Source of the DNA: Escherichia coli
GTDB taxonomy: Bacteria > Pseudomonadota > Gammaproteobacteria > Enterobacterales > Enterobacteriaceae
Assembly (NCBI RefSeq): GCF_003991155.1
Contig: NZ_CP031293.1
Direction: 5' to 3' (one strand)
Length of the DNA stretch: 64,000 bases
Part shown: piece by piece, positions 1 through 64,000 of the stretch
How positions within the stretch are numbered: the stretch's first letter is position 1
Layout: every line of letters begins with the position of its first letter
Program-made: the position numbers and the translations under genes
Notes under the pieces: generated by a model
Told to the model about the DNA's origin: nothing
The model's database searches: none
The model's input: the letters and a program-made list of their open reading frames with translations, nothing else

Positions 1-150
1 CCGGCGTCGATGAACTCACGCTGTTTGCTGTATGGCGTAAATTCATATAGCAGGTGTGTGTTCCGGTAGTTCTCTTCTTCTTCGAGTAGCTCGAGCAATT
101 CGATTTGCTCTTCGTCGCTCAGGTTATCAAGAATCGCGTCCAGTTCCACG
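1..150 (-). CDS. Terminase large subunit, N-terminal fragment (gene runs off window start)
   Basis: Minus-strand frame from GTG at 150 reads [50 protein letters not shown], overlapping the 3' end of the small-subunit gene. Confidence 0.45.
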
Positions 151-621
151 GTTGAATAGCTCCTTGATACGAGAGCGTCGCTTATCGCGATCTCCCTTAT
201 CAGGTGTCACGTCTTCAACTTGCGACTGCTCTTTGAGGCCCAAATCACGGGCGATGATGTTAGCGTTGAGAAGGTCAGCGGCTGCGCCAGAGAATTTCTG
301 GTCGTAGATGACCTGCTCTGCTCGCGTAACGACTTCAGATAAATCTTCTCGCAGGCGATATGTGCGCCATGTTTCAAGCGTCACATCAATGAACAGAGTG
401 AGTCCGGTAATAGTCATCGCTCGCATCTTGGCGATAGGCTCTTGTATCACTTCACCCTGATACGAGAACGCCTTCATCTCCCATAGCGGGTTAGCTTCTA
501 CCCACTCGAAGTATTCACAACAAGCAGCCCACAGCGCCTCAGGCGATTCGAATTTCGGGTTTCGCCCATGACTACTGCGGGCCTCCCAAAATCGGTTGCC
601 CTTTGGTGCCGCCATATTCAT
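127..621 (-). CDS. Putative terminase small subunit
   Basis: 164 aa ORF directly upstream of the large-terminase start, downstream of the lysis cassette; recalled similarity to lambdoid small terminase. Confidence 0.5.
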
Positions 622-819
622 CTCACTTATTTGTTATTTCAGGCTGATGACTCTTTCGCGCTTTCAATCAGTGACTGCTTCAGCAGTTCGAGTGTGCCAA
701 TCGCCTCGCATAAACTGATTTCACCATCGTAATCATGGATGACGCTTTCAAGCCGCTCGTATAGCTCTTGAGTAATTGGGAATTTCTTCTCCTTGCCCAA
801 ATTGATTACGCGGCTCACA

Positions 820-1062
820 TCATGCTCCGGTAGTGAACAGGTCTAACGCTTCCTTCGATTTACGCACCGCTTCGATAGTGCGGGTCGTGATATCTGAATT
901 AGCGCCACCTGACTGGAAGTGAATTTTGAATAGCTCAAGCTTCAGTTCGTCAGTGCCAATGAACTGAAATGCTTCCTCTGCGGCTGCGTTCTGGTTCATG
1001 ACCAGTTTGTAAATCTCTAACTGGAATTTCTGTTCTTCAGTCATGGGAATAATCTCTGCCAT
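820..1062 (-). CDS. Hypothetical phage protein (80 aa)
   Basis: ORF with upstream GGAG RBS, same strand as late operon. Confidence 0.45.
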   Translation of the reverse strand: MAEIIPMTEEQKFQLEIYKLVMNQNAAAEEAFQFIGTDELKLELFKIHFQSGGANSDITTRTIEAVRKSKEALDLFTTGA

Positions 1063-1365
1063 TGTTGGCTCCGTTTATCCGTTAAAAGGGATATCAGTTA
1101 AGTTATCCCGTGTAGGGTATAAGCCATTGTCGAGACCACTCATTGAATGGCCTCTGCAATAACCGATGTCTTTCCATCAGTCCGCCACCACAAAGAATCT
1201 TTTTTGCCATAAGGCTGGAGGTTCATCTTTCAGTGGCTGCCAGTGTTATTTCCCCACTTACTGGCTTGGGTTGTTTCGCTGTACTGCCGTTAATTGGTGA
1301 CCAGAAATTAACTCCGGTTTCATTATCAAGCCCACCCGTAGATGGGCTTTGTAATGACTACATGG

Positions 1366-1968
1366 TTAAATGATTTGCCAGTCTTCAGCCATCAGGTCGC
1401 CAATGGATGGAACCCATGTAGCAAGGCGGTTCTGTGAGTTTTTCAATACAAGCGTGTCATTGAAAGTTGGCTCGCCAACATATTCGCCAAAGCCATAACC
1501 CAACGCAGACGCTAATTTTTCCCCTTTCACGAGATAAACAAACTGGTCTTTCCCATTCCATCCTGCCCGCTGCAAACTTTTGCCCTGTTTTAACGCTTCC
1601 ATGGCAAGGCCGAAACTTAGCCCTGATACCGGACGATAAGCCTTCTCGAATACTTCTTTTGGACTCCAGCTAACGTAGCCATCAAAGCGATCGGTGTTAG
1701 GTTTTCCGCCATCCAGATATTCAACCAGATAGCCTTCGTCCTCGCCGTTTTCTCCGGCAGGAAGCTGCCAGCCACGAAAATCGTTATATGCCTGTCTCGT
1801 CATCGGAAAGGCGTTAATCAGTTTTACGCCAATATGCTGGGTCATAAAATTACCTATGCAGTTGGGAATAAAAAGCCCCGCAAATGCGAGGCTAAATCCT
1901 GGTATTTGTAATGAACTGGCTCTTATCTCAACGCAGCCCCTTGCCGCGCGCCATATGCTTAACTTCAA
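1366..1968 (-). CDS. Hypothetical phage protein (start uncertain, internal Met candidates)
   Basis: 200 aa ORF in late operon between lysis cassette and terminase; N-terminal 55 aa hydrophobic and possibly not translated. Confidence 0.4.
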   Translation of the reverse strand: MKLSIWRAARGCVEIRASSLQIPGFSLAFAGLFIPNCIGNFMTQHIGVKLINAFPMTRQAYNDFRGWQLPAGENGEDEGYLVEYLDGGKPNTDRFDGYVSWSPKEVFEKAYRPVSGLSFGLAMEALKQGKSLQRAGWNGKDQFVYLVKGEKLASALGYGFGEYVGEPTFNDTLVLKNSQNRLATWVPSIGDLMAEDWQII

Positions 1969-2067
1969 GCATCAGCAATGAGATGTTTAATCTGGATTCA
2001 CTCCAGAAGTGATCACCACCCTGCCTACAGAGCCAGATGTGAAGGATGATGAGTAGAATTATCGCTA

Positions 2068-2535
2068 TCATCGAAGGCATTGCGTCCTGATGTATTCCTG
2101 AAGCGTTCTCAGTGCTGTTTGGTCGCGGATAATTCCGTCCCGGATACCGAGAACGTTTCGTCCAGCAACTGGAGAGAGTTCGACGGTGGCATCATTGCCC
2201 ATGCCGGAGGCGCTGGAGGTTTCGGCTGAGGATGGCACAGGGCATTTTCCTTTGACGAGCACCCTGCCACCATTATCAAGCTTGCGCCGAAGAGCATCAT
2301 TTTCAGCTTTCGCATCAGCTAACTCCTTCGTGTATTTAGCATCAAGTGCATCAGCAGTACGCTGGCGCTGCTGCATGTCAGTAATGGTGGCAGTCGCCTG
2401 CTTCAGCTCACTGACTTTTTTATCACGCTGTTCTTTGTAGGCGATGGCGTTATCACGGTAATGATTAACAGCCCATGACAGGCAAACGATGATGCAGATA
2501 ACCAGAGCGGAGATAATCGCGGTTACTTTGCTCAT
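2068..2535 (-). CDS. Rz: Rz i-spanin
   Basis: [30 protein letters not shown]..., N-terminal TM anchor, lambda Rz-like, immediately after endolysin. Confidence 0.85.
2109..2315 (-). CDS. Rz1: Rz1 o-spanin lipoprotein, embedded in Rz in +1 frame
   Basis: [22 protein letters not shown]... lipobox plus proline-rich PPAPPAW segment, lambda Rz1-like, wholly inside Rz. Confidence 0.7.
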
Positions 2536-3008
2536 ACCTCAATCTCTCTGACCGTTCCGCCTGCTTCTTTGAATTTTGCAATCAGGCTGTCAGCCTTATG
2601 CTCGAACTGACCATAGCCAGCGCCCGGCAGTGAAGCCCAGATATTGCTGCAACGGTCAATTGCCTGACGAATATCACCGCGATCAATCATCGGTAAAGCG
2701 CCACGTTCTTTAATCTGTTGCAATGCCACAGCGTCCTGGCTTTTCGGAGAGAAGTCTTTCAGGCCAAGCTGCTTACGATAGGCATCCCACCAACGGGAAA
2801 GAAGCTGGTAACGTCCGGCTGCTGTTGATTTGAGTTTTGGGTTTAGCGTGACAAGTTTGCGAGGGTGATCGGAGTAATCAGTAAATAGCTCTCCGCCAAC
2901 AATGACGTCATAACCATGATTCCTGGTTTTCTGTCGTCCGTTATCAGTTCCCTCTGACCACGCCAGCATATCGAGGAACGCCTTACGTTGATTATTGATT
3001 TCCACCAT
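2532..3008 (-). CDS. R: Endolysin R (lambda-type lytic transglycosylase)
   Basis: 158 aa, [24 protein letters not shown]..., same length and N-terminus as lambda R. Confidence 0.9.
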
Positions 3009-3315
3009 CTTCTACTCCGGCTTTTTTAGCAGCGAAGCGTTTGATAAGCGAACCAATCGAGTCAGTACCGATGTAGCCGATGAACACGCTCGTTATATAA
3101 GCGAGATTGCTACTTAGTCCGGCGAAGTCGAGAAGGTCACGAATGAACCAGGCGATAATGGCGCACATCGTTGCGTCGATTACTGTTTTTGTAAACGCAC
3201 CGCCATTATATCTGCCGCGAAGGTACGCCATTGCAAACGCAAGGATTGCCCCGATGCCTTGTTCCTTTGCCGCGAGAATGGCAGCTAACAGGTCATGTTT
3301 TTCTGGCATCTTCAT
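2992..3315 (-). CDS. S: Holin S
   Basis: 107 aa, [39 protein letters not shown]..., lambda S-like with dual-start motif. Confidence 0.9.
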
Positions 3316-3615
3316 GTCTTACCCCCAATAAGGGGATTTGCTCTATTTAATTAGGAATAAGGTCGATTTCTGATAGAACAAATCCAGGCTACTGTGTTTA
3401 GTAATCAGATTTGTTCGTGACCGATATGCACGGGCAAAACGGCAGGAGGTTGTTAGCGCAGCCTCTTGCCACCCGCTTTCACGAAGCCAGCCATTGCGCT
3501 GGTTTTCTTTTATGCAAAGCACACCGCACCGTAGCCACAGCGGATAAGGTGATTATTTTGGTCTGTCTGGTATTTGGTTTGATGCGCTTTCAGAAAGGTC
3601 GTGCTTAAAACGCAA

Positions 3616-3650
3616 AAAGCCCCGAGCTATTAACTCAGGGCTTTATTTAA
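3616..3650 (-). terminator. tR'-like intrinsic terminator about 55 nt downstream of PR'
   Basis: Minus-strand RNA AAGCCCUGAG-UUAAUAG-CUCGGGGCUU followed by UUUUUG. Confidence 0.5.
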
Positions 3651-3677
3651 CGAGTGCATTTATCCATCGTTGAGTCA

Positions 3678-3706
3678 AATTTACCCAACTTTATTCAAAA
3701 AGTCAA
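3678..3706 (-). promoter_or_regulatory. Late promoter PR' (Q-utilisation region)
   Basis: Minus strand TTGACT-17 nt-TAAATT then TTGACTCAACGATGG, near-identical to the lambda PR' region as recalled. Confidence 0.6.
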
Positions 3707-3748
3707 TATTATGCCGTTAATATGTTGCCATCCGTGGCAATCATGCTG

Positions 3749-4372
3749 CTAACGTGTGACCGCATTCAAGATATTGTCTGCGATTGACTCTTCCTTGTGG
3801 CATTGCACCACCAGAGCGTCATACAGCGGCTTAACAGTGCGTGACCAGGTGGGTTGAGTAAGGTTTGGGATTAGCATCGTTACAGCGCGATATGCGGCGC
3901 TTGCTGGCATTCTTGAATAGCCGACACCTTTGCATCTTCCGCATTCTTTCTCAACAACTCTCCCCCACAACTCTGTTTTGGCAATATCAACCGCACGGCC
4001 TGTACCGTGGCAATCTCTGCATCTTGCGCCCGGCGTCGCGGCACTACGGCAATAATCCGCATAAGCGAATGTTGCGAGCACTTGCAGTACCTTTGCCTTA
4101 GTATTTCCTTCGAGCTTTGCCACACCACGGTATTTCCCCGATACCTTGTGTGCAAATTGCATCAGATAGTTGATAGCCTTTTGTTTGTCGTTCTGGCTGA
4201 GTTCGTGCTTACCGCAGAATGCAGCCATACCGAATCCGGCTTGTGATTGCGCCATCCCCATAGCAGCCATCACATCAGTACCGGAAAGGGAGTCAGAAGC
4301 CGTGGCCCGTGGTGAGTCGCTCATCATCGGGCTTTTTGGCGAATGAAATTTAGCTACGCTTTCGAGTCTCAT
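3749..4372 (-). CDS. Q: Late-gene antiterminator Q
   Basis: 207 aa with Cys-rich zinc-binding motif (CRDCHGTG...CGRCKG), positioned between nin region and PR'. Confidence 0.85.
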
Positions 4373-5034
4373 GCGCCTTCTCCCTGTACCTTAATCAATG
4401 TGAGGTTTCCGCAGAACACTGCTCCGGTATCGATATACATTTGGTTGGCAAACTTGAGTGGTTTCACTGCTGGCGTATGACCAAAGATGAACGTGTCCGC
4501 TCCCTTGATTTCTTTTACGATCCCGTCTTGTGAGTTGCTGATTCGTTCGCGGTTCCAGATTACCTGCTGATGAACAACTGGCTTTCCAAACTCGTATTCG
4601 TCACAAGGATAATCGGCGTGGCAGATAACATATTTTTTACCTTTGCTCACCAGTTCAATGATTAACGAAAGTTCATCTGCTTTATGGGCAAGAGCTTTAG
4701 CCAGAATTTCTTTGTCGTAATCGAGATTAAAGAACCAGCCACCGCCATTAAACAGCCAGTGATTGACGTTTCCACGCTCTGATAAGCCATCAATCATCAT
4801 TTGCTCATGGTTTCCACGTACAGCTCTGAACCAGGGGAATGTGATTAATTCCAGGCATTCGACGTTCTCTGTACCGCGATCGACCAAATCGCCAACCGAG
4901 ATAAGCAGGTCTTTTTTGATGTCGAATCCTATCGTCTCCAGTTTTTTCATCAGGTTCGTGTAGCATCCGTGCAGATCGCCAACTACCCAAATATTCCGGT
5001 ATTTGCTGCCATCAATTCTTTCGTAATAGCGCAT
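4369..5034 (-). CDS. ninI: Ser/Thr protein phosphatase (NinI)
   Basis: [25 protein letters not shown]... GDLVDRG, GNHE metallophosphatase motifs; start taken at internal Met matching lambda PPase. Confidence 0.85.
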
Positions 5035-5218
5035 CTCTTTCACTCCATCCGCGATGAACCATGAGAACGTCGTTGACGATGGCGTGCATTTTCCCGTCTT
5101 TATCATCAACGTATTTTCTTACCGTGCCGCGACTACATTTCAGTCTGCGTGCCACTTCTGTCTGGTTTCCGTATGCTTCAACGAGCATGTCTGGAATGGT
5201 TTTTACTGAGAACGTCAT
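5012..5218 (-). CDS. ninH: NinH
   Basis: 68 aa [37 protein letters not shown]..., lambda NinH-like. Confidence 0.8.
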
Positions 5219-5826
5219 GCGGCCTCACTTCTGCTATTTCGCAGGTCTTTGAGTTTCTGTTGGTACTCTGCCTTGATCGCCTTGCACTCTTCGACAGTCC
5301 AGCGATGGCGGTTATGGTTTGATTCGATTTCGTCTACTGCTTCCTGCCCGATGCGATTAATCAGTTCGACGCGATACGGAACGAGATTTCCGCTTTTGTG
5401 CTGGTTGCACACCACGCATTGCTTGTGAATATTGCGTTCATCAAATCGGAGTTGAGGTGCCGCAGCAGTTGTCCGGTAATGTCCGGCATCCCACTGAGCA
5501 GACGTGAGCGTTCCGCACGAGATACATGGTAAGTCGCGGTCTCTTTCTCTGATGAAGGCGTTTACGGCTTGTTGGGCTTGTTTAATCCAGTAACTGCGGG
5601 GCTTTAAGGCGAGTTTTCGAATCTTCAGTTTATCTTTCTGTTTCTGCTCCTCTCGTCGTCGTTTCTTCTCTGCTGCTTTTTCCGCTTTTTCGCGTTCTTT
5701 ACTTCGTCGTTCGAGTGCTATCTTGGTTCCACACTCTGGAGAGCACCACCACTGATTAGCGAATGCAGGGTGAAACCATTCCCGACATTCATCGTTTTTA
5801 CATCGTCTTCGCGCTGGTTTAGCCAT
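5215..5826 (-). CDS. ninG: NinG (Rap) recombination-associated protein
   Basis: 203 aa [22 protein letters not shown]..., Cys-rich, lambda NinG-like. Confidence 0.85.
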
Positions 5827-5995
5827 CGTCTTCTTCCTCGTACATTGAGCTATTCGGATCGCTCATCAGTTCTGCGCAGCAGTGCTCACACACGTGAACT
5901 TCCAGCACATGCAGCTTCTGACCGCAGTTAGCGCACGTTAAAGCTCGCTCGACGCTTTCTTTCTGGTATTGAAGAGATTGGGATGGACTAAGCAT
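5819..5995 (-). CDS. ninF: NinF
   Basis: 58 aa [50 protein letters not shown]..., start overlaps upstream stop (TAATG); below the ORF-track cutoff. Confidence 0.7.
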
Positions 5996-6360
5996 TATTG
6001 GATTCTCTGCATCATGAGAAAGACAATCATGGCGGCGCGAAGGGGATTTTCATGTATAGCTCGCTTAGATTTACAGTAGGCCACACCGCGTGCACCCCAC
6101 TCGTCTTCATCGAGATTGATAATGCTAATCCTGTATTTTTCAATAATCGGCCATGAGTCTGCTGGGTTTGCGCATGGGTTAAAGGATCCGCGCTCAACTT
6201 CTACTTCAACTGCGTCTCCGTTTACAATGTCTCCCTCAAATGAGACAAACACCATATCGCCATTCTCACCTTCTTTGTAATCCGGTGATCCGTTATGAAT
6301 GGCTTCGAATACCGCCACGTTAATTTCAAAATCACTTAACTGTGAATAATCCATTGTCAT
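5995..6360 (-). CDS. Hypothetical protein inserted between ninE and ninF
   Basis: ORF with ATGA start/stop overlap to ninE; start taken at MTMDYSQ... Confidence 0.5.
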
Positions 6361-6533
6361 TTCCTCGCACGATGTCTTAGCCACCGGATATCCCACAGGT
6401 GAGCCGTGTAGTTGAAGGTTTTTACGTCAGATTCTTTTGGGATTGGCTTGCGTTTATTTCTGGAGCGTTTCGTTGGAAGGTATTTGCAGTTTTCGCAGAT
6501 GATGTCGGTGATGCTTCGTCGCTGTCGTCTCAT
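6357..6533 (-). CDS. ninE: NinE
   Basis: [58 protein letters not shown], lambda NinE-like; start at internal Met. Confidence 0.7.
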
Positions 6534-7057
6534 GCCGCCCTCCTGACGCCCTGCCCGATCGCCATCAATGCCGCTTTGGATACGGTAGTAAACATCCGTC
6601 GAGGATTGATGAACGGTCGCCAAATCAGCAGCATGGAACCTTTGCTGTTTCCCTTCTTCTCCAGCCCTGTCGATGGTTCGATAAAATTAATCCGTCCATC
6701 AGTGATGATGCGAACTTCGTCAATACTCTCCAGAGCCTTGCTGAACCATCCGACAGACATATCCTCTGGCACAAGCATCACTACCGTCTGTCGCTGTTGT
6801 ATGCACTGCTCAGCGGCTTTTTCCACCCACGGCCTGATATTGCTGTACGGTGGGTTATTCCAGATTGCACCGTGGCTTACCCACTCAGAATTGAGCGCGT
6901 CGTCGGCCTCAGTTAGCCAGTGAGCACACAGAGCATTTTTGTCGCTCGCTGCCGAATCCAGCCAGAATCCAAACTCAATATCCAGTGCATCAAAAAGCCA
7001 AAGCGGCGTTTGCCAGCAGTCCTTGTCGTGTGCTGGCGTATTTGATTTGATAGTCAT
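6530..7057 (-). CDS. Phage DNA N6-adenine methyltransferase (Dam-like)
   Basis: NPPYS catalytic motif; [25 protein letters not shown]...; ATGA overlap with ninB stop. Confidence 0.7.
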
Positions 7058-7497
7058 GCAGCCCGATCTCCCCATCTCGCTTTCCACTCCAGAGCCAGTC
7101 TCGCTTCGTCTGACCACTTAACGCCACGCTCTGTACCGAATGCCTGTATAAGCTCTAATAGCTCCGCAAATTCGCCTACACGCATCCTGCTGGTTGACTG
7201 GCCTATTACCACAAAGCCATTCCCGGCAAGGTTAGGAACAACATCCTGCTGCTTTAATGCTGCGGTAAACACACACTTCCAGCTTTCTGCATCCAGCCAA
7301 CGCCCATGCCATTCAACCTGACGAGAGACGTCACCTAAGCAGGCCCATAGCTTCCTGTTTTGGTCTAAGCTGCGGTTGCGTTCCTGAATGGTTACTACGA
7401 TTGGTTTGGTTGGGTCTGGAAGAATTTTCTGGATAGCTTGAATGGCGTTCTGCTGATGGATGGGGCTTCTTAGTTCAAACGTTAGTTTCCTCACCAT
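7054..7497 (-). CDS. ninB: NinB recombination protein
   Basis: 147 aa, near-identical to lambda NinB over most of its length as recalled. Confidence 0.85.
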   Translation of the reverse strand: MVRKLTFELRSPIHQQNAIQAIQKILPDPTKPIVVTIQERNRSLDQNRKLWACLGDVSRQVEWHGRWLDAESWKCVFTAALKQQDVVPNLAGNGFVVIGQSTSRMRVGEFAELLELIQAFGTERGVKWSDEARLALEWKARWGDRAA

Positions 7498-7641
7498 TTA
7501 CGCTCCTGTAATCGTCAAGTGCAGCTGCAATAGTCCCTATCGGGTCATGGTCTTGCCCGATAATCTCATTTACGTTTTCATCTTCTTCCACACCGAAAAA
7601 GAATCGCAGGGCTAACATGATTTCTTCGTATGCGCTCATAC

Positions 7642-7956
7642 TCACTCCTTCACTTTGACTCCAGCAGTGCGGATGGCCTCTACATCGCTTTCGTATTGTG
7701 ATTCTGCACCTGAGTCATAGCCAATGTGATAATCACCGGGAAGTGGGCCTTTCTTTGGCTTTTGCAGCTCAATTTCAATAGCTGCTCTCGATGCCTGCCA
7801 CGTTTGCCAGTGGCCTTGAACATCGTCCATCACGTATTGACCACCAATATTACCGCTGCCAATTTCATGGTGATTTTCAGGGTAACGGATAAGGTCTGAA
7901 GATTCGCCCCCACGTCGCAACCAACTTTCTTCAAACTGCTTTCTTGATTCGTCCAT
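7642..7956 (-). CDS. Hypothetical phage protein (104 aa)
   Basis: ORF in early-right operon between helicase terminator and ninB. Confidence 0.45.
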   Translation of the reverse strand: MDESRKQFEESWLRRGGESSDLIRYPENHHEIGSGNIGGQYVMDDVQGHWQTWQASRAAIEIELQKPKKGPLPGDYHIGYDSGAESQYESDVEAIRTAGVKVKE

Positions 7957-7973
7957 TGATACTTACCCTCAGT

Positions 7974-8180
7974 TCAACTCACAAAACGCCACGCCATTTT
8001 TGCTACGACAACAGGCATAACACCGATAATCACCCAGACAAATGCAGCGCCAAACAACGTATACCATGGGTCTTTACCGTCATTCACAAGACGAATGTAG
8101 CTATGCAGAACAATAAAAAACGTCAGAAGAATCCATCCAACGCCAACGCATTTGAATGCGACGAGCATAAACTCAGCCAC
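7974..8180 (-). CDS. Hypothetical small membrane protein (68 aa)
   Basis: Two predicted hydrophobic helices; ORF only. Confidence 0.35.
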   Translation of the reverse strand: MAEFMLVAFKCVGVGWILLTFFIVLHSYIRLVNDGKDPWYTLFGAAFVWVIIGVMPVVVAKMAWRFVS

Positions 8181-8193
8181 GATTTACCCTCCC

Positions 8194-8227
8194 CCAAATA
8201 AAAAGGCCTGCGATTACCAGCAGGCCT
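8194..8227 (-). terminator. Intrinsic terminator downstream of helicase gene (tR2-like)
   Basis: Perfect 8-bp stem AGGCCTGC/GCAGGCCT with 8-nt loop, followed on minus strand by TTTTTATTT. Confidence 0.55.
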
Positions 8228-8252
8228 GTTATTAGCTCAGTGATGTAGATGG

Positions 8253-9629
8253 TCATACGTCCGCCCCTTGTGCATATCGTCTGCCACGCGCAGCAGGCGC
8301 ATTTGATGCTGTGCAAATCTGTCTGGCTTCATCCTGGTCACATGCAACAAAGTGTCCGTTACAGAACCGCTGGTAAACCGTACCAAGTGAGCCAAAACGG
8401 TTTTTCGTCACGATGATTTCAGCAAATGGCGCGGCGCTACTGTTCTCGTCATATACCGCTTCCCGATAGAGCATGATGATTGAGTCTGCGTCCTGCTCAA
8501 TGCTTCCTGAATCACGCAAATCTGCGTTTGTCGGGCGTTTGTTTGGTCGCTTCTCAACATCGCGCGAAAGCTGACTCAGGGAGATAACAGGCGTTTTCAG
8601 GTCTTTCGCCATCGCCTTCAGGCTTCCGGAGATGTGAGCAATTGCGAGGTCGTTGCGGTCTGCTTTCGGCTTCTCAATCAGGCCAAGATAATCCGCCATG
8701 ATTAGAGACAGGTTTGGATTTTCCTGTTTATGCCGTTCTGCGATTGAGCGTATTTCTTCGACCGATAACCGCGAGGCATCGACTACCCATACATCCAAAT
8801 CTGCAAGCTGACTCATGCCGTTAGCAACACGCGCCCAGCCTTCGTCATCCATCGATGCAGGATTTCGCAGTACGCTAACCGACATCCTCCCGGCGTTGGC
8901 AATGCTTCGCTCTGCAATCTGCAATGCGCTCATTTCCATCGAGAAAATCAACACTCCGCGCCGGACGTCAGAACCGGGAATAACGCGGCTTGCAACGCCT
9001 TCAGCAATCTTCAGCGCCAGCTCGGTTTTCCCCATACCAGGACGAGCGGCGATAATCACCAGGTCTTCCGCGTTCATCCCTCCGGTGATGGCGTCAAGTT
9101 CTTCGATTCCGGTCTTCAGGGTATCTGACTCTTCTCCGTTCCTCAGACGCCTGTCAAGCGTGTCAGTGTAGTCAGTGATGATTTCCCCTAACCGTACAGG
9201 TTTAACCTCGTCACGGGGCTTTCTGATGGCTGAAAGACGCTTTACAAGCTCGTCCATCGCCTGACTCGATGTATCGATGGTTCCGCTCTGAATTGGTTCA
9301 CGCATTTCATCCATGATTTCCAGCACCAGACGGCGGTGATAGTTATCCGCGACCATTCCGGCATATCCTTTCAGGTTTGCGGCACTCGGGCAGTTTTTGC
9401 TGGTCATCAGGATTGACGTGAAATGCTCCTCTCCGCACGCCTCGGCAACCATCAGCGCGTCGATTAGGTTTCTGTTTCTCGCCTGCTTGCGGATAACCTC
9501 GAAGGCTTTCCGGTAGAGCGGAATTGAAAACGCTTCCGGCTCCAGTGTTGCCAGAACGTCGCTGGCGGTTGGAGTTAATCCACCAATCAGCAGACCGCCG
9601 ATAACGCTCGCTTCGATATCCTGTCTCAT
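8253..9629 (-). CDS. Replicative DNA helicase, DnaB family (phage P-gene position)
   Basis: Walker A GMGKTE, DnaB C-terminal motifs ([23 protein letters not shown]). Confidence 0.85.
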
Positions 9630-10573
9630 GCAATCCCCCTGTCTGCAAACTTCCCTTCCCGTACTCCCGTTAACGAATCTTCCCTCAGCAGGTAATCAAA
9701 ATCTGCCGTCCATCCCGTGTCGTTGTCTCCGAAGTAAAACGGCTTGGCCTGATGCACAAACGCCCTGACATACGCTCTGAAACCGTCCACGTTTGGCGTT
9801 TTCAGTTGCGGGATGATTTTCTTCAGGCGGCGTTTGCGTTTCTCGTTGACCGCAACAGCGTGTGGCAGTCTGTCACCGACTTCGGTGTTGTAAGCGTTCA
9901 GGAAGGATTCGTAGTCGATTCGTTCTGCCTTGCGACGTTCAGGTTTAACCTGCCCATCGCCTCCCCCATTGGGGGGTAGGGGGGTATTATTTATATTCTT
10001 GTTAATACCTTCTTGTTCATGATGTGCGGTTGTTTGTGCGGCTTCATGTGCGCTTTCATGTGCGGCATGTACGCTGAATGCCGCGCCATTACTGGCTTCA
10101 TCATGTGCGGCATCATGTGCGGTTGTTTGTGCGGCTTCATGTGCGGGTGAACTGTCCATTTTTTGAGCATATTCATGGTAATTTGTGATGGTTATCACAC
10201 GACCTTTTTGCTTCTCCCCATCAATGGAGATCATCCCCTCTTTCACAAAAACCTGAAGCATCCGCTCAACCTGATCACGGCTTGCCGGCTTGCCATGCCT
10301 GTCGCATAACTGAAGACCTAAATCAGCTGCTGTCACAACCAGTTGACCGGGTTGCAGATGCCATTCATGACCTTTGAAATTCGCTTTGTATGGCTTTCTG
10401 GCGGCATTCAGGAGAAGGTTTTCCCACAGGGTGCGAAGATAAACATCTTTCGCCCATGACTGTTTCAGAATGCTCCGGTACAACGGAATGTAACCAGTTT
10501 TCTGGTTCTCCATCCTGTTGCTCCTGCGCTCGTGTGCGGCGCTGAAATCGTAGATTTTTGCTGTATTGCTCAT
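9626..10573 (-). CDS. Replication initiator (O-like replisome organiser)
   Basis: Position between cII-side genes and helicase; contains internal nucleotide iterons; start overlaps helicase-side gene boundary. Confidence 0.65.
10022..10145. repeat. Iteron cluster (putative phage origin) inside the O-like gene
   Basis: 31-bp perfect direct repeat ATGTGCGGTTGTTTGTGCGGCTTCATGTGCG at 10022-10052 and 10115-10145 plus several TCATGTGCGG units; adjacent AT-rich tract at 9985-10010. Confidence 0.5.
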
Positions 10574-10575
10574 AA

Positions 10576-10848
10576 CTACCTGCCTTGACGAAAGACCTTA
10601 AGAACATCGTTAAACTGACTTACGGATATGTCTTCTTTGAGAAGCTTTTCCAGAAATGCGTTTGGAATGAACGTATATCCCTCCTCTTTTGGTAGAGACG
10701 AGAGCAACGCCCTCGCCTCAGCCTTCAGAAGCTCAGTTCTGGCAACTTTCACAAAAGAGATTTGAGTTCTTTCATCAATGGAACGAAGGAAGCGCAAACG
10801 CTTAGCTTCTTTGTGTGTATCAGGTGGATTAAAGCCTTTGTTTCGCAT
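10576..10848 (-). CDS. Hypothetical protein between cII and O (90 aa)
   Basis: MRNKGFNPPDTHKEAKRLRFLRSIDERTQ...; GAGG RBS; stop abuts O start. Confidence 0.5.
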   Translation of the reverse strand: MRNKGFNPPDTHKEAKRLRFLRSIDERTQISFVKVARTELLKAEARALLSSLPKEEGYTFIPNAFLEKLLKEDISVSQFNDVLKVFRQGR

Positions 10849-10870
10849 ATAATTACCTCGCTGGATGTTG

Positions 10871-11164
10871 TTAAAATTCCATTTGTATTTGATCAGAACG
10901 CTCGGTTGCCGCCGGGCGTTTTTTATTGGTGAGAATCGAAGCAACTTGTCGTGCCAATCGAGCCATATCGTCGTCAACGACGCCCCATTCAAGAACAGCA
11001 AGCAGCATTGAGAACTTTGGAATCCAGTCCCTCTTCCACCTGCTGATCTGCGACTTATCAACTCCCACAGCTTCCGCTGTCTTCTCAGTTCCAAGCATTG
11101 CGATTTTGTTAAGCAACGCACTCTCGATTCGTAGAGCCTCGTTGCGTTTGTTTGCACGAACCAT
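10871..11164 (-). CDS. cII: Transcriptional activator CII
   Basis: MVRANKRNEALRIESALLNKIAMLGTEKTAEAVGVDKSQISRWKRDWIPKFSMLLAVLEWGVVDDDMARLARQVA..., near-identical to lambda CII as recalled. Confidence 0.9.
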   Translation of the reverse strand: MVRANKRNEALRIESALLNKIAMLGTEKTAEAVGVDKSQISRWKRDWIPKFSMLLAVLEWGVVDDDMARLARQVASILTNKKRPAATERSDQIQMEF

Positions 11165-11221
11165 ATGTAAGTATTTCCTTAACAAATAAGAAGTTATGCG
11201 CATCAACTTATGCGCGTTGTA

Positions 11222-11266
11222 TTCCCGCATTTCGGCGGGAATGAGGACCATGACTGTTAAAGAGCA
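11222..11266 (-). promoter_or_regulatory. nutR (boxA GCTCTTTAAC + boxB hairpin)
   Basis: On minus strand boxA at 11256-11265 then boxB TCCCGC-CGAAAT-GCGGGA at 11222-11241, between cro and cII. Confidence 0.55.
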
Positions 11267-11272
11267 ATTTGC

Positions 11273-11458
11273 TTATGCCGCTTTGCGGTAAGCGCTTTCT
11301 TGATACTTCAGGGCGCCAGCTGTAACGACTTCCAGTCGATAGGCGTCTTTCTCTGGGATGACTTCCTTCCACTGAGAGACTGCTGCGTCGCTAATGCCTA
11401 ACGCTTTAGCTACAGCACGCTGGGTTCCGAAGTGGTCGATAACATCTTTCTTGTACAT
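11273..11458 (-). CDS. cro: Cro-like repressor
   Basis: 61 aa HTH protein (QRAVAKALGISDAAVSQW) transcribed divergently from cI. Confidence 0.75.
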   Translation of the reverse strand: MYKKDVIDHFGTQRAVAKALGISDAAVSQWKEVIPEKDAYRLEVVTAGALKYQESAYRKAA

Positions 11459-11538
11459 AGACTCGCTCCGAAATTAAAGAACACTTAAATTATCCACTAA
11501 AGGAATCTTAAGTCAAGTTTATTTAAGATGTCTTAACT
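11459..11538. promoter_or_regulatory. OR operator region between cro and cI
   Basis: Inverted repeats with TCTTAA/TTAAGA half-sites (ATCTTAAGTCAAGTTTATTTAAGAT, TTAAGATGTCTTAA). Confidence 0.45.
11488..11516 (-). promoter_or_regulatory. PR promoter
   Basis: Minus strand TTGACT-17 nt-ATAATT upstream of cro. Confidence 0.55.
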
Positions 11539-12189
11539 ATGAAAACTCAATTGATGGGAGAGCGCATTCGCGCTCGGAGAAAAGAACTCAAGATCAGGCA
11601 GGCCGCACTTGGAAAGATGGTCGGCGTGTCTAATGTTGCCATATCTCAGTGGGAACGCTCTGAGACAGAGCCAAATGGAGAGAATCTTCTCGCCCTGGCT
11701 AATGCGTTGAAGTGTTCCCCTGACTATCTGATGAAAGGAGAGGAAAGTCTTTCAAACATTGCCTATCACAGTAGGCATGATCCAAGAGGGTCATACCCTC
11801 TGATTAGCTGGGTGAGCGCAGGATGCTGGATGGAAGCTGTAGAACCATATCATAAGCGTGCAATAGATAACTGGTACGATACAACCGTAGACTGTTCAGA
11901 AGATTCGTTTTGGTTGGATGTGAAGGGAGACTCAATGACGGCTCCGGCCGGTCTCAGTATCCCTGAAGGAATGATAATACTCGTCGATCCTGAAGTAGAG
12001 CCGCGTAACGGGAAACTGGTAGTTGCAAAGCTCGAAGGAGAAAACGAGGCAACTTTCAAGAAGTTAGTTATTGATGCAGGCAGGAAGTTTCTAAAACCAC
12101 TTAACCCACAATATCCGATGATCGAGATCAACGGAAACTGCAAAATCATCGGCGTAGTTGTCGATGCAAAACTAGCAAACCTTCCATAA
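11539..12189 (+). CDS. cI: CI repressor (HTH + S24 LexA-like peptidase domain)
   Basis: N-terminal HTH (VGVSNVAISQWERSE), C-terminal S24 motifs (GDSM, K in VVAKLEGE). Confidence 0.9.
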   Translation: MKTQLMGERIRARRKELKIRQAALGKMVGVSNVAISQWERSETEPNGENLLALANALKCSPDYLMKGEESLSNIAYHSRHDPRGSYPLISWVSAGCWMEAVEPYHKRAIDNWYDTTVDCSEDSFWLDVKGDSMTAPAGLSIPEGMIILVDPEVEPRNGKLVVAKLEGENEATFKKLVIDAGRKFLKPLNPQYPMIEINGNCKIIGVVVDAKLANLP

Positions 12190-12190
12190 G

Positions 12191-12212
12191 GGGGCATTCG
12201 CCCCTTTTTTTT
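12191..12212 (+). terminator. Intrinsic terminator after cI
   Basis: GGGGC-ATTC-GCCCC followed by TTTTTTTTATTT. Confidence 0.7.
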
Positions 12213-12280
12213 ATTTCCTTTAAAAATCAAAGCCAAACTTAAGTTACGAAAGAAAATTTAAGTTTTCTTCAAAAATACTC

Positions 12281-12309
12281 TTGACCATTAATTAAAGAGA
12301 TCTTAAATT
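12281..12309 (+). promoter_or_regulatory. PL promoter with flanking OL operator half-sites
   Basis: TTGACC-17 nt-TAAATT; flanking palindromes CTTAAATTTAAG and TTAAGT repeats. Confidence 0.5.
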
Positions 12310-12355
12310 TAAGCCATCAGCAGGACGCTGGAAGCCAAACGGAACAGATTGGCAG

Positions 12356-12396
12356 GCTCTTTAACATTGATGGGATTGTCCCGCCGAAATGCGGGA
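12356..12396 (+). promoter_or_regulatory. nutL (boxA GCTCTTTAAC + boxB hairpin)
   Basis: boxA 12356-12365; boxB TCCCGCCGAAATGCGGGA 12379-12396, identical to nutR boxB. Confidence 0.55.
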
Positions 12397-12795
12397 ACCA
12401 AAGAGTAGTTGGCTTTGGGATTGGATGAATGAGCAGGCTGATGCTCGACCAATGTATAAACAGCGCTCATGGCAAGCAGTAACCAATCTGCGCCTCAAGA
12501 CAGCGTCACTGGTAGTGCGGGCGCTCTAACCAGTAAGCCGGAGTTCAGCACCGGCCATCCAATCGCCAAAGTCAATTCCATAGGCGTTATGCAGCCGCCA
12601 CCTATTCAAGAAAGCTGCACAAGAGGTAGGAGGATTTATGTGAATACTTACATTCAATTGAGAGATTAATTAAATAGAACTGATCGAGCAGAGTCCATAA
12701 AGGCTCATAAATGCTCTTCCATCCCCGTCTAATTGGCGGGGAAGGAAACCACTTTGTAATAAAAAAATTCCAAAGTTGTTTCATCGGAGGTCAAC

Positions 12796-13095
12796 ATGAC
12801 AGTAGTCATTACATATCTAGCTGACGATAACGCCAGAAATCGCCGCAGAGCACGCAGGCAGGCTCAACGTGAACAGGCAATGCAAGAACAGCGACTGGCG
12901 CGAAAGATTGCGCTAAAGCTCTCTGGTTGCGTCAGAGCAGACAAAGCAGCATCACTCGGAAGCCTTCGCTGCAAGAAGGCAGAAGAAGTCGAGAGTAAAC
13001 AGAACCGTATTTACTACCGCAAGCCACGCAGTGAAATGGGTGTGACTTGTGTTGGTCGCCAGAAAATGAAATTAGGCAGCAAACCACTTATTTGA
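12796..13095 (+). CDS. N: Antitermination protein N
   Basis: Arg-rich motif NARNRRRARRQAQ; C-terminus RIYYRKPRSEMGVTCVGRQKMKLGSKPLI resembles lambda N. Confidence 0.8.
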   Translation: MTVVITYLADDNARNRRRARRQAQREQAMQEQRLARKIALKLSGCVRADKAASLGSLRCKKAEEVESKQNRIYYRKPRSEMGVTCVGRQKMKLGSKPLI

Positions 13096-13106
13096 GAGGA
13101 ATTAAT

Positions 13107-13730
13107 ATGTCATCAATCCGCTTAACTACGAGAATGAAAGAGAAAATCGCTCGTAACGCTTTAATTAAGTCTGGGGTTTTCACTGAACTTGAAGAAGTAA
13201 CAAAGTTAAAGAACCAGCTTGCACTTGACGCCAGAGTTATTGCGTTTGGCGGTAAAAAGAAAACTGAGGAAGTGGATCAGTTATCATCCAGGTTAGTAGC
13301 TATAAGTGAAGAACTTGAAAAGATGGGATGTTCATTTTACTCATACGATGTTCGTTCTACTTCAATTTATCTGACTGTATCTGGCAGAAGGGTTGGATGG
13401 CATTCATATGGGAAAGACGGCAACGGCGAAGATATATTGCTCCCTACTCCAACCAAAGATAAATGCATGTTTGATGCAGAACACGAAATAACAAAAAGGT
13501 TTGATGAAATCTGCGCATTGCAACAAAAACTTGAAGCCAAGAAAAAGGATATCGAATCAAATGTATGGGCTGCTTTGAACTCAGTCACAACAGTTAAGCG
13601 ACTTATTGAAGTTTGGCCTGAAAGCAAAGAATTGCTACCAAAAGAAGCAGACAAAGCAAGTACAGCACTTCCTGCTTTACGGGTAGAAGATTTGAATAAG
13701 ATGATTGGACTTCCTTCCGAGTCCGCATAG
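13107..13730 (+). CDS. Hypothetical phage protein (207 aa) in the ral/sieB-equivalent position
   Basis: ORF with GAGGA RBS directly after N; no family recognised. Confidence 0.5.
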   Translation: MSSIRLTTRMKEKIARNALIKSGVFTELEEVTKLKNQLALDARVIAFGGKKKTEEVDQLSSRLVAISEELEKMGCSFYSYDVRSTSIYLTVSGRRVGWHSYGKDGNGEDILLPTPTKDKCMFDAEHEITKRFDEICALQQKLEAKKKDIESNVWAALNSVTTVKRLIEVWPESKELLPKEADKASTALPALRVEDLNKMIGLPSESA

Positions 13731-13864
13731 TCGGCCTTTATTTTTGGCACTAACAACAGAATAAACACTGCACTGTGTATTCATTCCAACGAGTGAATAC
13801 ACGGAGCAATGTCGCTCTTAACTAAACAGGAGCCGACTTGTTCTGATTATTGGAAATCTTCTTT

Positions 13865-13891
13865 GCCCTCCAGTGTGAGGGCGATTTTTTT
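13865..13891 (+). terminator. tL-like intrinsic terminator
   Basis: GCCCTC-CAGTGT-GAGGGC followed by GATTTTTTT, 12 nt upstream of next start codon. Confidence 0.5.
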
Positions 13892-13903
13892 GATGGAGGA
13901 TAT

Positions 13904-14872
13904 ATGAGTGAAGTAACAGATTTAGTTGTTATTGAAAAAGCAAATGCAATGACTGTATTTCAGTCTGCCGACCAGATTGAAGAAATCCTTCAAAGGGTTG
14001 AACGTGAAGTTATGTCCTTTGTGCCTGATATCACAACGGCAAAGGGCAGAAAGGAGATCGCTTCTCTGGCGTATAAAGTTGCGCAGACGAAAACATATCT
14101 CGATGGTCTTGGCAAAGACCTTGTTGCTGAACTGAAGGAAATTCCAAAGCTAATTGATGCCAACCGCAAGACAGTGCGCGATCGCCTTGATGAGCTGAAA
14201 GCCAAGGCACGCCAGCCTCTTACTGATTATGAGGAAGAACAGGCGCGGATTAAAGCCGAAGAAGAAGCTAAGGCAGCAGCTGAAGCTCTCGCAAAGCAAA
14301 TTGAGTCTGACCATGAAATAGCTATTTTGATGGATCGCGAATTTGACCGCCAAAGAGAAGAGGCAAGACTCAAAGCGGAGCAGGAAAAGCGAGAGCATGA
14401 AGAACGCTTAAAAAGAGAAGCTGAAGAGAAAGCCAGAGCAGAAGCCGAAGCAAAGGCAAAAGCCGAAATTGAAGCAGCAGCAAGGCGAGAAGCAGAAGCT
14501 AAGGCCGCAGCGGAACGTGCAGAGCGTGAACGCATTGAAGCCGAGCAACGAGCACAGCGCGAAGCAAAAGAGGCAGCAGAACGAGCTGAAAGAGAAAAGC
14601 AGGCGGCAATTGAAGCAGAACGCCGAAAAGCACAGGAGGAGGCTGAACGAATCCGGCGCGAGGCTGAAGCAAAAGAGCAAGCCAGAATAGCAGAAGAAAA
14701 AAGAATCAAGGACGAAGAAGAGCGTAGAGCAAAGGATAAAGCTCACCGGAAAGAAGTAAATAACAAAATACTTGCTGACCTTATCAAGGTTGGCGCATCA
14801 GAAGATGTTGCTAAAAATATCATAACAGCCATCGTAAAAGGCGAAGTATTCGCAACAAAAATAACCTACTAA
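13904..14872 (+). CDS. Hypothetical protein with long charged E/R/K/A-rich single alpha-helix segment
   Basis: N-terminal about 110 aa domain, about 170 aa low-complexity AEAK/ERAE repeats, short C-terminal domain; GGAGG RBS. Confidence 0.5.
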   Translation: MSEVTDLVVIEKANAMTVFQSADQIEEILQRVEREVMSFVPDITTAKGRKEIASLAYKVAQTKTYLDGLGKDLVAELKEIPKLIDANRKTVRDRLDELKAKARQPLTDYEEEQARIKAEEEAKAAAEALAKQIESDHEIAILMDREFDRQREEARLKAEQEKREHEERLKREAEEKARAEAEAKAKAEIEAAARREAEAKAAAERAERERIEAEQRAQREAKEAAERAEREKQAAIEAERRKAQEEAERIRREAEAKEQARIAEEKRIKDEEERRAKDKAHRKEVNNKILADLIKVGASEDVAKNIITAIVKGEVFATKITY

Positions 14873-14895
14873 TAAACCAACATAAGGAACCACCC

Positions 14896-15027
14896 ATGAT
14901 TTACGCAATCGCGGGAGGCGCTCGCATGGGTGCCTTCCAACTAAATGAATCTTTACTTGAACGAATCACCCGTAAATTACGTGACGGATGGAAAAGAGTT
15001 GAGGTCTTATTATGCGCAATGAAATAG
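14896..15027 (+). CDS. cIII: CIII (FtsH inhibitor)
   Basis: 43 aa MIYAIAGG...ESLLERITRKLRDGWKR, lambda CIII core motif; below ORF-track cutoff. Confidence 0.65.
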   Translation: MIYAIAGGARMGAFQLNESLLERITRKLRDGWKRVEVLLCAMK

Positions 15028-15164
15028 CCATCAATCACCAGATGCTTCGTGCTGCACAGAACAAAGCAGTAATAGCCAGATTTATTGGTGATTCAAAAAT
15101 GTGGCTTGAAGCAAATAAAGCAATGAAATCAGCTATCAACCTTCCGTGGTATCGCAGGAAATGA
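15012..15164 (+). CDS. kil: Kil-like protein
   Basis: 50 aa MRNEIAINHQMLRAAQNKAVIARFIGDSKMWLEANKAMK; FIGD motif resembles lambda Kil as recalled; overlaps cIII 3' end. Confidence 0.5.
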   Translation: MRNEIAINHQMLRAAQNKAVIARFIGDSKMWLEANKAMKSAINLPWYRRK

Positions 15165-15418
15165 GTTTTACAGATAACTGGTCAGACGAAGAATTCATTC
15201 GTCAGATGAAAGAATTAGTCGGTAACGAAGGAGATATGCATGTCACTTGCAACCACAGTGAAGGAGAGCAAGTTACAGAGACGCATGTACACGCAGCAGG
15301 CGTTAATGTATCGCCAGAAGGGAGATCGTGAAGGTGTTCGCGTATTTTTAAATGCGGCAAAGACTGAAGTATTAAATCAGCGTTATTTCCTTGGGCCGTG
15401 TCCATTCTGAGGTGAATT

Positions 15419-16126
15419 ATGGATTTGAACAAATTCGATGAACCATTCAGCCCTGAAGATATCGAATGGCGAATACAGCAAAGCGGTAAAACACGCGATG
15501 GCAAGGTGTGGGCTATGGTGCTGGCTTATGTCACGAACCGGGCAATCATGAAACGCCTGGACGATGTTTGCGGCAAAGCAGGATGGCGCAATGAATACCG
15601 CGATATTCCCAACAACGGCGGAGTTGAATGCGGCATATCAATCAAGATTGATTCCGAATGGGTAACCAAATGGGATGCTGCTGAAAACACGCAGGTAGAA
15701 GCCGTCAAAGGTGGTCGTTCCGGTGCAATGAAGCGTGCTGCCGTTCAATGGGGAATCGGTCGGTATCTGTATAACCTTGAGGAAGGTTTCGCACAAACAT
15801 CTCTCGATAAAAAGCAGGGATGGCACAGGGCAAAACTGAAGGATGGAACAGGATTTTACTGGCTCCCTCCATCGCTGCCGGGATGGGCAATCCCAGCATC
15901 AGATAACAAACCATCACCAGAAAATACCAACCAGAAATCTCCATCGGTTGACTGCGAACAAATCCTGAAAGACTTCAGCGATTATGCATCAACAGAAACT
16001 GACAAGAAAAAACTCATCGAGCGTTATCAGCGTGACTGGCAATTAATGGCTGGCAACGAGGAGGCGCAGGCTAAATGCGTTCAGGTAATGAACATCAGAG
16101 TTAACGAACTAAAACAGGCGGCATAA
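15419..16126 (+). CDS. Putative single-strand annealing protein (Rad52/Sak-like)
   Basis: 235 aa immediately upstream of ssb in the recombination module; family assignment from memory. Confidence 0.45.
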   Translation: MDLNKFDEPFSPEDIEWRIQQSGKTRDGKVWAMVLAYVTNRAIMKRLDDVCGKAGWRNEYRDIPNNGGVECGISIKIDSEWVTKWDAAENTQVEAVKGGRSGAMKRAAVQWGIGRYLYNLEEGFAQTSLDKKQGWHRAKLKDGTGFYWLPPSLPGWAIPASDNKPSPENTNQKSPSVDCEQILKDFSDYASTETDKKKLIERYQRDWQLMAGNEEAQAKCVQVMNIRVNELKQAA

Positions 16127-16633
16127 ATGGCAAGCAGAGGCGTAAATAAGGTGATTATCCTTGGTCGGGTAGGACAAGACCCGGAAGTTCGATACTCACC
16201 ATCAGGAACAGCGTTCGCTAACCTGACAATAGCCACGTCAGAACAATGGCGAGATAAAAATACTGGCGAGCAAAAGGAATTAACTGAATGGCATCGTGTT
16301 GCTGTATCCGGGAAACTGGCTGAGGTCGTGGGGCAGTATGTGAAAAAAGGTGATCAGATTTATTTCGAGGGAATGCTGAGAACCAGAAAGTGGAAAGACC
16401 AGTCAGGGCAAGACCGTTACACAACCGAGGTTCATGTCGGAATTAATGGCGTGATGCAAATGCTTGGCGGCATTGGCGACAGCAAACAACAAGCAGCCAG
16501 CAGGCAATCACAGAAGCCACAGCAGCAATCATCACCAGCACAACACAACGAACCTCCGATGGATTTTGACGACGATATACCCTTTGCACCAGTAACTCTC
16601 CCCTTCCCTCGTCACGCTATTCACGCAATTTAA
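16127..16633 (+). CDS. ssb: Single-stranded DNA-binding protein
   Basis: OB-fold N-terminus [34 protein letters not shown]..., Gly/Gln-rich linker, DFDDDIPF acidic tip followed by extra 15 aa. Confidence 0.9.
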
Positions 16634-16646
16634 TCAGGAGAAAATC

Positions 16647-16940
16647 ATGCCAGCGCCTCTGTATGGTGCGGATGACCCGCGCCGCTGTTCCGGCAATTCC
16701 GTATCGGAGGTGCTGGATAAATTCAGGAAAAACTACGACCTGATAATGTCGCTACCGCAGGAAACGAAAGAGGAAAAGGAATTTCGCCATTGTATATGGC
16801 TTGCAGAGAAAGAAGAACGCGAGCGAATTTACCAGACATCAATCCGACCATTCCGCAAAGCCACATATACCCACTTCCCTGAAATTGACCCGCGCCTGCG
16901 TAATTACCGCTCACGCTATGGCGCTATCAGTAATGACTGA
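16647..16940 (+). CDS. Hypothetical phage protein (97 aa)
   Basis: ORF with AGGAG RBS. Confidence 0.45.
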
Positions 16941-17114
16941 GGAATTTACCATGAGAGGACTTGCATACAATCCCGGCATTCTTCCGGCAGAAATGATTAT
17001 TCGCCAACGTGTAAAGCCAATGCCATCGAGAGAGGAATTGCTTAAGAGAAATTCTTTTCCATCAGTAAATCAAAACAAATATCTGAATGCGATGTGGCGT
17101 AAAGGAGGTAAGCA

Positions 17115-17741
17115 GTGAGCAAGATTGATTATCAAAAGCTTCGTGAAATCGCTGAAAAAACAAAAATTGCTGGTGAAACACCCGTAATGCCTTTCGATCA
17201 GCGAATTAATGCGCTTAACGATTTTATGAAGCACTTTTCGCCAGATATCGCGCTGGCATTGTTGGATGAACGGGAAAGAAACCTGCAATACATCAAACGC
17301 CGCGACCAGGAGAACGAGGAAATTGCGCTAACGGTAGGGAAGCTGAGAGTTGAGCTGGAAGGCAAAGACAGCAAAATAGCCAATCTTACCGCCGAACGCG
17401 ATGCTCTTCGTGAAGGTGAGATGGGCGACGCTAGGCATAGCAACACACGGGCCGCAGCTGATATCTACTTCCAACTGGTCGAGGAGTGCGAAATTCCTGC
17501 TGGCGGATCTCTGGTCGAGTACGTTGACGATATGCGCGAGAAGCTGGAAGCCGCAGAGAAGCGCATTGCTGAGCTGGAGTTGCTGGAGGTTGTGCTTCCG
17601 CAATGCTATAGCATGTTGCATCGCGTCGATTTTGACGAGCCTTACCACACTGAAATGGTTTACAGGCAGCATCAGGTTCTTGAGGCACTGCACAACGCTG
17701 GAATAAACGTCACCGAAGCAGGTAAAGGAGAGGCATCATGA
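17115..17741 (+). CDS. Hypothetical phage protein, possibly Ea22-like
   Basis: 208 aa coiled-coil-rich protein in the lambda ea22 map position. Confidence 0.4.
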
Positions 17742-18241
17742 GCACTATCACAAGAGAATGGCTGCAGCAGGCTATCAACGATTATGAAAGCGTTCGTGAT
17801 GAGCTTCCTTTCGGGCTTGATGATTACCAGGGGAATATCCTGGCTGCCCTGCGTATCGCACTGGCATCGCTGGAAGCAGAGCCGGTGGCGTGGAAGGTAA
17901 CATTCACGCAAATTGACCGTGAATATAACACGTTCACTGGTATGTATTCTGACAAAGCAGAAGTCGAACGGTGGGTGCGGCTGCATAAAGCATGTAATTT
18001 TCGGGCAGATATAACACCGCTTTATACCGCCAAGCCAGTGCCGGTAACTCCGGATGGTTGGATAAGCTGTAGTGAGCGAATGCCGAACGACGCGCAGTGG
18101 TGCGTAGTGAACACAGAATACGGGTATTACGTGCAATGCTGGTCTGAAGGTCAAGGGTGGCTTGGTGATGATATCAGCATCCCTGAATGCGATGTAATCA
18201 ATTGGATGCCGCTACCAGAACCACCGCAGGAGATGAAGTAA
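17738..18241 (+). CDS. Hypothetical protein, DUF551-like C-terminus
   Basis: C-terminal WISCSERMP...WMPLPEPP resembles DUF551 as recalled. Confidence 0.45.
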   Translation: MSTITREWLQQAINDYESVRDELPFGLDDYQGNILAALRIALASLEAEPVAWKVTFTQIDREYNTFTGMYSDKAEVERWVRLHKACNFRADITPLYTAKPVPVTPDGWISCSERMPNDAQWCVVNTEYGYYVQCWSEGQGWLGDDISIPECDVINWMPLPEPPQEMK

Positions 18242-18525
18242 TGGACTCCTTCGCGAAATATACGATTATTGACTGGATTGCCTTCCTTCAGGTTTTGCTC
18301 ATCTGGTTTTATATGGCTTACAGGAGTGGACAGTGGATTGTCAGTGTAGCCTGTAGCAGGGGATGGCGTTGGTGGAACCGAAAGAATAAAAAAGCACTGG
18401 CCTTGGATTCGTTTTACGAAGCATTCAATCTTAACAGCCTTCAGCCTGGTTCTGTCATTGTAGTCACCACTCAAAGCGGCATGACGATACAAATTCACAA
18501 GCCAAAGGAGGAAGGTCGTGGCTAA
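18241..18525 (+). CDS. Hypothetical membrane protein
   Basis: Hydrophobic segment IIDWIAFLQVLLIWFYMAY; start chosen at MDSFAKY. Confidence 0.35.
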   Translation: MDSFAKYTIIDWIAFLQVLLIWFYMAYRSGQWIVSVACSRGWRWWNRKNKKALALDSFYEAFNLNSLQPGSVIVVTTQSGMTIQIHKPKEEGRG

Positions 18526-18799
18526 CCTGCAACTTGCCGTCAAAGGTGAATACTTCGACGCCATGATTCGCGGGGAGAAAACGGAAGAGTATCGCCTGTG
18601 CAATGACTACTGGAATAAACGCCTCGTTAATCGTAAGTATGACCGCCTGATTATCACAAAGGGATATCCGAAGCGCGACGATTCCAGCCGCAGAATTGAC
18701 GTCCCGTATGACGGATATGAAATCAAGACAATCACACATCCGCACTTCGGCGATAAACCGGTAACGGTATTCGCGATAAAGGTGAATATCAATTGCTAA
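18518..18799 (+). CDS. Hypothetical protein (ASCH-like?)
   Basis: 93 aa ORF, AGGAGG RBS. Confidence 0.4.
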   Translation: MANLQLAVKGEYFDAMIRGEKTEEYRLCNDYWNKRLVNRKYDRLIITKGYPKRDDSSRRIDVPYDGYEIKTITHPHFGDKPVTVFAIKVNINC

Positions 18800-18912
18800 A
18801 TTAGTAGCATAGCATAAAGATGCTTGCATTAATGAAGTGTGTATAATAATGCCTCATCAATAGTAAACTACTGAAATAGCAAAAAAAATGCATATTAAAG
18901 AGGATTCGAAAA

Positions 18913-19104
18913 TTGAAAATGTTCATGCAAATAGACAGACGCATAGATATTAATGGCAATTCATACTTAGTTAGATGCGAAGAGAGGCCTAACGGTGAGT
19001 GGCGTGTATATGATATTGACCGTAAGATCAATATCAGCACCATGAACAAAGACACTGCCTTTGATGAATGGAAAGCTGAAGCTAAAAAACAACATAATTC
19101 GTAA
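18913..19104 (+). CDS. Hypothetical protein in AT-rich moron-like segment
   Basis: ORF preceded by AT-rich promoter-like sequence and GAGG RBS. Confidence 0.35.
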   Translation: MKMFMQIDRRIDINGNSYLVRCEERPNGEWRVYDIDRKINISTMNKDTAFDEWKAEAKKQHNS

Positions 19105-19184
19105 AATTACAAAAACCCTAACCAATTGATGGATTTCTTTTATCTGAACTCGCTACGGCGAGTTTTGTTTTATGGAGATGATAA

Positions 19185-19352
19185 ATGCACTTCCGAGTCA
19201 CAGGAGAATGGAATGGAGAGCCATTCAACAGAGTTATCGAAGCGGAGAACATCAACGACTGCTACGACCACTGGATGATATGGGCGCAGATAGCACATGC
19301 AGACGTAACCAATATTCGAATTGAAGAACTGAAAGAACACCAAGCCGCCTGA
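19185..19352 (+). CDS. Hypothetical small protein (55 aa)
   Basis: MHFRVTGEWNGEPFNRVIEAENINDCYDHW...; stop lies inside terminator hairpin. Confidence 0.3.
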   Translation: MHFRVTGEWNGEPFNRVIEAENINDCYDHWMIWAQIAHADVTNIRIEELKEHQAA

Positions 19353-19366
19353 TGGCGGTTTTTTGG
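19343..19366 (+). terminator. Intrinsic terminator
   Basis: AGCCGCC-TGAT-GGCGGTT followed by TTTTTTGG. Confidence 0.5.
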
Positions 19367-19375
19367 GGGTAGTAG

Positions 19376-19567
19376 ATGGCTGCAATTCACATTGTATCAA
19401 TAACATGCAATGCAATTCAGATAGTTGCTTGCATTATCTTTGTTTTCTCAATCATTCGCTCCAGACGATATTCTCCAGCAATTAACCGACATCCTGCACA
19501 AGTTGAAGCCGTCAGGATGGCTATAGAGTTACGAAATGAGATGAATAAGGCATTAATGGAGATGTAG
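19376..19567 (+). CDS. Hypothetical small hydrophobic protein (63 aa)
   Basis: IVSITCNAIQIVACIIFVFSII putative TM segment. Confidence 0.3.
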   Translation: MAAIHIVSITCNAIQIVACIIFVFSIIRSRRYSPAINRHPAQVEAVRMAIELRNEMNKALMEM

Positions 19568-19691
19568 AAACCATTCACTGACAAACATTAAGAGTGGAAA
19601 TAAAGAAATCACACCGCCTCACACTCGATGAGGCCTGTTCATATCTGATAGAGCCGCTATATGGCGGTTTCTTTTTGCCTGGAGAATTAAG

Positions 19692-19883
19692 ATGACCGAT
19701 ACCAGCCTGATTCCTGAGAAAGAAGTGATGAACAAGCTCGGTGTTTCATCACGTCAGACAATCTGGAACTATACCAAACGGCACGGATTTCCGAAGCCAG
19801 TCAGAACCCACCCCAAATCATACCTTCGTGAAGCTGTTGAAGGGTGGATTCTTAACGGTGGCGTTAATCAGAAATGCTCCTGA
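19692..19883 (+). CDS. xis: Excisionase / AlpA-family DNA-binding protein
   Basis: 63 aa small HTH protein overlapping the 3' end of int on the opposite strand. Confidence 0.7.
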   Translation: MTDTSLIPEKEVMNKLGVSSRQTIWNYTKRHGFPKPVRTHPKSYLREAVEGWILNGGVNQKCS

Positions 19884-21042
19884 TGTGCCAGAACAATTTA
19901 TCAGCGTGAAGCTCATACGCTTTGCGCTGAGCCTCTATCCAGTCGTGTTTATTGTATACGGACATTATCCCGCCAAGTTCATGACCGAGCATTCGCTCAG
20001 TAACATGAGGCTCGACATTCATCTCGGACAGACGTGTAACAAGCGTTCTTCTGAAATCGTGTGTTCGCCAGTAACCTAGATCCATCCCTCCCCTTATTCT
20101 ATTTACGAATCGGTTGGCTGCAGCGATGCTGATCGGTTTGTTTATGTCTTCTCCAGGGAAAAGAACATCATTGTACGTTGTCATGGCCTTTTCGAGGAAA
20201 GGCTTAATTTGTTCGAAGATTGGACGGCGGATAGCATTACCCATCTTGCTATGCTCTTTCGGTACGGTCCATACGTTTTCCAGCAGGTCAAATTCTGTCT
20301 TTTTTGCCAGCCTAAGCTCTGAGAGCCTCGCCCCCCACAGCATAAGCATCTGATGAAGTAGCTTATTTGACGTAGACGCACGGCTTCTTTCAATAGCAAG
20401 CCAAATCTTAGCCAGTTCGTGATACGACAGTACACGATCCCCTACCTCAGCGCGGGAGCCGAAGTCCCTTGGTTGGATGCTCATAATTGCGCAACTATCT
20501 ATCAACTGACGCCGCATGCACCAACTTATTGCTGATCTTAGTTGACTTAGCACCTGCCTTGCTCGGCGTGGATTATCTCTTTCTTCTTCGGTAAGCAGGT
20601 CAACCCATTGCTTAACCGTGATAGAAGATGCCGGACGATTAGGGAAGGCGTCATGCATGCGCTTCATAACCGTTGATCGGTAAAGTGCCTGGGTCTTTTC
20701 TCTGAGAGTTGTAGAGACGTAGTTGTCGAACCAGTAGTCGAGACACTGGGCGACCGTCATGGAGTTCTCCACCTTCTCTTCAAAATAAGTGCGTGGATCC
20801 GTTCCTGAGAAATAGAGCTTTCGCAAGTCAGCAGTGATCTGTCTGGCATCCTTCAAAGACATGGATGGGTATCGACCAAGCCCAAGTCGATTAGGCTTGC
20901 CATGCCAGCGATAGCGGTACTGGAACTGGATGACCCCCTTCGGTGAAATTCGTACGCTGAGGCCATCGGCATCAGCCACTTCTTGTGGGCCCGAATATGG
21001 TTTACCATAAATAGTACGAAGTTTTGTGTCGCTTATAGCCAT
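19864..21042 (-). CDS. int: Tyrosine integrase
   Basis: 392 aa; C-terminal catalytic region HDFRRT...LGHELGG...YNKH. Confidence 0.9.
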   Translation of the reverse strand: MAISDTKLRTIYGKPYSGPQEVADADGLSVRISPKGVIQFQYRYRWHGKPNRLGLGRYPSMSLKDARQITADLRKLYFSGTDPRTYFEEKVENSMTVAQCLDYWFDNYVSTTLREKTQALYRSTVMKRMHDAFPNRPASSITVKQWVDLLTEEERDNPRRARQVLSQLRSAISWCMRRQLIDSCAIMSIQPRDFGSRAEVGDRVLSYHELAKIWLAIERSRASTSNKLLHQMLMLWGARLSELRLAKKTEFDLLENVWTVPKEHSKMGNAIRRPIFEQIKPFLEKAMTTYNDVLFPGEDINKPISIAAANRFVNRIRGGMDLGYWRTHDFRRTLVTRLSEMNVEPHVTERMLGHELGGIMSVYNKHDWIEAQRKAYELHADKLFWHIRSISD

Positions 21043-21223
21043 AAATAATATTTGGTACGCTCAGAAATAATGGTTTGGTACACATCTGGTACACAATATC
21101 ACATGGACAACAGCGCACAGTAAACAACTATATTTGACGTTCGTAGACATACTCAGGTGAAAAAATGGTTGTTTTTCGAGTTATAACAGACAGTTAATTA
21201 ACTACAGTGGACAATGCTAGACA
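21043..21223. promoter_or_regulatory. Prophage attachment-site region (arm-type repeats; core not resolved)
   Basis: TGGTAC(G/A)C repeats at 21053, 21076, 21087 and GACAATG repeats near 21205-21225, between int and sbcB. Confidence 0.35.
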
Positions 21224-22648
21224 ATGACAGACACAGATAAACAACCTACCTTCCTCTTTCACGATTACGAAACCTTTGGAACGCACCCCGCGTTAGATCG
21301 CCCTGCACAGTTCGCAGCCATTCGCACTGATAACGAATTCAATGTCATCGGCGAACCCGAAGTCTTTTACTGCAAGCCCGCGGATGACTATTTACCCCAG
21401 CCTGGAGCAGTATTAATTACCGGTATTACCCCGCAGGAGGCACGGGCGAAAGGAGAAAACGAAGCCGCGTTTGCCGCCCGTATTCACTCGCTTTTTACCG
21501 TACCGAAGACCTGTATTCTGGGCTACAACAATGTGCGTTTCGACGACGAAGTCACACGCAACGTTTTTTATCGTAATTTCTACGATCCTTACGCCTGGAG
21601 CTGGCAGCATGATAACTCGCGCTGGGATTTACTGGATGTTATGCGTGCCTGTTATGCCCTGCGCCCGGAAGGAATAAACTGGCCTGAAAATGATGACGGT
21701 CTACCGAGCTTTCGCCTTGAGCATTTAACCAAAGCGAATGGTATTGAACATAGCAACGCCCACGATGCGATGGCTGATGTGTACGCCACTATTGCGATGG
21801 CGAAACTGGTAAAAACGCGTCAGCCACGCCTGTTTGATTATCTCTTTACCCATCGTAATAAACACAAACTGATGGCGTTGATTGATGTTCCGCAGATGAA
21901 ACCCCTGGTTCACGTTTCCGGAATGTTTGGGGCATGGCGTGGCAATACCAGCTGGGTGGCACCGCTGGCGTGGCATCCTGAAAATCGCAATGCCGTAATT
22001 ATGGTGGATTTGGCAGGAGACATTTCGCCATTACTGGAGCTGGATAGCGACACATTGCGCGAGCGTTTATATACCGCAAAAGCCGATCTTGGCGATAACG
22101 CCGCCGTTCCGGTTAAGCTGGTGCATATCAATAAATGTCCGGTACTGGCCCAGGCGAATACGCTACGCCCGGAAGATGCCGACCGACTGGGAATTAATCG
22201 TCAGCATTGCCTCGATAACCTAAAAATTCTGCGTGAAAATCCGCAAGTGCGTGAAAAAGTGGTGGCGATATTCGCGGAAGCCGAACCGTTTACGCCTTCA
22301 GATAACGTGGATGCACAGCTTTATAATGGCTTTTTCAGTGACGCCGATCGTGCAGCAATGAAAATTGTGCTGGAAACCGAGCCGCGTAATTTACCGGCAC
22401 TGGATATCACTTTTGTTGATAAACGAATTGAAAAACTGTTGTTCAATTATCGAGCGCGCAACTTCCCGGGGACGCTGGATTATGCCGAGCAGCAACGCTG
22501 GCTTGAGCACCGCCGCCAGGTCTTCACGCCAGAGTTTTTGCAGGGCTACGCTGATGAATTGCAGATGCTGGCACAACAGTATGCCGATGACAAAGAGAAA
22601 GTGGCGCTGTTAAAAGCGCTTTGGCAGTACGCGGAAGAGATTGTCTAA
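21224..22648 (+). CDS. sbcB: Exodeoxyribonuclease I
   Basis: 474 aa, matches E. coli SbcB throughout except first about 9 residues (MTDTDKQP here). Confidence 0.9.
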   Translation: MTDTDKQPTFLFHDYETFGTHPALDRPAQFAAIRTDNEFNVIGEPEVFYCKPADDYLPQPGAVLITGITPQEARAKGENEAAFAARIHSLFTVPKTCILGYNNVRFDDEVTRNVFYRNFYDPYAWSWQHDNSRWDLLDVMRACYALRPEGINWPENDDGLPSFRLEHLTKANGIEHSNAHDAMADVYATIAMAKLVKTRQPRLFDYLFTHRNKHKLMALIDVPQMKPLVHVSGMFGAWRGNTSWVAPLAWHPENRNAVIMVDLAGDISPLLELDSDTLRERLYTAKADLGDNAAVPVKLVHINKCPVLAQANTLRPEDADRLGINRQHCLDNLKILRENPQVREKVVAIFAEAEPFTPSDNVDAQLYNGFFSDADRAAMKIVLETEPRNLPALDITFVDKRIEKLLFNYRARNFPGTLDYAEQQRWLEHRRQVFTPEFLQGYADELQMLAQQYADDKEKVALLKALWQYAEEIV

Positions 22649-22655
22649 TGTGAAG

Positions 22656-22679
22656 CCTCCGCCGCTGGTACGGCGGAGG
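22656..22679. terminator. Hairpin between convergent sbcB and yeeD
   Basis: CCTCCGCCG-CTGGTA-CGGCGGAGG. Confidence 0.4.
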
Positions 22680-22690
22680 ACAATTTTGAG

Positions 22691-22918
22691 TCAGGCTTTT
22701 TGAACGGTGATGCTCCACGTAGCATCACCAATCTGCTGATAATCGGTGATGGCATGTCCTTCTTCTGCCGCCCACTGTGGGATTGCTTCAGTTGCCTGGG
22801 TGCAATCAAACTCAATTACCAACTCATCGCCGCTGGCCATTTCTGCCAGTGCTGCTTTTGCTTCTATGAGTGGAAACGGACAGACCTGCGTCACCACATC
22901 CAGCTTTTTAATCGCCAT
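22691..22918 (-). CDS. yeeD: TusA-like sulfur carrier protein
   Basis: 75 aa with CPFP motif. Confidence 0.85.
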   Translation of the reverse strand: MAIKKLDVVTQVCPFPLIEAKAALAEMASGDELVIEFDCTQATEAIPQWAAEEGHAITDYQQIGDATWSITVQKA

Positions 22919-22931
22919 CTTTACACCTTAC

Positions 22932-23990
22932 TTAATTTGCCGCAGCAGTTGCCAGTCGCGCCTTACGCTGCGGTCGAACATACACAAGCCAGGACGCAGT
23001 CCAGACTCCGAGAATCATAAATACAAGGCCAATCCAGCCCTGCCAGGTCATCATTGCAGTCATTACCAGTCCATTACCGATAGAGCAACCACCTGCAATG
23101 CTGGCACCGAAGCCCATCAGTACACCACCTAACCCGCTACGTAATGTTGTTTGTGCATCAGCAGCGCGAACGCGGAACTCACGGCTCGCTTTGGCGGCAA
23201 TAAATGACCCCACGAAGATCCCTAACACCAGGAAAACGCCCCAGTTAATGTATTTCACGTCACCCGCGACCAGAAATTGCAGAATATTGGCCGTTGGGGA
23301 AGTGATGCCTAACCCAAACATACGTCCGGTTGCTTCACTCAGGGGCCAGGCTAAAAGCGCAATCAAACCGATGAGTACAGCTGTGACAAAGGGATGCCAG
23401 CGTTTTTCAAACATAATATGAGCGATCCCAGTTCGGCGCGGCGGTAAGGTCGCGACTTTGAGTTTTGGCTTCTTCAACTCTTTCATCACCACCCAGAGCG
23501 TTATCACCAGCAAAACGGCAACCAACGGCCACACAGACAAATTAAAAGTCTCAGCAATAGAGTTATGTTCAGTACTGTAGTGCTGCAAGGTTTGATTTAA
23601 ACCACTGGCATGTGGAGAACGCATCACCGCACTCATCACCATATAAGTGAAAAGCGCGATCCAACTGCCGATCAATCCCTCACCCGCGCGATACCAGGTC
23701 CCGGTAGCACATCCACCCGCCAGAACAATTCCCAGCCCGAAGATATACCCACCGATAACAGTGCCAAGCCACGGGAACGCCCCGGCTTCGTAAGTCAGTA
23801 GACCCGCCTGAATTAACGCAAAAACCCCCACGCTTTGTACCGAAATTGCAATCAGCAGGGCGTAAAACATGCGATTATTTTTCGCGATATACATATCGCG
23901 AAAACCACCTGTCAGGCAAAAACGCCCACGCTGCATGACAAATCCCAGCAGAGCACCACAAATTAGCCCGCTTAATATCATTGAAAACAT
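22932..23990 (-). CDS. yeeE: Thiosulfate transporter family membrane protein
   Basis: 352 aa polytopic membrane protein, E. coli YeeE. Confidence 0.85.
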   Translation of the reverse strand: MFSMILSGLICGALLGFVMQRGRFCLTGGFRDMYIAKNNRMFYALLIAISVQSVGVFALIQAGLLTYEAGAFPWLGTVIGGYIFGLGIVLAGGCATGTWYRAGEGLIGSWIALFTYMVMSAVMRSPHASGLNQTLQHYSTEHNSIAETFNLSVWPLVAVLLVITLWVVMKELKKPKLKVATLPPRRTGIAHIMFEKRWHPFVTAVLIGLIALLAWPLSEATGRMFGLGITSPTANILQFLVAGDVKYINWGVFLVLGIFVGSFIAAKASREFRVRAADAQTTLRSGLGGVLMGFGASIAGGCSIGNGLVMTAMMTWQGWIGLVFMILGVWTASWLVYVRPQRKARLATAAAN

Positions 23991-24168
23991 AAATTAATTA
24001 ACCAGATGAATGTTAATGAGGAAATTATTCATGACTGGTGGAATGCAGACCAATAACCAAATTCTCTAAATTAGAACAAATGGTTATTAATGAGGATTTC
24101 GATAAAAAAGAATAAAAAAACCGGAGCCAAATATTCATTCGACTCCGGTTGATTATTAGAAAAGATGA

Positions 24169-25533
24169 TTATGCTACGTCTTCGTACTGCGGAACCGGGT
24201 TACGGAAGCTCTTGGTGACGCAAGCCAGGTAAATCAGACCGATAGCAGCCCAGATCAGACCCAGAACCATTGAGCTTTCTTCCAGGTTAACCCACAGCGC
24301 ACCAACGGTCAGCGCACCACACATCGGCAGGAACAGATACTGGAAGTGATCTTTCAGCGTCTTGTTACGCTTCTCACGGATCCAGAACTGCGAGATAACC
24401 GACAGGTTAACGAAGGTGAACGCCACCAACGCACCAAAGTTAATCAGCGCCGTAGCCATTACCAGGTCGAAGTTGATTGCCAGCAGGGCAATCGCGCCAA
24501 CCAGGATGATGTTCATCGCCGGAGTACGCCATTTCGGGTGTACATAACCGAAGAAGCTTTTCGGGAATACGCCGTCACGACCCATTACGTACATCAGACG
24601 CGCTACGCCTGCGTGCGCCGCCATACCGGACGCCAGTACGGTAATGGTGGAGAAGATCAGCGCGCCAACCTGGAACGCTTTACCCGCAACGTACAGCATG
24701 ATTTCAGGCTGTGACGCATCCGGATCTTTAAAACGAGAGATATCCGGGAAGTACAGCTGCAGGAAGTAAGTTGCAAAGATGAAGATCATGCCGCCGATCA
24801 GCGCGGTCAGGAAAATCGCACGCGGGATCACGCGCTCTGCATCTTTGGTTTCTTCCGACAGGTTGCTGATGCCGTCAAAGCCGGTAAAGGAGAAGCACAG
24901 GATTGTCGCCCCGGTAATCATCGGGATAACATGCGCATCGCCAGACCAGAACGGACGAGTGCTCGCCAGCGTACCCGCGCCTTCACCTTCAAATACGCCA
25001 TAAACAACCATGCCCAGGATCACCGCGATCAGCACTACCTGCAACACGACGATTACAGTGTTGAAGTTCGCTACGGATTTCAGACTACGCAGGTTAAAGG
25101 CGGTCATAAAGGCCACCAGCGCCACCACAAACATCCACGATGGAATGGAAGGCACCAGAGCTTCAAAATAGATTTTCGCCAGCAGAATGTTGATCATCGG
25201 CGCGAACAGATAGTCGAGCAGAGAAGACCAACCCACCATAAAGCCGACGGTCGGGCTAATGGATTTCTGGGCGTAAGTGTATGCAGAGCCAGCAGAAGGA
25301 TAGCGGCGGACCAGCTTCCCGTAGCTCAGAGCCGTAAACAGGATCGCAATCAATGCGAACGCATAGGCTGTCGGCACATGACCATCCGTGAGGCCTGAAA
25401 CGATACCAAATGTATCAAACAGCGTCATCGGCTGCATATAGGCAAGACCCATCATTACAACCGGAACTAACGTAAGCGTTTTACGCAATTCCACGCGAGA
25501 GGTGTTTGGAGTAACGTTATGCGACATGGTCAT
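24169..25533 (-). CDS. plaP: Putrescine importer (APC family)
   Basis: 454 aa, E. coli PlaP/YeeF; MTMSHNV start ambiguity. Confidence 0.85.
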
Positions 25534-25793
25534 TCTCCTTTACGGTGATAACCGTCGCGTAAGCAAAAAATTGCCCCATTTTTTTGGATTCCTCAGCGAC
25601 AACAACTGTCGATTTTTAGTAAATATCTATCCGGTACGAAGCCCGGCCTCTTGGTATGAATGATTGGTTTGAAGCAAAAAATAACCGACGCTAATTAAAC
25701 GTCGGTTTTTAGTCATTTTTTGACAGCGGCGCATTGTGCCTAAATGGGGGGGAAATGACAAGAGAATGAGAGGCTTGTCATAATAATTTTTCT

Positions 25794-26723
25794 TTAAATG
25801 GCTGATTTTCCGTCATCAGATTTTGCATAAACACCGGCGATCGCACTATTTGCTAAAATCTCGTCTCGCCACCAGGCGCTGGCAAGTCCTGCGGTCTGTT
25901 CGTTCCAGCCAATCCAGACAGGTTCAAAGAGAGTTTGGGCGACCACTTTCTTCTCGATTAACGCGCCACTATCGAGAAAACGTTGCGCCAGATAACGGGG
26001 TAAATAGCCGCAGCCGAGGCCGCTAATTTGCAGCTCCAGCTTGGTTTTAAAATCGAAAACGGTAATGGCTTCTTGTTCGTCGAGAAGTTGCGAGGCCGTA
26101 GAAGCGCCGGCCTGCGCAGTATCCCCTACCACAATCGCCCTATATTGCTTAATGATACGACGGTTTAACGGTTCTTCTTCCTGGGCTAACGGATGATGGG
26201 GCGCGACCGCAAAGACTTGTTCAAGATCGCCCAACCGCGAGAAACCAAACTCACTGGAAGATGGTGGCTCATGCATCGCGCCAACAATAATATCCGCTCG
26301 TCCCTGAGTCAGGGCATCCCAGGAACCACCGAGCACGCCATTGATAAACTTCAGGCGCGTCACACTATGATGTTGATAAAAAGCTTCAATAAGTGGCGCG
26401 AGAAGAGAAAAAGGGAAGGTATCGTCCACGCCAATCACCAGCTCGTTTTCCCAGCCTTCATGCAGTTTGATCGCCTGCTTTTCCAGTTCTCGCACGGTAT
26501 GCAGAACTTCCCTCCCTTTCTCTAATAACATTTTTCCGGTGCGGGTGAATTTAGCGCGGTGTCCGCTACGATCAAGCAATTGAATATTAAGGTCGCTTTC
26601 CAGCTTGTGAACGGTGTAACTCAGAGCGGACGGCGTCTTGTAGAGTTTGGCCGACGCCGCCGCAAAACTGCCCTCTTTTTCTAAGGCATCGAGGATCATC
26701 AACACATCCAGCAGTGGTTTCAT
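25794..26723 (-). CDS. yeeY: LysR-family transcriptional regulator
   Basis: N-terminal HTH, start at MKPLLDVLMILDALEKEGSFAAASAKLYKT. Confidence 0.8.
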   Translation of the reverse strand: MKPLLDVLMILDALEKEGSFAAASAKLYKTPSALSYTVHKLESDLNIQLLDRSGHRAKFTRTGKMLLEKGREVLHTVRELEKQAIKLHEGWENELVIGVDDTFPFSLLAPLIEAFYQHHSVTRLKFINGVLGGSWDALTQGRADIIVGAMHEPPSSSEFGFSRLGDLEQVFAVAPHHPLAQEEEPLNRRIIKQYRAIVVGDTAQAGASTASQLLDEQEAITVFDFKTKLELQISGLGCGYLPRYLAQRFLDSGALIEKKVVAQTLFEPVWIGWNEQTAGLASAWWRDEILANSAIAGVYAKSDDGKSAI

Positions 26724-26768
26724 ACACGCCCCCTTGCAGTGCATGCGGCGTCCTGCTGGCGTGATCGT

Positions 26769-27593
26769 TTACTCCAGCGGCATTACCAGCGGATCGGGAT
26801 ACTGGTATTCAAATCCCAGTTCATTACAAATCCGACTGCCATCAATAATCTTACCTTTTCCGCTGTCCAGACTATTTCTGAACTGCGGAGGCTCCAGCCC
26901 CAGTAAACGGGCCATCTGCGGATAGAAAACATTACGCGCAGGGTGAGCTGGCGCACATATATTATAGATGTGTCCGCCTTTAGGTGCCTGTAACAACAGG
27001 GTGATAGCGCCAATAACATCTTCTAAATGGACTAAATTGACACCATGTTCACCATCAGGGGCGGTTTTTCCGGCAAAGAAGCGTCCCGGATGACGTCCCG
27101 GTCCGACCAGGCCCGCAAGACGCAGAATATCGACCGAAGTACCGGGTAAATTGTGCAGCCAGTCTTCGAGTTCTTCTAATACTCGTCCACTGTTGGTTAC
27201 CGGATTACGCGGGGTGGTTTCTTTCACCGTGCCTTGCGCGTCGCCATAGACAGATGTTGAGCTGGTAAAAATAATGCGGGGAATACGATGGGCCAGCGCG
27301 CTATCTACTAACTCTTGTACCGCTTGTAAATAGAACTCATCGCCGGGGCCGCTACGACGTGCCGGAAGCGTAATGACCAGCGCATCGGCATCCATCAGGG
27401 CATCCAGATCGTCAGAATCGCAAACTAACTCAGGCTCCATGCGAAGCAGATAGCTATCAATCCCACTCATTCGGGCCGCTTCGACACCATCTTGTGTGGT
27501 TTTACTCCCGGTGACTTGCCAGCCTCGCGCTGAAAGTGACATCGCCAGCGGCATGCCTAACCACCCTAACCCGACAATTGCGACCTTTTTCAT
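26769..27593 (-). CDS. yeeZ: NAD-dependent epimerase/dehydratase family protein
   Basis: N-terminal GLGWLG Rossmann motif. Confidence 0.85.
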   Translation of the reverse strand: MKKVAIVGLGWLGMPLAMSLSARGWQVTGSKTTQDGVEAARMSGIDSYLLRMEPELVCDSDDLDALMDADALVITLPARRSGPGDEFYLQAVQELVDSALAHRIPRIIFTSSTSVYGDAQGTVKETTPRNPVTNSGRVLEELEDWLHNLPGTSVDILRLAGLVGPGRHPGRFFAGKTAPDGEHGVNLVHLEDVIGAITLLLQAPKGGHIYNICAPAHPARNVFYPQMARLLGLEPPQFRNSLDSGKGKIIDGSRICNELGFEYQYPDPLVMPLE

Positions 27594-28019
27594 CCGTTAT
27601 CTCCTGATACACCTTAGATCTATAAGGCTACGCTAGCGTATCAAAACTGACAATTCATTCTATGAATGAAATCGAAACTGTTAGCAAATATACAATTGCC
27701 TGATGTGCTCCGCTTATCAGTCCTACAAAAACATCAATACATTGAATTTAGGCAATATTTGTAGACCTGATAAGGCATTCACGCCGCATCCGGCAGGAAC
27801 AAAGCCCACTTTAGTTACAGAACACAATGTTCTTGAGGGTTTTAAAGACATATTTTCACGATTACTTTTTTAACGTAGCCACTCCTGGCCCCCTCCTTTC
27901 CCCGCTCATTCATTAAACAAATCCATCGCCATAAAATATATAAAAAAGCCCTTGCTTTCTAACGTGAAAGTGGGTTAGGTTAAAAGACATCAGTTGAATA
28001 AACATTCACAGAGACTTTT

Positions 28020-28070
28020 ATGACACGCGTTCAATTTAAACACCACCATCATCACCATCATCCTGACTAG
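28020..28070 (+). CDS. hisL: his operon leader peptide
   Basis: MTRVQFKHHHHHHHPD, seven consecutive His codons. Confidence 0.85.
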   Translation: MTRVQFKHHHHHHHPD

Positions 28071-28134
28071 TCTTTCAGGCGATGTGTGCTGGAAGACATT
28101 CAGATCTTCCAGTGGTGCATGAACGCATGAAAAA

Positions 28135-28170
28135 GCCCCCGGAAGATCACCTTCCGGGGGCTTTTTTATT
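28135..28170 (+). terminator. his attenuator terminator
   Basis: GCCCCCGGAAG-ATCAC-CTTCCGGGGGC followed by TTTTTTATT. Confidence 0.8.
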
Positions 28171-28215
28171 GCGCGGTTGATAACGGTTCAGACAGGTTTA
28201 AAGAGGAATAAGAAA

Positions 28216-29115
28216 ATGACAGACAACTCTCGTTTACGCATAGCTATGCAGAAATCCGGCCGTTTAAGTGATGACTCACGCGAATTACTGGCGCGCTGCG
28301 GCATTAAAATTAATCTTCACACCCAGCGCCTGATCGCGATGGCAGAAAACATGCCGATTGATATTCTGCGCGTGCGTGACGACGACATTCCCGGTCTGGT
28401 AATGGACGGCGTGGTTGACCTTGGGATTATCGGCGAAAACGTGCTGGAAGAAGAGCTGCTTAACCGCCGCGCCCAGGGTGAAGATCCGCGCTACTTTACC
28501 CTGCGTCGTCTGGATTTCGGCGGCTGCCGCCTTTCGCTGGCAACGCCGGTTGATGAAGCCTGGGACGGCCCGCTCTCCTTAAACGGTAAACGTATCGCCA
28601 CCTCTTATCCTCACCTGCTCAAGCGTTATCTCGACCAGAAAGGCATCTCTTTTAAATCCTGCTTACTGAACGGTTCTGTTGAAGTCGCCCCGCGTGCCGG
28701 ACTGGCGGATGCGATTTGCGATCTGGTTTCCACCGGTGCCACGCTTGAAGCTAACGGCCTGCGCGAAGTCGAAGTTATCTACCGCTCGAAAGCCTGCCTG
28801 ATCCAACGCGATGGCGAAATGGAAGAATCCAAACAGCAACTGATCGACAAACTGCTGACGCGTATTCAGGGCGTGATCCAGGCGCGCGAATCAAAATACA
28901 TCATGATGCACGCACCGACCGAACGTCTGGATGAAGTCATCGCCCTGCTGCCAGGTGCCGAACGCCCAACCATTCTACCGCTGGCAGGTGACCAACAGCG
29001 CGTAGCGATGCACATGGTCAGCAGCGAAACCCTGTTCTGGGAAACGATGGAAAAACTGAAAGCGCTGGGTGCCAGTTCAATTCTGGTCCTGCCGATTGAG
29101 AAGATGATGGAGTGA
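28216..29115 (+). CDS. hisG: ATP phosphoribosyltransferase
   Basis: E. coli HisG, start [17 protein letters not shown]. Confidence 0.9.
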
Positions 29116-29120
29116 TCGCC

Positions 29121-34637
<5,517 letters not shown>

Positions 34638-34644
<7 letters not shown>

Positions 34645-35249
34645 CAGAACAACAACGTCGCGAACTGGACTGGGAAAAAACCGACGGACTTATGCCGGTG
34701 ATTGTGCAACACGCGGTATCCGGCGAAGTGCTAATGCTGGGCTATATGAACCCGGAAGCTTTAGACAAAACCATCGAAAGCGGCAAAGTCACCTTCTTCT
34801 CGCGCACTAAACAACGGCTGTGGACCAAAGGCGAAACGTCGGGCAATTTTCTCAATGTGGTGAGTATTGCCCCGGACTGCGACAACGACACGTTACTGGT
34901 GCTGGCGAATCCCATCGGGCCAACCTGCCACAAAGGCACCAGCAGCTGCTTCGGCGACACCGCTCACCAGTGGCTGTTCCTGTATCAACTGGAACAACTG
35001 CTCGCCGAACGTAAATCTGCCGACCCGGAAACCTCCTACACTGCCAAACTGTATGCCAGCGGCACCAAACGCATTGCGCAGAAAGTAGGCGAAGAAGGCG
35101 TGGAAACCGCGCTGGCCGCGACGGTACATGACCGCTTTGAGCTGACCAACGAGGCATCTGATTTGATGTATCACCTGCTGGTGCTGTTGCAGGATCAGGA
35201 TCTGGATTTAACAACGGTAATTGAGAACCTGCGTAAACGGCATCAGTGA
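34638..35249 (+). CDS. hisI: Bifunctional phosphoribosyl-AMP cyclohydrolase / phosphoribosyl-ATP pyrophosphatase
   Basis: E. coli HisIE. Confidence 0.9.
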
Positions 35250-35342
35250 GTGGCGTGCTGAGCAGGTGTGATGTTGTTGTCACACCCGGAGCCATTACCC
35301 GATGCGCAAGCTTATCGTGCCTACACATTATCTCAACACACG

Positions 35343-35378
35343 TAGGCCGGATAAGATGCGCCAGCATCGCATCCGGCA
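35343..35378. repeat. REP element
   Basis: TAGGCCGGATAAGATGCGCCAGCATCGCATCCGGC. Confidence 0.6.
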
Positions 35379-35384
35379 AAAAAA

Positions 35385-35420
35385 ACGGGCATGGTGTCAC
35401 CACCCTGCCCGTTTCTCTTA
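35385..35420 (+). terminator. his operon terminator hairpin (between convergent hisI and wzzB)
   Basis: ACGGGCATGGTG...CACCCTGCCCGT followed by TTCTCTT. Confidence 0.6.
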
Positions 35421-35434
35421 AATGCACAATAATA

Positions 35435-36415
35435 TTATTTCGCGTTGTAATTACGCAGCGCGTTACGCCCAAGCACAATCCCCGCGCCAACCATGCCGCC
35501 CAGCAGCACTGCCAGAATCAAGGTAATTGCCTTTTTCGGACTATCGCGACGAATAGGTAACGTCGGTTTCATCACATAACGGTAAGCATGAATATCAAGA
35601 TCATCAACCTTTAAGCTTTCGATATCAAGCAGGTTTTGACGAGTCTGATAGTAGTTTGGTGAGAACACCAACGGACGGGTCGCCTCATGCTTAATCATCG
35701 ACTCCAGCGCTTCGCTCCCCAAAAGGAACAACGTATCTTGTGTGATATCTTCGCCAGTCTGTTGAATCTGCGGTTTTGTCACCTGCGCCTGATTCGCATA
35801 CTGCAACGCTTCCTGAATCTGACGGATACGCAGATCTTTCTGCTCCTGCGCAACCACTTCCTGCGTTCTTAAAGAGTCCTGCAAGTTTTTCCGTCCCAGA
35901 GCAATGTTGTCCTTGAGATCCTTTTCTAACTCTTGATTCACTTTATCGTCAACTTGCTGAATGTATTGGGCCAACTTCATTTGTGCGCCCTCTGCAGTTT
36001 GCCCAACATAAGAAACAGTCAATGGTAATTGCTGGTTCTTAACAGAAGGTTCGATGGTAAGTTTTTCTGGTTCTTCCTGATTATCCAGCGTTTCTGCTAA
36101 TGCAGAGAAGGCAGAACTGAAGCGACCAATTAACGTCTCCTGCAAATCCGATACTTTCGGTGCAGCCTGACCATAGATAACATTCATGGCATTGTTATAG
36201 CCAGCAATTTGCCCCACATCGGGCTGAGTGATAATTGCTGTTGACGTCCATTTCTCCTTCGCTACTGCCAAATATCCAATAGCCAGGGCAATAGCCACAA
36301 TGACGGAAATGATGATTGTCATCTTGCCACGCCACAACTGCACTAGTAAATCAATCAAATCAATCTGTTCCGGGTCATGGTTTTGCCCAGAAACATTATT
36401 ATTTTCTACTCTCAT
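35435..36415 (-). CDS. wzzB: O-antigen chain length determinant
   Basis: E. coli WzzB, start MRVENNNVSGQ. Confidence 0.85.
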   Translation of the reverse strand: MRVENNNVSGQNHDPEQIDLIDLLVQLWRGKMTIIISVIVAIALAIGYLAVAKEKWTSTAIITQPDVGQIAGYNNAMNVIYGQAAPKVSDLQETLIGRFSSAFSALAETLDNQEEPEKLTIEPSVKNQQLPLTVSYVGQTAEGAQMKLAQYIQQVDDKVNQELEKDLKDNIALGRKNLQDSLRTQEVVAQEQKDLRIRQIQEALQYANQAQVTKPQIQQTGEDITQDTLFLLGSEALESMIKHEATRPLVFSPNYYQTRQNLLDIESLKVDDLDIHAYRYVMKPTLPIRRDSPKKAITLILAVLLGGMVGAGIVLGRNALRNYNAK

Positions 36416-36560
36416 CATTACCCTAACTGACGGAAATTTCCAAGTCCGCATAGTTTAGCGATAATCCTCATGAATGCTATAGGATAATTGATAAAAATAA
36501 TGAATTGTTACGCAAGTAACAAAAGACAATCAGGGCGTAAATAGCCCTGATAACAGGATG

Positions 36561-37736
<1,176 letters not shown>

Positions 37737-37974
37737 TCAGAATTAACTTAACTGTGAATCATGATGTTTTTAGCATCCTGATAAGAGTTAAAAGTTTTAA
37801 CGCTACGTTGTAAGATGGTCAACGCAACGAAAAACAATTCAGAATTTCTTTATAAGAATAGCTGATATTTATTAAGTTAATATTAAGCAGTGAAATTTAG
37901 TCTATAAGATAATTGGTAAAAAAAACCCGGCATAATATACGCCGGGCCTCAATTTTATTGTTGATTAAATCAGA

Positions 37975-39381
37975 TTAATCCAGCCATTCGGTATGGAACA
38001 CACCTTCTTTATCAATACGCTTATAAGTATGCGCACCAAAATAGTCACGCTGTGCCTGGATCAGGTTCGCAGGCAGAACAGCAGCACGGTAGCTGTCGTA
38101 ATAGGCAACCGCTGCGGAGAAGGTCGGAACCGGAATACCGTTCTGTACTGCATAAGCAACGACATCACGCAGCGCCTGCTGGTAGTCATCGGCAATTTGC
38201 TTGAAGTACGGAGCCAGCAGCAGGTTAGCGATCTGCGGATTTTCGGCATAAGCATCGGTGATTTTCTGCAGGAACTGCGCACGGATGATGCAGCCAGCAC
38301 GGAAAATCTTCGCGATTTCGCCGTAGTTCAGATCCCAGTTGTACTCTTCAGACGCAGCACGCAGCTGAGAGAAGCCCTGGGCGTAAGAAACGATTTTGCC
38401 CAGATACAGCGCACGACGAACTTTTTCGATGAACTCAGCCTTGTCGCCTGCTGGCTGTGCTTGCGGACCAGAGAGAACTTTAGATGCGGCAACACGCTGA
38501 TCTTTCAGAGAAGAGATATAACGTGCAAACACAGACTCGGTAATCAGCGACAGCGGTTCGCCGAGATCCAGCGCGCTCTGGCTGGTCCATTTACCGGTAC
38601 CTTTGTTAGCCGCTTCATCCAGGATCACATCAACCAGGTAGTTACCGTCTTCATCTTTTTTGGTGAAGATATCTTTGGTGATGTCGATCAGGTAACTGCT
38701 CAGTTCACCGTTATTCCACTCGGTAAAGGTCTGCGCCAGTTCTTCGTTGGTGAGGTTCAGGCCACCTTTAAGCAGAGAATAGGCTTCAGCAATCAGTTGC
38801 ATATCACCGTATTCGATACCGTTGTGAACCATCTTCACATAATGGCCTGCGCCATCGGCACCAATATAGGTAACGCATGGCTCCCCGTCTTCAGCTACTG
38901 CGGCGATTTTGGTCAGGATTGGTGCAACCAGTTCATAGGCTTCTTTCTGCCCACCAGGCATAATAGAAGGACCTTTCAGCGCGCCTTCTTCACCACCGGA
39001 GACACCGGTACCAATGAAGTTAAAGCCTTCGGCAGAAAGTTCACGGTTACGACGAATGGTGTCCTGGAAGAAGGTATTGCCACCATCAATGATGATGTCA
39101 CCTTTATCGAGATATGGTTTGAGGGAATCAATAGCAGCATCCGTGCCTGCACCTGCTTTCACCATTAACAGGATGCGACGAGGCGTTTCCAGAGATTCAA
39201 CAAACTCTTTCACCGTATAGTAAGGAACCAGTTTCTTGCCTGGATTTTCGGCAATCACTTCTTCCGTCTTTTCACGGGAACGGTTGAAAATAGAGACGGT
39301 ATAACCACGGCTTTCGATGTTGAGCGCAAGGTTGCGCCCCATCACTGCCATACCGACGACGCCGATCTGTTGCTTTGACAT
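37975..39381 (-). CDS. gnd: 6-phosphogluconate dehydrogenase (decarboxylating)
   Basis: E. coli Gnd, 468 aa. Confidence 0.9.
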
Positions 39382-39544
39382 TGTATACTCCTGTCAGGGG
39401 GTGTTCACCGCCGAGTGTGCGGCTTAAATGTGGTATAGATGTTAACTCACTCATAGAGATGGTGAATAGCAGTACCTTTGCTATACCACACTGAATATCT
39501 CATCTTTTCCGTCTTTTAAAACTTATTTATATGAAATTACTGAA

Positions 39545-40915
39545 TTACTTGTTCAATAACGCAAGGATAAGTTTTGTCTTTTCTTCCATCAGCGGCACAT
39601 CACCGCGCGATTCCACATTCAGGCGCACCACCGGTTCGGTGTTGGAGGAGCGCAGGTTAAAGCGCCAGTCGGCAAAGGTCATGCTGATGCCATCGGTGCG
39701 ATCCACCGCCAGCGCCTCACGGCTAAAATGCTGTTCGACGCGATTAATCGCCTCAGCGGGTTGCGCCAGTTTGCTGTTGATCTCACCGCTTGCCGGAAAC
39801 GCTGCCATCCGGTCGCGCACCAGTTCGCCCAGCGTTTTTCCTTTCAGACACACCAGTTCGGCGACCAGCAGCCACGGGATCATGCCGCTGTCGCAGTAAG
39901 CGAAATCACGGAAATAGTGGTGGGCGCTCATTTCGCCACCGTAGATGGCGTCTTCCTTGCGCATACGTTCTTTAATAAAGGCGTGTCCGGTTTTCGACAT
40001 CACCGGTGTGCCGCCCGCGGCGGTCACCACATCAACGGTATTCCAAGAGAGACGTGGATCGTGGATGATCTTCGCGCCGGGATTTTTTTCGAGGAACGCT
40101 TCTGCCAGCAGGCCGACAATGTAGTAGCCCTCGATAAACTGCCCTTTTTCGTCAAACAGGAAACAGCGGTCAAAATCGCCATCAAAGGCAATGCCCATAT
40201 CCGCGCCGTGTTTAATGACCGCATTGCGGGTGTCGTCGCGACATTCCGGCAGCAGCGGGTTAGGAATACCGTTGGGGAAATTGCCGTCCGGCGTGTTGTG
40301 CACTTTGATCAATTCCACAGGTGCGCCGAGGGCTTTAAAGCGGGCTTCGATAGCGTCCACCACCGGACCCGCTGCGCCGTTCCCGGAGTTGATCACCAGC
40401 TTGAGCGGCGTGAGGTTTTTGACATTGATATAACCGAACAGGTGATCAACGTAAGCGTCACGCAGGTTGATTTGCTGATAGCGACCGCATTTGGTTTCAT
40501 CGACGGGAGGAAAGTCGTTGGCTTCAGCCAGACGCTGGACGTCGCGCAGTCCGGTATCTCCGCTGATCGGGCGAGCCCCCTCGCGAACCAGCTTCATGCC
40601 ATTATAATCCATCGGATTATGGCTGGCGGTAACTTCGATGCCGCCATCCACGCCGAGATGGAACGTGGCGAAATAGATCTCTTCGGTGCCGGACATGCCG
40701 ATATCCAGCACATCGACGCCCGCATCCTGTAAACCTCTCGCCAGCGCCAGTTTTAAGGTTTCGCTGGTGAGGCGGACGTCACCGCCTAACACAATGGTTT
40801 TCGGTTTGAGAAATTCGCCATAGGCGCGACCAATGCGCCACGCAATATCTTCATTCAGTTCTTCGCCTAATTTCCCGCGAATATCATAGGCTTTAAAGCA
40901 GGTTAATTTTTTCAT
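39545..40915 (-). CDS. manB: Phosphomannomutase (O-antigen cluster copy)
   Basis: 456 aa; near-identical in nucleotide sequence to cpsG at 62266-63636 except the 3' about 45 nt. Confidence 0.85.
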
Positions 40916-40939
40916 ATAAAAACCTTACCAATAATAAAA

Positions 40940-41698
40940 TTATTTATGCGCAAACAATTGCATTAGTTTTGAGATTTTTCTGATAATGATAGCAATTTTC
41001 CAATTTACATTATGGTTTTTCATAACTTCTACAATTTCCTTTGTACTTGATATCGCGTTATCAATTCTGGTACTTTCCCCACCCAATCTCATCTTTACAA
41101 ATACTTGAGGAACATAAATAACTTTAATATCATCACGTTTCAAAATCCTGACCATCTGATCATAGTCTGCAGCAATCCTATAGGATAAATCAAAATATCC
41201 ATCGTCTTTATATAATTCCCTCCTCATATAGAAAGATGGATGCGGTGGTGCCCAGCCTAATGATAGCTTAGAACGTTTAAAAGGACCACTACGCCAGTAT
41301 CGTTTGATTATATCAGTTTGGTTTTTTTCGAAAAAAACCAAATCACCGTATACAACATCCGCTTTTGTCTCATGGAAACGGCTTACAATAGTTTCAATAA
41401 TATCAGGTCTTGCTAAAAGGTCATCAGAATGAACGAATCCAATAATATCTCCCGTAGATAAATTTATACCTTTATTTAAAGCATCATAGATACCGTTATC
41501 GCTTTCTGATAGACATTTGGTTACTCTTGTTGATACTTCGTTAATTAGTTTTAACGTATTATCTGTAGAACCACCATCAATAATTATATACTCTATATCT
41601 TTATAGGTTTGCAACTCTATTGACTCTAAAGTATCCCTTAAAGTCTTTTCACTATTATAAGTCACTGTAATAATACTGACTTTCATTTTAACATCCAA
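40940..41698 (-). CDS. Glycosyltransferase family 2
   Basis: VSIITVTYNSEKTL...IIIDGGSTDNT GT2 signature. Confidence 0.75.
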   Translation of the reverse strand: MDVKMKVSIITVTYNSEKTLRDTLESIELQTYKDIEYIIIDGGSTDNTLKLINEVSTRVTKCLSESDNGIYDALNKGINLSTGDIIGFVHSDDLLARPDIIETIVSRFHETKADVVYGDLVFFEKNQTDIIKRYWRSGPFKRSKLSLGWAPPHPSFYMRRELYKDDGYFDLSYRIAADYDQMVRILKRDDIKVIYVPQVFVKMRLGGESTRIDNAISSTKEIVEVMKNHNVNWKIAIIIRKISKLMQLFAHK

Positions 41699-41769
41699 TA
41701 ATAATCATAATTAAATAACGTCAGTACAGCATTACGAATAATAATGTTGCATTAGTATCCAGCATCATT

Positions 41770-43170
41770 TTAGATTCTAACAACATCATCTTCATCCAAG
41801 TAGACACCTGAACGTACCTCAATAATCTCCAAAGGGATCTTTCCTGGATTCTCAATAAAATGAGGTACACCTATTGGTATATAAGTTGATTCATTTTCAG
41901 AAACAAGAAATATTTCATCTTCATAATGGACTTTTGCTGTTCCAGAAACAACAATCCAATGCTCAGTACGATGGTAATGAATCTGTTTAGCAGTTTTATG
42001 TCCAGGATGAATAACGACATGTTTAACCTCAAATCGAGATCCTTCCGCTATAGAGTCATGACTGCCCCATGGCCTAAATATTTCACGATGCTGCAGATAT
42101 TCCGTACGGTTATTAACCTTAAGTTTTTCTACAATATTTTTTACCTGTTGAACTTTATCTTTATGCGCAACGAGAATAGCATCTTTAGTTTCAACAACTA
42201 CTAAATCTTTAACTCCTACTACACCAATTAATCTATGTTGTGAGTAAAGATAACTGTCAGAAGAATCATGAATTAATACATCTCCTCTAATTGCATTTCC
42301 ACTTTTATCTTTTCTGCTAATTTCCCATAATGCAGACCAAGAACCAACATCGCTCCAGTGGGCATTTAATGGAACTACCACAGCCTCTGTTGTTTTCTCC
42401 ATAACAGCGTAATCAATGGATTCTTCAGGGCAACAACTAAATGAGTCATTATCTATACGGATAAAATCAAGATCTTGTGTAGAGGACTTCAATGCTTGTT
42501 GGCATATTTTTAGTATGTCTGGTCTAAATTTATTCAACTCATCAATAAACACAGAAGCCCTAAACATGAATATTCCACTATTCCAAAGATAATCTCCATC
42601 TTCAAGATATTTTTTGGCCACATCTAGCTCAGGCTTTTCAACAAAAGCAGAAACTTTAAAACCATATTCATTTAAATTTTCTCCGGTTTTTATGTAGCCA
42701 TATCCAGTTTCGGGTTTGGTTGGCACAATACCAAAAGTTACCAGCTTACCTTCCTCTGCAAATTCTTTTGCAGCCAATATTGACGATATAAAGCGCTTTT
42801 GGTCTTGTATTTCATGATCGGCTGCTAGTACAAGCAGTATTGGATCCTCACCTGATGAAATCGCTTTAAGAGCAGCAAGCGCAACTGCGGGGGCTGTATT
42901 ACGACCTATCGGCTCTAGTAAAATGCCACTATTCGCTAAATTTACATTACGCATTTGTTCTGCAACGATAAAACGATGAACTTCATTACAAATAACCAGA
43001 GCAGGACGATGTTCAACCCCTTCAAGCCTTCTTAAGGTCTCTTGTAGCATAGTCAAACGACTAGTTAACGATAGGAATTGCTTCGGATATAGTGTTCGAG
43101 AAAGTGGCCACAATCTAGTTCCAGAACCACCGGCCATTACAACAGGAAGTAGCATATAAATAACCTTCAC
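41770..43170 (-). CDS. manC: Mannose-1-phosphate guanylyltransferase / mannose-6-phosphate isomerase
   Basis: AGGSGTRLWPLSR motif, C-terminal cupin; start codon ambiguous. Confidence 0.85.
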   Translation of the reverse strand: MKVIYMLLPVVMAGGSGTRLWPLSRTLYPKQFLSLTSRLTMLQETLRRLEGVEHRPALVICNEVHRFIVAEQMRNVNLANSGILLEPIGRNTAPAVALAALKAISSGEDPILLVLAADHEIQDQKRFISSILAAKEFAEEGKLVTFGIVPTKPETGYGYIKTGENLNEYGFKVSAFVEKPELDVAKKYLEDGDYLWNSGIFMFRASVFIDELNKFRPDILKICQQALKSSTQDLDFIRIDNDSFSCCPEESIDYAVMEKTTEAVVVPLNAHWSDVGSWSALWEISRKDKSGNAIRGDVLIHDSSDSYLYSQHRLIGVVGVKDLVVVETKDAILVAHKDKVQQVKNIVEKLKVNNRTEYLQHREIFRPWGSHDSIAEGSRFEVKHVVIHPGHKTAKQIHYHRTEHWIVVSGTAKVHYEDEIFLVSENESTYIPIGVPHFIENPGKIPLEIIEVRSGVYLDEDDVVRI

Positions 43171-43622
43171 TTAAAATAATTTTTTGTGTACTGATGAACT
43201 GAGGAATTAGCTAACAATTCGGCTATATCGAACCAATTGTAAGTACTATGTTGTAGTGTTGGATAGTTAATTTGATGTGGCATCAAACTAATCTCATATC
43301 CGTGTACGACATAATGAGTTGAAAAACAAGTCCCAGAAAAATTGTCGCTGTAGAAATGTTCATAAATCCCAAGAAATTTTGCTTCATTAATGCTAATTTG
43401 AACACCCAATTCTTCTAAAGTAACTCTTTTGAATGCGTTCTCGAAAGACTCATCTTTAAGAATCCGTCCCCCCGGCACAAACCAATAATTTTGTGCTGGA
43501 CGATTAAGGCGCTGACCAAGCAGCGCCTTACCATCTTCGTTTCTTATAATAAGGTCTATCGAGATTAGTGGAGTATGTTCAACTATTGATTTAAATAACT
43601 CTGTTTCTAATCTCTTGTTCAA
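43167..43622 (-). CDS. gmm: GDP-mannose mannosyl hydrolase (Nudix)
   Basis: Homolog of E. coli Gmm/NudD (RPAQNYWFVPGGR). Confidence 0.8.
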   Translation of the reverse strand: MNKRLETELFKSIVEHTPLISIDLIIRNEDGKALLGQRLNRPAQNYWFVPGGRILKDESFENAFKRVTLEELGVQISINEAKFLGIYEHFYSDNFSGTCFSTHYVVHGYEISLMPHQINYPTLQHSTYNWFDIAELLANSSVHQYTKNYFK

Positions 43623-43624
43623 TA

Positions 43625-44590
43625 TTAACTCCTAAATGAGTCAAGATTATTTATAAACCATTTATATGTTAATTCTAGTCCTTGTTTTAAATTATAACGA
43701 TATTTCCAACCCAAATTCTCAAGGCGTGTAACATCCATAAGTTTACGAGGCGAACCATCTGGTTTTGTTATATCAAAAACAATTTTTCCATCATAGCCAA
43801 CAACTAAAGCCATTGTTTCTGCCATTTCACGTATGGAACAATCAACACCAGTACCTACGTTAATATGAGATAACATTGGTTGAGTATTTTTTTTATAAAT
43901 TTCATCATCAAGCTCCATCACATATACTGATGCAGCGGCCATATCATCAACATATAAAAACTCGCGTTTTGGAGTTCCCGTTCCCCAGACAACCACTTCA
44001 TTTAAACCAAGTTCCTTTGCTTCATGAAAACGCCGCATAAGCGCTGGAATTACATGTGAGTTATTGGGATGAAAATTATCATTCATACCATATAAGTTAG
44101 TAGGCATTACACTGCGATAATCACATCCATATTGGCGATTATAAGATTCACATAGCTTTATACCTGCTATTTTGGAAATAGCATAAGGCTCATTAGTAGG
44201 CTCAAGAGTTCCCGTCAAAAGTGCAGATTCTTTCATTGGCTGTTCTGCAAACTTTGGATAGATACAACTTGACCCTAAGAATAATAGTTTCTTTATGCCC
44301 GCTTTGTAAGATGAGTGAATAATATTGCTTTCAATAAGAAGGTTCTGATAAATAAATTCAGCTGGAAAAGTGTTATTAGCATGAATTCCTCCTACTTTTG
44401 CTGCTGCAAGGTAAACCTGATCTATTCTCTCTTGCTCAAAAAAACATTCAACATCCTTTTGAACTGTCAAATCGAGTTCTTTGTGAGTTTTGACAATTAA
44501 CTCAACATCATTACGTGCTAATAATTGACGACAAATAGCAGAACCAACCATCCCACGATGTCCAGCCACAAAAATTCGCTTCTTGGTCAT
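43625..44590 (-). CDS. fcl: GDP-L-fucose synthase
   Basis: 321 aa SDR, Fcl-like. Confidence 0.9.
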
Positions 44591-44593
44591 ACT

Positions 44594-45715
44594 TTAACGC
44601 TCCAAAGAGACTGCCACGTCAAAACCATGGCTTTTAAGAAGTGCATGCTGTTTAGCTTTTTCTAAATCACTAGCCACCATTTCTGCACACATTTCTTCAA
44701 CTGTAATCTCTGGCTCCCAACCCAAGACATTTTTTGCTTTTGTTGGATCACCAAGAAGAGTTTCAACTTCTGCTGGTCGAAAATAACGAGGGTCAACGCG
44801 AACAATAACATCACCAATATTAACACCAACGGCGCAATCTGATGTTTTATTTACAACAAATGCAATCTCATCAACACCAGTACCGGAAAACTCAAGTTCA
44901 AGTCCAACTTCTTTAGCAGACATACGGACAAATTCACGTACAGATATTTGTTTGCCGGTGGCAATAACAAAGTCTTCTGGCTGGTCTTGTTGAAGCATCA
45001 TCCATTGCATACGAACATAATCTTTCGCATGCCCCCAATCGCGTAAAGAATCCATGTTGCCAAGATATAAGCATTTTTCTATTCCCTGCGATATATTAGC
45101 TATAGCACGTGTGATTTTACGTGTTACAAACGTTTCCCCACGACGTGGGGATTCATGATTGAACAAAATACCGTTACATGCATACATTCCATAAGACTCA
45201 CGATAGTTTACAGTGATCCAATATGCATACAGTTTAGCTACGGCATAAGGTGAACGAGGATAGAACGGCGTTGTCTCTTTTTGTGGAACTTCCTGAACTA
45301 ATCCATACAATTCAGAGGTTGACGCCTGATAAAATCGGGTTTTTTTTTCTAATCCCAAAAAACGAATAGCTTCCAATAATCGTAAAGTACCTATAGCATC
45401 AACATCAGCTGTATATTCTGGGGATTCGAAGGAAACAGCTACGTGACTCATTGCGCCAAGATTATAAACTTCATCAGGTTGAACTTCAGATAATATCCGA
45501 GTCAAATTAGAAGTATCTGTTAAATCACCATAATGAAGTTGTAATTTTAAATTACGATGGTGTGGGTCTTGATATATATGATCAATACGGTCAGTATTAA
45601 ACAAGGAAGATCGACGTTTTATTCCATGAACCTCATAGCCTTTTTTAAGCAGAAATTCTGCCAAGTAGGAACCATCTTGCCCGGTAATTCCTGTAATTAA
45701 AGCTTTCTTACACAT
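44594..45715 (-). CDS. gmd: GDP-mannose 4,6-dehydratase
   Basis: 373 aa, [15 protein letters not shown] motif. Confidence 0.9.
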
Positions 45716-45725
45716 AAATAACCTC

Positions 45726-46733
45726 TCAAAACTTAGATAGTGATTTATATAGATTATATGTTTCGGAGAAACACTTCCCCCATGAAAATTTATTAGATTG
45801 CGCTAATCCTTTATTTTTTAATTCATTAGCGTTAGCTTCTACACTTAATAAAGCTGAGAATAAACTTTCAATTGATACTTCTTCGACTAAAATCGCACTA
45901 TCCCCCACAACCTCGGGTATTGATGATCTATTTACGGCTATCACAGGACAGCCAGTTCGCATAGCCTCAAGCAAGGGAATTCCAAACCCTTCATATTCTG
46001 AAGGATAGATTAAGCAATAAGCCGAATTATATAATATATTTAGTTTTTCATTTGATACCTTCCCTAAGTACTGGAATCTTTCTGGAAGATATTCAGATAG
46101 TAACTTCATTTCTGCTTTATTTAAACCACCTCCGCCGACTATTTTAAGATTAGTATCAAAAAGTTTAGAAATGGCTTTAACTGCAAGCTCAAAATTTTTA
46201 TATCCTGAACGAGCACCGACAAAAAGCACAAAATTTTCTTTTTCTAGATTTAAGTGTCTATAATCTTCCGATACACCATTATGAATAACATGTATCTTTT
46301 TTTCATCAACCTTAAAGAAATTAATTAAATCCTTGGCTGTATTATTAGAGACACAAATGATTGCATCGCTATGTTTCACAGCCCATCTTTTTTGTAAGCT
46401 ATGAACATTGCGCCGAAGTCCTTTCATATACAATTCATATGTGAAATCGTGGACCGTGGTCACAACCGCATATTCCCCATCTTTCGGAACCCGATAATAT
46501 GTAGAATGAAATATACTGTAATCTGAATCACTTTTTAATGCTTCAAAACATCTATATCGTTCTAAAAACCGGCATGGCCGATGGAGATCATCATTGTGAT
46601 TTTCATTTTTATCATTAAATTGAATGAACTTGTATTCGTCATTTTTTAATCTCTTAATGATTTCTTCAAAGTATACAGTGATACCACCATATGATTGTAA
46701 ACTTTTCACAATCCCATCATATAATATTTTCAT
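45726..46733 (-). CDS. Glycosyltransferase family 1 (GT4-like)
   Basis: [19 protein letters not shown] motif. Confidence 0.75.
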
Positions 46734-46801
46734 TTTTTGTTTTCATATATATAGATAACAATACAGTAAGCAATGAAATGGATGATTATAATTGTTTCAA
46801 T

Positions 46802-47818
46802 TTACTCTTTATATCCATTTGGATTCATTGTTTGCCATCTCCATGCATCTTCCACCATATTATTAAGAGTCCTTTTAGCAACCCAACTTAGCTGCTCGTT
46901 TGCTAAGGAAGGATCGGACCAACATTCAGCCACATCTCCATTTCGCTCAGAAACGATACGGAAAGGTATATCGCGTCCTGTTTCCAGTTTAAAAGCGTCG
47001 ATGATATCTAACACACTATAACCTTGACCAGTGCCTAAATTAAAAACTTTAAGCCCCTGGTTTCTATTGAGATTTTTTAAAGCGGCAAGATGCCCCTCAA
47101 CTAAATCGACTACATGGATATAATCTCTTACACCTGTTCCATCTTTTGTCATATATTTATTACCAAAAACATTTAGATAGGGTAATTTTCCAATTGCGAC
47201 TTGCGCAACATAGGGAAACAGGTTATTAGGAGTTCCTAAAGGATCTTCTCCAATTAATCCAGTCTCATGAGCACCTACAGGATTAAAATATCTTAGTATT
47301 GTGATATTTGCGTCGCTATTCGCGTTACAAAAATCACGCAATATATGTTCCACCATAAACTTTGAACGACCGTACGGATTGATCACCTCACCGACAGGGT
47401 GTTTTTCAGATATTGGAACATAATGAGGATTGCCATAGACAGTAGCAGACGAACTAAAAATTAGATTAGAAATATTCGCTTTCTGCATTTCATCAAGTAA
47501 TATTAGAGTCCCCAAAAGATTTGTGTCGTAATATTCTAATGGTTTTTTAATGGACTCGTTAACAGATTTTAAACCCGCAAAATGCATTACAGTAGAAACA
47601 TTATATTTTGAAAAGATATTTTTTAATATATGTCTATCTCTAATATCACCACGTAATTTTTTTATCTTAGATAAGCAAATTTCCTCTACTCGTTCTAGAG
47701 ATTTTGGAGAGGAATTGCAATAATTATCTAGCGATATAACATCATATCCATTTTGCAATAAAGTTAATATAGCATGTGAGCCAATATAGCCAGCCCCACC
47801 AGTCACAAGTATGCTCAT
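46802..47818 (-). CDS. gne: UDP-sugar 4-epimerase (GalE/Gne family)
   Basis: TGGAGYIGSH Rossmann motif, YGRSK catalytic motif. Confidence 0.8.
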   Translation of the reverse strand: MSILVTGGAGYIGSHAILTLLQNGYDVISLDNYCNSSPKSLERVEEICLSKIKKLRGDIRDRHILKNIFSKYNVSTVMHFAGLKSVNESIKKPLEYYDTNLLGTLILLDEMQKANISNLIFSSSATVYGNPHYVPISEKHPVGEVINPYGRSKFMVEHILRDFCNANSDANITILRYFNPVGAHETGLIGEDPLGTPNNLFPYVAQVAIGKLPYLNVFGNKYMTKDGTGVRDYIHVVDLVEGHLAALKNLNRNQGLKVFNLGTGQGYSVLDIIDAFKLETGRDIPFRIVSERNGDVAECWSDPSLANEQLSWVAKRTLNNMVEDAWRWQTMNPNGYKE

Positions 47819-47838
47819 ACTTTAATAGCTCCAATACC

Positions 47839-48906
47839 TTAATTTTCTTGACTATTGGCTCGATTGATCAAACTCATCCACTGAGCACTAACTATTTCTT
47901 CTGTATAATGTCTATTCACGAATAGGAATCCTGCATTTCCGTGTTCGGTTCGTTTAACATTATCTTCAAAGTAAGTTAGTTTTTCCTGAAATTCAATTTG
48001 AGATTGACACACAAATCCGCCACCCGATGAAGAAATCACGCTACTTGTCCCTCCAGATATATCCATTGAAATTACAGGTAATCCGTAGGACATAGCTTCA
48101 AGTATTGTAACAGGAAAACATTCAAAGTATGAACCGGATACAAAAACATCACTTTTTGCCAAAAAAACATCTGTGTTTAAACTCGGTCCATGAAAGTGTA
48201 TTTGGTTGTTATTCTTATATTTAGATTTGAGATACTCCAGCTCTTGACCACCTCCTACAATGTGTAAAACATACTTTTTTGTAGACGGGTGATTTATTAC
48301 TGCATTAATTAACCTTTCAACTCCTTTATCTTTAACAATCCGACCAATATAAATCAAATCAAGAGTTTCTTTTCCTTGATGTATGCGCTTATATTTTTGC
48401 GTTTTGATTGAATTTGGTATAATTACAACCCTTTTACAAAAAGTAAACTTATCTTTTTCCTTGTGAGAATTACAAACTACTACAGCTTTTTTATTAAGAG
48501 ACAAAAGAAATTTAAATACTTTTCTCCAAAAAATACTATTCTTGTCAAATGGATAATGTTCCCAGCAAATAATTTTATTCTTATTATACCGAAAAAAACC
48601 AATCAATAACAATAATGATGATGTAGCTATATCCGTGGAAATTATTAATTCAAGGTCTTTACTTTTGGCACTCAAAAAAAACAAATATTTAATGTAAAAC
48701 CTTAATTTGCTTTCTTCATATGCAGTATTGTCTTGGAATAAGTAGGTTTTCCGATTATCTTCTCTAACTTGTATCTCTTGTGCGTTTATTGCTGAAAAAC
48801 ATCTCACTTGTAGGCTGTTTTTAGTTAATATATCAATTAGATTTTCAACTGCTTTCTCAGTGCCACCTATTTTATTTTCATACAGCTTAAAGACTCCAAT
48901 GGACAT
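47839..48906 (-). CDS. Glycosyltransferase family 1
   Basis: EAMSYGLPVIS motif. Confidence 0.7.
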   Translation of the reverse strand: MSIGVFKLYENKIGGTEKAVENLIDILTKNSLQVRCFSAINAQEIQVREDNRKTYLFQDNTAYEESKLRFYIKYLFFLSAKSKDLELIISTDIATSSLLLLIGFFRYNKNKIICWEHYPFDKNSIFWRKVFKFLLSLNKKAVVVCNSHKEKDKFTFCKRVVIIPNSIKTQKYKRIHQGKETLDLIYIGRIVKDKGVERLINAVINHPSTKKYVLHIVGGGQELEYLKSKYKNNNQIHFHGPSLNTDVFLAKSDVFVSGSYFECFPVTILEAMSYGLPVISMDISGGTSSVISSSGGGFVCQSQIEFQEKLTYFEDNVKRTEHGNAGFLFVNRHYTEEIVSAQWMSLINRANSQEN

Positions 48907-48907
48907 T

Positions 48908-50143
48908 TTATTGACTCACTCTTATATATTCTGCTGATTTAACTTCTTTATTGAATAGGAATAATGAGGGCTTATACAATATATCGCACCAAGACACATA
49001 AATAATATCTTTACCCATATTTGCCTGTGCCAAATTTATGATTGAACATGCGGTAATGAGTATTAAGAAGATCAGATGCTTACATAGTTTGCTAATTTTA
49101 TTAATATCGTAGGAGAAAAATATATAACTATATAATAACACCCAGAAAATGGAAAATCGATAAAATAAATCAGGCGATAACGATAAAAGGCATATCAGCA
49201 AAAGAAGTAAACTGCAAAAATTTTTGATTTGTGACTCTTGCCTCGTCATTTTTTTATTAAATAAAATTAAATAGATAAAAGTAAAAATAAAAAACACTGA
49301 CGGTAATATGATCTTATTCAAGATATATTCATTAGTGCTCAGCAAGCTATTGCTTATGCCTATGGTTACAGAGTCCATATATTCGGGAAAGTAAAAACCT
49401 AAGCTTTCCAATAATGGCCTAATCAATTGAAATAGCAAAGAAGATATTAACCCATCATGGTTAAGGATTAGAACTAATATTATTAAATACAATATTGTTT
49501 TGTTAAGTCTTATTAATTTGCTAACAAAAAAAACACCTAGCAATAGTATTGCGCTGGGATGAATACAACATGAAATAATTGCAGAGAATATAATTTTTTG
49601 TGACTTATACCTATTATTTTCACTGGTGAAATACTGTATAATCATATAAAGCATAATACTAAATGCAAGATATTGCCGCAATGAACTAGCTATAGCAAAA
49701 AATGGGATTACGCTTATTAGAATATATAAATATATACATCTATGAGATAATTCCGGATTGTATTTTTTAATGTAATTAACATATATATTAAAATAAAAAA
49801 TATATGATAAAAATGTTGAAAAAAAAGGTAAAAATTCTTTTTTTATTCCTAAAGATTTAAATAAATAAATAACAGTATTTATTGTAATATATCTATTGTC
49901 ACTATTTTCAAAAACTTTGTTTAGTGATGTTTGACTAACATATAAATATGTTTCATAATGCCTAGTCAAATCCCAATTTTCATAAGGTATTAACAAAAAT
50001 GCTAGTACCCCTAGCATAAATGAACATACATAAACACTCCATCTGGCCCCATTAATCATTTCAATCATTGCTAATAATAAAGCAAGAGGCAAATAAATTA
50101 TTGAAATAAATGAAGCACTAATTTTTATGTTTCTATTAATCAT
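48908..50143 (-). CDS. wzy: O-antigen polymerase
   Basis: 411 aa polytopic membrane protein, very AT-rich. Confidence 0.65.
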   Translation of the reverse strand: MINRNIKISASFISIIYLPLALLLAMIEMINGARWSVYVCSFMLGVLAFLLIPYENWDLTRHYETYLYVSQTSLNKVFENSDNRYITINTVIYLFKSLGIKKEFLPFFSTFLSYIFYFNIYVNYIKKYNPELSHRCIYLYILISVIPFFAIASSLRQYLAFSIMLYMIIQYFTSENNRYKSQKIIFSAIISCCIHPSAILLLGVFFVSKLIRLNKTILYLIILVLILNHDGLISSLLFQLIRPLLESLGFYFPEYMDSVTIGISNSLLSTNEYILNKIILPSVFFIFTFIYLILFNKKMTRQESQIKNFCSLLLLLICLLSLSPDLFYRFSIFWVLLYSYIFFSYDINKISKLCKHLIFLILITACSIINLAQANMGKDIIYVSWCDILYKPSLFLFNKEVKSAEYIRVSQ

Positions 50144-50865
50144 CTTTTTATAACTTTTCTCATAAATAGGTAAATATCTGCTAACGCCGCATATAATTTC
50201 CCGTTTCTTTTCTTTCGGATTTGTCTCGCTTCCTCCAATGCTAATTTTACATTTTTAGCGCTAAGGCCGGCATTTCTCATCGAAGAGATATTTTTATCAA
50301 TATAATGAAAGATATAACCTTGTTTCTTCAATTTTAGCAAAAGATCATAATCAGAAGCAATTTTATAGCTAGTATTAAATAAATTTTCTCTGTGGATATC
50401 TTTTCTAATAAATGTGGCCGGATGGCTTAAATTCATATCTATATGTAGTTTCCAGTCTTTAGGCCTCCGGACCTGAATAACATCCAAGCTATCAGCCTCT
50501 ACCAAAGACATATTTCCATAAATAACATCATATTTATTTTCTTTCATTACTTTTATTACTTGACATAATACATCTTTATTATAAAAATCATCAGCGTTTA
50601 TAAATCCTATATAATTTCCAGATGCTTTTAACACACCTTTATTCATTGCATCATATATACCATTATCATTTTCAGAAATGATATATGAAATTTCATTTTT
50701 GTAAGAATTAACAATATTTAGAGTATTATCCGTTGATGCACCATCAATTATAATATATTCAATGTCATCATTGCAGTTTTGTGATAAGACACTTTTTATA
50801 GTATCTTCGATATACATTTCGCCATTGTACACAACGGTAACTATTGTTAAAGTTGGTTTATTCAT
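50140..50865 (-). CDS. Glycosyltransferase family 2
   Basis: LTIVTVVYNGE...IIIDGASTDNT. Confidence 0.75.
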   Translation of the reverse strand: MNKPTLTIVTVVYNGEMYIEDTIKSVLSQNCNDDIEYIIIDGASTDNTLNIVNSYKNEISYIISENDNGIYDAMNKGVLKASGNYIGFINADDFYNKDVLCQVIKVMKENKYDVIYGNMSLVEADSLDVIQVRRPKDWKLHIDMNLSHPATFIRKDIHRENLFNTSYKIASDYDLLLKLKKQGYIFHYIDKNISSMRNAGLSAKNVKLALEEARQIRKKRNGKLYAALADIYLFMRKVIKR

Positions 50866-50873
50866 TGTTAGCC

Positions 50874-52109
50874 CTACAATAAATTTAAATTATTTAATTT
50901 ATTTGTTTTCTTAATCAAAAAGTAAAATCTCGCCATTATTATAAACTCAGTTGAAATAACTCCTATTGCTGTACCAACTCCTGAGTATTCATTAGTCAAA
51001 TAAGTAATTATCAGTAGGCCTATTAATCCACTGGTAGTAATAATTTTTGTAAATTCTTTTTTCATACCAATAGGGATCATTACTAAAATTGCAATATAAT
51101 TACTTACCGTAACTATTGCTGGAGTAAAAGCTAAAACTTTGAGTATTTCTAAAGATTCATGATACGTTTTTCCATACATGATTAAAATTATATCGTCTGC
51201 AAAAAAGTAAAGAAATATGGAAAGTACGAACATCAGTGAAAATTGCCATCGAAACACTTTCCTGGCTAATAATAGTCCATCGTCATGATTATCCTTCATT
51301 ATATAAGTTACTCTAGGAAAAACAGCTTGGGTTATAGGACCAATAACGCCTTGTAGTGCAAGCCTAATTTTATCTGCAGCGATAAAATATCCCACTGCAG
51401 TTGTTCCTGATAATGCACCTAATATTATTGTTGAACTAGTAGTATAAAGGCTTATTGCTGCAGAGGAAATGAAGTAATGCCATCCATCATAAATTAACTC
51501 TTTCATTTTGGATAAGGATGGTGGTACCCATATTATTTTTTTAAGAGAAAATAAAAAATATGTAGATATTATACCTGCAATAACTGTTATTGATGATTGT
51601 ATTGTTATCGCTATACCAAGATCCTTTTCACTTTTAACCAATAAAAATGTTAAACATAGTGTAAGTAAGCGTGCGGAAAACATACTTATCGCTATTCCTA
51701 ACATTTTTTCCAGCCCTTGAAAAAACCATACTGGATATATTAAATTTCCTACGACAGATATGTATGCAAGAATGATAAATTTAATTTGGTAATCAATGAT
51801 ATTCAATTCCGAAATTAAATAAATAATTAACAAACCAAGAGATGCTGCAATTATTTTGATAAACGTTACATTCCAAAAAACTTTACTTATGGAATCAGTA
51901 TTTTCCCTTGATATTGATATGATTTTGGGCGCTGAGTAGTTAAATCCGTAATCAATAAATAATATAAAATATTGGACCACAGCAAAACTATACCCATATA
52001 TCCCGTATCCTGTAGGTTCAAGGATCCTGACAAGATAAGGCAGTGTGACCAATGGAAATATATAATTGCCACCTTGAACGCTTAATAAATAGATGATGTT
52101 TTTTAACAT
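50874..52109 (-). CDS. wzx: O-antigen flippase
   Basis: 411 aa polytopic membrane protein, first gene after JUMPstart. Confidence 0.75.
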   Translation of the reverse strand: MLKNIIYLLSVQGGNYIFPLVTLPYLVRILEPTGYGIYGYSFAVVQYFILFIDYGFNYSAPKIISISRENTDSISKVFWNVTFIKIIAASLGLLIIYLISELNIIDYQIKFIILAYISVVGNLIYPVWFFQGLEKMLGIAISMFSARLLTLCLTFLLVKSEKDLGIAITIQSSITVIAGIISTYFLFSLKKIIWVPPSLSKMKELIYDGWHYFISSAAISLYTTSSTIILGALSGTTAVGYFIAADKIRLALQGVIGPITQAVFPRVTYIMKDNHDDGLLLARKVFRWQFSLMFVLSIFLYFFADDIILIMYGKTYHESLEILKVLAFTPAIVTVSNYIAILVMIPIGMKKEFTKIITTSGLIGLLIITYLTNEYSGVGTAIGVISTEFIIMARFYFLIKKTNKLNNLNLL

Positions 52110-52189
52110 AACGAGCCTACGTACTTAACAAGTCTTATTTTGCACGATAGTTTACAATTTGTTAAGTAATATGGGATAAACATTTAATT

Positions 52190-52228
52190 CACGCTACCGC
52201 CCCTGGCTCAACAGCTACCAGCGTACTG
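52190..52228 (-). promoter_or_regulatory. JUMPstart element with ops (GGCGGTAGCGTG)
   Basis: Minus strand CAGTACGCTGGTAGCTGTTGAGCCAGGGGCGGTAGCGTG upstream of wzx. Confidence 0.6.
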
Positions 52229-52481
52229 CATGCATGTCCTAGTTGTACCTAGCATTAACCGTTATGGTTAGTTCGAAAAGCTTAACTCTGAACGTTTTAC
52301 CAAATCGCTTCAGAGATGGAGAAAATCTCAGCCTCCCACAATAAATGCCTATTGAAAAGTTATTGTTACTCATATTTAGAACGGTATAAAGAAAGAATGA
52401 GGCAATGAGTACAATTAGCCCCACGAATCCTCACCGCCGTTATAATTTTCTTATCAACCGTTACATCCGGTCAGATTTTCA

Positions 52482-53375
52482 TTATTCGCTTAACAGCTTT
52501 TCAATACCTTTACGGAACTTCGCCCCTTCTTTCAGGTTGCGCAGTCCATACTTCACAAACGCCTGCATATAGCCCATTTTCTTGCCACAATCGTAACTGT
52601 CACCGGTCATCAGCATTGCATCAACGGACTGTTTTTTCGCCAGTTCAGCAATGGCATCAGTCAGCTGAATACGCCCCCATGCACCAGGTTGAGTGCGTTC
52701 AAGTTCCGGCCAAATATCGGCAGAAAGCACATAGCGACCAACGGCCATGATGTCTGAGTCCAGCGTCTGCGGCTGATCCGGTTTTTCGATAAATTCAACA
52801 ATGCGGCTGACTTTGCCTTCACGATCCAGCGGCTCTTTGGTCTGAATAACGGAGTATTCAGAAAGGTCACCCGGCATACGTTTTGCCAGCACCAGGCTAC
52901 GGCCCGTTTCATTGAAGCGCGCAATCATGGCAGCAAGGTTGTAGCGCAGCGGGTCGGCGCTGGCGTCGTCGATCACTACGTCTGGCAGTACCACGACAAA
53001 TGGGTTGTCGCCAATGGCGGGTCGTGCACATAAAATGGAGTGGCCTAAACCTAAAGGTTCGCCCTGACGCACGTTCATAATGGTCACGCCAGGCGGACAG
53101 ATAGACTGCACTTCCGCCAGCAGTTGACGCTTCACGCGCTGTTCAAGGAGAGATTCTAATTCATAAGAGGTGTCGAAGTGGTTTTCGACCGCGTTCTTGG
53201 ACGCGTGAGTTACCAGGAGGATTTCTTTGATCCCTGCAGCCACAATCTCGTCAACAATGTACTGAATCATTGGCTTGTCGACGATCGGTAGCATCTCTTT
53301 GGGTATCGCCTTAGTGGCAGGCAACATATGCATCCCAAGACCCGCTACCGGTATAACTGCTTTTAAATTCGTCAT
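52482..53375 (-). CDS. galF: UTP-glucose-1-phosphate uridylyltransferase
   Basis: E. coli GalF, 297 aa. Confidence 0.9.
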
Positions 53376-53617
53376 TATTTTCCTACCTCTAAGTGACTGA
53401 TAGTGCGTAAATTATTGCCATAGATTAGCCAAACGGTATGGCTATATACCAAAGCTTAGTTCCGCATAACTTTGATTAAACCTTGCGATAACACTACACA
53501 CCATCAGCATCTGGGTTACTCGGATTACTCGGAATTCCGCATACTGATAATTTAATCAGTACCTCTTTCCGAATAATCGTAGTCCAACCTGGTCCTTTTT
53601 TCTCTGACTCGTCTGCA

Positions 53618-54613
53618 TTACTCAGAAACAAACGTTATGTCGTCTTTTTTGGCATGGACGAATTCATACTGCAGAGTTCGATCCAGACCTTGCGACAGCG
53701 TATACGGTGCCACAAAACCTGAAGAATGCACTTTCGTTGCGTCAAACTGTGTTGTTGCGCAGAATTTTTTCACGCGCACTGAGCTGACAGCGTATTTTTT
53801 GCCCGTAATTTTGCTCAGGATATCAAAACAATATCCCCCCAGCATTCCTAGTGGGTAAGGCAAGTGCATAGAAGGGATCTTTTTGTTCAGGCTTTGTTCA
53901 ACTTCAGCAACCAACTGGTTCATGTTCAGGTCTGGCTTATCAACGTAGTTATAAACCTCATAACCTGCGGCAACATTCTTCAGTTTGTACTTGATAAACT
54001 CAACAATGTTTCCAACATAAGCCATGGACTTATAGTTAGTCCCTGCGCCCACCATCATAAACTTGCCGCCAGCGATCTGTTTCAGCAAGTTATAGACGTT
54101 ACCGCGGTTGCGTTCACCGAAGATAACGGTAGGACGGATGATGGTTAATGAACGTTCTGTTGGTGCTTTGTTATACCATTCACGCAGCACTTCCTCTGCC
54201 TGCCACTTACTTTTGCCGTAGTGGTTGAAAGGGTCGTGTGGATGGTTTTCGTCAGGGTTGTGTTTGTTCAAACCATAAACAGCAACGGAACTGGTAAAGA
54301 TGATATTTTTAACGCCATTTTTTTCCATGGCAGCCAACACATTGCGGGTACCCTGAACGTTGACATCATAATAGAGAGAAGTAGGGCTGACGTCATCGCG
54401 GTGTTCCGCTGCCAGTAGCACAACAGTGTCAAAACCGGCTAACGCCTGGTCGAGTGCCTGTTGATCACGAACATCGCCAATCTGTGTGATTTCTGGATAA
54501 AAGTGGCTCTGCTGTTTGTCCAGGTTCTTGATATTAAAGTCAGCAATTGCCGTTTCAAGTAGTCGGGTTCCTACGAATCCGGAAGCTCCTATGAGCAAAA
54601 CGTTATCGTTCAT
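53618..54613 (-). CDS. gne: NAD-dependent sugar epimerase (gne-like) between galF and wcaM
   Basis: LLIGASGFVGTRLL Rossmann motif; position matches the gne locus recalled for some O serogroups. Confidence 0.7.
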   Translation of the reverse strand: MNDNVLLIGASGFVGTRLLETAIADFNIKNLDKQQSHFYPEITQIGDVRDQQALDQALAGFDTVVLLAAEHRDDVSPTSLYYDVNVQGTRNVLAAMEKNGVKNIIFTSSVAVYGLNKHNPDENHPHDPFNHYGKSKWQAEEVLREWYNKAPTERSLTIIRPTVIFGERNRGNVYNLLKQIAGGKFMMVGAGTNYKSMAYVGNIVEFIKYKLKNVAAGYEVYNYVDKPDLNMNQLVAEVEQSLNKKIPSMHLPYPLGMLGGYCFDILSKITGKKYAVSSVRVKKFCATTQFDATKVHSSGFVAPYTLSQGLDRTLQYEFVHAKKDDITFVSE

Positions 54614-54770
54614 AAATCACTTTAGTCTGGTTGTTACGTAAGAAACACAAGATAAAGATGAGTACCTTCTCTGAGTAGTCAATGCTGCCCAGCCCCAGCT
54701 TTAACAGTTAGTGTGAGGATTATAATCTTTTAGAACATTATATCCAGTAAGTTTATGAATGGTCGCAAAT

Positions 54771-56165
54771 CTACTCCCTCCGTTCCGGCAATCTAAAGTT
54801 AATCTTCTCCACATTAACAATATGGTGATTAATCCTGTCGATATCGACGGAGCTTTGCCCTTTTTCATTCACTGCATGAATATTCGTGAGTGAAAGCAGC
54901 GTTTTACGCTTTGCCATAAAAACGCCTCGAACGTCTTTGCGCATGTCAAAGTTCATGCTCAATGCGGGTCCAACTGAGGATTCCTGCATCACATTGATAT
55001 TTCGCATAAAAAGATGTTGCGGTTTGTTGTGTAACTCCAGCGACGCACGCTTCATCTCAATGTTAGTCAGCGCCACAAAGGAGACAGCATTCCCGGCGGA
55101 GATTTGAATGCCGCGCAATTTATAAGCAAGATGAGTATTATCCAGTTGAATATCATTCACTCGGAAATTCTGCGGTATCGAGAGATATTTGCCTTTAATT
55201 ACCCCATAGCCGATTAACATCCCGGCACTATTAATCATTTCAATATTATCAATCACAAAGTTGTCACAACCATAAATAGCAACTGTGGCGTTATCAATAC
55301 CTGCTTTCTTACTGAAATCCGGCGTGATATTACGAGCTTTGATATTACGGATAACAAAATGTTTACCATTTTCAACATGGATCAGTTGCCGACAATCCGA
55401 TCCCGTGATATTCGCCACGACAAAGTTTTTCACTGCCTGGTTTTCCGGATAATTATTATCGTAGGTACTTCCCGCAAGGCCTATGCCGATGCCCCAGTTG
55501 ATTTTGCCGTTGGTACAGTTAATGCGCTCAATGAGATGGTCGGATATCAAAATATCACTGTCGTTAATCGCCACGTTCCATTCAATAGCGTCGCCCTGTA
55601 AGTCGCTGAACTTACAGTTGGTGATGTTGGCACCGATTATCTGGTTATGAAATCCCTGGCGTAAGATGGCGTAATTAGCGTGGCTAACGGTCAGGTTATC
55701 GATGGTCAGGTTGTGCATGACCCGTTTGTTTTTGCCGCCGATATAAATCTGCGTTACCGGACCAAAGCCGCTCATCGCCAGCCCTTTGATGGTGCAGTCA
55801 GAACCACGCACATCCAGGGTGATGTTATGCATACTGCCGCCCTCCTCCCCTGTCACCTGGCTGCCGTCCTGTAAGACAAATCGCCCTCTGCCGTTGCCGC
55901 GCAGGCTTCCAAGGATGTGTAACGTTTTACCTGCAGGAATGAAGATGCCGGTGTTGATATTGTCACAAACCAATCCGGCAGGCACGACGACCGTTTGCCC
56001 TTCGCTGAAGGCTTGTTTAAATGAGGCGATCCAGTCGTGAGGGTTGTAGTCGTTAATGTTAACGCTTTGTTGAGCGGGAAGTGCGCGGGCGAAAGGCGTA
56101 TGGAGGAAGGCAAGCACAGAGCTTGCCGTCAGGAAGGTGCGTCGGGAGAGTTTTTTAAATGGCAT
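54771..56165 (-). CDS. wcaM: Colanic acid biosynthesis protein WcaM
   Basis: 464 aa with signal peptide, parallel beta-helix-like. Confidence 0.85.
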
Positions 56166-56175
56166 GCGTTCTCCT

Positions 56176-57396
56176 CTATAAAGCCTGCAGCAAGCTGGCG
56201 AGTTCTCGATTGATCACCTGCTGGTTAAAATCGTGTTCGACTTTTTCGCGAGCACGTTTGATAACCGGAGCCAGTTCGTCGGTGTCCAGTTGGCTAAACG
56301 CCGCCAGTCGTTGCGCCAGTGCGCGAGCATCGTTCTCAGGCACCAACCAGCCGGATTTATCGGCCTCCACCAGTTCAGGAATTCCGCTATGCAGAGTAGA
56401 AACCACCGGAATGCCGACCGCCATCGCTTCCATTAGCGCCACCGGAATGCCTTCCATATCGCCGTCCGCACCCGTTACCGAAGGCAGCAGGAAAACATCC
56501 GCGTCGTCTAGCATCGCTTTCACTTCGTGGCTCGGTTTAAAGCCCGGCATCTCTACCACATCTTCCAGTTGATATTGTTCGATGAGGGTGCGCAGGCGTC
56601 GTTCCCACGGGCCAATGCCGAGGATGCGATAGCGAAATGCCACGCCCTGCTCTTTCAACTGACGGCAGGCTTCGATCGCCACATGCAGGCCTTTTTTCTC
56701 GGTTAAGCGTGCGACGGAAATGATTTCCAGCGGTGTTGCGGGCGCTTTCACCGGACGCGGGCTAAAGCGCGTCATGTCCACGCCCATGCGCGATACGGCG
56801 ATTTTTTCCCTCGGGCATCCCATTTTTTGCAGCCTTCCGGCCCACAGATCGCTGATCGGTAGCATCAGGTCGCCACGGCGGAACAGTTGCTGATATTCGG
56901 GAGTGTAGTGGTTGAGCACTTCCCGACTGGAGATATCAATGCCGTGGAAGATAGTAGCGATTTTGCCGCGAATGATACCCAGTTCCCGTAGTTTTGCTGC
57001 GATTACCCCCGCAGGGCCAAAATGAGCGATAAAGACATCGGCATAAAATGGTGTTGCGACCTGGCCGCAAATGGCAGACAAAATCAGGTTCCGCGACTCA
57101 GCACCATAGCGTTTGAGGTTGAGCGCCTGCCAGGTATTTTTACGATGAATGCCGCGTAAGGTCTGGCTGGCGCGGTGGCGCAGTTTCGCCACTTTGCCCG
57201 TAGGTTCGTCCTGTAACCAGCGGGTTCTGGCGGCAAGGTTATATTTTGTCCATGCCGCGTGGGTGTTTTGTGTGTCGCCTTTTTGCAGCGCGACAATCTC
57301 CACCTCAAAGCCCATATCAATAAACGCGGTAATTTGATTGAGGACGAAGGTTTCCGACGACAGTGGAAATTTCAGTAAAAAGAAGCCGACCTTCAT
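56176..57396 (-). CDS. wcaL: Colanic acid glycosyltransferase WcaL
   Basis: 406 aa GT1. Confidence 0.85.
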
Positions 57397-58673
57397 TTCG
57401 CCTCCCCGATGCGTTCAAGCACAGATTTCACCATCTGCATTCCCGTCTGACGTTCGCGACTGACGGCTTCGTTAAGTCGCGTGTTCAGTGCCGGAAGCTG
57501 GCCTAAGGTATCCGCAACCATCGCTTGCAGGCTGCCGTCTAATAAATGACGGATATCAATTGCCATCTCTGGTAGCCCCAGTTGTTGCATAATCCCGGCG
57601 GATTTATGTTCATAGTTGATGGCAATCGCCGGAGTGGCAAAGTTCATCGAGATAATGGCAGAGTGCAGGCGCGTACCGACGGTGAGTTCACAGGCCCCCA
57701 GAATTTTGCCCATTTCCAGATCGTTGAGTTCATCCATCACCACGTGGTAACGGGCAGGATCGCTGATGTGCTGGCGAAGATTGAGCGCCACCATGCGGTC
57801 GTCTTTGTTATAGCTGTCGATGCCCGTACAGGTGGAAAGCGCAATCACCTGATACCCTTCGTCGAGAATGCGATTGACCACCCCGGCAAAGGCTTTTTCA
57901 TACGCTTGCTGAGTGGTGCCGAGACGTTTGTCGAACGGTGCCAGTTCGCGCAGGGTAATTGCTACCGTTTTCTGTTGTGCGGCAACGTCCAGCCAGTGTT
58001 GAACGGCATAGCTGGCGGTGAAGTCTTCTGTGTGGTGATCGACCAGCCACGCAGTATCGACGCCATGTTCGACTTTTGCGGTGGTGATATTGCTGCGTTT
58101 CATCAGTTCAAGGCTGACCGATTCGCGCAGGATCAGCGCGTCGCAGTGACCAAAAACGTAGTTCGCCAGTTGGTTAAATTGCTCATCCTGGAATGGACCA
58201 ACGCTGTGACCAATCATAAATAGCGGCTTTTTCGCCATGAAAGTGCAAAGCGCGTGTTCAAACTGCGGCACGCCGTAGAGATCGACAAAAAACGATCCGC
58301 CGACCTGAATAATGGCGTCGTAACCTGACAGCAGGCGCACGAAGTCAGTGAATCCCTGAGCGATGGCGATATTACGCAGCTTGCCAGTGTCGGTGACGCG
58401 TGAGAGCAATACCTGATGCTGATAGCGGCGACGGAGGACTTTTTTAACGCGCCCGACAACGCCCGCCGCGCTGTTGTGTTTTTTCATTTGCAGGAACAGC
58501 GGATCGCCCATTACCGGGCGGTTGAGCAGCCAGGAAGAACTGACCGGATAGCGGCTCATCACGTCCACTTCGGCATGTGGATTGAGGATATTGATGGCAT
58601 CAAGTAAGCCACGCAGGATGGCGCTATCGCCACGATTGCCGCAAGTGTGGTTGCCCAGAATAAGTAATTTCAT
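57393..58673 (-). CDS. wcaK: Colanic acid pyruvyl transferase WcaK
   Basis: 426 aa. Confidence 0.85.
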   Translation of the reverse strand: MKLLILGNHTCGNRGDSAILRGLLDAINILNPHAEVDVMSRYPVSSSWLLNRPVMGDPLFLQMKKHNSAAGVVGRVKKVLRRRYQHQVLLSRVTDTGKLRNIAIAQGFTDFVRLLSGYDAIIQVGGSFFVDLYGVPQFEHALCTFMAKKPLFMIGHSVGPFQDEQFNQLANYVFGHCDALILRESVSLELMKRSNITTAKVEHGVDTAWLVDHHTEDFTASYAVQHWLDVAAQQKTVAITLRELAPFDKRLGTTQQAYEKAFAGVVNRILDEGYQVIALSTCTGIDSYNKDDRMVALNLRQHISDPARYHVVMDELNDLEMGKILGACELTVGTRLHSAIISMNFATPAIAINYEHKSAGIMQQLGLPEMAIDIRHLLDGSLQAMVADTLGQLPALNTRLNEAVSRERQTGMQMVKSVLERIGEAK

Positions 58674-58724
58674 TTTTTCCTCATAAATTTGATGCCAGGT
58701 GAGGCTGTGTTTGTTGTGTTCGTT

Positions 58725-59325
58725 GCCGTTTTTTGCCTGATGCGACGCTAACGCGTCTTATCAGACCTACAAGATCCGAGCACAGAACCGTAGGACGGAT
58801 AAGGCGTTCACGCCGCATCCGGCATTCAGTGCCTGATGCGACGCTGACGCGTCTTATCAGGCCTACAAGACCCGAGCACAGAGCCGTAGGACGGATAAGG
58901 CGTTTTACGCCGCATCCGGCATTCAGTGCCTGATGCGACGCTGACGCGTCTTATCAGGCCTACAAGATCCGAGCACAGAACCGTAGGCCGGATAAGGCGT
59001 TTTACGCCGCATCCGGCATTCAGTGCCTGATGCGACGCTGGCGCGTCTTATCAGGCCTACAAGACCCGAGCACAGCCCCCCAGGACGGATAAGGCGTTTT
59101 ACGCCGCATCCGGCATTCAGTGCCTGATGCGACGCTGACGCGTCTTATCAAGCCTACAAGATCCGAGCACAGAACCGTAGGCCGGATAAGGCGTTTTACG
59201 CCGCATCCGGCATTCAGTGCCTGATGCGACGCTGGCGCGTCTTATCAGGCCTACAAGACCCGAGCACAGCCCCCCAGGACGGATAAGGCGTTTTACGCCG
59301 CATCCGGCAACCGTTGCCGGAACCG
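58725..59325. repeat. Tandem REP/BIME array (about six units of about 98 bp)
   Basis: Repeated GCCTGATGCGACGCTGACGCGTCTTATCAGGCCTACAAG...GGATAAGGCGTTTACGCCGCATCCGGCA units. Confidence 0.8.
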
Positions 59326-59336
59326 AAAACAGCCAT

Positions 59337-60815
59337 TCACCCCGCCCGTAAAAGCATTTTCATTTTTTCGCTGCGACAAAACTGACGCTTCACTTCCACT
59401 ACCAGCGGATGGCGTGACAGCACAATCATCACCACAAACGCCAGCACGCCCGCGGCTATTTGCACCGCCAGCAGCATGCCCAGAGCCATTTGCCCTTTCA
59501 GTACAATGCCCAGCGCATAACTGACCACCAGCGTCGGCAGCGAGAGATAAAACGGCAGCCATAAACTGAGGATGTACTGGCGATAACTGGAACCAAGAAC
59601 CGGTTTAATCATCACGAAGTAACTCAGAATGGTGTTGATAATCTGCACCAGCAGGAAACCGAGCGTGACGCCGATTGCGCCCGCCATCTGCCCACCAATA
59701 ACAATCGCCGGAATAAACAGAAAGGTTTTGAATACGTTGAATTTAAAGCTGATATCGACCCGCGCTTTCGCCATCAGCAGCGAACCAATCGGGTTCCCTA
59801 CTGAGCGCAGCAGCCCCACCACACACAGCAATTGCAGCACCGGAATAATGCTGCTCCACTTCTCACCAAAGACCAGCGGTACAAAGTTATTCGACACCAC
59901 CATCAGCCCCAGCAGCGCCGGAAAGTTGATAATCCCCACCACCGACAGCAGCTTGTAGAAGTTGATGCGCAGCTTTTCGGTGTCGTCCTGAATTTTGGCA
60001 AATGCCGGAAACAACACGCGGGTGATGATCGGATTCAGCTTCATCGGCGGCACAACGGCCACGTTGTACGCCAGGTTGTATCCCCCTGCCACGCCCGCAC
60101 CGAGAATACGCGCCAGCACCAGCGTTGAAAGGTTGGTGTTGAGATAGTTGATGATGCTGTCCGCCGTCAGCCAGGCACCAAAGCGTAAGTTCGGTGCCAC
60201 CGACGCCAGCGAGAAGTGCAGACCGGGGCGATAAATTTTGCGGCCAAAGTAGCCAAACAGCAGCGTTCTTACCGCACTATTGACCAGATAACCGAGGATC
60301 GCGGTCATCGCCAGTGGCCAGAAATGGGCGCTAACCACCGTAAAAGTGAAGCCCGCCAGCACCGCGCTGGTTTCGATCATGCCGATTTTGTTGAACTCCA
60401 GCTCTTTTTGCATCAACGCGCGGAACTGCTGCCCGTGGGGGATCACCACAAACGCCAGCGACAATGTTTTAATCAACGGTGCCAGGTCTGGGTTGTTCAG
60501 CACGTCACCAATGAGATCACTCAACAAAAACACCGCCACGCACACCACAAGCCCCAGCCCGACGTTCAGCCAGTACAACGTGGTAAGTTCCAGGTGACTG
60601 ATTTCTTTTCGCTGAATAATCGAGTTAGCGATACCGAAGTCAGAAAGCGTATCTGCCAGCGCGATGATCACCAGCGACACGGTAAGCAAACCGAACTGGT
60701 GGTTGTCGATAATCCGCGCCAGCACGGTCATCTGCACCAGCCCGAGGCCGATGATGATCACCGTGGCAATCGCCGACCACTTCGCGCCGCTGATGGTTTT
60801 TTCACGTAAGCTCAT
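59337..60815 (-). CDS. wzxC: Colanic acid flippase
   Basis: 492 aa polytopic membrane protein. Confidence 0.85.
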   Translation of the reverse strand: MSLREKTISGAKWSAIATVIIIGLGLVQMTVLARIIDNHQFGLLTVSLVIIALADTLSDFGIANSIIQRKEISHLELTTLYWLNVGLGLVVCVAVFLLSDLIGDVLNNPDLAPLIKTLSLAFVVIPHGQQFRALMQKELEFNKIGMIETSAVLAGFTFTVVSAHFWPLAMTAILGYLVNSAVRTLLFGYFGRKIYRPGLHFSLASVAPNLRFGAWLTADSIINYLNTNLSTLVLARILGAGVAGGYNLAYNVAVVPPMKLNPIITRVLFPAFAKIQDDTEKLRINFYKLLSVVGIINFPALLGLMVVSNNFVPLVFGEKWSSIIPVLQLLCVVGLLRSVGNPIGSLLMAKARVDISFKFNVFKTFLFIPAIVIGGQMAGAIGVTLGFLLVQIINTILSYFVMIKPVLGSSYRQYILSLWLPFYLSLPTLVVSYALGIVLKGQMALGMLLAVQIAAGVLAFVVMIVLSRHPLVVEVKRQFCRSEKMKMLLRAG

Positions 60816-60816
60816 A

Positions 60817-62211
60817 TCAATATGCCGCTTTGTTAACGAAGCCCTTGAATACCGTCAGGAAAACGATTTTGATATCGAACCAGACGCTCCATTCGCGGAT
60901 GTACTCAAGGTCGAACTCGACGCGTTTTTCCATTTTCTCCAGCGTGTCGGTTTCGCCGCGCCAGCCGTTAATCTGCGCCCAACCGGTAATGCCCGGTTTC
61001 ACTTTATGGCGCAGCATGTAGCCTTCAATGAGCTGGCGATACTGTTCGTTATGCGCCACCGCGTGCGGACGTGGACCGACAATCGACATCCCCCCGGTCA
61101 GCACATTGATAAACTGCGGCAATTCATCCAGCGAGGTGCGGCGCAGAAAGTTCCCCACTTTGGTGACGCGCGGATCGTTCTGCGTCGCCTGGGTCACCAC
61201 TTTGTCGTTCTCCATCACTTTCATGGAACGGAACTTCCACACTTTGATCGGCTTGCCATCCATGCCGTAGCGAGTCTGGCGAAAAATAACCGGCCCTGGT
61301 GAACTGAGTTTTACCGCCAGCGCAATACAGCACAGCACCGGGGAGATCAGCAGCAGAATAAGCGTTGCCAGCACAATATCTTCCGCACGTTTGAGCAGGC
61401 GGTTTACCCCGGAAAGTGGCGTGTCATACAGCGGCACCACCGGAACGCCGTTCATCTCTTCGAGACGTGAATGGAGAATGTTGAAGGTAAAGACATCGGG
61501 GATCAGCAGCACCGAACAGGTGGTGTCCGCCAGTTGATGGACCAGTTTTTTTACTCGTGCGCCGTCGCACATCTGCATCGCGATATAGACGTTATGAATC
61601 TTGCCCGCTTTCGCATCCTCGACCAGCTGTTGCAGATTGCCCGCCCAGTCGTTAGAAACGCCGCCCGGTTTTGGGTCGTGGTAAACGCCCACCACTTCAA
61701 ACCCTAACCACGGCTGATTACGGAAGCTCTCAAGCAGCATTTGTCCGGCGGCTAAATCCCCCGCCACCGCGACCATGCGCTTGTTATAGCCATGATTACG
61801 CAGCCAGCCCGCCCCAATGCGAATACATGAACGGCAAACCACCAGTCCGATACTGGTCAGCCCATACCACGCCAGCCAGATTTTCAGTTGCGTGTCGAAA
61901 TCATTGTTGAACGCCACCAGTCCAGCGCTGAAAATCACGCTTAAGGTCCAGTTTTGTAGCAACAGGGCAAATTCTGTCGCTGCCCGAACACCGCGCCATG
62001 AGCGATAAAAATCGGTGATGCCGCCCAGCATCTGGAACACCACCAGCGTAATCAGTGCCACCAACAGGTGCATGTAGAGGAATGACAGTCCGCTGACTTC
62101 GCAAACCAGCCATAGTCCGGCAAACATGATGGTGATATCTGAAAAGCGTTGCACCATAGAGATTAACGATGCATTGGTTTTCGCTCGCTCGCGCTTTTTT
62201 AGATTTGTCAT
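60817..62211 (-). CDS. wcaJ: Undecaprenyl-phosphate glucose phosphotransferase
   Basis: 464 aa, C-terminal sugar transferase domain. Confidence 0.85.
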   Translation of the reverse strand: MTNLKKRERAKTNASLISMVQRFSDITIMFAGLWLVCEVSGLSFLYMHLLVALITLVVFQMLGGITDFYRSWRGVRAATEFALLLQNWTLSVIFSAGLVAFNNDFDTQLKIWLAWYGLTSIGLVVCRSCIRIGAGWLRNHGYNKRMVAVAGDLAAGQMLLESFRNQPWLGFEVVGVYHDPKPGGVSNDWAGNLQQLVEDAKAGKIHNVYIAMQMCDGARVKKLVHQLADTTCSVLLIPDVFTFNILHSRLEEMNGVPVVPLYDTPLSGVNRLLKRAEDIVLATLILLLISPVLCCIALAVKLSSPGPVIFRQTRYGMDGKPIKVWKFRSMKVMENDKVVTQATQNDPRVTKVGNFLRRTSLDELPQFINVLTGGMSIVGPRPHAVAHNEQYRQLIEGYMLRHKVKPGITGWAQINGWRGETDTLEKMEKRVEFDLEYIREWSVWFDIKIVFLTVFKGFVNKAAY

Positions 62212-62265
62212 CGTTGTTCCTGTTATTAGCCCCTTACCCGCAGTGTGGTAAGGGAAGATCCGACA

Positions 62266-63636
62266 TTACTCGTTCAGCAACGTCAGCAGAGTTCGCGTTC
62301 GCGCTTCCATCAGCGGCACATCACCGCGCGATTCCACATTCAACCGCACCACCGGTTCGGTGTTGGAGGAGCGCAGGTTAAAGCGCCAGTCGGCAAAGGT
62401 CATGCTGATGCCATCGGTGCGATCCACCGCCAGCGCCTCACGGCTAAAATGCTGTTCCACGCGGTTAATCGCCTCAACGGGTTGCGCCAGTTTGCTGTTG
62501 ATCTCACCGCTTGCCGGAAACGCGGCCATCCGGTCGCGCACCAGTTCGCCCAGCGTTTTTCCTTTCAGGCACACCAGTTCGGCGACCAGCAGCCACGGGA
62601 TCATGCCGCTGTCGCAGTAAGCGAAATCACGGAAATAGTGGTGGGCGCTCATTTCGCCACCGTAGATGGCGTCTTCCTTGCGCATCCGTTCTTTAATAAA
62701 GGCGTGTCCGGTTTTCGACATTACCGGCGTACCGCCTGCGGCAGTCACCACATCAACGGTGTTCCAGGAGAGACGTGGATCGTGGATGATCTTCGCGCCG
62801 GGATTTTTTTCGAGGAACGCTTCTGCCAGCAAACCGACAATGTAGTAACCCTCGATAAACTGCCCTTTTTCGTCAAACAGGAAACAGCGGTCAAAATCGC
62901 CATCAAAGGCAATGCCCATATCCGCGCCGTGTTTGATGACCGCATTGCGGGTGTCGTCGCGACATTCTGGCAGCAGCGGGTTAGGAATACCGTTGGGGAA
63001 ATTGCCGTCCGGCGTGTTGTGCACTTTGATCAATTCCACAGGTGCGCCGAGGGCGTTAAAGCGGGCTTCGATGGCGTCCACCACCGGACCCGCCGCTCCG
63101 TTCCCGGAGTTAATCACCAGCTTGAGCGGCGTGAGGTTTTTGACGTTGATATAACCGAACAGGTGATCAACGTAAGCGTCACGCAGATTGATTTGCTGAT
63201 AGCGACCGCGTTTGGTTTCATCGACGGGAGGGAAGTCGTTGGCTTCTGCCAGACGCTGGACATCGCGCAGTCCGGTATCACCGCTGATCGGGCGGGCCCC
63301 CTCGCGCACCAGCTTCATGCCGTTATAATCCATCGGGTTATGGCTGGCAGTAACTTCAATGCCACCATCCACACCAAGATGGAACGTGGCGAAATAGATC
63401 TCTTCGGTGCCGGACATACCAATATCCAGCACGTCGACGCCCGCATCCTGTAAACCTTTCGCCAGCGCCAGTTTTAAGGTTTCGCTGGTGAGGCGGACAT
63501 CACCGCCTAACACAATGGTTTTCGGTTTGAGAAATTCGCCATAAGCGCGACCAATGCGCCAGGCAATATCCTCATTCAGTTCTTCGCCTAATTTCCCGCG
63601 AATATCATAGGCTTTAAAGCAGGTTAATTTTTTCAT
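62266..63636 (-). CDS. cpsG: Phosphomannomutase (colanic acid copy)
   Basis: 456 aa from [15 protein letters not shown]. Confidence 0.85.
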
Positions 63637-63699
63637 ATCGTTACCCTTTTTCAGGCAATAGTTGGCCCTGACCGAAACGGCCAATTTTGTTTTTGTCGT

Positions 63700-63828
<129 letters not shown>

Positions 63829-63835
<7 letters not shown>

Positions 63836-64000
63836 CGTCCGTAGCGATCCGCGAAGCGCACCACATCATCCTCTTCGAGATAAGAGCCGGAGCGCACTTC
63901 AATTAAATCGAGCGGAATTTTCCCCGGGTTTTCCAGGCAGTGCGTCGCCCCCAGCGGAATATAAATGGACTCGTTTTCACCAAGCAGCTTGATATCACCG
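63829..64000 (-). CDS. cpsB: Mannose-1-phosphate guanylyltransferase, C-terminal fragment (runs off window end)
   Basis: Minus-strand translation ends ...[16 protein letters not shown]. Confidence 0.8.

Follow-up and report, generated by a model that had tools for sequence, protein, structure and literature searches.

Results

Genes and late-control elements between Q and S

We analyzed the interval between the late antiterminator gene Q and the holin gene S of a prophage carried in a 64,000-nucleotide stretch of Escherichia coli DNA, hereafter the window. The interval spans positions 3316-3748 (433 bp), and all of its late-control features lie on the minus strand. On one side is Q (3749-4372, minus strand), whose product is of the lambda type (Pfam PF03589, Antiterm, E=6e-58) and identical to lambda Q at 207 of 207 residues (100%). 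On the other side is S (2992-3315, minus strand), the first gene of the late operon, with a match to the Pfam family Phage_holin_3_1 (E=2.4e-30). The S protein opens with MKMPEKH and has dual starts, Met1 at 3315 and Met3 at 3309. Two further late genes, R (2532-3008) and Rz (2068-2535), are encoded on the same strand.

A lambda-Q-type (type 1) unit is expected to have the gene for a lambda Q family protein directly upstream of the late promoter PR', and this is the order found here. The sigma-70 promoter lies just 3' of Q and carries a Q-binding element between its -35 and -10 hexamers, again as expected of such a unit. PR' (3678-3706, minus strand) consists of the -35 hexamer TTGACT (3706-3701), a 17-nt spacer and the -10 hexamer TAAATT (3683-3678), and the records of lambda, P22 and HK140, which share both hexamers, label the site PR' or P late. 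The original prediction, which named no strand, of a Q-to-S interval with a lambda-type PR' is borne out by the flanking Q and S genes and by the lambda-identical hexamers. A promoter scan of positions 2900-4400 returned PR' as the sole promoter-like site. Taken by itself, the match to the promoter consensus is no better than chance (one site found in this region, 2.0 expected), but the call carries weight because the annotated PR' promoters of lambda, P22 and HK140 have nearly the same sequence.

Alignments place the qut region at 3655-3700 (minus strand), with the Q-binding element in the promoter spacer and a pause element downstream. The Q-binding element, TTTTGAATAAAGTTGGG, is identical to that of lambda at 15 of 17 positions and to that of P22 at all 17; the two spacer positions that differ from lambda count against a lambda-type switch here, but the element is the one that functions in P22. 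Lambda, P22 and the window share the -10-like sequence AACGAT, which covers +1 to +6 (3671-3666) and would be the pause-inducing element of a lambda-Q-type unit. The roles of the qut elements in Q binding and pausing are established in the lambda Q literature. The first nucleotide of the late operon (+1) is predicted at 3671 (minus strand), in the same alignment column as the nucleotide annotated "P late RNA 5' nt" in P22 (NC_002371).

A terminator about 60 nucleotides from the start

In a lambda-Q-type arrangement, an intrinsic terminator also separates the promoter from the first late gene. The tR' terminator of the window (3607-3644, minus strand) is a hairpin at 3644-3616 with the stem AAAGCCCUGAG/CUCGGGGCUUU, followed by UUUUUGCGUUUU. 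According to the terminator scan the hairpin has 13 pairs, six of them G-C. It folds at -19.1 kcal/mol (z=-4.48), and none of 200 shuffled sequences was equally stable. The U-run right after the stem comprises only five U before GCG, so that the efficiency of termination cannot be read from the sequence.

Counted from 3671, the stem occupies +28 to +56 and the 3' end would fall at about +58 to +62, so the earlier placement of a hairpin about 55 nt downstream of PR' was correct. The predicted PR'-tR' leader RNA (3611-3671, minus strand) is about 58-62 nt long, as judged from its start and terminator, and folds as a whole at -23.3 kcal/mol (z=-4.27).

Of 152 short-leader sequences, namely the window and 151 loci, essentially all have the terminator, which varies only by rare single-base changes. 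The stem is too conserved to show covariation, and the sole structure-preserving variant is a single hairpin inversion. In this variant, from one IMG/VR locus, the inner part of the hairpin (relatives of 3616-3644) is exactly inverted, from TGAGTTAATAGCTCG to CGAGCTATTAACTCA.

Comparison with P22 and the HK phages

Aligned with its flanks and over its full length, the interval shares 94-98% identity with phages HK544, HK140, HK106, mEp234, ECP1, Sf101, HK022 and HK97. P22-like Salmonella phages such as Emek match the first 89% of the interval query. HK022, HK97, HK140, HK544, HK106, mEp234 and Sf101 differ from the window by point differences only, for instance at 3369, where the window has A instead of T.

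The records of these phages annotate the stretch to different extents. PR' and the Qut site are marked in those of HK140, HK544 and mEp234; the HK140 record labels the promoter "similar to coliphage lambda PR' with 1bp mismatch" in addition to the Qut site, and the GenBank notes of HK140 and HK544 describe the latter as 'similar to lambda Qut site with 1-2 bp mismatch'. The Emek record annotates the hairpin equivalent to tR' as a rho-independent terminator. The records of HK022, HK97 and Sf101 list genes alone across the Q-S stretch.

P22 (NC_002371) offers a further annotated counterpart. Between its genes 23 and 13 are annotated "P late or P R'", qut and the 5' nucleotide of the late RNA, and the position of the window hairpin carries the entry "t late or t R'; antiterminated by gene 23 protein". 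Order and spacing are alike: genes 23 and 13 are separated by 434 bp, and Q and S by 433 bp. P22 and the window do not differ in the promoter spacer, in the start region or over the first ~37 nt of the leader, and the P22 terminator has the same stem with a different loop. After the terminator, about 300 nt are only ~75-80% identical and contain several indels, and the stem-loop ahead of the P22 holin start differs in sequence from that of the window.

The arrangement goes back to the P22 work and is already marked in reference genomes, and the biological gain is small. The short unit is not peculiar to this prophage; it is the standard annotated arrangement of P22, HK022 and HK97.

Comparison with lambda 6S and StxS

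Lambda and the window are essentially identical over the 3' end of Q and on through the promoter, and the AACGAT element is identical as well. After the pause element identity drops, and the homology ends at about +24 to +30. Beyond this point lambda has a ~135-nt 6S body with its own terminator and then two further lambda-only blocks. Directly downstream of lambda tR', the first block holds the sequence of the LPR2 northern probe (Silverman et al., bioRxiv 10.1101/2024.10.31.621285, Table S5). Homology to lambda restarts at CTTCGTGAAAGCGGG (window ~3486) and continues to S; lambda and the window differ little or not at all over the final ~170 nt ahead of S. Between the short terminator and ~3486, the segment at 3487-3606 (minus strand) is specific to the short type and non-coding, aligns in lambda to gaps or unrelated sequence, and carries indels of 1, 5 and 8 nt among relatives.

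The leader of lambda is 194 nt long and contains orf-64, followed by the LPR2 segment, whereas that of the window is ~60 nt long, ends in another terminator hairpin and is without the 6S body, orf-64 and LPR2 segment. Allowing up to three mismatches, neither the lambda 6S probe sequence nor the LPR2 probe sequence had a match in the window, and the lambda segment holding the latter aligns to a gap. The original prediction that the PR'-tR' unit is shorter than lambda 6S thus agrees with the lengths (~60 against 194 nt) and with the end of the homology; with ~24-30 nt of the 194-nt transcript in common, the unit is not a lambda 6S RNA. The junction right after the short terminator is a mosaic boundary, and some relatives join the short terminator to lambda post-tR' sequence.

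One may ask whether such a short RNA could also act in trans in lysogens, as StxS does. In Stx phages a 258-nt primary transcript is cut by RNase E to 74 nt, stx lies downstream, and Hfq binding and targets of StxS have been demonstrated (PMC7547250). The likeness of the window leader to StxS is one of genomic position and of origin, as a PR' transcript ended at tR' in lysogens. StxS nonetheless sets a precedent for a leader that regulates in trans (PMC7547250), and PR' transcripts are made in lysogens: lambda 6S is Hfq-associated and reaches comparable levels in lysogenic and lytic conditions (bioRxiv 10.1101/2024.10.31.621285). In the window leader, a single-stranded A/U-rich stretch precedes the terminator hairpin and its U tail, and the leader sequence is nearly invariant across the 152 short-leader sequences. 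However, recent common ancestry and the cis needs of qut and tR' explain the invariance equally well, and the 5' 24 nt are constrained by Q loading and pausing. The U tail is short (5 U), and no Rfam family matches at E<=1. Overall, we consider a role of the ~60-nt RNA as a trans-acting regulatory small RNA, in addition to its role in the switch, to be unlikely.

A more specific version of this idea starts from the two Hfq-associated RNAs that lambda has at its Q-S site, 6S and LPR2 (bioRxiv 10.1101/2024.10.31.621285). By analogy, the ~60-nt leader, which P22/HK022-type prophages, a very common kind, would produce constitutively in lysogens, might be a compact trans-acting replacement for both; separately, the stem-loop HP2 (see below) might set the expression of the lysis genes. 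We hold these proposals to be slightly less probable again. Short Q-regulated late-promoter RNAs of phages 21, phi80, 82 and P22 have been cited as known (PMC7547250). The short PR' leaders of non-Stx lambdoid prophages might have trans functions like that of StxS.

A structured leader between tR' and S

The ~170 nt adjoining S are conserved with lambda and P22 and bear stem-loops, two of which show compensatory changes. To quantify the pairing, we aligned 12 diverse sequences of this S-proximal region, comprising lambda-type, HK97, P22-type, L121 and L166 leaders. The hairpins named from the window were paired in 86.6% of cases across the alignment, compared with at most 46.5% when the partners were slid, and covariation was greater than in all 500 shuffles, in an alignment that represents few lineages and for a structure taken from one of the aligned sequences. 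We found no usable description of the S-proximal leader hairpins in the literature. The region is best read as a cis-acting leader structure.

One of these elements is HP2 (3430-3476, minus strand), a composite stem-loop with the outer stem GCGGGU/GCCCGU and the inner stem GGCAAGAGG/CCUCCUGCC, which folds at -21.5 kcal/mol. The outer helix is paired in 94% and includes a change from CG to UA at columns 11-57 (CG:6, UA:5); in the inner stem UA changes to CG at columns 26-37 (UA:6, CG:5). The L121 and L166 leaders have hairpins that are structurally equivalent to HP2 and different in sequence. We considered HP2 and its trailing GUUUU as a conserved second intrinsic terminator and rejected this, as the U-run is not kept in the P22-type, L121 and L166 leaders; by its sequence, a conserved terminator role for HP2 is unlikely. 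It may possibly be an RNase III processing site; RNase III sites in lambda late RNA were reportedly described in a 1988 Virology paper.

Some variation within HP2 deserves separate mention. The opposed pair 3466/3445 (minus strand) of the inner stem is hypervariable (A/T/G opposite C/A/T) and mismatched in most variants; the window has A opposite C, and both lambda (G-C) and P22 (A-T) are paired. In two variants (relatives of 3450-3461) the loop is inverted or replaced, from GCGCTAAC to GTTAGCGC. Like the inversion in the tR' hairpin, these inverted or replaced parts look like template-switch events at quasi-palindromes.

Closer to S is HP3 (3376-3416, minus strand), a stem-loop formed by GAACAAAUCUG...CCUGGAUUUGUUC with a predicted energy of -14.1 kcal/mol (z=-2.9). 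Its sequence is conserved in all lineages without two-sided changes, and hence yields no covariation evidence. A third stem-loop (3336-3321, minus strand) stands immediately upstream of the S start codons. Its stem is CCCC/GGGG in the window and CCUCAC/GUGAGG in the P22-type counterpart, and covariation is seen at the pairs 155-169 (CG:8, UA:4) and 157-167. This stem-loop occupies the position of the 'sdi' structure of lambda S known from published work on lambda and P22.

The terminator scan also returned a hairpin with a T-run that faces against late transcription (3483-3506, plus strand). It could mark the end of an unannotated antisense transcript, for example an RNA opposite the S leader. 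The hairpin and T-run are present on the plus strand, the fold is more stable as plus-strand RNA (-12.0 kcal/mol, z -2.5) than as minus-strand RNA (-9.6 kcal/mol, z -1.0), and P22-type leaders retain the hairpin by means of a paired C/G insertion. Nevertheless, this stability is modest, a few natural variants weaken the hairpin to -2.4 kcal/mol, and the plus strand has no sigma-70-like promoter within 2900-4400. The hairpin may equally be a fold of the sense-strand leader or a safeguard against stray leftward transcription. We regard an antisense transcript ending here as quite improbable, though more probable than the readings involving a decayed locus or a small gene discussed below.

Open reading frames in the interval

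No moron or cargo gene (stx, tRNA genes or HNH endonuclease) lies between tR' and the holin gene, as originally predicted, and promoter, terminator and leader fully explain the 433 bp. ARAGORN detected no tRNA in the interval, a Pfam scan of the interval ORFs gave no match, and an Rfam scan of 2500-5000 at E<=1 gave no family. The prediction also held that ~300 bp are without a credible ORF; ORFs of at least 20 aa do exist and none of them is credible. There is likewise no sequence evidence for a small gene or sRNA in 3316-3600, yet these ~300 bp are not featureless, given their conserved stem-loops.

The ORF with the best claim to being a gene runs from 3522 to 3343 on the minus strand, the sense strand of late transcription, and has 59 codons (51 in relatives). 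It matches phrog_22751, a family of unknown function, at 51 of 51 positions (E=1.4e-40), and homologues are annotated in HK140 (HK140_065, hypothetical), mEp234 and several PGAP records of E. coli. The PHROG match adds no independent weight, however, because every member of the family stems from DNA sharing at least 95% identity. Among indel-free variants, substitutions are distributed 93:51:12 over codon positions 1:2:3, the reverse of a coding constraint. Four variants have in-frame stops, and the ORF is frameshifted or without a start in HK97, in the mEp213 type (5-nt insertion) and in the P22 type, where indels break the frame and the start codon is absent. The window copy is longer only through a T-to-A change at 3369 that removes the stop codon common to all relatives. 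The start codon is GTG, a Shine-Dalgarno sequence is not evident, and the hairpins formed by the same DNA covary. The idea that the interval holds a small protein gene of 51-59 codons is on these grounds largely refuted, and we give it very little credence.

Two other candidates were rejected as well. A 65-codon antisense ORF (3411-3608, plus strand) has no Pfam or PHROG match and is annotated in Sf101 only (Sf101_0056). Of 67 distinct leader variants, 35 keep it intact; frame-breaking indels occur in 14 and a lost start or gained stop in 18. A 13-codon ORF (MAGFVKAGGKRLR*, 3494-3453, minus strand) stops in the HP2 loop and lacks a Shine-Dalgarno sequence, and its residues vary among relatives (K/M/R, R/P). 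Lambda has a 12-codon ORF in the same frame with unrelated sequence upstream. This mini-ORF is probably an incidental by-product of the HP2 hairpin.

Taken for annotation, phrog_22751, HK140_065, Sf101_0056 and some of the PGAP calls, and with them the 'hypothetical proteins' called in the Q-S interval, very probably arose as artefacts of gene callers within a structured RNA leader.

Distribution of the short form and inserts at the site

To place the short form among its relatives, we counted terminator types in 85 sequences with near-identical Q (99-100%), namely 80 IMG/VR loci, four reference phages and the window. By this pattern-based count 43 have the short terminator and 29 the lambda terminator; in this sample the short unit is at least as common as that of lambda. 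Among complete E. coli genomes, 284 of 5426 (~5%) hold at least 80% of the exact interval.

More than 70% of the short-leader loci with enough downstream sequence to judge have 355-362 nt from the start to the holin gene, as in the window, whose interval length is that of the cargo-free majority form. The remaining short-leader loci carry inserts between tR' and the holin gene, among them HNH homing endonucleases (Pfam HNH_3, NUMOD4) and uncharacterized ORFs that are 81-118 aa long. The Q-S site is thus an insertion hot spot that is empty in the window. Inserts of relatives were seen at loci L046, L176, L008, L138 and L141, and comprise two kinds of HNH endonuclease, one of 173 aa with NUMOD4 and one of 166 aa with an AP2-like domain, as well as uncharacterized ORFs that are 118 and 81 aa long.

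Proposed mode of action of the late switch

The interval is very likely an ordinary late switch of the lambda family, and no observation contradicts this reading. The version is that of P22, HK022 and HK97, in which the promoter is followed some 60 bases on by a terminator and then by a folded non-coding leader ahead of the lysis genes, with no extra gene. Sequence identity, predicted fold, conservation and the absence of a coding signal are the direct observations behind this reading. For annotation, the locus can be described as an intact lambda-Q-type late switch with no toxin or other cargo between Q and S.

Because Q is identical to that of lambda and qut to that of P22, the unit most likely works as in these two phages, on whose analogy promoter activity, pausing, termination and Q-dependent read-through are ascribed to it. 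PR' would initiate constitutively. Soon after the start, RNA polymerase would pause at the -10-like AACGAT, in a sigma-70-dependent pause near +16. Without Q, it would terminate at the tR' hairpin and release the ~60-nt leader. Once made from the early-right operon, Q would bind its element in the spacer and load onto the paused polymerase, which would then resist termination and pass tR'. Read-through would yield ~290 nt of structured non-coding leader followed by S-R-Rz and the virion genes. The lambda and P22 Q proteins 'can substitute for one another' (bioRxiv 10.1101/2020.10.05.325894), and this interchangeability suggests that read-through of tR' in the window would be Q-dependent as well.

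The same sequence could in principle be a decayed remnant in a defective prophage that regulates nothing. The window covers part of the prophage, with the virion genes lying beyond position 1, which leaves some room for this reading. Against it, the window has full-length ORFs with strong family matches for Q, S, R, Rz, the integrase, the repressor and the replication genes, and the regulatory sequence is 97-98% identical to that of plaque-forming phages. We consider decay highly improbable and retain the functional late switch as our reading.

Other features of the prophage and host region

The prophage (window 1-21100) is P22-like, has a gp3 small terminase gene at 127-621 and runs off the left window end. 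Between Rz and the small terminase gene is a 200-aa ORF (1366-1968, minus strand) that matches phrog_872 and the Pfam family PF11195 (Tad2-like, E=1.2e-21), a Thoeris anti-defense 2-like domain. Judging from this match, the late operon does carry an accessory, possibly anti-defence, gene outside the Q-S interval. In the early-left region, a 227-aa ORF (13047-13730, plus strand) matches Nmad5, 'nucleotide modification associated domain 5' (E=5e-72).

The integrase gene (19864-21042, minus strand) is located ~180 bp from the host exonuclease I gene sbcB (21224-22648, plus strand). The sbcB gene is also the integration site of phage Sf101, which is among the closest matches. Host DNA in the window comprises the his operon and the O-antigen and colanic acid region, where Rfam identified the His leader (28046-28169), a JUMPstart element (52190-52228), five tandem copies of naRNA4 of the REP type (58793-59251), STnc240 (25674-25748) and an algC RNA motif (63641-63690).

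Follow-up and report, generated by a model that had tools for sequence, protein, structure and literature searches.

An orphan phage adenine methyltransferase, probably directed at GATC, between ninB and ninE of an Escherichia coli prophage

The window, that is the whole stretch of 64,000 nucleotides of Escherichia coli DNA analysed here, begins with a prophage (positions 1-21100) whose nin region carries, at 6530..7057 on the minus strand, a coding sequence for a phage N6-adenine DNA methyltransferase, assigned from the open reading frame and its translation of 175 aa. Its 175 codons run from the ATG at 7057-7055 to the TGA stop at 6532-6530 and contain no internal stop. The strand had not been given in the sequence-only reading of this locus. 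The upstream neighbour is ninB, encoding the Orf recombination mediator (7054..7497, minus strand; PF05772, 8e-54), and the downstream one is ninE (6357..6533, minus strand; PF05322, 7e-44), and these Pfam identifications bear out the position between ninB and ninE that had been claimed from the sequence. 3' of ninE follow NinX, NinF, NinG, NinH, a NinI-type phosphatase and then Q. On the coding strand, the tetranucleotide ATGA joins the ninB stop to the methyltransferase start (7054..7057, minus strand) and the methyltransferase stop to the ninE start (6530..6533, minus strand). The overlaps previously noticed on both sides can thus be read directly at these positions, but they are not peculiar to this gene: the same ATGA arrangement is present at five junctions of the operon, the others being ninE/ninX, ninG/ninH and ninI/Q. 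According to PMC8022706, lambdoid nin regions generally have such overlaps, which are not informative about the methyltransferase gene in particular. An alternative GTG start at 7117, which would give a 195-aa product, was rejected in favour of the ATG at 7057, because the protein begun there matches the family models from their first position and because orf32 of VT2-Sakai has the same length of 175 aa. A GGAG lies 10 nt upstream of this ATG.

Two family models match the protein over practically their whole length, PF05869 ('Dam'; 1.6e-64, 217.1 bits against a cut-off of 28.1, model positions 1-167 of 169) and the NCBIfam equivalog TIGR01712 ('phage N-6-adenine-methyltransferase'; 1.3e-79, 265.5 bits against a cut-off of 97.05, model positions 1-165 of 165), with scores far beyond what chance would produce. 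The protein also matches phrog_111 ('DNA methyltransferase', 3.2e-87), and its best PADLOC model is 'orphan methyltransferase' (2.3e-19). The catalytic motif IV, N68-P69-P70-Y71 (6845..6856, minus strand), is recognized both from the sequence and from family conservation; S72 follows it in the translation, which confirms the NPPYS motif described before. The segment D34-S-A-A-S38 (6944..6958, minus strand) corresponds to a conserved D-x-A-A-S where the first beta strand, residues 31-34 of the structural model, ends; it is presumed to be the SAM-binding motif I, a role suggested by its position in the fold. Residue conservation was deduced from an alignment of 57 diverse family members, in which T17, D34, N68, P70, R122 and F125 are invariant and P18, A37, W59, P69, Y71, L95, W104, N137 and S141 are conserved in at least 90%. 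All these residues are found in the window protein, as are the five conserved blocks WxTP, D-x-A-A-S, NPPY, GRIxF and GNxKGS.

This very large family has matches in 8723 clusters (50% identity, E <= 0.001), and by tblastn the methyltransferase finds a counterpart in 1898 phage records. In some database proteins of 500-690 aa (P0138, P0139, P0144, P0147, P0154, P0243), a PF05869 domain about 50% identical to the window protein forms the C-terminal end only, fused to a further N-terminal region. In several E. coli entries (P0002, P0014), the methyltransferase is joined to NinE or NinB in one protein, probably through a frameshift or a wrong gene call at an ATGA overlap. As for the genes beside the methyltransferase, identified by Pfam as those of NinB, NinE, NinX, NinF and NinG, no cognate restriction endonuclease was found among them; the enzyme is an orphan and not a component of a type II restriction-modification system.

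With orf32 of VT2-Sakai (AP000363, 16434-16961), likewise of 175 aa, the window protein shares 173 of 175 residues (99%). Together with the full-length PF05869 and TIGR01712 matches, this supports the earlier identification of a phage adenine methyltransferase. The two substitutions, I112V and N151S, are conservative and located outside the conserved blocks, and the two genes differ by 6 synonymous and 2 non-synonymous nucleotide changes. orf32 also lies between homologues of nin146 and nin60 (ninB/ninE) with the same 4-nt overlaps. The prophage of the window differs from VT2-Sakai in that it is not an Stx phage, no space being left for stx between Q and the lysis genes. We take orf32 to be M.EcoVT2Dam; the AP000363 record notes it as 'similar to DNA methylase'. 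PMC6602927, citing Radlinska & Bujnicki 2001, gives M.EcoVT2Dam of prophage VT2-Sa as an orphan GATC m6A methyltransferase. The window protein would be expected to carry out the same GATC N6-adenine methylation, as reported for this 99% identical enzyme.

More distant members of the same family are the methyltransferase of phage T1 (ST20) and the orf13 product of Haemophilus phage HP1, with 34% and 38% identity respectively over nearly the whole protein. Both enzymes keep the WxTP, DxAAS, NPPY, GRIxF and GNxKGS blocks, and both are known as GATC methyltransferases. HP1 and VT-2 are listed in PMC7556043. In other respects these systems differ from that of the window. T1 is a virulent phage, whose enzyme is longer than the window protein by about 45 residues at the N-terminus and by an insertion, whereas HP1 is P2-like and carries its gene at the end of the early operon, not in a nin region. 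A term search of PMC3299994, an article on non-specific adenine methyltransferases (Hia5 and relatives), gave no mention of PF05869, VT-2, HP1 or phage T1.

The 175-aa protein is predicted to adopt the class I SAM-dependent methyltransferase fold. Structural matches to the model include PCIF1 (score 11.3), M.BseCI (9.8), M.TaqI (9.7), MmeI (9.6), E. coli Dam (9.3) and T4 Dam (8.5), all of them with at most 17% identity. The model consists of a single domain without a separate target-recognition domain, and the enzyme would thus be a bare catalytic domain. This feature distinguishes it from canonical Dam, whose catalytic domain contains an inserted target-recognition domain. E. coli Dam, T4 Dam and DpnM (PF02086, alpha class) have in common with the window protein the reaction and the reported target, GATC m6A, as well as the class I fold and the (D/N)PPY catalytic loop. 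Only about 105 residues align to the structures 2ore, 1q0s and 2dpm, at 8-11% identity, and a Pfam scan at E <= 0.01 returned PF05869 alone, without any PF02086 match. The relationship of the window protein to host Dam therefore does not extend beyond the common methyltransferase fold: the term 'Dam-like' used in the sequence-only reading is appropriate for the reported GATC specificity, but not as membership of the host Dam family. In the PDB, sequence searches with the single protein and with the 57-sequence profile found no relative; the only hits, to SdiA and Med31, were discarded as chance matches, that to Med31 arising through the string WCNPPYS.

Copies of the gene with a nucleotide identity of at least 95% occur in 244 phage records, where the annotation nearly always places them between NinB and NinE, and in 1565 of the 5426 complete E. 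coli genomes (about 29%). Its carriers among the phage records include Stx1 and Stx2 converting phages, SfI, Sf101, HK140, mEp043, IME10 and lambda-like environmental isolates. In lambda, the slot of the methyltransferase is occupied by ninC and ninD, so that the methyltransferase gene represents one known alternative module of the mosaic nin region. It had been described as inserted, which is correct relative to lambda, but in hundreds of other phages it is the usual occupant. The NCBI pipeline names it 'phage N-6-adenine-methyltransferase'. The gene is known already, is very common in phages and occupies its habitual position; it has little weight as a discovery, being routinely annotated and having a 99% identical copy, M.EcoVT2Dam, that was reportedly cloned and characterised in 2001.

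The prophage resembles IME10, HK544 and CUS-3. At the head of the operon containing the methyltransferase gene lies a pR-like sigma-70 promoter (11489..11516, minus strand, 10/12 consensus match), whose assignment as pR is suggested by lambdoid gene order. It is adjoined by a divergent cI-type repressor gene (11539-12189, plus strand, HTH_3 and Peptidase_S24 domains), which is intact. Between the DnaB-like helicase gene and the nin genes, in a tR2-like position, a consensus scan revealed a strong hairpin followed by a T run (8204..8227, minus strand; 8 pairs, 6 of them G-C; tail TTTTATTT), also visible in the junction sequence, which probably acts as an intrinsic terminator; promoter and terminator calls are consensus matches only. 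The consensus scan found no promoter-like site belonging to the methyltransferase gene itself. Taking lambda delayed-early expression as the basis of analogy, the gene would belong to a delayed-early pR operon, and its expression would be lytic, dependent on antitermination and silent in the lysogen. The presence of a tR2-like terminator upstream and of an intact cI repressor both point to such expression in lytic growth and to none in the lysogen.

Three ORFs of 68, 104 and 56 aa are located between the terminator-like hairpin and ninB (7475-8180, minus strand). They gave no Pfam match but belong to the conserved families of unknown function phrog_1165, phrog_343 and phrog_1603; of the three products, that of 68 aa is strongly hydrophobic and has the look of a small membrane protein. 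At the other end of the nin region, just 3' of Q, the minus strand carries a promoter-like site (3706-3678) and, no more than about 35 nt further on, a strong terminator-like hairpin (3644-3616). By analogy, the segment 3616-3706 reproduces the arrangement of lambda pR' and tR', the putative target of Q antitermination.

The prophage part of the window is poor in GATC. It contains 41 of these sites, an observed/expected ratio of 0.39 by Markov estimate, or a depletion of about 2.5-fold, versus 0.83 in the chromosomal part, and none occurs in the 3.2 kb from 7066 to 10228, which cover ninB, the three small ORFs, the helicase gene and part of O. The enzyme would thus find few targets in its own genome, which is awkward for a purely protective role. 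E. coli has its own Dam, which methylates GATC. In this species about 99.9% of GATC sites are methylated (PMC6602927, Table 4), and Dam is not distinguishable from its prophage homologues by SMRT sequencing (PMC6602927). Because the host already methylates GATC, the methylomes of a lysogen and of a cured strain would be alike in a dam+ host whatever the activity of the phage enzyme. The sequence-only reading proposed that the lack of a methylation difference attributable to the gene between such strains would speak against it; in a dam+ host this outcome would be a false negative. For another phage enzyme, a dam-minus background has been combined with DpnI and MboI digests (PMC7556043).

We consider it highly probable that the gene encodes a small orphan phage GATC m6A methyltransferase, equated with M.EcoVT2Dam, which would act after induction and complete the methylation of phage DNA. 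Judging from the fold, the binding site of SAM would be D34-x-A-A-S, where strand 1 ends, and N68-P69-P70-Y71 would receive the flipped adenine. The methyltransferase would be read through from ninB via the ATGA stop/start overlap on the delayed-early pR transcript, and would not be produced before induction or infection, at which stage N-type antitermination operates. It would probably serve to complete GATC methylation of the rapidly replicating phage DNA, and progeny would leave fully methylated. Such DNA would be resistant to endonucleases that cut GATC but not its m6A form, and would escape nicking by MutH, which acts at unmethylated or hemimethylated GATC. In virions of lambda and P22, host Dam leaves the DNA undermethylated (PMC8022706). 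A role in completing progeny methylation is plausible, and it is this biological role that we infer.

It is less likely, and in our opinion rather doubtful, that the enzyme is a timing or quality-control factor for phage DNA transactions and not a simple anti-restriction device. In that case, the few remaining GATC would be methylated during lytic growth, shielding from MutH the intermediates of recombination-dependent replication made by the operon neighbours NinB/Orf and NinG/Rap; the phage DNA might also be marked for a step specific to the phage. Such a function would account for the fact that a phage depleted in GATC, in a host endowed with Dam, keeps a second GATC methyltransferase, and does so in about 29% of E. 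coli genomes.

Other explanations are to be weighed against that of a lytic enzyme completing phage DNA methylation. An expression in the lysogen leading to epigenetic reprogramming of host genes, as for PamA of S. aureus, seems very improbable here. S. aureus is not known to possess a host Dam. PamA, carried by the S. aureus prophage mPhi11, is likewise a prophage-encoded orphan with an NPPY motif near residue 65 and a GATC target, and it alters host virulence gene expression (PMC12435837, PMC13076061), which shows that prophage Dam-like enzymes can act epigenetically. Unlike the enzyme of the window, it does so in a host without Dam, whereas E. coli possesses Dam and the GATC sites of a lysogen are already methylated to about 99.9% (PMC6602927). 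The absence in the consensus scan of a promoter-like site of its own, and the location of the gene in a putative cI-repressed pR operon, behind a terminator-like hairpin, also argue against a PamA-like role.

Even less credible to us is a specificity other than GATC, relaxed or different, or an RNA substrate. The 99% identity to an enzyme reported to be GATC-specific is hard to reconcile with another DNA target. As for RNA, a protein likewise annotated 'adenine methyltransferase' in lambdoid E. coli prophages, M.EcoPA8orf6770P, does methylate 16S rRNA, but it is a different protein, which belongs to MT-A70, carries DPPW, is encoded at the gp5 locus near the other prophage end and needs the partner PNB-2 (NAR 2023, PMC10810198). 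This Stx-phage rRNA methyltransferase was ruled out as the gene of the window, whose product displays NPPY, not DPPW, and has no MT-A70 match in Pfam; PCIF1 apart, all other top structural matches are DNA m6A enzymes. Finally, an inactive remnant carried in the mosaic nin region is the least probable of these explanations. The reading frame is full-length, every invariant and nearly invariant residue of the family is kept, the differences from VT2-Sakai are mostly synonymous (6 against 2), and copies with at least 95% identity persist in 244 phage records and 1565 of 5426 E. coli genomes. In favour of a remnant, lambda can do without its nin genes when grown in the laboratory (PMC8022706), and the host already supplies the same activity.

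Opposite the methyltransferase and ninE, an antisense ORF of 174 aa (6399-6923, plus strand) matches phrog_37455 ('unknown function') over its full length with 2e-118. It was rejected as a gene on account of 5-10 stops in divergent homologues (Salmonella phage MS2 LVA, T1, HP1). Judged by these stops, it is an artefact of annotating near-identical sequences, and phrog_37455 looks like a collection of wrong-strand gene calls.

The host flank of the window is E. coli chromosome, with the prophage adjoining sbcB. A site-specific integrase gene (19864-21042, minus strand) forms the prophage end, directly beside sbcB (21224-22648), an arrangement encountered in 505 complete E. coli genomes. On the chromosomal side, sbcB is followed by tsuA/tsuB, according to the annotation of matching genomes, and beyond them by ORFs whose sizes fit the his operon, gnd and an O-antigen cluster. 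The region 39500-52200 has a G+C content of only 35%.

Follow-up and report, generated by a model that had tools for sequence, protein, structure and literature searches.

A direct-repeat array within the initiator gene of a P22-like Escherichia coli prophage as a probable origin of phage replication

The initiator gene and its repeats

The DNA analyzed here (the window) is a 64-kb stretch of sequence from Escherichia coli. On its minus strand, at positions 9626–10573, lies a gene for a protein of 315 amino acids that contains a Pfam Phage_rep_O domain (PF04492, amino acids 20–132, E = 6.6e-15) and matches phrog_345, ‘replication initiation O-like’ (E = 1.4e-99), in agreement with the original prediction of an O-like initiator. 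No match to this protein was found in the PDB (E up to 1) or in NCBIfam. At the nucleotide level the gene is 98–99% identical to gene O of phages CUS-3 and JEP4 and of many Stx2a-converting phages and prophages. The Phage_rep_O domain, which is presumed to bind the repeats described below, is encoded at 10178–10516 (minus strand), and a C-terminal domain (amino acids 197–315), presumed to recruit a helicase, is encoded at 9629–9985 on the same strand. A gene for a DnaB-family replicative helicase follows at 8253–9629, also on the minus strand, with its start overlapping the initiator stop codon; its product is 90% identical to P22 gp12 over 458 amino acids and is similar to phrog_19 and to TIGR00665/TIGR03600. 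Upstream of the initiator are cII-, cro-, and cI-like genes and a pR-like promoter. Elsewhere in the window are genes for colanic acid and O antigen, and the phage genes therefore belong to a prophage in an E. coli chromosome. Of 5,426 complete E. coli genomes, 271 match the greater part of the repeat region, and the initiator gene occurs in hundreds of E. coli prophages.

Within the initiator gene, a sequence of 31 bp, ATGTGCGGTTGTTTGTGCGGCTTCATGTGCG, is present in two exact copies, at 10022–10052 and 10115–10145, which are 93 bp apart from start to start, as had been noted originally. Besides this 31-mer, no exact direct repeat in the first 39 kb of the window reaches 20 bp. The repeat unit has a period of 12 bp, as identified with Tandem Repeats Finder and a repeat finder, and is built around a core that reads TGTGCGG on the plus strand and CCGCACA in the sense of the gene. 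Exact copies of the core begin at 10023, 10035, 10059, 10104, 10116, 10128, and 10140, and near-copies are found at 10047 (TGTGCGC) and 10068 (TGTACGC). The complete 64-kb window contains 14 exact copies, compared with 8.8 expected; seven of these 14 fall inside 125 bp, where the expected number is ~0.02, giving a local density hundreds of times over chance. Every copy of the core in the array is within the 315-codon reading frame, the units corresponding to codons 143–186, and the placement of the repeats inside coding sequence is thereby confirmed.

The original prediction correctly proposed further units between the two copies of the 31-mer but not their true layout: four units form a cluster on each side of a 29-bp spacer, and one further unit is out of register. 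Cluster 1, nearer the start of the gene (10104–10146, minus strand), contains four units of 12-bp period with the core CCGCACA in the gene sense. Cluster 2, beside the AT-rich tract (10023–10074, minus strand), contains cores at 10023, 10035, 10047, and 10059, the regular units spanning 10023–10065, together with the degenerate, off-register unit TGTACGC at 10068–10074. The array as a whole thus comprises eight units in 12-bp period and one off-register unit, with cores of ~7 bp that are all in one orientation and are without dyad symmetry. Among 67 alleles of the gene, the cores of cluster 1 are nearly invariant. In the degenerate unit, position 503 is not the majority T in 19 of the 67 alleles, and protein variants that read SAH imply a change of GTA to GCA that would restore the canonical core. 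A separate TGTGCGG at 10533–10539 was considered as a ninth iteron and is probably coincidental; the AAH that it encodes is kept in S.Inf 5-2 despite different iterons in that genome.

In the sense of the gene, each unit reads xCC GCA CAy nnn. Because CC-GCA-CA is translated as x-Ala-His/Gln, the repeats impose a His/Ala-rich linker on the protein, as was foreseen: Ala and His make up 51% of amino acids 143–187, compared with 10% of the remaining protein. Next to cluster 2 is a conserved tract of 80% AT (9986–10020, minus strand), presumed to be a DNA-unwinding element. It is the lowest-stability duplex of 35 bp between 8 and 12 kb, and at the scale of the window it is in the top 1–2% and so is not unique. 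The AT-rich segment recognized at the outset, 9985–10010, is indeed 85% AT, and it comes after the repeats in the direction of the gene (minus strand) only. The central spacer of 29 bp between the clusters (10075–10103, minus strand) holds the element AGT AAT GGC GCG G in the gene sense, at 10081–10093 in plus-strand coordinates. Beyond the AT-rich tract, a G/C palindrome, CCCCCA-T-TGGGGG (CCCCCATTGGGGG, 9963–9975), lies at the start of the part of the gene that encodes the C-domain.

Several other types of element were sought. Hairpins or cruciforms in the array were not significant, with z-scores for single-strand folding of −0.9 and −1.3 on the two strands; for comparison, the scores for the iterons of phage HK97 are −5.8 and −5.6. 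A match resembling a terminator at 10036–10053 is an artefact of the repeats, having a weak stem of 5 bp, and such matches are as numerous as in shuffled sequence. An RNA element is unlikely because a search of Rfam with 9000–12600 gave no match at E up to 0.1. No DnaA box (TTATNCACA) is found near the gene, and the two in the whole window correspond to the level expected by chance. The 12-bp period of the units is out of phase with the DNA helix, an observation that was counted against an interpretation as an origin.

Origins in related phages and plasmids

The location of a replication origin inside the gene for its initiator is a textbook layout. In phage lambda, where initiation proceeds through an O-some and the O–P–DnaB pathway, ori is contained in gene O and has four palindromic iterons of 18–19 bp at a spacing of ~20–24 bp (PMC3349717; bioRxiv 10.64898/2026.07.10.737580); a 38-bp AT-rich tract is joined to the four 18-bp iterons, all of them within O (PMC3349717, PMC7466680). 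[quoted passage not shown] The original prediction likened the E. coli locus to ori-lambda, and in terms of order the likeness holds: in both, a Phage_rep_O N-domain is followed by an array in the linker-coding middle of the gene, by an AT-rich tract of ~35–38 bp next in the direction of transcription, and by the C-domain. In both, specificity resides in a module made up of the N-terminal half and the repeats, and the C-terminal half is matched to the partner that delivers the helicase. The likeness does not extend to the type of iteron or to the partner. In contrast with the dyad-symmetric iterons of 18–19 bp in lambda, each of which is bound by an initiator dimer, the window has 8–9 short, direct, non-palindromic units with a period of 12 bp, arranged in two clusters around a conserved spacer, and its partner protein is a phage DnaB-type helicase, whereas that of lambda is a P-type loader of the host DnaB.

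The genome of P22 (NC_002371) has a rep_origin annotated inside gene 18, in which four palindromic iterons of ~20 bp (TTTACCGAATCGGTAAA) at 20–24 bp spacing are followed by an AT-rich tract and then by a CCCCC..GGGGG element (CCCCCTAAAGGGGG). All three components have counterparts in the window. Furthermore, the C-domain of the initiator is 58% identical to the C-terminus of gp18 (126 amino acids, E = 5e-51), and a DnaB-family helicase homologous to gp12 is encoded immediately downstream. The N-domains, in contrast, share no similarity by BLASTP, and the repeats differ from TTTACCGAATCGGTAAA, so the specificity of the window's array is not that of the P22 origin.

The closest architecture is that of phage L (MW013503), in which a putative ori is annotated in gene 18 as a prediction only. 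This ori has been described as six imprecise repeats of 11 bp (Zaworski et al., PMC8022706). Read directly, it consists of 3 + 3 direct units around the spacer CCAGTAATGACGCGGCT, followed by an AT-rich tract, with a DnaB-like helicase encoded downstream. The spacer of the window, CCAGTAATGGCGCGGCA (10080–10096, reverse complement), is identical to that of phage L at 16 of 17 nucleotides; both carry CCAGTAATGRCGCGGC, an element that is widespread in the family. The differences lie in the core (TGTCCAACGGA in phage L versus CCGCACA), the period (11 versus 12 bp), and the number of units (3 + 3 versus 4 + 4, or 4 + 4 + 1 with the off-register unit). The two initiators are distant homologues, 22% identical over nearly their full length by BLASTP (E = 4e-10). 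Because tblastn queries with N-domains of the family did not retrieve phage L, its membership of that N-domain family was rejected.

Phage HK97 provides a different type of comparison. Its C-domain and helicase are nearly identical to those of the window, and its iterons occupy the same position relative to the junction between the two parts of the gene. The N-domain is different, however, and the iterons are four palindromes of ~20 bp (ATTAGCCGACTTGGCTAAT) at 23–24 bp spacing that form strong hairpins. From their sizes (273 and 458 amino acids) and domain content, HK97 O and P appear equivalent to the replication unit of Stx phages named ‘Eru2’ (PMC8044961). The HK97 iterons come directly after that phage's own T-rich tract.

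Plasmids with iterons, such as pSC101, R6K, RK2, and P1, also combine direct repeats, a winged-helix initiator, and an adjoining AT-rich unwinding element. Their iterons are 17–22 bp in length, are spaced approximately two helical turns apart, and are located outside the rep gene; no homology between Rep proteins and the initiator of the window emerged from the PDB and NCBIfam searches. Searches of the available literature on iterons of lambdoid and Stx phages turned up only the lambda-type O proteins of 933W and P27, and no report of iterons of the CUS-3 type. The kind of origin proposed here is known, with equivalents annotated in related phages; its type of specificity is previously undescribed, and the gene itself is widespread in databases.

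Modular inheritance of the repeats and the N-terminal domain

Alignments made with megablast break the initiator gene at ~9986–10002. The C-part (9626 to ~9986) has 96% nucleotide identity to gene O of HK97, mEp213, Stx phage 1717, and others, the N-parts of which are unrelated to that of the window. This C-domain adjoins a gp12-type helicase in the P22, HK97, and S.Inf 5-2 records, and at two of the loci from the scans described below (L098 and L106). The N-part, together with the repeats and the AT-rich tract (9990–10526), is 77–80% identical in Klebsiella phage 2 LV-2017 and Yersinia phage vB_YenM_210.17; iterons and AT-rich tract are kept together in these phages and are followed by a different C-domain and then by a lambda-P-like gene. 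At least three more types of C-domain and partner occur in combination with N-domains that go with CGCACA cores. In S.Inf 5-2, the C-domain and helicase are the same as in the window and the iterons differ, forming a CCGATGAA array. The matches are split and exchanged in such a way that the N-domain, repeats, and AT-rich tract constitute one module, with a second made up of the C-domain and its helicase or loader. The same split has been reported for P22-like phages, in which specificity for the origin was attributed to the N-terminal region of the O homologue (PMC2629481, PMC8022706).

Related loci were collected from viral contigs in two scans. The first returned 80 near-identical loci, with alleles of 98–100% identity only, which made it useless for co-variation; these were reused for analysis of polymorphism. 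The second, ordered on the most distant relative, returned a diverse set of 80 loci, of which 70 are distinct. Where the N-domain is at least 70% identical to that of the window, the core is CGCACA at 32 of 34 loci and CGCGCA at the other two. Where it is 41–49% identical, other cores are present at 34 of 36 loci: GGTAAC at 14, CGATRA at 11, GTCGAA/GACGAG at seven, and CCWWCCG at two. The remaining two of these 36 (L129 and L130) have CGCACA-like cores though their N-domains are only ~45% identical. With this exception, the core of the repeat tracks the N-terminal domain across the 70 distinct loci, independent of the C-domain; the P-values for this co-variation, and for the codon bias of the spacer, treat the representatives, from a family of roughly 360 loci, as independent. 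The chassis on which the cores are mounted is kept in every clade. It consists of two clusters of 3–4 units each with a period of 12 bp, a constant 45 bp between the final unit of cluster 1 and the first of cluster 2, a spacer that encodes roughly PSNGAAL, and an AT-rich tract of GAACARAACAAGAA type.

The spacer itself shows a pattern at the level of codons. Its element, AGY nnn GGC GCG G, is common to clades with different iteron cores. Among 22 representatives of such clades, the Ser codon is always AGY, and GGC and GCG are used in 17 of 18 and 19 of 20 cases, compared with 18% and 23% in the N-domains of the same genes, although the representatives are related and treating them as independent overstates the significance of this bias. 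At this inter-clade divergence, synonymous sites are otherwise saturated, with identical codons at only 34–36%.

Constraint on the DNA, alternative explanations, and significance

The array might be simply a coding repeat that was generated by slippage and serves as a flexible His/Ala linker, having no function in cis as DNA, with the origin located elsewhere. Several properties of the segment would fit this. It encodes a linker of biased composition (the 51% Ala and His noted above) and of highly polymorphic amino acid sequence: among 67 distinct alleles of the gene, positions 1 and 2 of linker codons outside the cores are polymorphic ~20 times more often than in either domain (p = 2e-14). 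In addition, two loci of the second scan (L096 and L100) have rearranged, amplified arrays with four or more clusters, as is typical of repeat instability. The distribution of variation within the array is less easily reconciled with a role in the protein only. In the N-domain, nucleotide diversity (pi) at codon positions 1, 2, and 3 is 0.004, 0.000, and 0.021, the usual bias, whereas in the array it is 0.027, 0.038, and 0.048, with no bias by codon position. Polymorphism is also lower in the cores than in the non-core array, with 14 of 63 versus 36 of 69 positions polymorphic (p = 6e-4), and 4 of 63 versus 25 of 69 when singletons are excluded (p = 4e-5), a contrast that is partly confounded by gene conversion among units, which leaves unchanged those positions that are identical in all units.

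A comparison of codons between genera is free of this confounding effect. In the E. coli, Klebsiella, and Yersinia versions, the first codon of the unit varies among Pro, Ala, Thr, Ser, Cys, Gly, and Val, yet its third position is always C. The Ala codon of the units is GCA in 8 of 8, 8 of 8, and 5 of 6 cases, respectively; outside the units, GCA accounts for 3 of 27 Ala codons in the Klebsiella gene and 3 of 30 in the Yersinia gene, with a weaker contrast in the gene of the window (9 of 27 elsewhere). In the flanking N-domain, codons for the same amino acid are identical between the three genera in only 57–62% of cases. Across genera, the synonymous positions of the core are thus constant, and it is the non-synonymous positions next to them that vary. 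The adjoining AT-rich tract is likewise polymorphic at only 1 of 36 sites and is invariant at synonymous sites, with 0 of 12 third codon positions polymorphic compared with a background of 25% (p = 0.03).

Other observations also argue against a linker without function in DNA. Changes in the core accompany those of the N-terminal, DNA-binding domain and not those of the C-domain, and the length of the gene is constant (948 nt in 76 genes). In phage L, the units are out of frame with one another: a cluster is read as TGT CCA ACG GAT GTC CAA CGG ATG TCC AAC, and because the 11-bp period places its three units in three frames, an origin as a repeat of the peptide is ruled out for that architecture. 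Nor does the prophage contain a higher-scoring array that might be the origin in its place. Three other tandem arrays are found between 1 and 36 kb, at 14372–14499 and 16494–16542, with scores no higher than that of the initiator array, and these fall outside the replication genes. A purely coding origin of the repeats is thus very unlikely. Together, the exchange of modules, the co-variation of cores, and the codon pattern point to selection acting on the DNA of the array.

A second alternative accepts that the repeats are bound by the initiator, or by another protein, and assigns them to control instead of initiation, for example in autoregulation, as a transcriptional roadblock, in titration or handcuffing, or in incompatibility with related phages or their exclusion. 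Co-variation with the N-domain fits any function that depends on binding, and it offers no discrimination here. Iterons of plasmids have roles in both initiation and control, which was counted in favor of this alternative. Moreover, cloned lambda iterons supplied in trans inhibit replication when the phage is of the same type (PMC3349717, PMC4488673). Initiation is indicated, in turn, by the tight linkage of the array to an invariant AT-rich tract and by its match to the annotated origins of P22 and L. A regulatory role in place of initiation is accordingly given little probability, and any role in control is most likely to be additional to that of an origin. It is less probable still that the repeat is a hotspot for recombination or module exchange (a ‘boundary sequence’), conserved for shuffling of the two halves of initiators and not for binding of protein: the mosaic junction with HK97-type genes does adjoin the array at ~9986, and the central spacer and AT-rich tract are common to otherwise diverged clades, but this junction is just beside the G/C palindrome, between it and the AT-rich tract and so outside the repeats, and the cores are specific to clades and hence unable to mediate exchange between them.

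We therefore regard it as probable, with a likelihood of approximately 85%, that a lambdoid, P22-like prophage has in this array, inside its own initiator gene, its origin of vegetative (theta-type) replication. The original prediction of a probable phage origin is in this respect supported by comparative evidence, from the annotated origins of P22 and L and from repeats that travel with the N-domain, and its activity as an origin would follow by analogy. Based on lambda O and ori, and on genes 18 and 12 of P22, early rightward transcription, here on the minus strand, would lead to expression of the O-like initiator and the helicase. The N-terminal domain of the initiator, of winged-helix type, would bind the eight to nine CCGCACA units in two clusters, and the resulting nucleoprotein complex would destabilize the adjoining 35-bp AT-rich tract. 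The C-terminal domain would then recruit the phage's own DnaB helicase of P22 gp12 type, allowing replication to start. The analogy with lambda is weaker at the step of binding, the mode of which must differ because the units lack dyad symmetry. Pairing of units into sites for dimers is disfavored by the clusters of three units in relatives, which argue against it.

A more specific proposal is that this is a distinct design of origin, in which initiator monomers bind head-to-tail to short, interchangeable cores with a period of 11–12 bp, in two clusters that flank a fixed AGY-nnn-GGCGCGG. We consider this rather unlikely. Under such a design, the central element, which is kept regardless of iteron specificity and even in phage L with its initiator of only 22% identity, would do more than encode part of the linker: it would act in cis as a further site, at which a host factor might bind or helicase might be loaded. 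If this were correct, repeats that do not form hairpins might evade defence systems reported to sense the hairpins of palindromic origins.

The concept of an origin within an initiator gene is already in textbooks, and the advance made here is incremental; only the bipartite design of direct repeats and the conserved element at its center might justify experimental work. The array is, at the same time, a clean example of one stretch of DNA that encodes a linker and appears to be constrained as DNA. Pairs of N-domains and iteron cores that are naturally orthogonal, and are carried on one chassis, may be of use in the engineering of plasmids and phages. [quoted passage not shown] The origin proposed here and the determinants of its specificity thus provide a testable target for the CUS-3/Stx2a group of phages.

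The chromosome and early genes around the probable origin

Two diverged copies of a sequence of roughly 1.3 kb lie in direct orientation 22.7 kb apart, at 39583-40917 and 62304-63638. They are phosphomannomutase paralogues, and both match the NCBIfam model CpsG. A MOP-family flippase is encoded in the same surface-polysaccharide region (59337-60815), and from these paralogues and this region it follows that the window includes E. coli chromosome flanking the prophage. Between genes of the polysaccharide cluster there is also a tandem-repeat region with a period of approximately 97 or 194 bp (58766-59294), a 26-bp piece of which is found again at 63780-63805. Within the early-left region of the prophage, a low-complexity coding repeat of the AGAAGC type (14372-14499) lies inside a 340-aa ORF (13850-14872) and is rich in Glu, Ala, Lys, and Arg.

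Closer to the probable origin, the interval between cII and the O-like initiator gene holds a 90-aa ORF on the minus strand (10579-10848) that matches phrog_2519, a family of unknown function, over its full length (E=7.5e-57); the GenBank record of phage CUS-3 has a corresponding 297-bp gap without annotation. A strong terminator-like hairpin on the plus strand (10895-10922), with a 12-bp stem and a T run, is antisense to the cII-like gene at its 3' end. P22 has, at the same position, the terminator of the oop antisense RNA, annotated as similar to that of lambda, and a search of Rfam gave no match.

Iteron copies and their variation among related loci

A single additional exact copy of the iteron core, TGTGCGG, occurs close to the start of the initiator coding sequence (10533-10539), where it falls in the codons for Ala-Ala-His-Glu (aa 12-15). 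This copy is probably coincidental, because S.Inf 5-2 retains AAH there despite having different iterons.

In some relatives the whole unit of cluster and spacer is amplified, as in the viral contigs IMGVR_UViG_2889634041_000004 (L096:1501-2600) and IMGVR_UViG_2872672955_000002 (L100). Tandem repeats of 81 bp or 69 bp give at least four clusters in these loci, and their initiator linkers are repetitive and longer in step with the amplification. Two further viral contigs, L129 and L130, are an exception to the co-variation of iteron core and initiator N-domain: they carry CGCACA-like cores (C GCA CAT AA) with an N-domain only ~45% identical to that of the window.

A conserved element between the iteron clusters

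Between the two iteron clusters of the window's initiator gene lies a central element at 10081-10093 (plus strand CCGCGCCATTACT; AGT AAT GGC GCG G in the sense of the gene). The same element is conserved in clades that differ in iteron core (loci L003-L007 and L088-L167), and phage L matches it at 16/17 nt (L169:2690-2706). Codon choice within it is almost fixed: GGC accounts for 17 of 18 cases (background 18%) and GCG for 19 of 20 (background 23%). This near-fixed codon choice, together with conservation across different cores, suggests that the central element has a function at the level of the DNA.

Follow-up and report, generated by a model that had tools for sequence, protein, structure and literature searches.

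The 90-aa open reading frame that lies between cII and the replication initiator of a lambdoid prophage in Escherichia coli, hereafter gene X, is a genuine, conserved small protein gene under protein-level purifying selection. Its linkage points to the replication module of the phage, and its C-terminal part reads recognisably as a diverged copy of the start of the lambda-type O origin-binding domain. We put the chance somewhat short of even (about 45%) that X serves the initiation of replication as an accessory or modulating factor whose translation is coupled to that of the initiator, a role read from gene order and sequence comparison. The window, that is, the whole stretch of DNA that was analysed, comprises 64,000 nucleotides, and positions refer to it unless another source is named.

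The original prediction described a tightly packed 90-aa reading frame between cII and the initiator, with its own GAGG ribosome-binding site, 22 bp to cII and a stop abutting the O start. Measurement confirms this arrangement and adds the strand, which had been left unstated. The gene and its surroundings are as follows.

10576 to 10848, minus strand: gene X, a coding sequence for 90 aa including the TAG stop, phrog_2519 family (open reading frame, profile match, frame-specific purifying selection)
10856 to 10859, minus strand: GAGG Shine-Dalgarno sequence of X, 7 nt 5' of its ATG
10871 to 11164, minus strand: lambda-type cII, 97 aa, upstream neighbour of X (Pfam Phage_CII, E = 5e-48; phrog_191)
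9626 to 10573, minus strand: O-like replication initiator, 315 aa (Phage_rep_O, E = 3.4e-15; phrog_345)
8253 to 9629, minus strand: DnaB-like replicative helicase, 458 aa (DnaB_C, E = 9e-78, and DnaB N-terminal domain; phrog_19)

The 90 codons of X run from an ATG at 10848-10846 to a TAG at 10578-10576. The TAA stop of cII (10873-10871) is 22 nt upstream of the X ATG, and the ATG of the O-like gene (10573) follows 2 nt past the X stop, with the O Shine-Dalgarno sequence, AAGGCAGG, sitting within the final codons of X. The helicase gene in turn overlaps the O stop by 4 nt. Farther upstream of cII are cro, a PR-like promoter at 11516-11489 on the minus strand and the divergent cI gene. The terminator scan finds no minus-strand terminator-like site between cII and X, in agreement with the predicted co-transcription from PR. 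In lambda, cII (38360-38653) is followed by O at 38686 across a 32-nt gap that holds no ORF, so that the claim of direct succession in lambda also stands. This region belongs to a lambdoid prophage of mosaic make-up, in which the cI-to-helicase block shares 98% identity with phages CUS-3, JEP4 and Gally. The GenBank record of CUS-3 (CP000711; locus L001, 2850-3146) leaves the X region without annotation. The same record starts cII at an upstream ATG to give 126 aa, compared with 97 aa from the lambda-like start, and the long cII ORF of the CUS-3 type is also present in the window (10871-11251).

A profile search, proposed in the original prediction as a check, yields a full-length match of X to the phrog_2519 HMM (E = 7.5e-57; residues 1-90 on positions 1-90 of 90). 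The authors of the Kapi1 record gave X the same family label, together with a CDD Phage_rep_O motif. Homologues of 86-93 aa, down to about 50% identity, occur in E. coli, Salmonella, Scandinavium and metagenomes, and the stop position is kept within 3 codons over this range. The GGAG/GAGG element followed by (A/T)AATTATATG at the X start is kept in all diverged loci. In eight diverged X coding sequences, synonymous sites are saturated (pS 0.52-0.88), pN is 0.10-0.40 and dN/dS, where computable, is 0.04-0.22. Pooled pN/pS is 0.35 in the annotated frame versus 1.07 and 1.56 in the other two. Constraint is alike in codons 9-30, 31-53 and 54-90 (pN/pS 0.32-0.38, with pS 0.73-0.81 over codons 9-90), and synonymous change is reduced in codons 1-8 (pS 0.42). 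Ten residues never vary among 24 sequences, which come from two families of bacteria. At residue 50, the window allele has Ser (ALLSSLP), as against Pro (ALLPSLP) in almost all other copies; the exact window allele is also found in three IMG/VR contigs (L012-L014).

The family is narrow, with 14 proteins among 1.84 billion representatives matching the X profile at E ≤ 0.001. X is present in 57 phage records, 48 of them Stx2a-converting phages, in CUS-3-like P22-type phages, and in 277 of 5,426 complete E. coli genomes (at least 80% coverage), where it is annotated as 'hypothetical protein'. No relative is found among GTDB representative genomes, and all occurrences of the family come from (pro)phage-bearing assemblies, IMG/VR or metagenomes. 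In the E. coli variants P0020, P0025, P0022, P0014 and P0033, X residues 1-52 are joined to the last ~70 helicase residues, or cII is joined to the X C-terminus. These variants look like deletion scars in decaying prophages from which the initiator and most of the helicase have been removed. Two independent assemblies, L008 and L009, both end at locus position 4718, ~380 nt into the O-like gene, a shared end that probably reflects iteron repeats or a mosaic joint. In related prophages, BstA_C, P63C and HigB-toxin genes stand beside the repressor (L009 1552-2457, L093 1509-2456 and L098 1816-2103) as candidate defence or toxin cargo.

In 91 of 91 tabulated loci of sufficient length, an O-like gene comes directly after X, with a DnaB-like helicase gene next in line; these loci were drawn from 80 IMG/VR contigs together with phage records and metagenomic contigs, and only loci extending far enough were counted. 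Neither lambda P nor the lambda O C-terminal domain occurs in any of the 91. X copies that share at least 97% identity have O N-terminal domains that are at least 98% identical, and their cII is either 97-100% or 40-43% identical. Because the O N-terminus remains constant while cII varies, the recombination joint lies in the conserved oop region that separates cII from X. The loci of Xenorhabdus and Providencia have X, a Phage_rep_O gene and a helicase but lack cII; in Providencia, the helicase slot is held by a Toprim_2+AAA_25 primase-helicase. Since adjacency to O is constant and cII is exchanged or absent, X is a module partner of the initiator and the helicase and not of the lysis-lysogeny genes. 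The original prediction had proposed an early host-takeover or regulatory factor and a test of the lysis-lysogeny decision; the linkage points to the replication module instead. The X stop and the O start lie 2 nt apart in the window; in diverged loci, the two overlap, by either 4 or 8 nt. This geometry is the usual arrangement for translational coupling, and coupling of X to the initiator is predicted from it.

The partners of X are diverse. The O proteins paired with X fall into at least four N-terminal and three C-terminal types, and the helicases are only 31-37% mutually identical. Such variety speaks against a contact specific to the type of any of these partners, and no single constant partner is evident. 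Furthermore, many similar modules of O and a DnaB-type helicase lack X and carry unrelated small ORFs (P22 orf48, HK97 gp53) or none, so that X is not a core replication factor. In the Stx2a phage LC487996 (L004 4846-5840), as well as in L018, L050, L054 and others, the DnaB-like helicase has a ~330-aa in-frame insertion. This insertion carries LAGLIDADG/homing-endonuclease domains, is intein-like, recurs in many Stx2a-converting phages and related contigs, and is absent from the window helicase.

Within X, the segment that relates it to the initiator family lies near the C-terminus.

10585 to 10689, minus strand: X residues 54-88, the core, homologous to the opening ~35 positions of the origin-binding domain of lambda-type O (PF04492, TIGR01610, hhalign, shuffle)

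The core reads EEGYTFIPNAFLEKLLKEDISVSQFNDVLKVFRQ. X of the window scores 14.9 bits against PF04492 (E = 0.038, positions 6-39 of 95), which misses the Pfam gathering cut-off of 28.7 bits for Phage_rep_O, and matches phrog_678 with E = 0.008. Among 18 X family members, 16 match PF04492 (best E = 5.2e-5) and 10 match TIGR01610. Comparison with four lambda-type O N-termini by hhalign places X 54-88 on O 24-58 (probability 70%, E = 4e-5). A column-shuffle of the core against lambda-type O gives z = 11.2, with 0 of 500 shuffles at the observed score. In lambda O itself, the counterpart is residues 25-59, with the shared pattern G-Y/F...N..L......L...QF..L.. and a strand and two helices in the same order, namely the first strand, helix 1 and helix 2 of the origin-binding domain. 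In contrast to Phage_rep_O proteins, X has only about one third of the domain. It has no recognition helix, wing, iteron linker or C-terminal helicase/loader-recruiting domain, and the protein ends at residue 90. A recent duplication of the adjoining O gene is ruled out as the source of X, the core giving a shuffle z of 0.1 against the N-terminus of the window's own O, which belongs to another subtype.

The origin iterons, TCATGTGCGG(C/T), are located at 10016-10147 inside the O-like gene, in 4-5 copies at 12-nt multiples, and encode a repetitive HEAAQTTAH linker. One extra copy with one mismatch (TCGTGTGCGGC) is found at 10530-10540, near the 5' end of O. No iteron or initiator-binding site is present inside X (10576-10848). 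Because the recognition helix, the wing, the C-terminal domain and iterons are all absent, X cannot serve as an initiator itself. The original prediction had named a fragment or N-terminal extension of the initiator as the contrary outcome. This holds in so far as residues 54-88 are initiator-derived, but X is neither a decaying fragment nor an extension of the adjoining O, being separately conserved under purifying selection.

AF2 predicts X to be a soluble, helical protein, with a mean pLDDT of 78 from 12 sequences and 83 from 24. Helices are predicted at residues 63-71 and 76-84/87, and the models differ in the N-terminal half, which forms either a hairpin (10-28 and 32-49) or one long helix (11-49). 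The X model has no significant fold match in PDB or BFVD, and a PDB sequence search with X returns only a chance match (E = 0.46).

X is the first cistron of a phage replication module consisting of X, the O-like initiator and an SF4 helicase. On the preferred reading, it would be read rightward from PR, downstream of cII, and its translation would be coupled to that of the initiator, so that a small helical protein is produced at a constant ratio to O. The binding partner of such a protein could be part of the complex of initiator and helicase, or else a host factor whose usual contact is the N-terminal segment of O. This reading is weakened because the P22 and HK97 modules work without X and because X is paired with several O types and distant helicases. 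A rival idea is that X is an early accessory factor unrelated to replication, acting in host takeover, in anti-defence or as a lysis-lysogeny regulator, and that it merely occupies a variable position in the PR operon. In its favour, different lambdoid phages have unrelated small ORFs between oop and O, as is typical of accessory genes, X is dispensable for O/DnaB-type modules in general, and it adjoins cII and overlaps the promoter of oop, the RNA directed against cII. However, such an accessory gene fits poorly with strict adjacency to the initiator and a start/stop overlap that are maintained across Enterobacteriaceae and Morganellaceae, even without cII. Nor does it fit with the co-segregation of X with the O N-terminus while cII is exchanged, or with a core that comes from an initiator domain. 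PADLOC-DB returns no match to X at E up to 1, a weak point since this library holds defence and not anti-defence proteins. We regard an unrelated accessory role as unlikely, with a modest chance of being right.

The strand opposite X carries signals of its own.

10848 to 10853, plus strand: TATAAT, the -10 element of pO, overlapping the X start codon (alignment with lambda and with X loci)
10860 to 10927, plus strand: oop-like antisense RNA, inferred to start at ~10860 (terminator-like site, fold, alignment with lambda oop and with five other loci)

The candidate -35 element of pO, TGGATT at 10825-10830 on the plus strand, is weak (3/6), and the promoter scan does not call pO for this reason. 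In lambda, the -10 element of pO, CATAAT, likewise lies over the O ATG. No diverged X locus departs from ATATAAT or from the 15-20 bases that follow it. The oop-like RNA ends in a terminator with a 12-bp G+C-rich hairpin and a T run (10895-10922), antisense to the 3' end of cII. This hairpin is identical to that of lambda, and the stretch leading back from it to ~10880 nearly matches lambda oop. The predicted RNA folds at -21 kcal/mol (z -2.8), and its 5' end would fall ~11 nt short of that of lambda oop. The identification rests on the alignment with lambda because an Rfam scan of 9500-12500 matches no family. The N-terminus of the O-like protein, encoded at 10544-10573 on the minus strand, is also lambda-like (MTNTAKILNF in lambda), and the DNA at the O start resembles the lambda pO region (tttttgctgtattgctCATAAC versus tttttgctgtatttgtCATAAT). 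Lambda O has a known N-terminal ClpX recognition signal; the lambda-like O start of the window could be a vestigial second pO, or such a signal could have been conserved.

Both ends of X are thus partly conserved at the DNA level, by pO over codons 1-8 and by the O Shine-Dalgarno sequence in the last codons. The low synonymous change in codons 1-8 and part of the conservation of the MRNK start can be attributed to the promoter. These features would also be expected if X were a relic leader ORF, the 5' remnant of a displaced initiator gene, with roles only in cis (as the site of pO and in delivering ribosomes to O) and a functionless peptide. The homology of the core to the start of lambda-type O fits such an origin, and the X start, GGAG-N-AATTATATG, parallels that of lambda O, GGAGTCATTATG, with the -10 element of pO over the ATG. 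A pure leader, however, would not keep its amino-acid sequence while synonymous sites saturate, and in X protein-level selection extends along the whole gene outside the first eight codons. The ten invariant residues and the conserved length and stop position tell against it in the same way. A functionless leader is therefore improbable.

That X is an N-terminal extension of O, joined to it by programmed frameshifting or readthrough or split from it by a sequencing error, is suggested by the 2-nt spacing and the O-like segment, but we give it almost no credence: the TAG and the two-ORF structure recur throughout the 277 genomes and 57 phage records; the varying frame offset of X and O (2-nt gap, 4-nt and 8-nt overlaps) leaves no conserved frameshift geometry; O has its own Shine-Dalgarno sequence and a complete lambda-like N-terminus; and no protein longer than 164 aa carries X among the 1.84 billion representatives, barring one chance match to a repetitive 1,975-aa protein. 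A full-length initiator carrying X is likewise found neither with the full profile against those representatives nor with a C-terminal core profile against 5.8 billion proteins, and an X extension of the initiator in related phages is rejected on the same searches.

Searching with the C-terminal 40 residues of X retrieves short forms of 59-72 aa from Proteus, Providencia, Xenorhabdus and Klebsiella. Short X corresponds to residues 32-90 of long X (hhalign 99.9%), long X 33-93 aligning with short X 2-62. It lies directly 5' of a Phage_rep_O gene, with an 8-nt overlap, and a DnaB-type helicase gene follows (Toprim_2+AAA_25 in Providencia). Kinship of the short-X leader (MSNV...) with the lambda O leader (MTNT...) is not supported (z 0.25). 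The part of X that the short forms lack is its head.

10756 to 10848, minus strand: X residues 1-31, N-terminal head missing from short forms, probably derived from an orf48/DUF2740-like upstream ORF (moderate support)

In Proteus prophages (L098/L099, 3832-4008) and metagenomic contigs (L106, 2163-2330, and L107), a separate ORF of 55-58 aa is located between the oop region and short X, which it overlaps by 8 nt. The ORFs of 55 and 58 aa, hereafter ORF55 and ORF58, are clear homologues of each other (E = 2e-15), and TATAAT overlaps their start on the opposite strand just as in X (L106, L098). ORF55 of L106 (MKNKFNPSAVHKNNLRD...) aligns M1-to-M1 with X 1-35 (MRNKGFNPPDTHKEAKR...) in hhalign (E = 8e-4, probability 25%), and shuffling gives z = 5.6 for Proteus ORF58 against X(1-32). 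ORF58 in turn compares with DUF2740, the family of P22 orf48, at z = 5.05, with a sub-threshold Pfam match (E = 0.018). X(1-32) against DUF2740 yields z = 3.9 (p = 0.002) by column-shuffle. Direct hhalign of X with DUF2740 reaches a probability of only 1.4-13%, and the full profile-profile comparison, at 1.4%, is not significant. Against Pfam DUF2740 (cut-off 27 bits), X 1-55 has no match at E up to 10, and neither do 18 family members at E up to 1. The kinship of the head with DUF2740 is kept as a lead only, on account of the bridging ORF55/58. With this moderate support, the 90-aa X of E. coli and Salmonella phages is probably a fusion of an orf48-like head and a short-X body, and P22 orf48, ORF55/58 and the X head would then be versions of one leader ORF. 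As judged from sequence, X is a member of phrog_2519, is not an initiator and is not demonstrably a DUF2740 protein.

The slot of X has a history in lambdoid phages. A general layout of cII-oop-'orf'-O-P, with P22 orf48 and HK97 gp53 in the 'orf' position, was described by Hayes et al. 2012 (PMC3349717). X fits this layout, being a small ORF that lies downstream of cII with the oop/pO region on one side and the O-like gene on the other, and mEp213 and Emek have orf48- or gp53-type ORFs in the same slot. One close counterpart is P22 orf48 (DUF2740, phrog_1913), which is the first ORF after cII/c1 and oop, overlaps an O-like gene that is followed by a DnaB-like helicase gene, and has the -10 element of pO over its start region. 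X residues 9-26 align with orf48 10-27 (HK..R.RFL.S), and ORF55/58 bridges the two. However, orf48 is 48 aa long and has no O-like core, whereas X has an extra body of ~59 aa. HK97 gp53 (phrog_1331) occupies the same slot, between cII and the O-like gp54, in the same kind of replication module; a homology of gp53 to X was rejected (hhalign E = 0.74).

The slot itself is already known, as is X in the form of a hypothetical protein in many records, once with a Phage_rep_O motif. The literature search retrieved no paper mentioning DUF2740 or phrog_2519, and the searched passages of the Eru paper, which deals with replication modules of Stx phages, contain no discussion of the X ORF. No published description was found of the linkage analysis, of the short forms, of the lambda-type O origin of the core or of the probable fusion with an orf48-like head.

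Regulators that are truncated paralogues of larger proteins include the 'microProteins' Id and LITTLE ZIPPER and the short pi isoforms of the plasmid R6K initiator. X resembles them in that it retains part of a larger DNA-binding protein without the DNA-contacting elements and is encoded beside the full-length protein. It differs in being a separate gene and not an internal-start isoform, and in being paired with initiators of different N-terminal types. A broader and more speculative idea, unlikely as a whole, is that X represents a class of initiator-derived microproteins in phages with their own SF4 helicase. A long-kept fragment of the O domain would then act as a co-translated subunit that tunes assembly of the origin complex or helicase recruitment, or that diverts a host factor, and the long form would have arisen by fusion with an orf48-type leader.

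If X is inert or a generic accessory protein, the finding is an ordinary one. The location of the oop promoter in the first codons of X and of the O ribosome-binding site in the last means that naive deletions of X would disturb cII control and initiator expression. Lambda and P22 are textbook replication systems, and to our knowledge a function has been assigned to none of the small ORFs that lie between oop and the initiator. The results on X provide a concrete hypothesis and grounds for an annotation better than 'hypothetical protein'. If the microprotein class and the leader fusion are real, they would also give P22 orf48 its first functional context.

Follow-up and report, generated by a model that had tools for sequence, protein, structure and literature searches.

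Genes of the immunity and early control region

The sequence analysed, referred to below as the window, is a stretch of 64,000 nucleotides from an Escherichia coli chromosome (contig NZ_CP031293.1, assembly GCF_003991155.1). It includes prophage genes and the bacterial chromosome around them: the his leader is found at 28046, and the interval from the prophage integrase to his contains sbcB, tsuA, plaP and yeeZ. The region of interest contains four genes, identified by profile searches, and a short repeat located within one of them; they are reported below with their coordinates and strand.

10871..11164, minus: cII transcriptional activator, ATG at 11164, the first gene past nutR (Pfam Phage_CII, E = 5e-48).
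11142..11155, plus: CII-binding repeat of PRE, TTGC-N6-TTGC (TTGCGTTTGTTTGC), inside the 5' end of cII.
11273..11458, minus: cro, 61 aa, of the P22 type (Pfam P22_Cro, E = 8.7e-28; matches PDB 1RZS).
11539..12189, plus: cI/C2 repressor, 216 aa, with a helix-turn-helix and an S24 autocleavage domain (Pfam HTH_3, Peptidase_S24).
12796..13095, plus: N antiterminator, 99 aa (PHROG 271, 'anti-termination protein N-like', E = 1e-36).

A gene for the O protein, detected by the Pfam model Phage_rep_O, is also present. The TTGC-N6-TTGC repeat is annotated as CII site and pRE in the records of phages 21 and mEp235.

The repressor shares 97% of its residues with the phage 21 repressor and 92% with P22 C2, with one differing position in its DNA-binding domain (residues 3-53), and the available structures of the N-terminal domain of P22 C2 (PDB 1ADR, 2R1J) begin at the same methionine as the repressor described here. 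Similarly, Cro is 97% identical to its phage 21 counterpart and 95% identical to that of P22. Judged by these sequence comparisons, the immunity switch is of the P22/phage-21 (immC/imm21) type.

Operators, promoters and terminator

Searching the window with the 18-bp P22-type operator pattern ANTNAAGNNNNCTTNANT returned 8 matches, against 2.4 expected in shuffled sequences. Four exact matches and one match with a single mismatch are clustered between the two nut sites, and these align base-for-base with the annotated operators of P22 and phi21; a further, weak match to the pattern is a candidate for a third OL operator (OL3). The operators, the promoters and the terminator following cI are the following.

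11473-11490, unstranded: OR1, exact match to ANTNAAGNNNNCTTNANT, overlapping the -10 hexamer and the start of PR; identical in P22 and phage 21.
11496-11513, unstranded: OR2, exact match, with a single base difference from phage 21 and likewise from P22.
11521-11538, unstranded: OR3, exact match, its last base adjoining the cI ATG.
12256-12273, unstranded: OL2, one mismatch to the pattern, aligned with phage 21 OL2.
12291-12308, unstranded: OL1, exact match, overlapping the spacer and -10 hexamer of PL; aligned with phage 21 OL1.
11516..11511 and 11493..11488, minus: PR, TTGACT and ATAATT at 17-nt spacing, homologous to the annotated early-right promoter of P22.
11501-11506 and 11524-11529, plus: putative PRM, -35 AGGAAT and -10 TAAGAT, with the 5' end at A11535, transferred from the P22 record by alignment.
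12281-12286 and 12304-12309, plus: PL, TTGACC and TAAATT at 17-nt spacing.
12188-12215, plus: tIMM, intrinsic terminator after cI, GGGGGCATTCGCCCC followed by a T run, detected by the terminator scan.

Over approximately 110 nt the OR region differs by one base from phage 21 and by three bases from P22. Operators and the promoters PR, PRM and PL are annotated in the records of both phages, and tIMM has a conserved counterpart in phage 21 that bears a terminator annotation. The start of PL is predicted at A12316, a position transferred from the 5' nucleotide of the early-left RNA in the P22 record, and PR is expected to start near 11481.

A preliminary description of this DNA, made from the sequence alone, had recognized a complete divergent promoter set in the immunity region, and each element it named can be matched to one in characterised relatives. 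For the operator half-sites, which it gave as TCTTAA/TTAAGA, a better formula is A(T/C)T(T/A)AAG, whose core is CTTAA. A minor misreading concerns the common formula TTGACN-17-(T/A)AAATT proposed for PR and PL, which describes PL correctly and fails for PR, where the -10 hexamer, ATAATT, does not fit at its second base; PR may alternatively be read with GATAAT at a spacing of 16. The near-identity of the DNA-binding domain and of the operators to those of the relatives suggests that the repressor would bind these sites and would confer imm21/P22 immunity.

Start of the cI transcript

As had been noticed earlier, the cI start codon follows the last operator directly, OR3 ending at 11538 and the ATG beginning at 11539. 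The operator half-site preceding the ATG, GTCTTAACT, contains no purine-rich motif and no Shine-Dalgarno sequence. From this arrangement a leaderless PRM transcript, as in lambda, had been proposed; the lack of a Shine-Dalgarno is upheld, whereas a 5' end placed on the AUG itself is at variance with the P22 record, which gives a leader of 4 nt. There, the PRM transcript is marked as beginning 4 nt ahead of the c2 ATG, with the -10 element placed at the hexamer corresponding to TAAGAT in our sequence. Since P22, phage 21 and the window have the junction CTTAACTATG in common, the start is expected at A11535. A transcript strictly leaderless as in lambda, beginning on the A of the cI ATG at 11539, would agree with the abutment of OR3 and the ATG and with the composition of GTCTTAACT; moreover, the exact start of transcription may vary over a few nucleotides, and the value of 4 nt is itself a transfer from the P22 annotation. 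We nevertheless regard such a start as unlikely, because position 11535 lies 6 nt from the end of the -10 hexamer at 11529, a normal spacing, while 11539 lies 10 nt from it, and because the marked P22 position is embedded in the same junction. The cI mRNA is thus expected, by analogy with P22, to carry a 4-nt leader devoid of a Shine-Dalgarno, i.e. to be leaderless-like and not strictly leaderless.

The nut sites

Two nut sites, located on opposite strands, flank the switch: nutR sits 3' of cro and nutL sits 3' of PL. Their boxA and boxB elements had been described as identical, and both the coordinates and the motifs are read in the same way here.

11265..11256, minus: nutR boxA, GCTCTTTAAC, 7 nt past the cro stop; the motif is shared with the boxA-R annotated in phage 21 and P22.
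11240..11223, minus: nutR boxB hairpin, TCCCGCCGAAATGCGGGA; identical to the annotated HK620 nutR.
12356-12365, plus: nutL boxA, GCTCTTTAAC, aligned with phage 21 boxA-L.
12379-12396, plus: nutL boxB, the same 18-mer, with a 6-bp stem and the hexaloop CGAAAU; identical to the annotated HK620 nutL.

In both sites the boxB hairpin reads TCCCGC-CGAAAT-GCGGGA. The stem of the nutR copy, which also exposes the hexaloop CGAAAU, can be extended to 8 bp (11242..11221), and the two boxB copies form a perfect inverted repeat of 19 nt. The spacer between boxA and boxB is 15 nt long in nutR and 13 nt in nutL. The boxA sequence, which we take to be equal to the core of the E. coli rrn boxA, occurs twice in the 64 kb window, against an expectation of 0.15, and both occurrences are the nut sites; for the composite boxA-N15-boxB the expectation in shuffled sequences is 0.00.

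Folding of the boxB RNAs, proposed earlier as a check, bore out the hairpins: the isolated structures have energies of -12.5 kcal/mol (nutR) and -10.5 kcal/mol (nutL), and by the same measure their stability is similar to, or greater than, that of the boxB hairpins of lambda, P22 and phi21. Windows of 56 nt around the hairpins gave fold z-scores of -0.75 and -1.19, which are unremarkable, as expected for short hairpins. No Rfam match was obtained between 10500 and 13200, either at the gathering threshold, in a scan of the whole window, or at E <= 1; nut sites do not constitute an Rfam family. The possibility that the hairpins act as intrinsic terminators was ruled out, neither copy being followed by a T run.

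A mosaic N protein

The N protein is 70% identical overall to that of phage 21, all the divergence being confined to residues 1-33. These constitute an arginine-rich motif (ARM) of the HK620 type, including the stretch ARNRRRARRQAQR at residues 13-25, read directly from the translation, and residues 34-99 are of the phage-21 type. Along the gene, DNA identity to phage 21 is about 40% as far as approximately nt 100 (about codon 33) and 97-100% beyond, forming a sharp joint. So abrupt a jump favours a recombination joint over a gradual divergence of the ARM from phi21, which is accordingly disfavoured. By sequence, N is a mosaic, in which an RNA-binding N-terminus of the HK620 type is joined to a body of the phage-21 type.

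The 37 C-terminal residues of N align with the RNA polymerase-binding end of its lambda counterpart in PDB 6GOV (E = 9e-4), while the Pfam model N_peptide matches the protein with 18 bits, below its cut-off of 27.9 bits. The ARM has in common with lambda N the pattern RRA..QAQ, in an alignment which is non-significant, and Trp18 of lambda N finds no counterpart.

Correspondence between N and boxB types

Structural work on peptide-RNA recognition has taken the N-peptide/boxB pairs of lambda, P22 and phi21 as models, and the lambda pair has found wide use as a tool for RNA tethering. The type of the N ARM was tabulated against the type of boxB in ten phages, the window included. Four types were found, in one-to-one correspondence.

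HK620-type ARM: boxB loop CGAAAU, in the window, HF4s and HK620.
phi21 ARM: boxB loop CUAACC, in phage 21, mEp235 and mEpX1.
P22 ARM: boxB loop GACAA, in P22 and SH2026Stx1.
lambda ARM: boxB loop GAAGA, in lambda and Sf101.

In these ten phages the pairing of ARM and boxB is independent both of the immunity region and of the C-terminus of N. A wider set was provided by 80 IMG/VR viral contigs encoding the N of the window, 74 of which have an exact boxB copy at each side. No variants of boxB within 2 mismatches were found among the 80, where the sequence is either exact or missing; covariation of base pairs cannot be traced within the class because boxB never varies in this set, and covariation of whole modules, i.e. 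of ARM type with boxB type, was used in its place. At 74 other loci the nut pair is found around repressor/cro cassettes of at least five unrelated kinds, imm-lambda included. Across related contigs the spacer and the flanks of nutR are variable, and boxA and boxB are invariant. One related contig (L056) encodes N with no nut site within 3 kb upstream, and another contig (L028) has a nutR containing the nutL-type spacer, which indicates an exchange between the two sites. Of 5,426 complete E. coli genomes, 522 contain the nutL segment, which is also present in 26 phage records. Taken at the level of sequence, the comparison provides good evidence that the boxB hairpin is the RNA target of N.

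In the phi21 complex (PDB 1NYB) the UAAC of the loop CUAACC adopts a GNRA-like turn, with a C-C pair next to it (PMC12550061). By analogy, the CGAAAU hexaloop may contain a real GAAA tetraloop bordered by C·U. It may tentatively be proposed, at slightly less than an even chance, that the HK620-type ARM (DDNARNRRRARRQAQREQ) and the boxB UCCCGC-CGAAAU-GCGGGA represent a further class of peptide-RNA specificity, in which a GNRA (GAAA) tetraloop would be closed by a non-canonical C·U, with a phi21-like layout and a lambda-like reading (RRA..QAQ) that dispenses with Trp18. In this case, a clean switch of specificity would have been obtained by swapping a cassette of 33 codons together with two RNA sites of 20 nt. 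That divergence of the N terminus implies a new boxB specificity has been pointed out, in general terms, in a related paper on phage epsilon34 (PMC2629481). No study of the N-boxB pair of the HK620 or CUS-3 type, binding assays included, was found in the searchable literature.

Functional interpretation

The features described above very probably make up the early control region of a lambdoid prophage similar to CUS-3 and HK620, organized as the textbook lambda/P22 circuit: a switch of the P22/phage-21 type, nut sites on the PL and PR transcripts, and a mosaic N with the matching boxB of the HK620 type. The sequence elements, their homology and the association of ARM with boxB types are demonstrated by the comparison, and binding, antitermination and transcript 5' ends are those that we infer for such a circuit. 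In the lysogen-to-induction scheme of this kind, the C2-type repressor and the P22-type Cro would compete for the three 18-bp OR operators, which control the divergent PR and PRM, and would also act at two or three OL operators, controlling PL. Repressor bound at OR and OL would shut off PR and PL and regulate PRM. After induction, the PL and PR transcripts would each carry boxA, followed 13-15 nt downstream by boxB. The boxA RNA (GCUCUUUAAC) is predicted to recruit NusB/NusE, the N-terminal arginine-rich helix of N to bind the boxB hairpin, and the rest of N to engage NusA and RNA polymerase, which would then pass the terminators into cII-O-P on one side and into the early-left genes on the other. 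Both the binding of N to boxB and Nus-dependent antitermination are assigned here by analogy.

The elements might instead be real but inert, in a decaying prophage remnant where neither the N/nut system nor the switch operates any longer. The window holds only part of the prophage, and degraded copies do exist, as illustrated by the contig in which N is retained with no nut site within the 3 kb upstream. However, none of the ORFs cII, cro, cI and N is truncated, and all show 97-100% identity to their counterparts in the isolated phages CUS-3, HK620, HF4s and N7, relative to which promoters, operators and nut sites show no disruptive changes, and an inert remnant is therefore considered improbable. 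Far less credible still is the view that the 19-nt hairpins do not bind a protein, being either recombination 'boundary sequences' or copies kept identical by recent gene conversion. The term is the one used for the cI-N interval in the CUS-3 record, and conversion would account for the nutL-type spacer found in the nutR of one contig. This explanation is disfavoured by the spacers and flanks, which differ between nutL and nutR while boxA and boxB are the same, by the hairpin type, which switches with the ARM type of N and not with the flanking genes, and by the position of the hairpins and their spacing to boxA, which match the characterised nut sites of lambda, P22 and phi21. A working control region, in which boxB is the probable target of N, remains the preferred interpretation.

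Beyond annotation the importance of the region is small, this being a common E. coli prophage control region whose parts are labelled confidently by homology. A modest residual value lies in the N-boxB pair, which is very common and seemingly has never been studied biochemically. If orthogonal to those of lambda, P22 and phi21, it would offer a natural fourth pair for tethering, and one which combines a real GNRA loop with a phi21-like hexaloop could be useful.

Comparison with known phages

Judging from the sequence records, the whole arrangement is already present, and in part annotated, in the published phages CUS-3 and HK620. In HK620 (AF335538, a record citing Clark et al. 2001) nutL and nutR are identical to those of the window throughout boxA, spacer and boxB, and both are already annotated as 'putative N-utilization' sites. 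Residues 1-63 of HK620 N are encoded by DNA approximately 97% identical to that of the N described here, whereas the C-terminus differs past about codon 63; the set of repressor, cro and operators also differs. CUS-3 (CP000711), a phage of E. coli K1, is 99% identical over the interval cII-cro-cI-PL-nutL-N, and has the same immunity type and the same N. The window differs from CUS-3 by about 75 additional nt in the leader between nutL and N, and by the gene after N, which belongs to the Nmad5 family in the window and is ral in CUS-3. The nut sites are unannotated in the CUS-3 record.

Phage 21 (OL657228) and P22 immC (NC_002371) resemble the window in their operators, with 1-3 base differences, and in PR, PRM, PL, terminator and boxA. 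In phage 21, N residues 34-99 are nearly identical to those of the window, and boxA is conserved along with its flanks, whereas both boxB hairpins are different. Residues 1-33 of N differ in phage 21 and in P22, as do the boxB loops, which are CUAACC in phi21 and GACAA in P22.

The general plan is shared with lambda, where nutL is similarly located after PL and nutR after cro, boxA precedes boxB, N has an N-terminal ARM and a homologous C-terminus, and cI is preceded by no Shine-Dalgarno. The lambda boxA is CGCTCTTA, and that of the window is GCTCTTTAAC; the lambda boxB is a pentaloop (GAAAA/GAAGA), in contrast to the hexaloop CGAAAU of the window. Finally, transcription from lambda PRM starts on the ATG, while in the window it probably starts 4 nt before it.

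Evidence of exchange between nut sites

Among the related contigs, one carries a nutR whose spacer is of the nutL type: in L028 (IMGVR_UViG_2718218171_000002), a viral contig encoding the N of the window, the nutR site at locus position ~1762 (- strand) contains ACATTGATGGGATTG between boxA and boxB. Such an arrangement is evidence that nutL and nutR have undergone exchange, via the boxA and boxB common to both. Another viral contig, L056 (IMGVR_UViG_2731957842_000007), has the same N gene, but the 3 kb preceding that gene contain neither boxA nor boxB; rearrangement or decay of the prophage may account for this.

The leader between PL and N, which beyond nutL occupies 12398-12795 (+ strand), measures ~480 nt in the window versus ~190 nt in phage 21. 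It includes a segment of ~75 nt which is missing from CUS-3, and of which several alternative versions occur across the related contigs. Near this segment lies an inverted repeat (12414-12427 and 12556-12569), whose arms pair in the predicted fold.

Repressor start and operator labels in the phage 21 record

In the phage 21 record (OL657228) the repressor, at locus 1865-2437, is annotated from an internal methionine, as a protein of 190 aa. Phage 21 nevertheless conserves the ATG that abuts OR3, the operator next to the repressor gene, and this start codon gives a repressor of 216 aa (1787-2437 in the same record), collinear with P22 C2, and the solved P22 C2 structures begin at the methionine of the OR3-abutting ATG. 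The record thus probably sets the start too far 3'. Its labelling of the OR sites is inconsistent as well: the cro-proximal site is called OR3 and the name OR2 is used for two sites.

The interval between nutR and cII, and RNA elements elsewhere

The following RNA elements were located in the window, the last three by Rfam.

11191-11215, - strand sense: second small hairpin, GCGCAT-AAGTTG-ATGCGC, between nutR boxB and cII, just 3' of boxB
~10848-10927, + strand: OOP-like RNA, antisense to the 3' end of cII
10895-10922, + strand: intrinsic terminator with a T run after it, inside the interval of the OOP-like RNA
58793-59251, + strand: five tandem copies, ~97 nt apart, of naRNA4 (nucleoid-associated ncRNA / REP-type repeat)
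52190-52228, - strand: JUMPstart element
63641-63690, - strand: algC RNA motif

Every related contig has the small hairpin, with a few substitutions; pairing is preserved by some of these (A to G, giving U·G) and not by others. The HK620 record has tR1 annotated at this place. For the OOP-like RNA, a perfect TATAAT is present at 10848-10853, conserved with the oop promoter region of P22 and HK620; in an Rfam search of the region, no family matches this RNA.

Prophage end and early-left genes

The end of the prophage falls within the interval 19864-22648, and the genes considered there and in the early-left operon are listed below.

19864-21042, - strand: tyrosine integrase gene, at the prophage end
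21224-22648, + strand: sbcB, adjoining the integrase gene
13107-13730, + strand: Nmad5 protein gene, 207 aa, directly 3' of N (Pfam E = 3.7e-72)
13850-14872, + strand: 340-aa ORF of the early-left operon

Since the integrase gene adjoins sbcB, the prophage has sbcB as its neighbour and lies upstream of the his operon. In the 340-aa product E, A, K and R are extremely abundant, with a long stretch that resembles a coiled coil (AEEEAKAAAEALAK…); in the E. coli genome that matches best, a 'coiled-coil domain-containing protein' is annotated at the corresponding early-left place, the two being matched by position. Nmad5 stands for 'nucleotide modification associated domain 5', and the window protein also belongs to PHROG 1965, of unknown function. 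In CUS-3 the slot held by this gene is occupied by ral; mEp235 and SH2026Stx1 have, in the same early-left slot after N or Nun, ORFs of equal length (207 aa), annotated as 'hypothetical protein'.

Follow-up and report, generated by a model that had tools for sequence, protein, structure and literature searches.

A Nmad5-family gene and an Agt/Mog-family candidate recombination accessory gene between N and cIII of an Escherichia coli lambdoid prophage

We analyzed a 64,000-nt stretch of an Escherichia coli genome (contig NZ_CP031293.1; hereafter the window), in which the N-to-cIII interval of a lambdoid prophage holds two genes, termed ORF1 and ORF2. Both are members of already catalogued phage families, ORF1 of Nmad5 and ORF2 of the family that includes Agt/Mog of phage phi80. 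Judged from sequence and gene neighborhood, ORF2 is most likely an accessory factor for recombination and anti-RecBCD activity, not an exclusion gene. The explanation that we favor has several parts, and we give the combination as a whole an even chance of being correct: the two genes would be unrelated and separately regulated, with ORF1 being interchangeable Nmad5 cargo of a variable N-to-tL2 slot that is expressed immediately from pL and ORF2 an Agt/Mog-family accessory factor of the RecBCD-related module.

The early-left (pL) operon begins with a gene for an N-like antiterminator of 99 aa with an arginine-rich N-terminus (12796–13095, + strand), annotated as antitermination protein N in near-identical DNA of mEp213, CUS-3 and others. 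On the same strand follow ORF1 (ATG at 13107, stop at 13730; 207 aa), ORF2 (ATG at 13904, stop at 14872; 322 aa), cIII (14896–15027) and kil (15012–15164), the latter two recognized by their translations and by the annotation of near-identical DNA. The two genes, their sizes of 207 and 322 aa, their location between N and cIII and the flanking N-like and cIII genes had all been proposed in the initial annotation and were confirmed. ORF1 and ORF2 have the Shine–Dalgarno sequences GAGAGG and GGAGG, respectively. Because their homologues begin with MSSIRL (ORF1) and MSEVTDL (ORF2), the longer TTG starts in the list of open reading frames are not real; a TTG-extended ORF2 would, in addition, cross a terminator. 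Dozens of homologues exist for each, with identities down to about 33–50%, and a profile of the ORF2 N-terminal domain collects thousands of clusters (5,646 at 50% identity), which identifies both as genuine genes. The recombination module extends over 15419–16940 (+ strand) and comprises an Erf-type annealing protein (15419–16126) and an SSB (16127–16633), both assigned from translation and the annotation of homologous Sf6 genes, as well as the anti-RecBCD protein Abc2 (16647–16940), 96% identical to Sf6 abc2. Two genes, cIII and kil, stand between ORF2 and this module.

Only 11 nt separate the N stop codon from the ORF1 start, and a terminator scan detected no terminator between them. The 173-nt region between ORF1 and ORF2 aligned near-identically with Sf6 and mEp213, and the Sf6 record labels this type of intergenic region boundary sequence bsq4. 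It contains a conserved inverted repeat with a 9-bp stem, read from the sequence (GTGTATTCA...TGAATACAC; 13775–13803, + strand), and an intrinsic terminator consisting of an 8-bp stem with five GC pairs and a subsequent T7 run (13863–13894, + strand). The latter was identified by the terminator scan and by alignment to the annotated tL2A of Sf6, its homologue, which the Sf6 record names by homology to lambda. A conserved tL2A-type terminator separates ORF1 from ORF2. From this arrangement, we infer the expression timing. Since ORF1 follows N immediately and precedes the first recognizable terminator, infection or induction would lead to its immediate production from pL, while ORF2, situated past the tL2A-type terminator, would be expressed with the delayed-early recombination genes. 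Rho-dependent terminators are invisible to the scan and could change this timing. A promoter scan found no promoter-like site upstream of ORF1 or ORF2, and an Rfam search of positions 12000–15500 returned nothing credible.

Initially, neither protein had been assigned to a recognizable family, which proved wrong in both cases. ORF1 matches the Pfam family Nmad5 (PF18757) over its full length (E = 4.1e-72; protein residues 4–203, positions 1–206 of the 206-position model) and is already named ‘Nmad5 family putative nucleotide modification protein’ by NCBI's annotation pipeline PGAP. PF18757 was present in 71 of 71 ORF1 homologues, and the protein also matches phrog_1965 (E = 1e-83). A Foldseek search of AFDB50 with the AlphaFold2 model (pLDDT 85) gave 30 matches at E ≤ 1e-3, essentially all annotated as Nmad5, with TM-scores up to 0.91. 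The conserved C-terminal half shares 32–37% identity with Dhillonvirus and M6 proteins. Residues K164/R165 of ORF1 are conserved, and the protein has a WPE motif. PDB sequence profiles searched with the ORF1 alignment yielded nothing significant, and NCBIfam contained no match for ORF1. Among related viral loci in IMG/VR, ORF1 was found in six of 78, at differing distances from ORF2; here and below, IMG/VR counts (over 76 or 78 loci) refer to the closest 80 loci among the matches listed, with wider diversity drawn from annotated phage records. The interval was present in whole or in part in 2,292 of 5,426 E. coli genomes, and only 41 of the 5,426 had the ORF1–ORF2 pair in the present arrangement. 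Of the earlier proposal that both genes are cargo of one accessory slot, the part concerning ORF1 is retained in view of this variability, while ORF2, past the tL2A-type terminator and staying with the recombination genes, does not fit it.

ORF2 belongs to phrog_1376 (E = 2.7e-110), a family that includes Sf6 gp33, D3 orf53 and phi80 agt/Mog, that is matched by phi80 Agt at E = 1.6e-103 and that was also matched by all sampled ORF2 homologues. Pfam searches with full-length ORF2, the N-terminal domain alone, the alignment of the C-terminal domain and 107 relatives identified no consistent family, and NCBIfam had no match for ORF2. DUF1351, a family of Gram-positive phage proteins considered as a possible relative, was dropped when scans gave no support. 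Lambda was absent among the matches listed for phages encoding the ORF2 N-terminal domain (190 records, as summary tallies and 45 rows). Sf6 gp33 is the same gene as ORF2, in DNA about 97% identical that includes the boundary sequence, tL2A and the downstream cIII–kil–erf–ssb–abc2 genes. Pseudomonas phage D3 orf53 shares the ORF2 architecture, with erf and exo immediately downstream. Neither differs materially from ORF2. Agt/Mog of phi80 (Lula; YP_007947961.1) is 51% identical to ORF2 end to end (322 versus 322 aa) and shares with it the layout of N-terminal domain, charged helix and C-terminal domain as well as its place in the early-left operon, heading the recombination genes. Its gene, reportedly named agt/Mog in the 2012 phi80/Lula genome paper of Rotman et al., lies 8 nt upstream of gamL, annotated as ‘toxic without Mog’, with RecT and Exo following. 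GenBank describes agt as ‘anti-toxin for Gam; Mog (modifier of Gam)’, and this note on phi80 is the sole functional statement on any member of the family. Whereas the adjacent gamL defines the stated role of Agt, ORF2 is followed by cIII and kil, and the RecBCD modulator is GamL in phi80 but Abc2 here, encoded 1.8 kb downstream of ORF2; the window contains no GamL homologue.

Among the IMG/VR loci, a gene for an annealing protein, exonuclease, SSB, GamL or Abc2 lay downstream of the ORF2 homologue on the same strand in 71 of 76 cases, at a median distance of 551 nt and a maximum of 1,582 nt, and none lay upstream. One of the five exceptions was checked and has an Erf-like gene downstream. All 14 annotated phages inspected carry the ORF2 homologue beside the recombination module, and this holds for phi80, D3, JBD44, GF-2, Eta, TCUAN1, a Yersinia phage, a Plectonema phage and three Vibrio phages whose gene order varies. 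The adjacency spans phages of Escherichia, Klebsiella, Pseudomonas, Vibrio, Acinetobacter, Serratia and Yersinia. A single ORF2 sequence type pairs with Bet, Erf, Sak4 or RecT annealing proteins, with Abc2 present in 33 of 35 such loci among the matches listed. In 21 of the 78 related loci, GamL is the neighboring gene, 10–11 nt downstream in the 55–60% identity type and always with ORF2 homologues of the 46–60% identity type (again among the matches listed), and many family members, those of D3 and JBD44 among them, lack both GamL and Abc2 as neighbors. A 2025 survey of lambdoid recombination modules did not discuss the ORF2-family gene. The retention of ORF2 beside recombination genes across phages argues for a recombination or anti-RecBCD role over exclusion or anti-defense. 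This is guilt by association, and shared timing alone could explain the synteny.

The best candidate in the window for a new exclusion or anti-defense function had initially been placed here, an assignment that is not likely for ORF2, a catalogued, recombination-linked protein whose only PADLOC match, to LmuB at E = 0.032, is compositional; ORF1 matched no PADLOC model. The idea that one or both genes provide a new superinfection-exclusion or anti-defense function comparable to lambda ral or sieB draws on ORF1. This gene sits in a variable slot that sister phages fill with small genes, among them ral and DUF2528, and its position behind a terminator-free gap is suited to immediate-early expression. 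In Dhillonvirus, moreover, Nmad5 interacts genetically with the defense system Tmn, as a K-to-E substitution led to escape and the cloned gene was toxic, but deletion of nmad5 left Tmn sensitivity unchanged (PMC11846954). Lambda Ral, SieB and Ea10 are encoded in the same interval of the pL operon, yet no sequence relationship to ORF1 or ORF2 was detected; neither protein matches the Ral or SieB families, and the PHROG matches are to other families of unknown function. Expression in the lysogen is not favored by the promoter scan, and ORF2 is not variable but conserved, in synteny with recombination genes. On balance, we consider an exclusion or anti-defense role unlikely.

The architecture of ORF2 bears on how a recombination accessory factor might work. 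Alignments indicate a fixed family layout of an N-terminal domain, a spacer of about 185 aa and a 45-aa C-terminal domain. The helical N-terminal domain (aa 1–115; 13904–14248, + strand) matches phrog_17211 (E = 6e-75) and carries the signature VPDxSTxKGRxxIASxAxKV...GKxL...RxPL, composed of residues that are invariant or near-invariant in the family alignment. Basic residues are conserved along its helix (K47, R49, K58, K63, K71, R88, R92 and R103). The domain as a whole is net acidic with a pI of 5.1, and DNA binding is, therefore, not favored. The C-terminal domain (aa 286–322 plus the stop codon; 14759–14872, + strand) was delimited by alignments, is predicted with pLDDT values of 92–97 and ends the protein with the motif HRxxINxxAxxxLxxxGxxExxAKxxVxxIAxGxIPxVxIxY. 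In agreement with the three-part organization noted initially, this short domain of ~45 aa is conserved across the family. Its likeness to other proteins is weak: PDB profiles gave RuvA and UBA chains at E = 0.02–1.5, hhalign returned a probability of 24%, and Pfam RuvA_C matched two of 46 family members at E~0.01. PDB sequence profiles searched with the N- and C-terminal domain alignments produced nothing significant, and no fold or sequence match, including any recognizable DNA-binding fold, identified either end domain.

Between these domains lies a charged spacer (aa 116–285; 14249–14758, + strand), predicted to form a single alpha-helix of about 25–28 nm. The initial description of about 170 aa of E/R/K/A-rich repeats was accurate in length and composition, as 80% of the 170 residues (~116–285) are E (47), A (43), R (27) or K (19), but these are not true tandem repeats; Tandem Repeats Finder (TRF) sees weak periodicities of 6 and 15 nt. 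Hydrophobic content falls to 3–7% in the spacer core. Opposite-charge pairs at i+3/i+4 are enriched (88 versus 55.4 ± 5.7 in shuffled sequences; z = 5.7) and same-charge pairs depleted (z = −4.6), with heptad counts that are flat and reveal no hydrophobic register. AlphaFold2, run with a 107-sequence alignment, modeled ORF2 (mean pLDDT 86.5) with one helix from residue 46 to 295, in which a low-confidence stretch at residues ~150–180 suggests a possible hinge. Across 107 family members, the spacer varies in sequence but keeps its length (median 185 aa, interquartile range 170–200). Composition, charge-pair statistics and the continuous modeled helix are consistent with the earlier reading of a stiff single alpha-helix and lead us to predict a spacer of the ER/K type. 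Single alpha-helix (SAH) spacers of this type occur in myosin VI/X and caldesmon and, like ORF2, are rich in E, R, K and A, with dense i/i+4 opposite-charge pairs, no hydrophobic seam and one long predicted helix. In comparison to classical ER/K helices, the ORF2 spacer has more alanine (25%) and is known from prediction.

Such a protein might instead serve as a general DNA-associated scaffold for phage replication or recombination centers, perhaps a filament or tether resembling KfrA, and have nothing specific to do with RecBCD inhibitors. The long helical body, the conserved basic residues of the N-terminal helix and the faint resemblance of the C-terminal domain to RuvA domain III would suit this function, as would the fact that homologues accompany annealing proteins of all types and at times have no GamL or Abc2. 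The scaffold is nevertheless quite improbable given the net acidic N-terminal domain, the lack of a recognizable DNA-binding fold and of a heptad register for coiled-coil oligomerization, and an annotated phi80 homologue that is described by reference to Gam, not DNA.

For ORF1, the Nmad5 name and its membership in this Pfam family imply a part in chemically modifying the bases of phage DNA. Pseudomonas phages of the M6/SN1 type encode Nmad5 inside a thymidine hypermodification cassette beside aGPT-Pplase and a hydroxymethylase (PMC9476957), and the N4-like Klebsiella phage KpCHEMY26 has the gene between those for thymidylate synthase and a nuclease. Neighborhoods with base-modification enzymes are the basis of the name, and in the literature found the role in nucleotide modification is a computational prediction only. 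The protein has the full-length Nmad5 domain in common with these relatives but is encoded alone behind N, unlike in the M6/SN1 cassette and unlike in Dhillonvirus, where a longer Nmad5 protein is encoded beside capsid genes. No base-modification enzymes accompany it in the pL operon, its neighbors being N, ORF2, cIII, kil, erf, ssb and abc2. A modification role for ORF1 appears very unlikely. The proposal that ORF2 is a TolA-like cell-envelope protein, as stated in many database records (‘TolA’, ‘cell envelope biogenesis protein TolA’ or ‘colicin import membrane protein’), is effectively refuted, since the protein has no transmembrane segment that could serve as a membrane anchor (maximum Kyte–Doolittle 19-residue mean 1.03), Pfam and NCBIfam TolA models, including domain III, match neither ORF2 nor 107 relatives, and the likeness is confined to the E/K/A-rich composition that the spacer shares with TolA domain II without homology.

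Returning to ORF2 as a proposed accessory factor in phage recombination and anti-RecBCD activity, we infer a tether-like or ruler-like mechanism. ORF2 would be a soluble protein whose helical N-terminal domain and 45-residue C-terminal domain are joined by a charged single alpha-helix of about 25–28 nm. The end domains would bind two partners while the rigid helix keeps them at a fixed distance. Probable partners would be the phage RecBCD modulator, that is, Abc2 in this prophage and GamL in phi80, and a component of host DNA repair or replication. Binding of both could fine-tune RecBCD modulation or relieve its toxicity while growth depends on recombination. A bolder version, which we regard as speculative and rather improbable, would make phrog_1376 an overlooked and very common core part of the recombination modules of proteobacterial phages and a molecular ruler: its conserved N-terminal domain would hold the RecBCD modulator or a DNA end, the C-terminal domain, with its weak likeness to RuvA domain III, would dock on a host repair or branch-migration motor, and the helix of about 28 nm would set the distance.

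The locus adds to Nmad5, a family recently linked genetically to the Tmn defense system, a stand-alone and probably immediate-early copy. ORF2 is not free-floating accessory cargo but represents a very large family (>5,000 clusters at 50% identity) that is attached to recombination modules whatever the annealing protein, has no Pfam model and carries a ‘TolA’ label in thousands of genomes. Knowing its function would close a gap in how Red-, Erf- and RecT-type recombination systems, which double as recombineering tools, are described, and the family would exemplify a single-helix spacer of conserved length in bacteria. If the molecular-ruler version is true, it would constitute a new mechanistic class of recombination regulator hidden under ‘TolA’ annotations.

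A lambdoid prophage is present in the window, with its early-left operon on the plus strand. Downstream of cI (11539-12189) and a pL-like promoter (12281-12309), the operon comprises an N-like gene (12796-13095, +), ORF1 (13107-13730, +; 207 aa), a 173-nt spacer (13731-13903), ORF2 (13904-14872, +; 322 aa) and then, in this order and on the same strand, cIII, kil, erf, ssb and abc2. The coordinates, sizes and flanking genes given for both ORFs in the initial annotation were all correct. We regard the ATG codons as the real starts because homologues of both proteins begin at the same residues, a Shine-Dalgarno sequence accompanies each ATG and a TTG-extended ORF2 would cross the terminator in the spacer. 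The pL-to-N leader (12310-12795) is unusually long (~490 nt) and contains a boxB-like hairpin (CCGCCGAAATGCGG, ~12381-12394) and a putative 60-aa minus-strand ORF (12602-12784). Farther along the operon, a 208-aa Ead/Ea22-like protein is encoded at 17115-17741. One E. coli genome, VTB97022v (hit H27), has an IS903B-family transposase inserted in its counterpart of 13000-15000.

The initial annotation recognized no family for either protein and proposed a new exclusion or anti-defence function in this slot. Profile searches assigned ORF1 to Nmad5 (PF18757) and ORF2 to phrog_1376. Both genes are additional members of known, poorly characterized families, and the interval is less novel than supposed. 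ORF1, already named Nmad5 in RefSeq, is a full-length member (E = 4e-72; also phrog_1965), and the domain is carried by all its homologues, down to 33% identity. Nmad5 sits inside a thymidine hypermodification cassette in M6/SN1 phages, is flanked by thymidylate synthase and a nuclease in an N4-like phage, lies within the nin region of SPN3UB and adjoins capsid genes in Dhillonvirus. In contrast to the M6/SN1 arrangement, ORF1 stands alone, and none of its neighbours in the pL operon is a modification enzyme. For the Dhillonvirus protein, one K-to-E substitution confers escape from the Tmn defence system, deletion had no Tmn-escape effect and cloning of the gene was toxic (PMC11846954). Aligning Escherichia phage JLBYU60 (L095) 2033-2797 with 13107-13730 of the window, the escape substitution K216E would correspond to R165 of ORF1, if JLBYU60 numbering matches PhiSMA8; R165 falls within the near-invariant motif T-x-K-R-L-I-E-x-W-P-E. 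Because ORF1 starts 11 nt past N without an intervening terminator, it is probably an immediate-early gene. It is variable cargo, being present in 6 of 78 related loci among the matches listed and not always equally far from ORF2; only 41 of 5,426 E. coli genomes share precisely this arrangement. A role in early host takeover or counter-defence is plausible but unsupported, and the exclusion or anti-defence function is, for ORF1, at most possible.

The spacer is nearly identical to the matching stretch of Sf6, annotated in the Sf6 record as a mosaic boundary sequence (bsq4) plus the terminator tL2A, and a terminator scan placed that hairpin, followed by its T-run, at 13863-13894. With this conserved terminator between them, ORF1 and ORF2 would therefore fall into different expression classes. 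The spacer also holds an inverted repeat with a 9-bp stem (13775-13803) and, at ~13801-13809, CGCTCTTAA, which resembles the boxA antitermination element found in the nut sites of lambda; the corresponding position is occupied by CGCTCGTAA in Sf6 and mEp213.

Members of phrog_1376, which also include Sf6 gp33 and D3 orf53, are often annotated as 'TolA'. This identity is rejected for ORF2, which lacks both a membrane anchor and any TolA domain, so that the label reflects composition alone. The N-domain profile matched 5,646 clusters at 50% identity (5,062 with E ≤ 1e-10), and no consistent Pfam family was found among 107 ORF2-family members. Across the family, a 115-aa N-domain (signature VPDxSTxKGRxxIAS...GKxL...RxPL) and a 45-aa C-domain (terminal ...IAxGxIPxVxIxY) flank a charged spacer that drifts in sequence and is held in length (median 185 aa, interquartile range 170-200; ~28 nm at the median, if helical). 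The ORF2 C-domain (residues 286-322, 14759-14869) gave weak PDB profile matches to RuvA domain III/UBA (E = 0.02-1.5; hhalign probability 24%), and RuvA_C was matched in 2 of 46 C-domain members. This apparent likeness, intriguing given the recombination context though not significant, is a lead and not a result. Three proteins from E. coli and related genomes (P0019, P0037 and P0045) are chimeras of the first 70-95 residues of ORF2 with other sequence; the partner in P0019 is the Abc2 C terminus (PF11043), which implies that some prophages have lost the stretch covering cIII-kil-erf-ssb by deletion.

Residues 116-285 of ORF2 consist to 80% of E/A/R/K, with 3-7% core hydrophobics. Opposite-charge pairs at i+3/i+4 number 88 versus 55.4 ± 5.7 in shuffles (z = 5.7), like-charge pairs are below shuffles (z = -4.6), and neither a heptad register nor a membrane segment was found in ORF2. 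AlphaFold2, using 107 homologues, modelled a single helix over residues 46-295 (mean pLDDT 86.5), with confidence dipping at about 150-180. On the strength of the charge pattern and this model, the segment is predicted to be a single alpha-helix, in support of the stiff helix proposed initially; the 'repeats' reported with it are not true tandem repeats. Two minus-strand ORFs inside ORF2 (14227-14709, 160 aa; 14408-14746, 112 aa), rich in Ser/Ala/Phe/Cys/Leu, mirror the GAA/GCA-rich coding strand and were, therefore, rejected as artefacts.

Among the IMG/VR matches listed, 71 of the 76 loci with sufficient downstream DNA encode a recognizable annealing protein, exonuclease, SSB or the RecBCD modulators GamL or Abc2 downstream of the ORF2 homologue on the same strand, at a median distance of 551 nt (maximum 1,582 nt), with no recombination genes upstream. 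One of the five exceptions was examined and has an Erf-like gene downstream. The association was present in every annotated phage inspected: erf and exo lie 8 nt downstream in D3 and JBD44, Edwardsiella phage GF-2 and a Yersinia phage have cIII, then erf and ssb, Serratia phage Eta has recE and bet, Acinetobacter phage TCUAN1 and a Plectonema phage have bet, and three Vibrio phages carry recombination genes in permuted order. A single ORF2 sequence type co-occurs with Bet, Erf, Sak4 or RecT, so ORF2 is not specific to one annealing partner; Abc2 is found in 33 of 35 loci of this type among the matches listed. For a type with 55-60% identity, GamL lies 10-11 nt downstream in 21 loci among the matches listed, and some family members have neither GamL nor Abc2 nearby. 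The phi80 homologue, Agt, is likewise 322 aa long and 51% identical to ORF2 end to end. Its GenBank note reads 'agt, anti-toxin for Gam; Mog (modifier of Gam)', and agt lies 8 nt 5' of gamL ('toxic without Mog'), after which come RecT and Exo; the functions of Agt and GamL are given here as noted in that record.

The reading we favour for ORF2 is that of an accessory protein in a recombination/anti-RecBCD module. Its two conserved end domains would be separated by a rigid, fixed-length helix, and a likely role would be to tether or modulate the RecBCD modifier of the phage with respect to some host component, a mechanism that we infer and consider about as likely as not. For ORF2, the exclusion or anti-defence function is unsupported, since the gene has no detected promoter for lysogenic expression, has no defence-family match and, unlike variable cargo, is conserved. 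The chief gain is the recognition of 'TolA' in lambdoid and further proteobacterial phages as a recombination-module gene, characterized by a length-conserved, predicted single-helix spacer.

Follow-up and report, generated by a model that had tools for sequence, protein, structure and literature searches.

What is the role of the perfect 9-bp inverted repeat that lies at 13775-13802 on the + strand of the 64-kb window (the whole stretch of DNA analysed here), in the spacer between two accessory genes of 207 and 322 amino acids? The repeat itself is exactly as an earlier note on this DNA had described it, with the arms GTGTATTCA (13775-13783) and TGAATACAC (13794-13802) separated by the 10-nt TTCCAACGAG (13784-13793). 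The placement between the two genes also holds, and the spacer measures 173 bp (13731-13903, from the end of the 207-aa ORF at 13730 to the ATG of the 322-aa ORF at 13904) rather than the 170 bp given there. The note had offered two readings, namely a protein-binding site and an RNA processing hairpin, the latter controlling the expression of the downstream gene. The evidence assembled below points to the second in part: the repeat is the center of an RNA hairpin, which most likely serves the sRNA PreS, encoded immediately 3' to it, and not the 322-aa gene.

As DNA, the repeat is unremarkable. The window contains 8 perfect 9-bp inverted repeats with loops of 3-12 nt, with 2.5 +/- 1.6 expected by chance in first-order Markov simulations, and a perfect 9-bp palindrome of this kind is not beyond chance in this window. 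As RNA, the pairing extends well past the repeat: three further pairs per side form inside the 10-nt spacer (U-A, U.G, C-G) and two more at the base of the repeat (U.G, C-G), yielding a continuous 14-bp stem with two G.U pairs (13773-13786/13791-13804, + strand) around a CAAC tetraloop (13787-13790). Below it, folding adds an A.A mismatch (13772/13805) and a lower stem UGC/GCA, such that the full hairpin spans 13769-13808 on the + strand. Its minimum free energy is -21.8 kcal/mol (z = -7.4; matched by 0 of 200 shuffles), placing it within the top 0.14% of the 40-nt windows of the 64-kb window, where 14 places are equally or more stable. The two G.U pairs of the stem are present only in the + strand transcript, and the - strand counterpart reaches just -16.2 kcal/mol.

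Several familiar classes of RNA element were considered for this hairpin. It is not an intrinsic terminator: it is followed by GGAGCAAUG, with no U tract, and the only + strand call of the terminator scan is at 13863-13891. Nor does it have the form of a nut site (boxA+boxB), its loop being the 4-nt CAAC on a 14-bp stem and not a GNRA-like pentaloop. A lone CGCTCTTA, which we take to be the lambda boxA 8-mer, occurs at 13813-13820, downstream of the hairpin and once in the window against 1.9 occurrences by chance, and the boxA/nut reading was accordingly rejected. Rfam models yielded nothing relevant to the repeat at gathering thresholds across the whole window; at permissive thresholds over 13650-13950 none rose above the gathering threshold, the best match (mir-137, 20 bits against the 56.7 of its threshold) being noise.

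The region corresponds to the PL (early-left) operon of a lambdoid prophage, running on the + strand. An N-like ORF (12796-13095) precedes the 207-aa gene (13107-13730), whose near-identical homologue is labeled 'Nmad5 family putative nucleotide modification protein' in RefSeq, in a 98.6%-identical prophage of E. coli ISHS7. The 322-aa gene (13904-14872), with a GGAGG ribosome-binding site at 13895-13899, has a homologue annotated as 'cell envelope biogenesis protein TolA', and cIII follows at 15012-15164. The 98.6%-identical prophage shows the order LexA-family repressor, N-like, 'Nmad5 family', 'TolA', cIII, kil and recombination genes. A nutL-like element lies about 55 nt 5' of the N-like ORF, comprising a boxA-like TGCTCTT (12712-12718) and then a CCCCG/CGGGG hairpin (12723-12741). 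Elsewhere in the window, Rfam matches to STnc240, the His operon leader, JUMPstart, five tandem copies of naRNA4 (REP-type) and algC RNA (25674-25748, 28046-28169, 52190-52228, 58793-59251 and 63641-63690) show that the prophage neighbors the his and polysaccharide genes on an enterobacterial chromosome.

Searches with the 173-bp spacer recover 331 phage records at about 95% identity, including lambda, 434, HK97, HK620, SfI and many Stx phages. The spacer is a homologue (~95% match) of the lambda ral-ea10 intergenic region, with the homology starting at the ral stop codon and ending at the ea10 ribosome-binding site. It is the constant part of a variable neighborhood: the flanking genes are ral and ea10 in lambda, the gene for a Nun-C-terminal-peptide-containing protein and ea10 in 434, and gp45 and cIII in HK97. 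From precisely this interval, 'between ea10 and ral', an Hfq-dependent sRNA named LPR1 and renamed PreS was recovered by RIL-seq during lambda infection (Silverman et al. 2024, preprint, 10.1101/2024.10.31.621285). It is seen as a band of ~88 nt and a stronger, processed one of ~68 nt, is made in the lytic cycle only, being absent in lysogens, and acts on host genes, with dnaN translation going up and alaS down; its 3' end is a GC-rich stem with poly-U that the authors equate with the terminator tL2a (10.1101/2024.10.31.621285).

The ends of the sRNA can be carried over to the window from that work. The cloning and T7 primers start with GAGCAATGTCGCTCGTAACT and end with CCTCCAGTGTGAGGGCGATTTTTTA, and alaS pairs with PreS 42-56 in a numbering that makes the first G of GAGCAATG the +1 position (10.1101/2024.10.31.621285). 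Together with the deletion primers and the alignment, these define a PreS homologue at 13804-13891 on the + strand, a span of 88 nt that agrees with the northern band. It shares 86 of its 88 positions with the lambda sRNA, with 0 gaps, and so falls within the preprint's definition of PreS/LPR1 members (>=92% identity to lambda LPR1 and <=3 gaps; 10.1101/2024.10.31.621285). PreS positions 16-87 are the same as in lambda, including 35-58, the seed for dnaN and alaS pairing; the seed core, located approximately to 13839-13856 (the TGTTCTGATTATTGGAAA region, + strand) from the seed-deletion primers P970/P971, the alaS pairing at PreS 42-56 and the alignment, is likewise identical. The 3' end is of the Hfq type, with an 8-bp GC-rich stem (13863-13884) followed by T7 (13885-13891); this is the element called tL2a in the preprint and 'terminator' in the 434 and HK97 records, and it confirms the terminator that had been placed at 13865-13891 from inspection. 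The other T-tract structure suggested there, a weak hairpin after the first gene (GCC-N9-GGC, 13734-13748), drew no call from the terminator scan. Finally, the copy lies on the sense strand of the PL operon between N and cIII, in synteny with lambda, 434 and HK97. That this locus is a PreS module can be regarded as nearly certain.

Some features of the module vary. The change of 13818 from G to T is the lone difference from lambda in the PreS body and creates the CGCTCTTA mentioned above, probably by coincidence (again, 1 in the window against 1.9 by chance). The loop and tail of the terminator differ among phages (CAGTGT, CAATGT, TAATGT or AAGATG; T5 to T8), with the stem and the PreS body nearly invariant, and the sequence 3' of the T tract changes with the gene that follows. 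The anti-sRNAs AgvB/AsxR of EHEC prophages and the Pas sRNAs were also considered as identities and rejected, as both belong to the late PR' 'moron' region, in the neighborhood of Q and the lysis genes, and not to PL.

The relationship between hairpin and sRNA is intimate. The last base of the repeat's 3' arm is 13802, and PreS +1 (13804) is the final paired base of the 14-bp stem, although the published +1 may be approximate. The homology arm of the full-deletion primer P969 ends in ...GTGTATTCATTCCAACGAGTGAATACACG (...GAATACACG), from which it follows that the authors treated the hairpin as just outside the sRNA and left it in the deletion mutant (10.1101/2024.10.31.621285). The text of the preprint has 0 mentions of 'stem-loop', 'RNase E', 'RNase III' or 'cleavage', names no LPR1 promoter and does not address the origin of the 5' end (10.1101/2024.10.31.621285). 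A promoter of its own for PreS was sought with a sigma-70 scan, which found no promoter-like site in 13400-14100. This and the absence of PreS in lysogens both fit PL transcripts as the most likely source of PreS, in which case its 5' end would be a processing product.

To see how the hairpin is conserved, we gathered 178 PreS-like sites from IMG/VR, GTDB representative genomes and GenBank hits. A hairpin is found directly 5' of GAGCAATG in 177 of the 177 uninterrupted sites. The one exception is phage HK022 (L287:144-1200), in which IS903 is inserted in the 5' arm, at the equivalent of ~13781, leaving the PreS body intact and the hairpin disrupted; its match starting within the 5' arm reflects this insertion and was discarded as a natural variant of the stem.

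The hairpin comes in two alleles. Allele A is that of this window, lambda, 434 and HK97. Allele B, CCTATAGCAGATTT(A/G)CGAGTCTGCTATGT, has an 11-bp stem capped by a UACG or UGCG tetraloop (e.g. L015, L019 and L289). When the arms are aligned from the base, the two share the basal C-G pair, which includes PreS +1, and the top three pairs, A-U, U.G and U-A; 8 consecutive stem pairs differ on both sides between A and B, and all of them still pair. This count comes from a script that aligned the arms from the base, the MAFFT alignment being out of structural register and its pair count therefore unused. For allele B, the energy is -15.9 kcal/mol (z = -4.1; matched by 0 of 200 shuffles) on the + strand against -12.7 kcal/mol on the - strand. 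Both alleles fold better on the + strand because each carries two G.U pairs. The difference between A and B may come from a single replacement event.

Finer variation is sparse. Among point changes within allele A, with the IS903-interrupted HK022 site set aside by hand, 4 keep the pair and 6 break it, so that pair-keeping is not favored; G13803U occurs at 15 sites, a number enriched by the design of the search, and the other pair-breaking changes at one or two sites each. In two independent, rare variants (L070 and L299; 13772-13774 and 13803-13805), the A.A mismatch and the basal U.G become Watson-Crick pairs, in one through changes on the 5' side and in the other on the 3' side, giving 18 continuous pairs in each and energies of -30.4 and -28.7 kcal/mol. 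When viral contigs were searched for further alleles with HGAGCAATGTCGCTC and DGGAGCAATGTCGCTC, most matches were 15-mers expected by chance, and the real PreS sites carried only A and B. The scan of GTDB genomes yielded 8 true sites, all of allele A (E. coli, Escherichia sp., Shimwellia and three small contigs in non-enterobacterial MAGs), and one chance match in Ruegeria. These last three (L292, L295 and L299), assigned to MAGs of Segatella, Lachnospiraceae and Oxalobacter, carry PreS-hairpin modules and are almost certainly mis-binned enterobacterial phage contigs rather than pointers to true hosts.

Taken together, these observations make a structural role of the repeat at the level of RNA very probable. 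The case for selection on the RNA is built on the pair of alleles, the strand asymmetry and the invariable association with PreS, and not on fine covariation.

Our favored proposal, to which we give roughly even odds, is that the hairpin built around the repeat serves in the processing of PreS or marks its boundary, with RNase III as the probable nuclease; both the cleavage and the enzyme are what we infer. Under this proposal, the PL transcript would run through the upstream accessory gene and fold the hairpin, and an endonuclease would then cut the 3' strand of the stem at its base (about 13803/13804) to release the ~88-nt PreS. The ~68-nt form would result if the hairpin that follows were cut as well, in its AU-rich loop UAACUAAAC (~13820-13826): an RNA of that length would start near 13824, inside the loop, which is thus a plausible candidate for an RNase E site. 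For the first cut, RNase III is the most likely enzyme because the cut site would be located in double-stranded RNA and not in an AU-rich single strand. The motif of RNase E is AU-rich and single-stranded, and the context of +1, CG|GAG, appears unlike it.

The details of the stem speak partly for and partly against this enzyme. RNase III stems have at least about 11 bp around the cut; allele A offers 14 pairs plus the 3-bp lower stem, and allele B 11 plus flanking pairs. In the minimal substrate of the E. coli enzyme, a hairpin of 34 nt capped by a tetraloop, a 'distal box' of U-A and U.G is found beside the loop, and such a U-A and U.G lie exactly at the top of the allele B stem and one pair lower in allele A. 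With the register deduced from the text of Pertzev & Nicholson 2006 and not from a figure, positions 2-4 of the proximal box in allele B are U-A, A-U and U.G; in the same text-derived register, positions 2 and 4 in allele A are G-C, which are antideterminants in vitro and count against RNase III. So does the presence of only ~5 helix positions below the presumed cut. For +1 at 13804, a staggered cut would need a distance of 28 nt between its two sites, which is within the range observed in vivo (16 nt or more). A prophage of E. coli VL40 (L290:1440-1600) keeps the hairpin and GGAGCAAT, with the PreS body and terminator gone and the ribosome-binding site and start of cIII next; the retention of the hairpin without PreS counts against the PreS-processing reading.

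This last prophage would be better accommodated if the hairpin were a 3'-end stabilizer or a folding insulator and not a nuclease target, i.e. if it capped the upstream mRNA against 3' exonucleases after a cut further downstream, or prevented mispairing with PreS. A stable hairpin at the very end of the 3' UTR of the upstream cistron would suit such a function, and in the HK97-type and allele B contexts a gap of just 0-1 nt separates the upstream TAA stop from the GC(A/G)C conserved at its foot. Against it, the published +1 at 13804, as the last paired base, would put the cut inside the helix and not in a single strand, the CG|GAG around +1 does not appear to resemble the AU-rich motif of RNase E, and the hairpin always accompanies PreS while the upstream gene varies. 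We regard a stabilizer or insulator as rather improbable, and as compatible with the processing of PreS.

Could the repeat instead be a neutral passenger, a chance palindrome kept only because it sits in a highly conserved 'linker' block exchanged by recombination among lambdoid phages? The 9-bp repeat is, as noted, within chance expectation, the entire block is 95-99% identical everywhere so that conservation alone says little, and point changes within an allele break pairs as often as they keep them. What chance does not readily deliver is a second allele that, from an unrelated stem sequence, forms a hairpin alike in geometry and position, a helix made strand-specific by its G.U pairs, and a full 14-bp helix that is far beyond its shuffles (z = -7.4). 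We therefore hold this to be unlikely.

Less likely still is a function in DNA as a recombination joint or mosaic boundary, with the palindrome promoting exchange of the upstream accessory-gene slot. The homology of many phages to the window does start at about 13770, where the hairpin has its foot, the genes 5' of that point being unrelated, and the IS903 of HK022 lies inside the 5' arm; however, in other phages the homology starts at several points (13752, 13759 and 13770), a conserved GAATAA lies further upstream than the hairpin, and the strand asymmetry and the compensatory allele favor selection on the RNA.

That the repeat is a palindromic operator on the DNA, or a cis-regulator of the 322-aa gene as the earlier note had supposed and as a perfect dyad upstream of that ORF might suggest, is highly improbable: the half-sites are wholly different in allele B and 19 bp apart from center to center, no promoter-like site exists in 13400-14100, the downstream gene varies (ea10 in lambda, cIII in HK97, TolA-like here) with the hairpin staying with PreS, and an sRNA and its terminator intervene before the 322-aa gene. 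Thus, of the processing-hairpin suggestion the RNA hairpin survives, borne out by the G.U pairs, the preserved structure of allele B and the better folding of the + strand, and its supposed target does not: the interval from 13804 to 13891, up to the end of the terminator, is the PreS homologue, and nothing found ties the hairpin to expression of the 322-aa gene.

A further observation concerns the sequence just 5' of the hairpin. The motif (CA)GAATAA (13755-13764) is found a few nucleotides upstream of it in almost every context, with or without an overlapping stop codon, and is complementary to the PreS seed UUGUUCUG (13838-13849). In RNAfold predictions the PreS seed is paired with upstream RNA in 114 of the 178 precursors, suggesting that the seed may be masked in the unprocessed transcript; PreS is too invariant for a covariation test of such masking. 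These predictions permit a more elaborate, and rather doubtful, version of the processing model, in which the hairpin would be a dedicated maturation signal coupling the release of PreS to the fate of the upstream mRNA: in the uncut transcript, GAAUAA would mask the seed by forming a three-way junction with it, cleavage would be needed to activate the sRNA, and the two alleles would be alternative solutions to the same end.

The PreS/tL2a module is already known, and the hairpin is not discussed in the preprint or the accessible literature. PreS is among the first phage sRNAs shown to reprogram host replication, through raised translation of dnaN, and the hairpin offers a testable candidate for the element that defines its 5' end; HK022, as a natural mutant, can be used for testing PreS processing. 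Of 5426 complete E. coli genomes, 2236 (41%) carry the block from hairpin to terminator, with 3198 occurrences in total, and none of the 40 matches listed has an annotated feature beneath it; judged on these 40, the module is unannotated for all its prevalence. For annotation, the PL-operon 'spacer' of lambdoid prophages is to be treated as containing an sRNA gene, with a hairpin on its 5' side and a terminator at its 3' end, and not as the regulatory site of the next ORF.

Among known systems, the closest is the PreS (LPR1) locus of lambda itself, which shares with the window the position and orientation in the PL operon, the sRNA (86/88), an identical seed, the same terminator and the same hairpin immediately 5' of +1, the equivalent of the 9-bp repeat being lambda 34040-34013 on the complement strand. 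The two differ in their flanks, ral/ea10 in lambda versus Nmad5-like/TolA-like here, and in the 13818 G to T change in the sRNA body and a longer T tract in the window.

The release of an sRNA from a prophage early operon by endonucleolytic processing is itself a known kind of system, exemplified by DicF of the dicB operon in the Qin prophage, where a 190-nt form is generated by RNase III and a 53-nt form by RNase E. As with PreS, DicF lies between early-operon genes of a lambdoid prophage and exists in a long and a short form; it is cut from a polycistronic transcript and has no promoter of its own, and by analogy a like origin is proposed for PreS. In contrast, the two have no sequence similarity (there is no Rfam DicF match), and the 3' end of PreS is a terminator. 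As hairpins, the closest parallels are the minimal RNase III substrates T7 R1.1 and uR1.1, which are similarly tetraloop hairpins of ~32-34 nt; the uppermost part of the stem holds a distal box of U-A and U.G, and the presumed cut falls 11-13 nt down the 3' arm. The point of difference is that allele A, in the register adopted here from the text, has G-C where A-U or U-A is preferred in the proximal box. Another parallel is lambda sib/tI retroregulation, in which a transcript from PL contains a hairpin sensitive to RNase III, and the fate of the message 5' of the hairpin depends on it. That system involves another locus and another sequence, whereas in the present one the functional output is the downstream sRNA.
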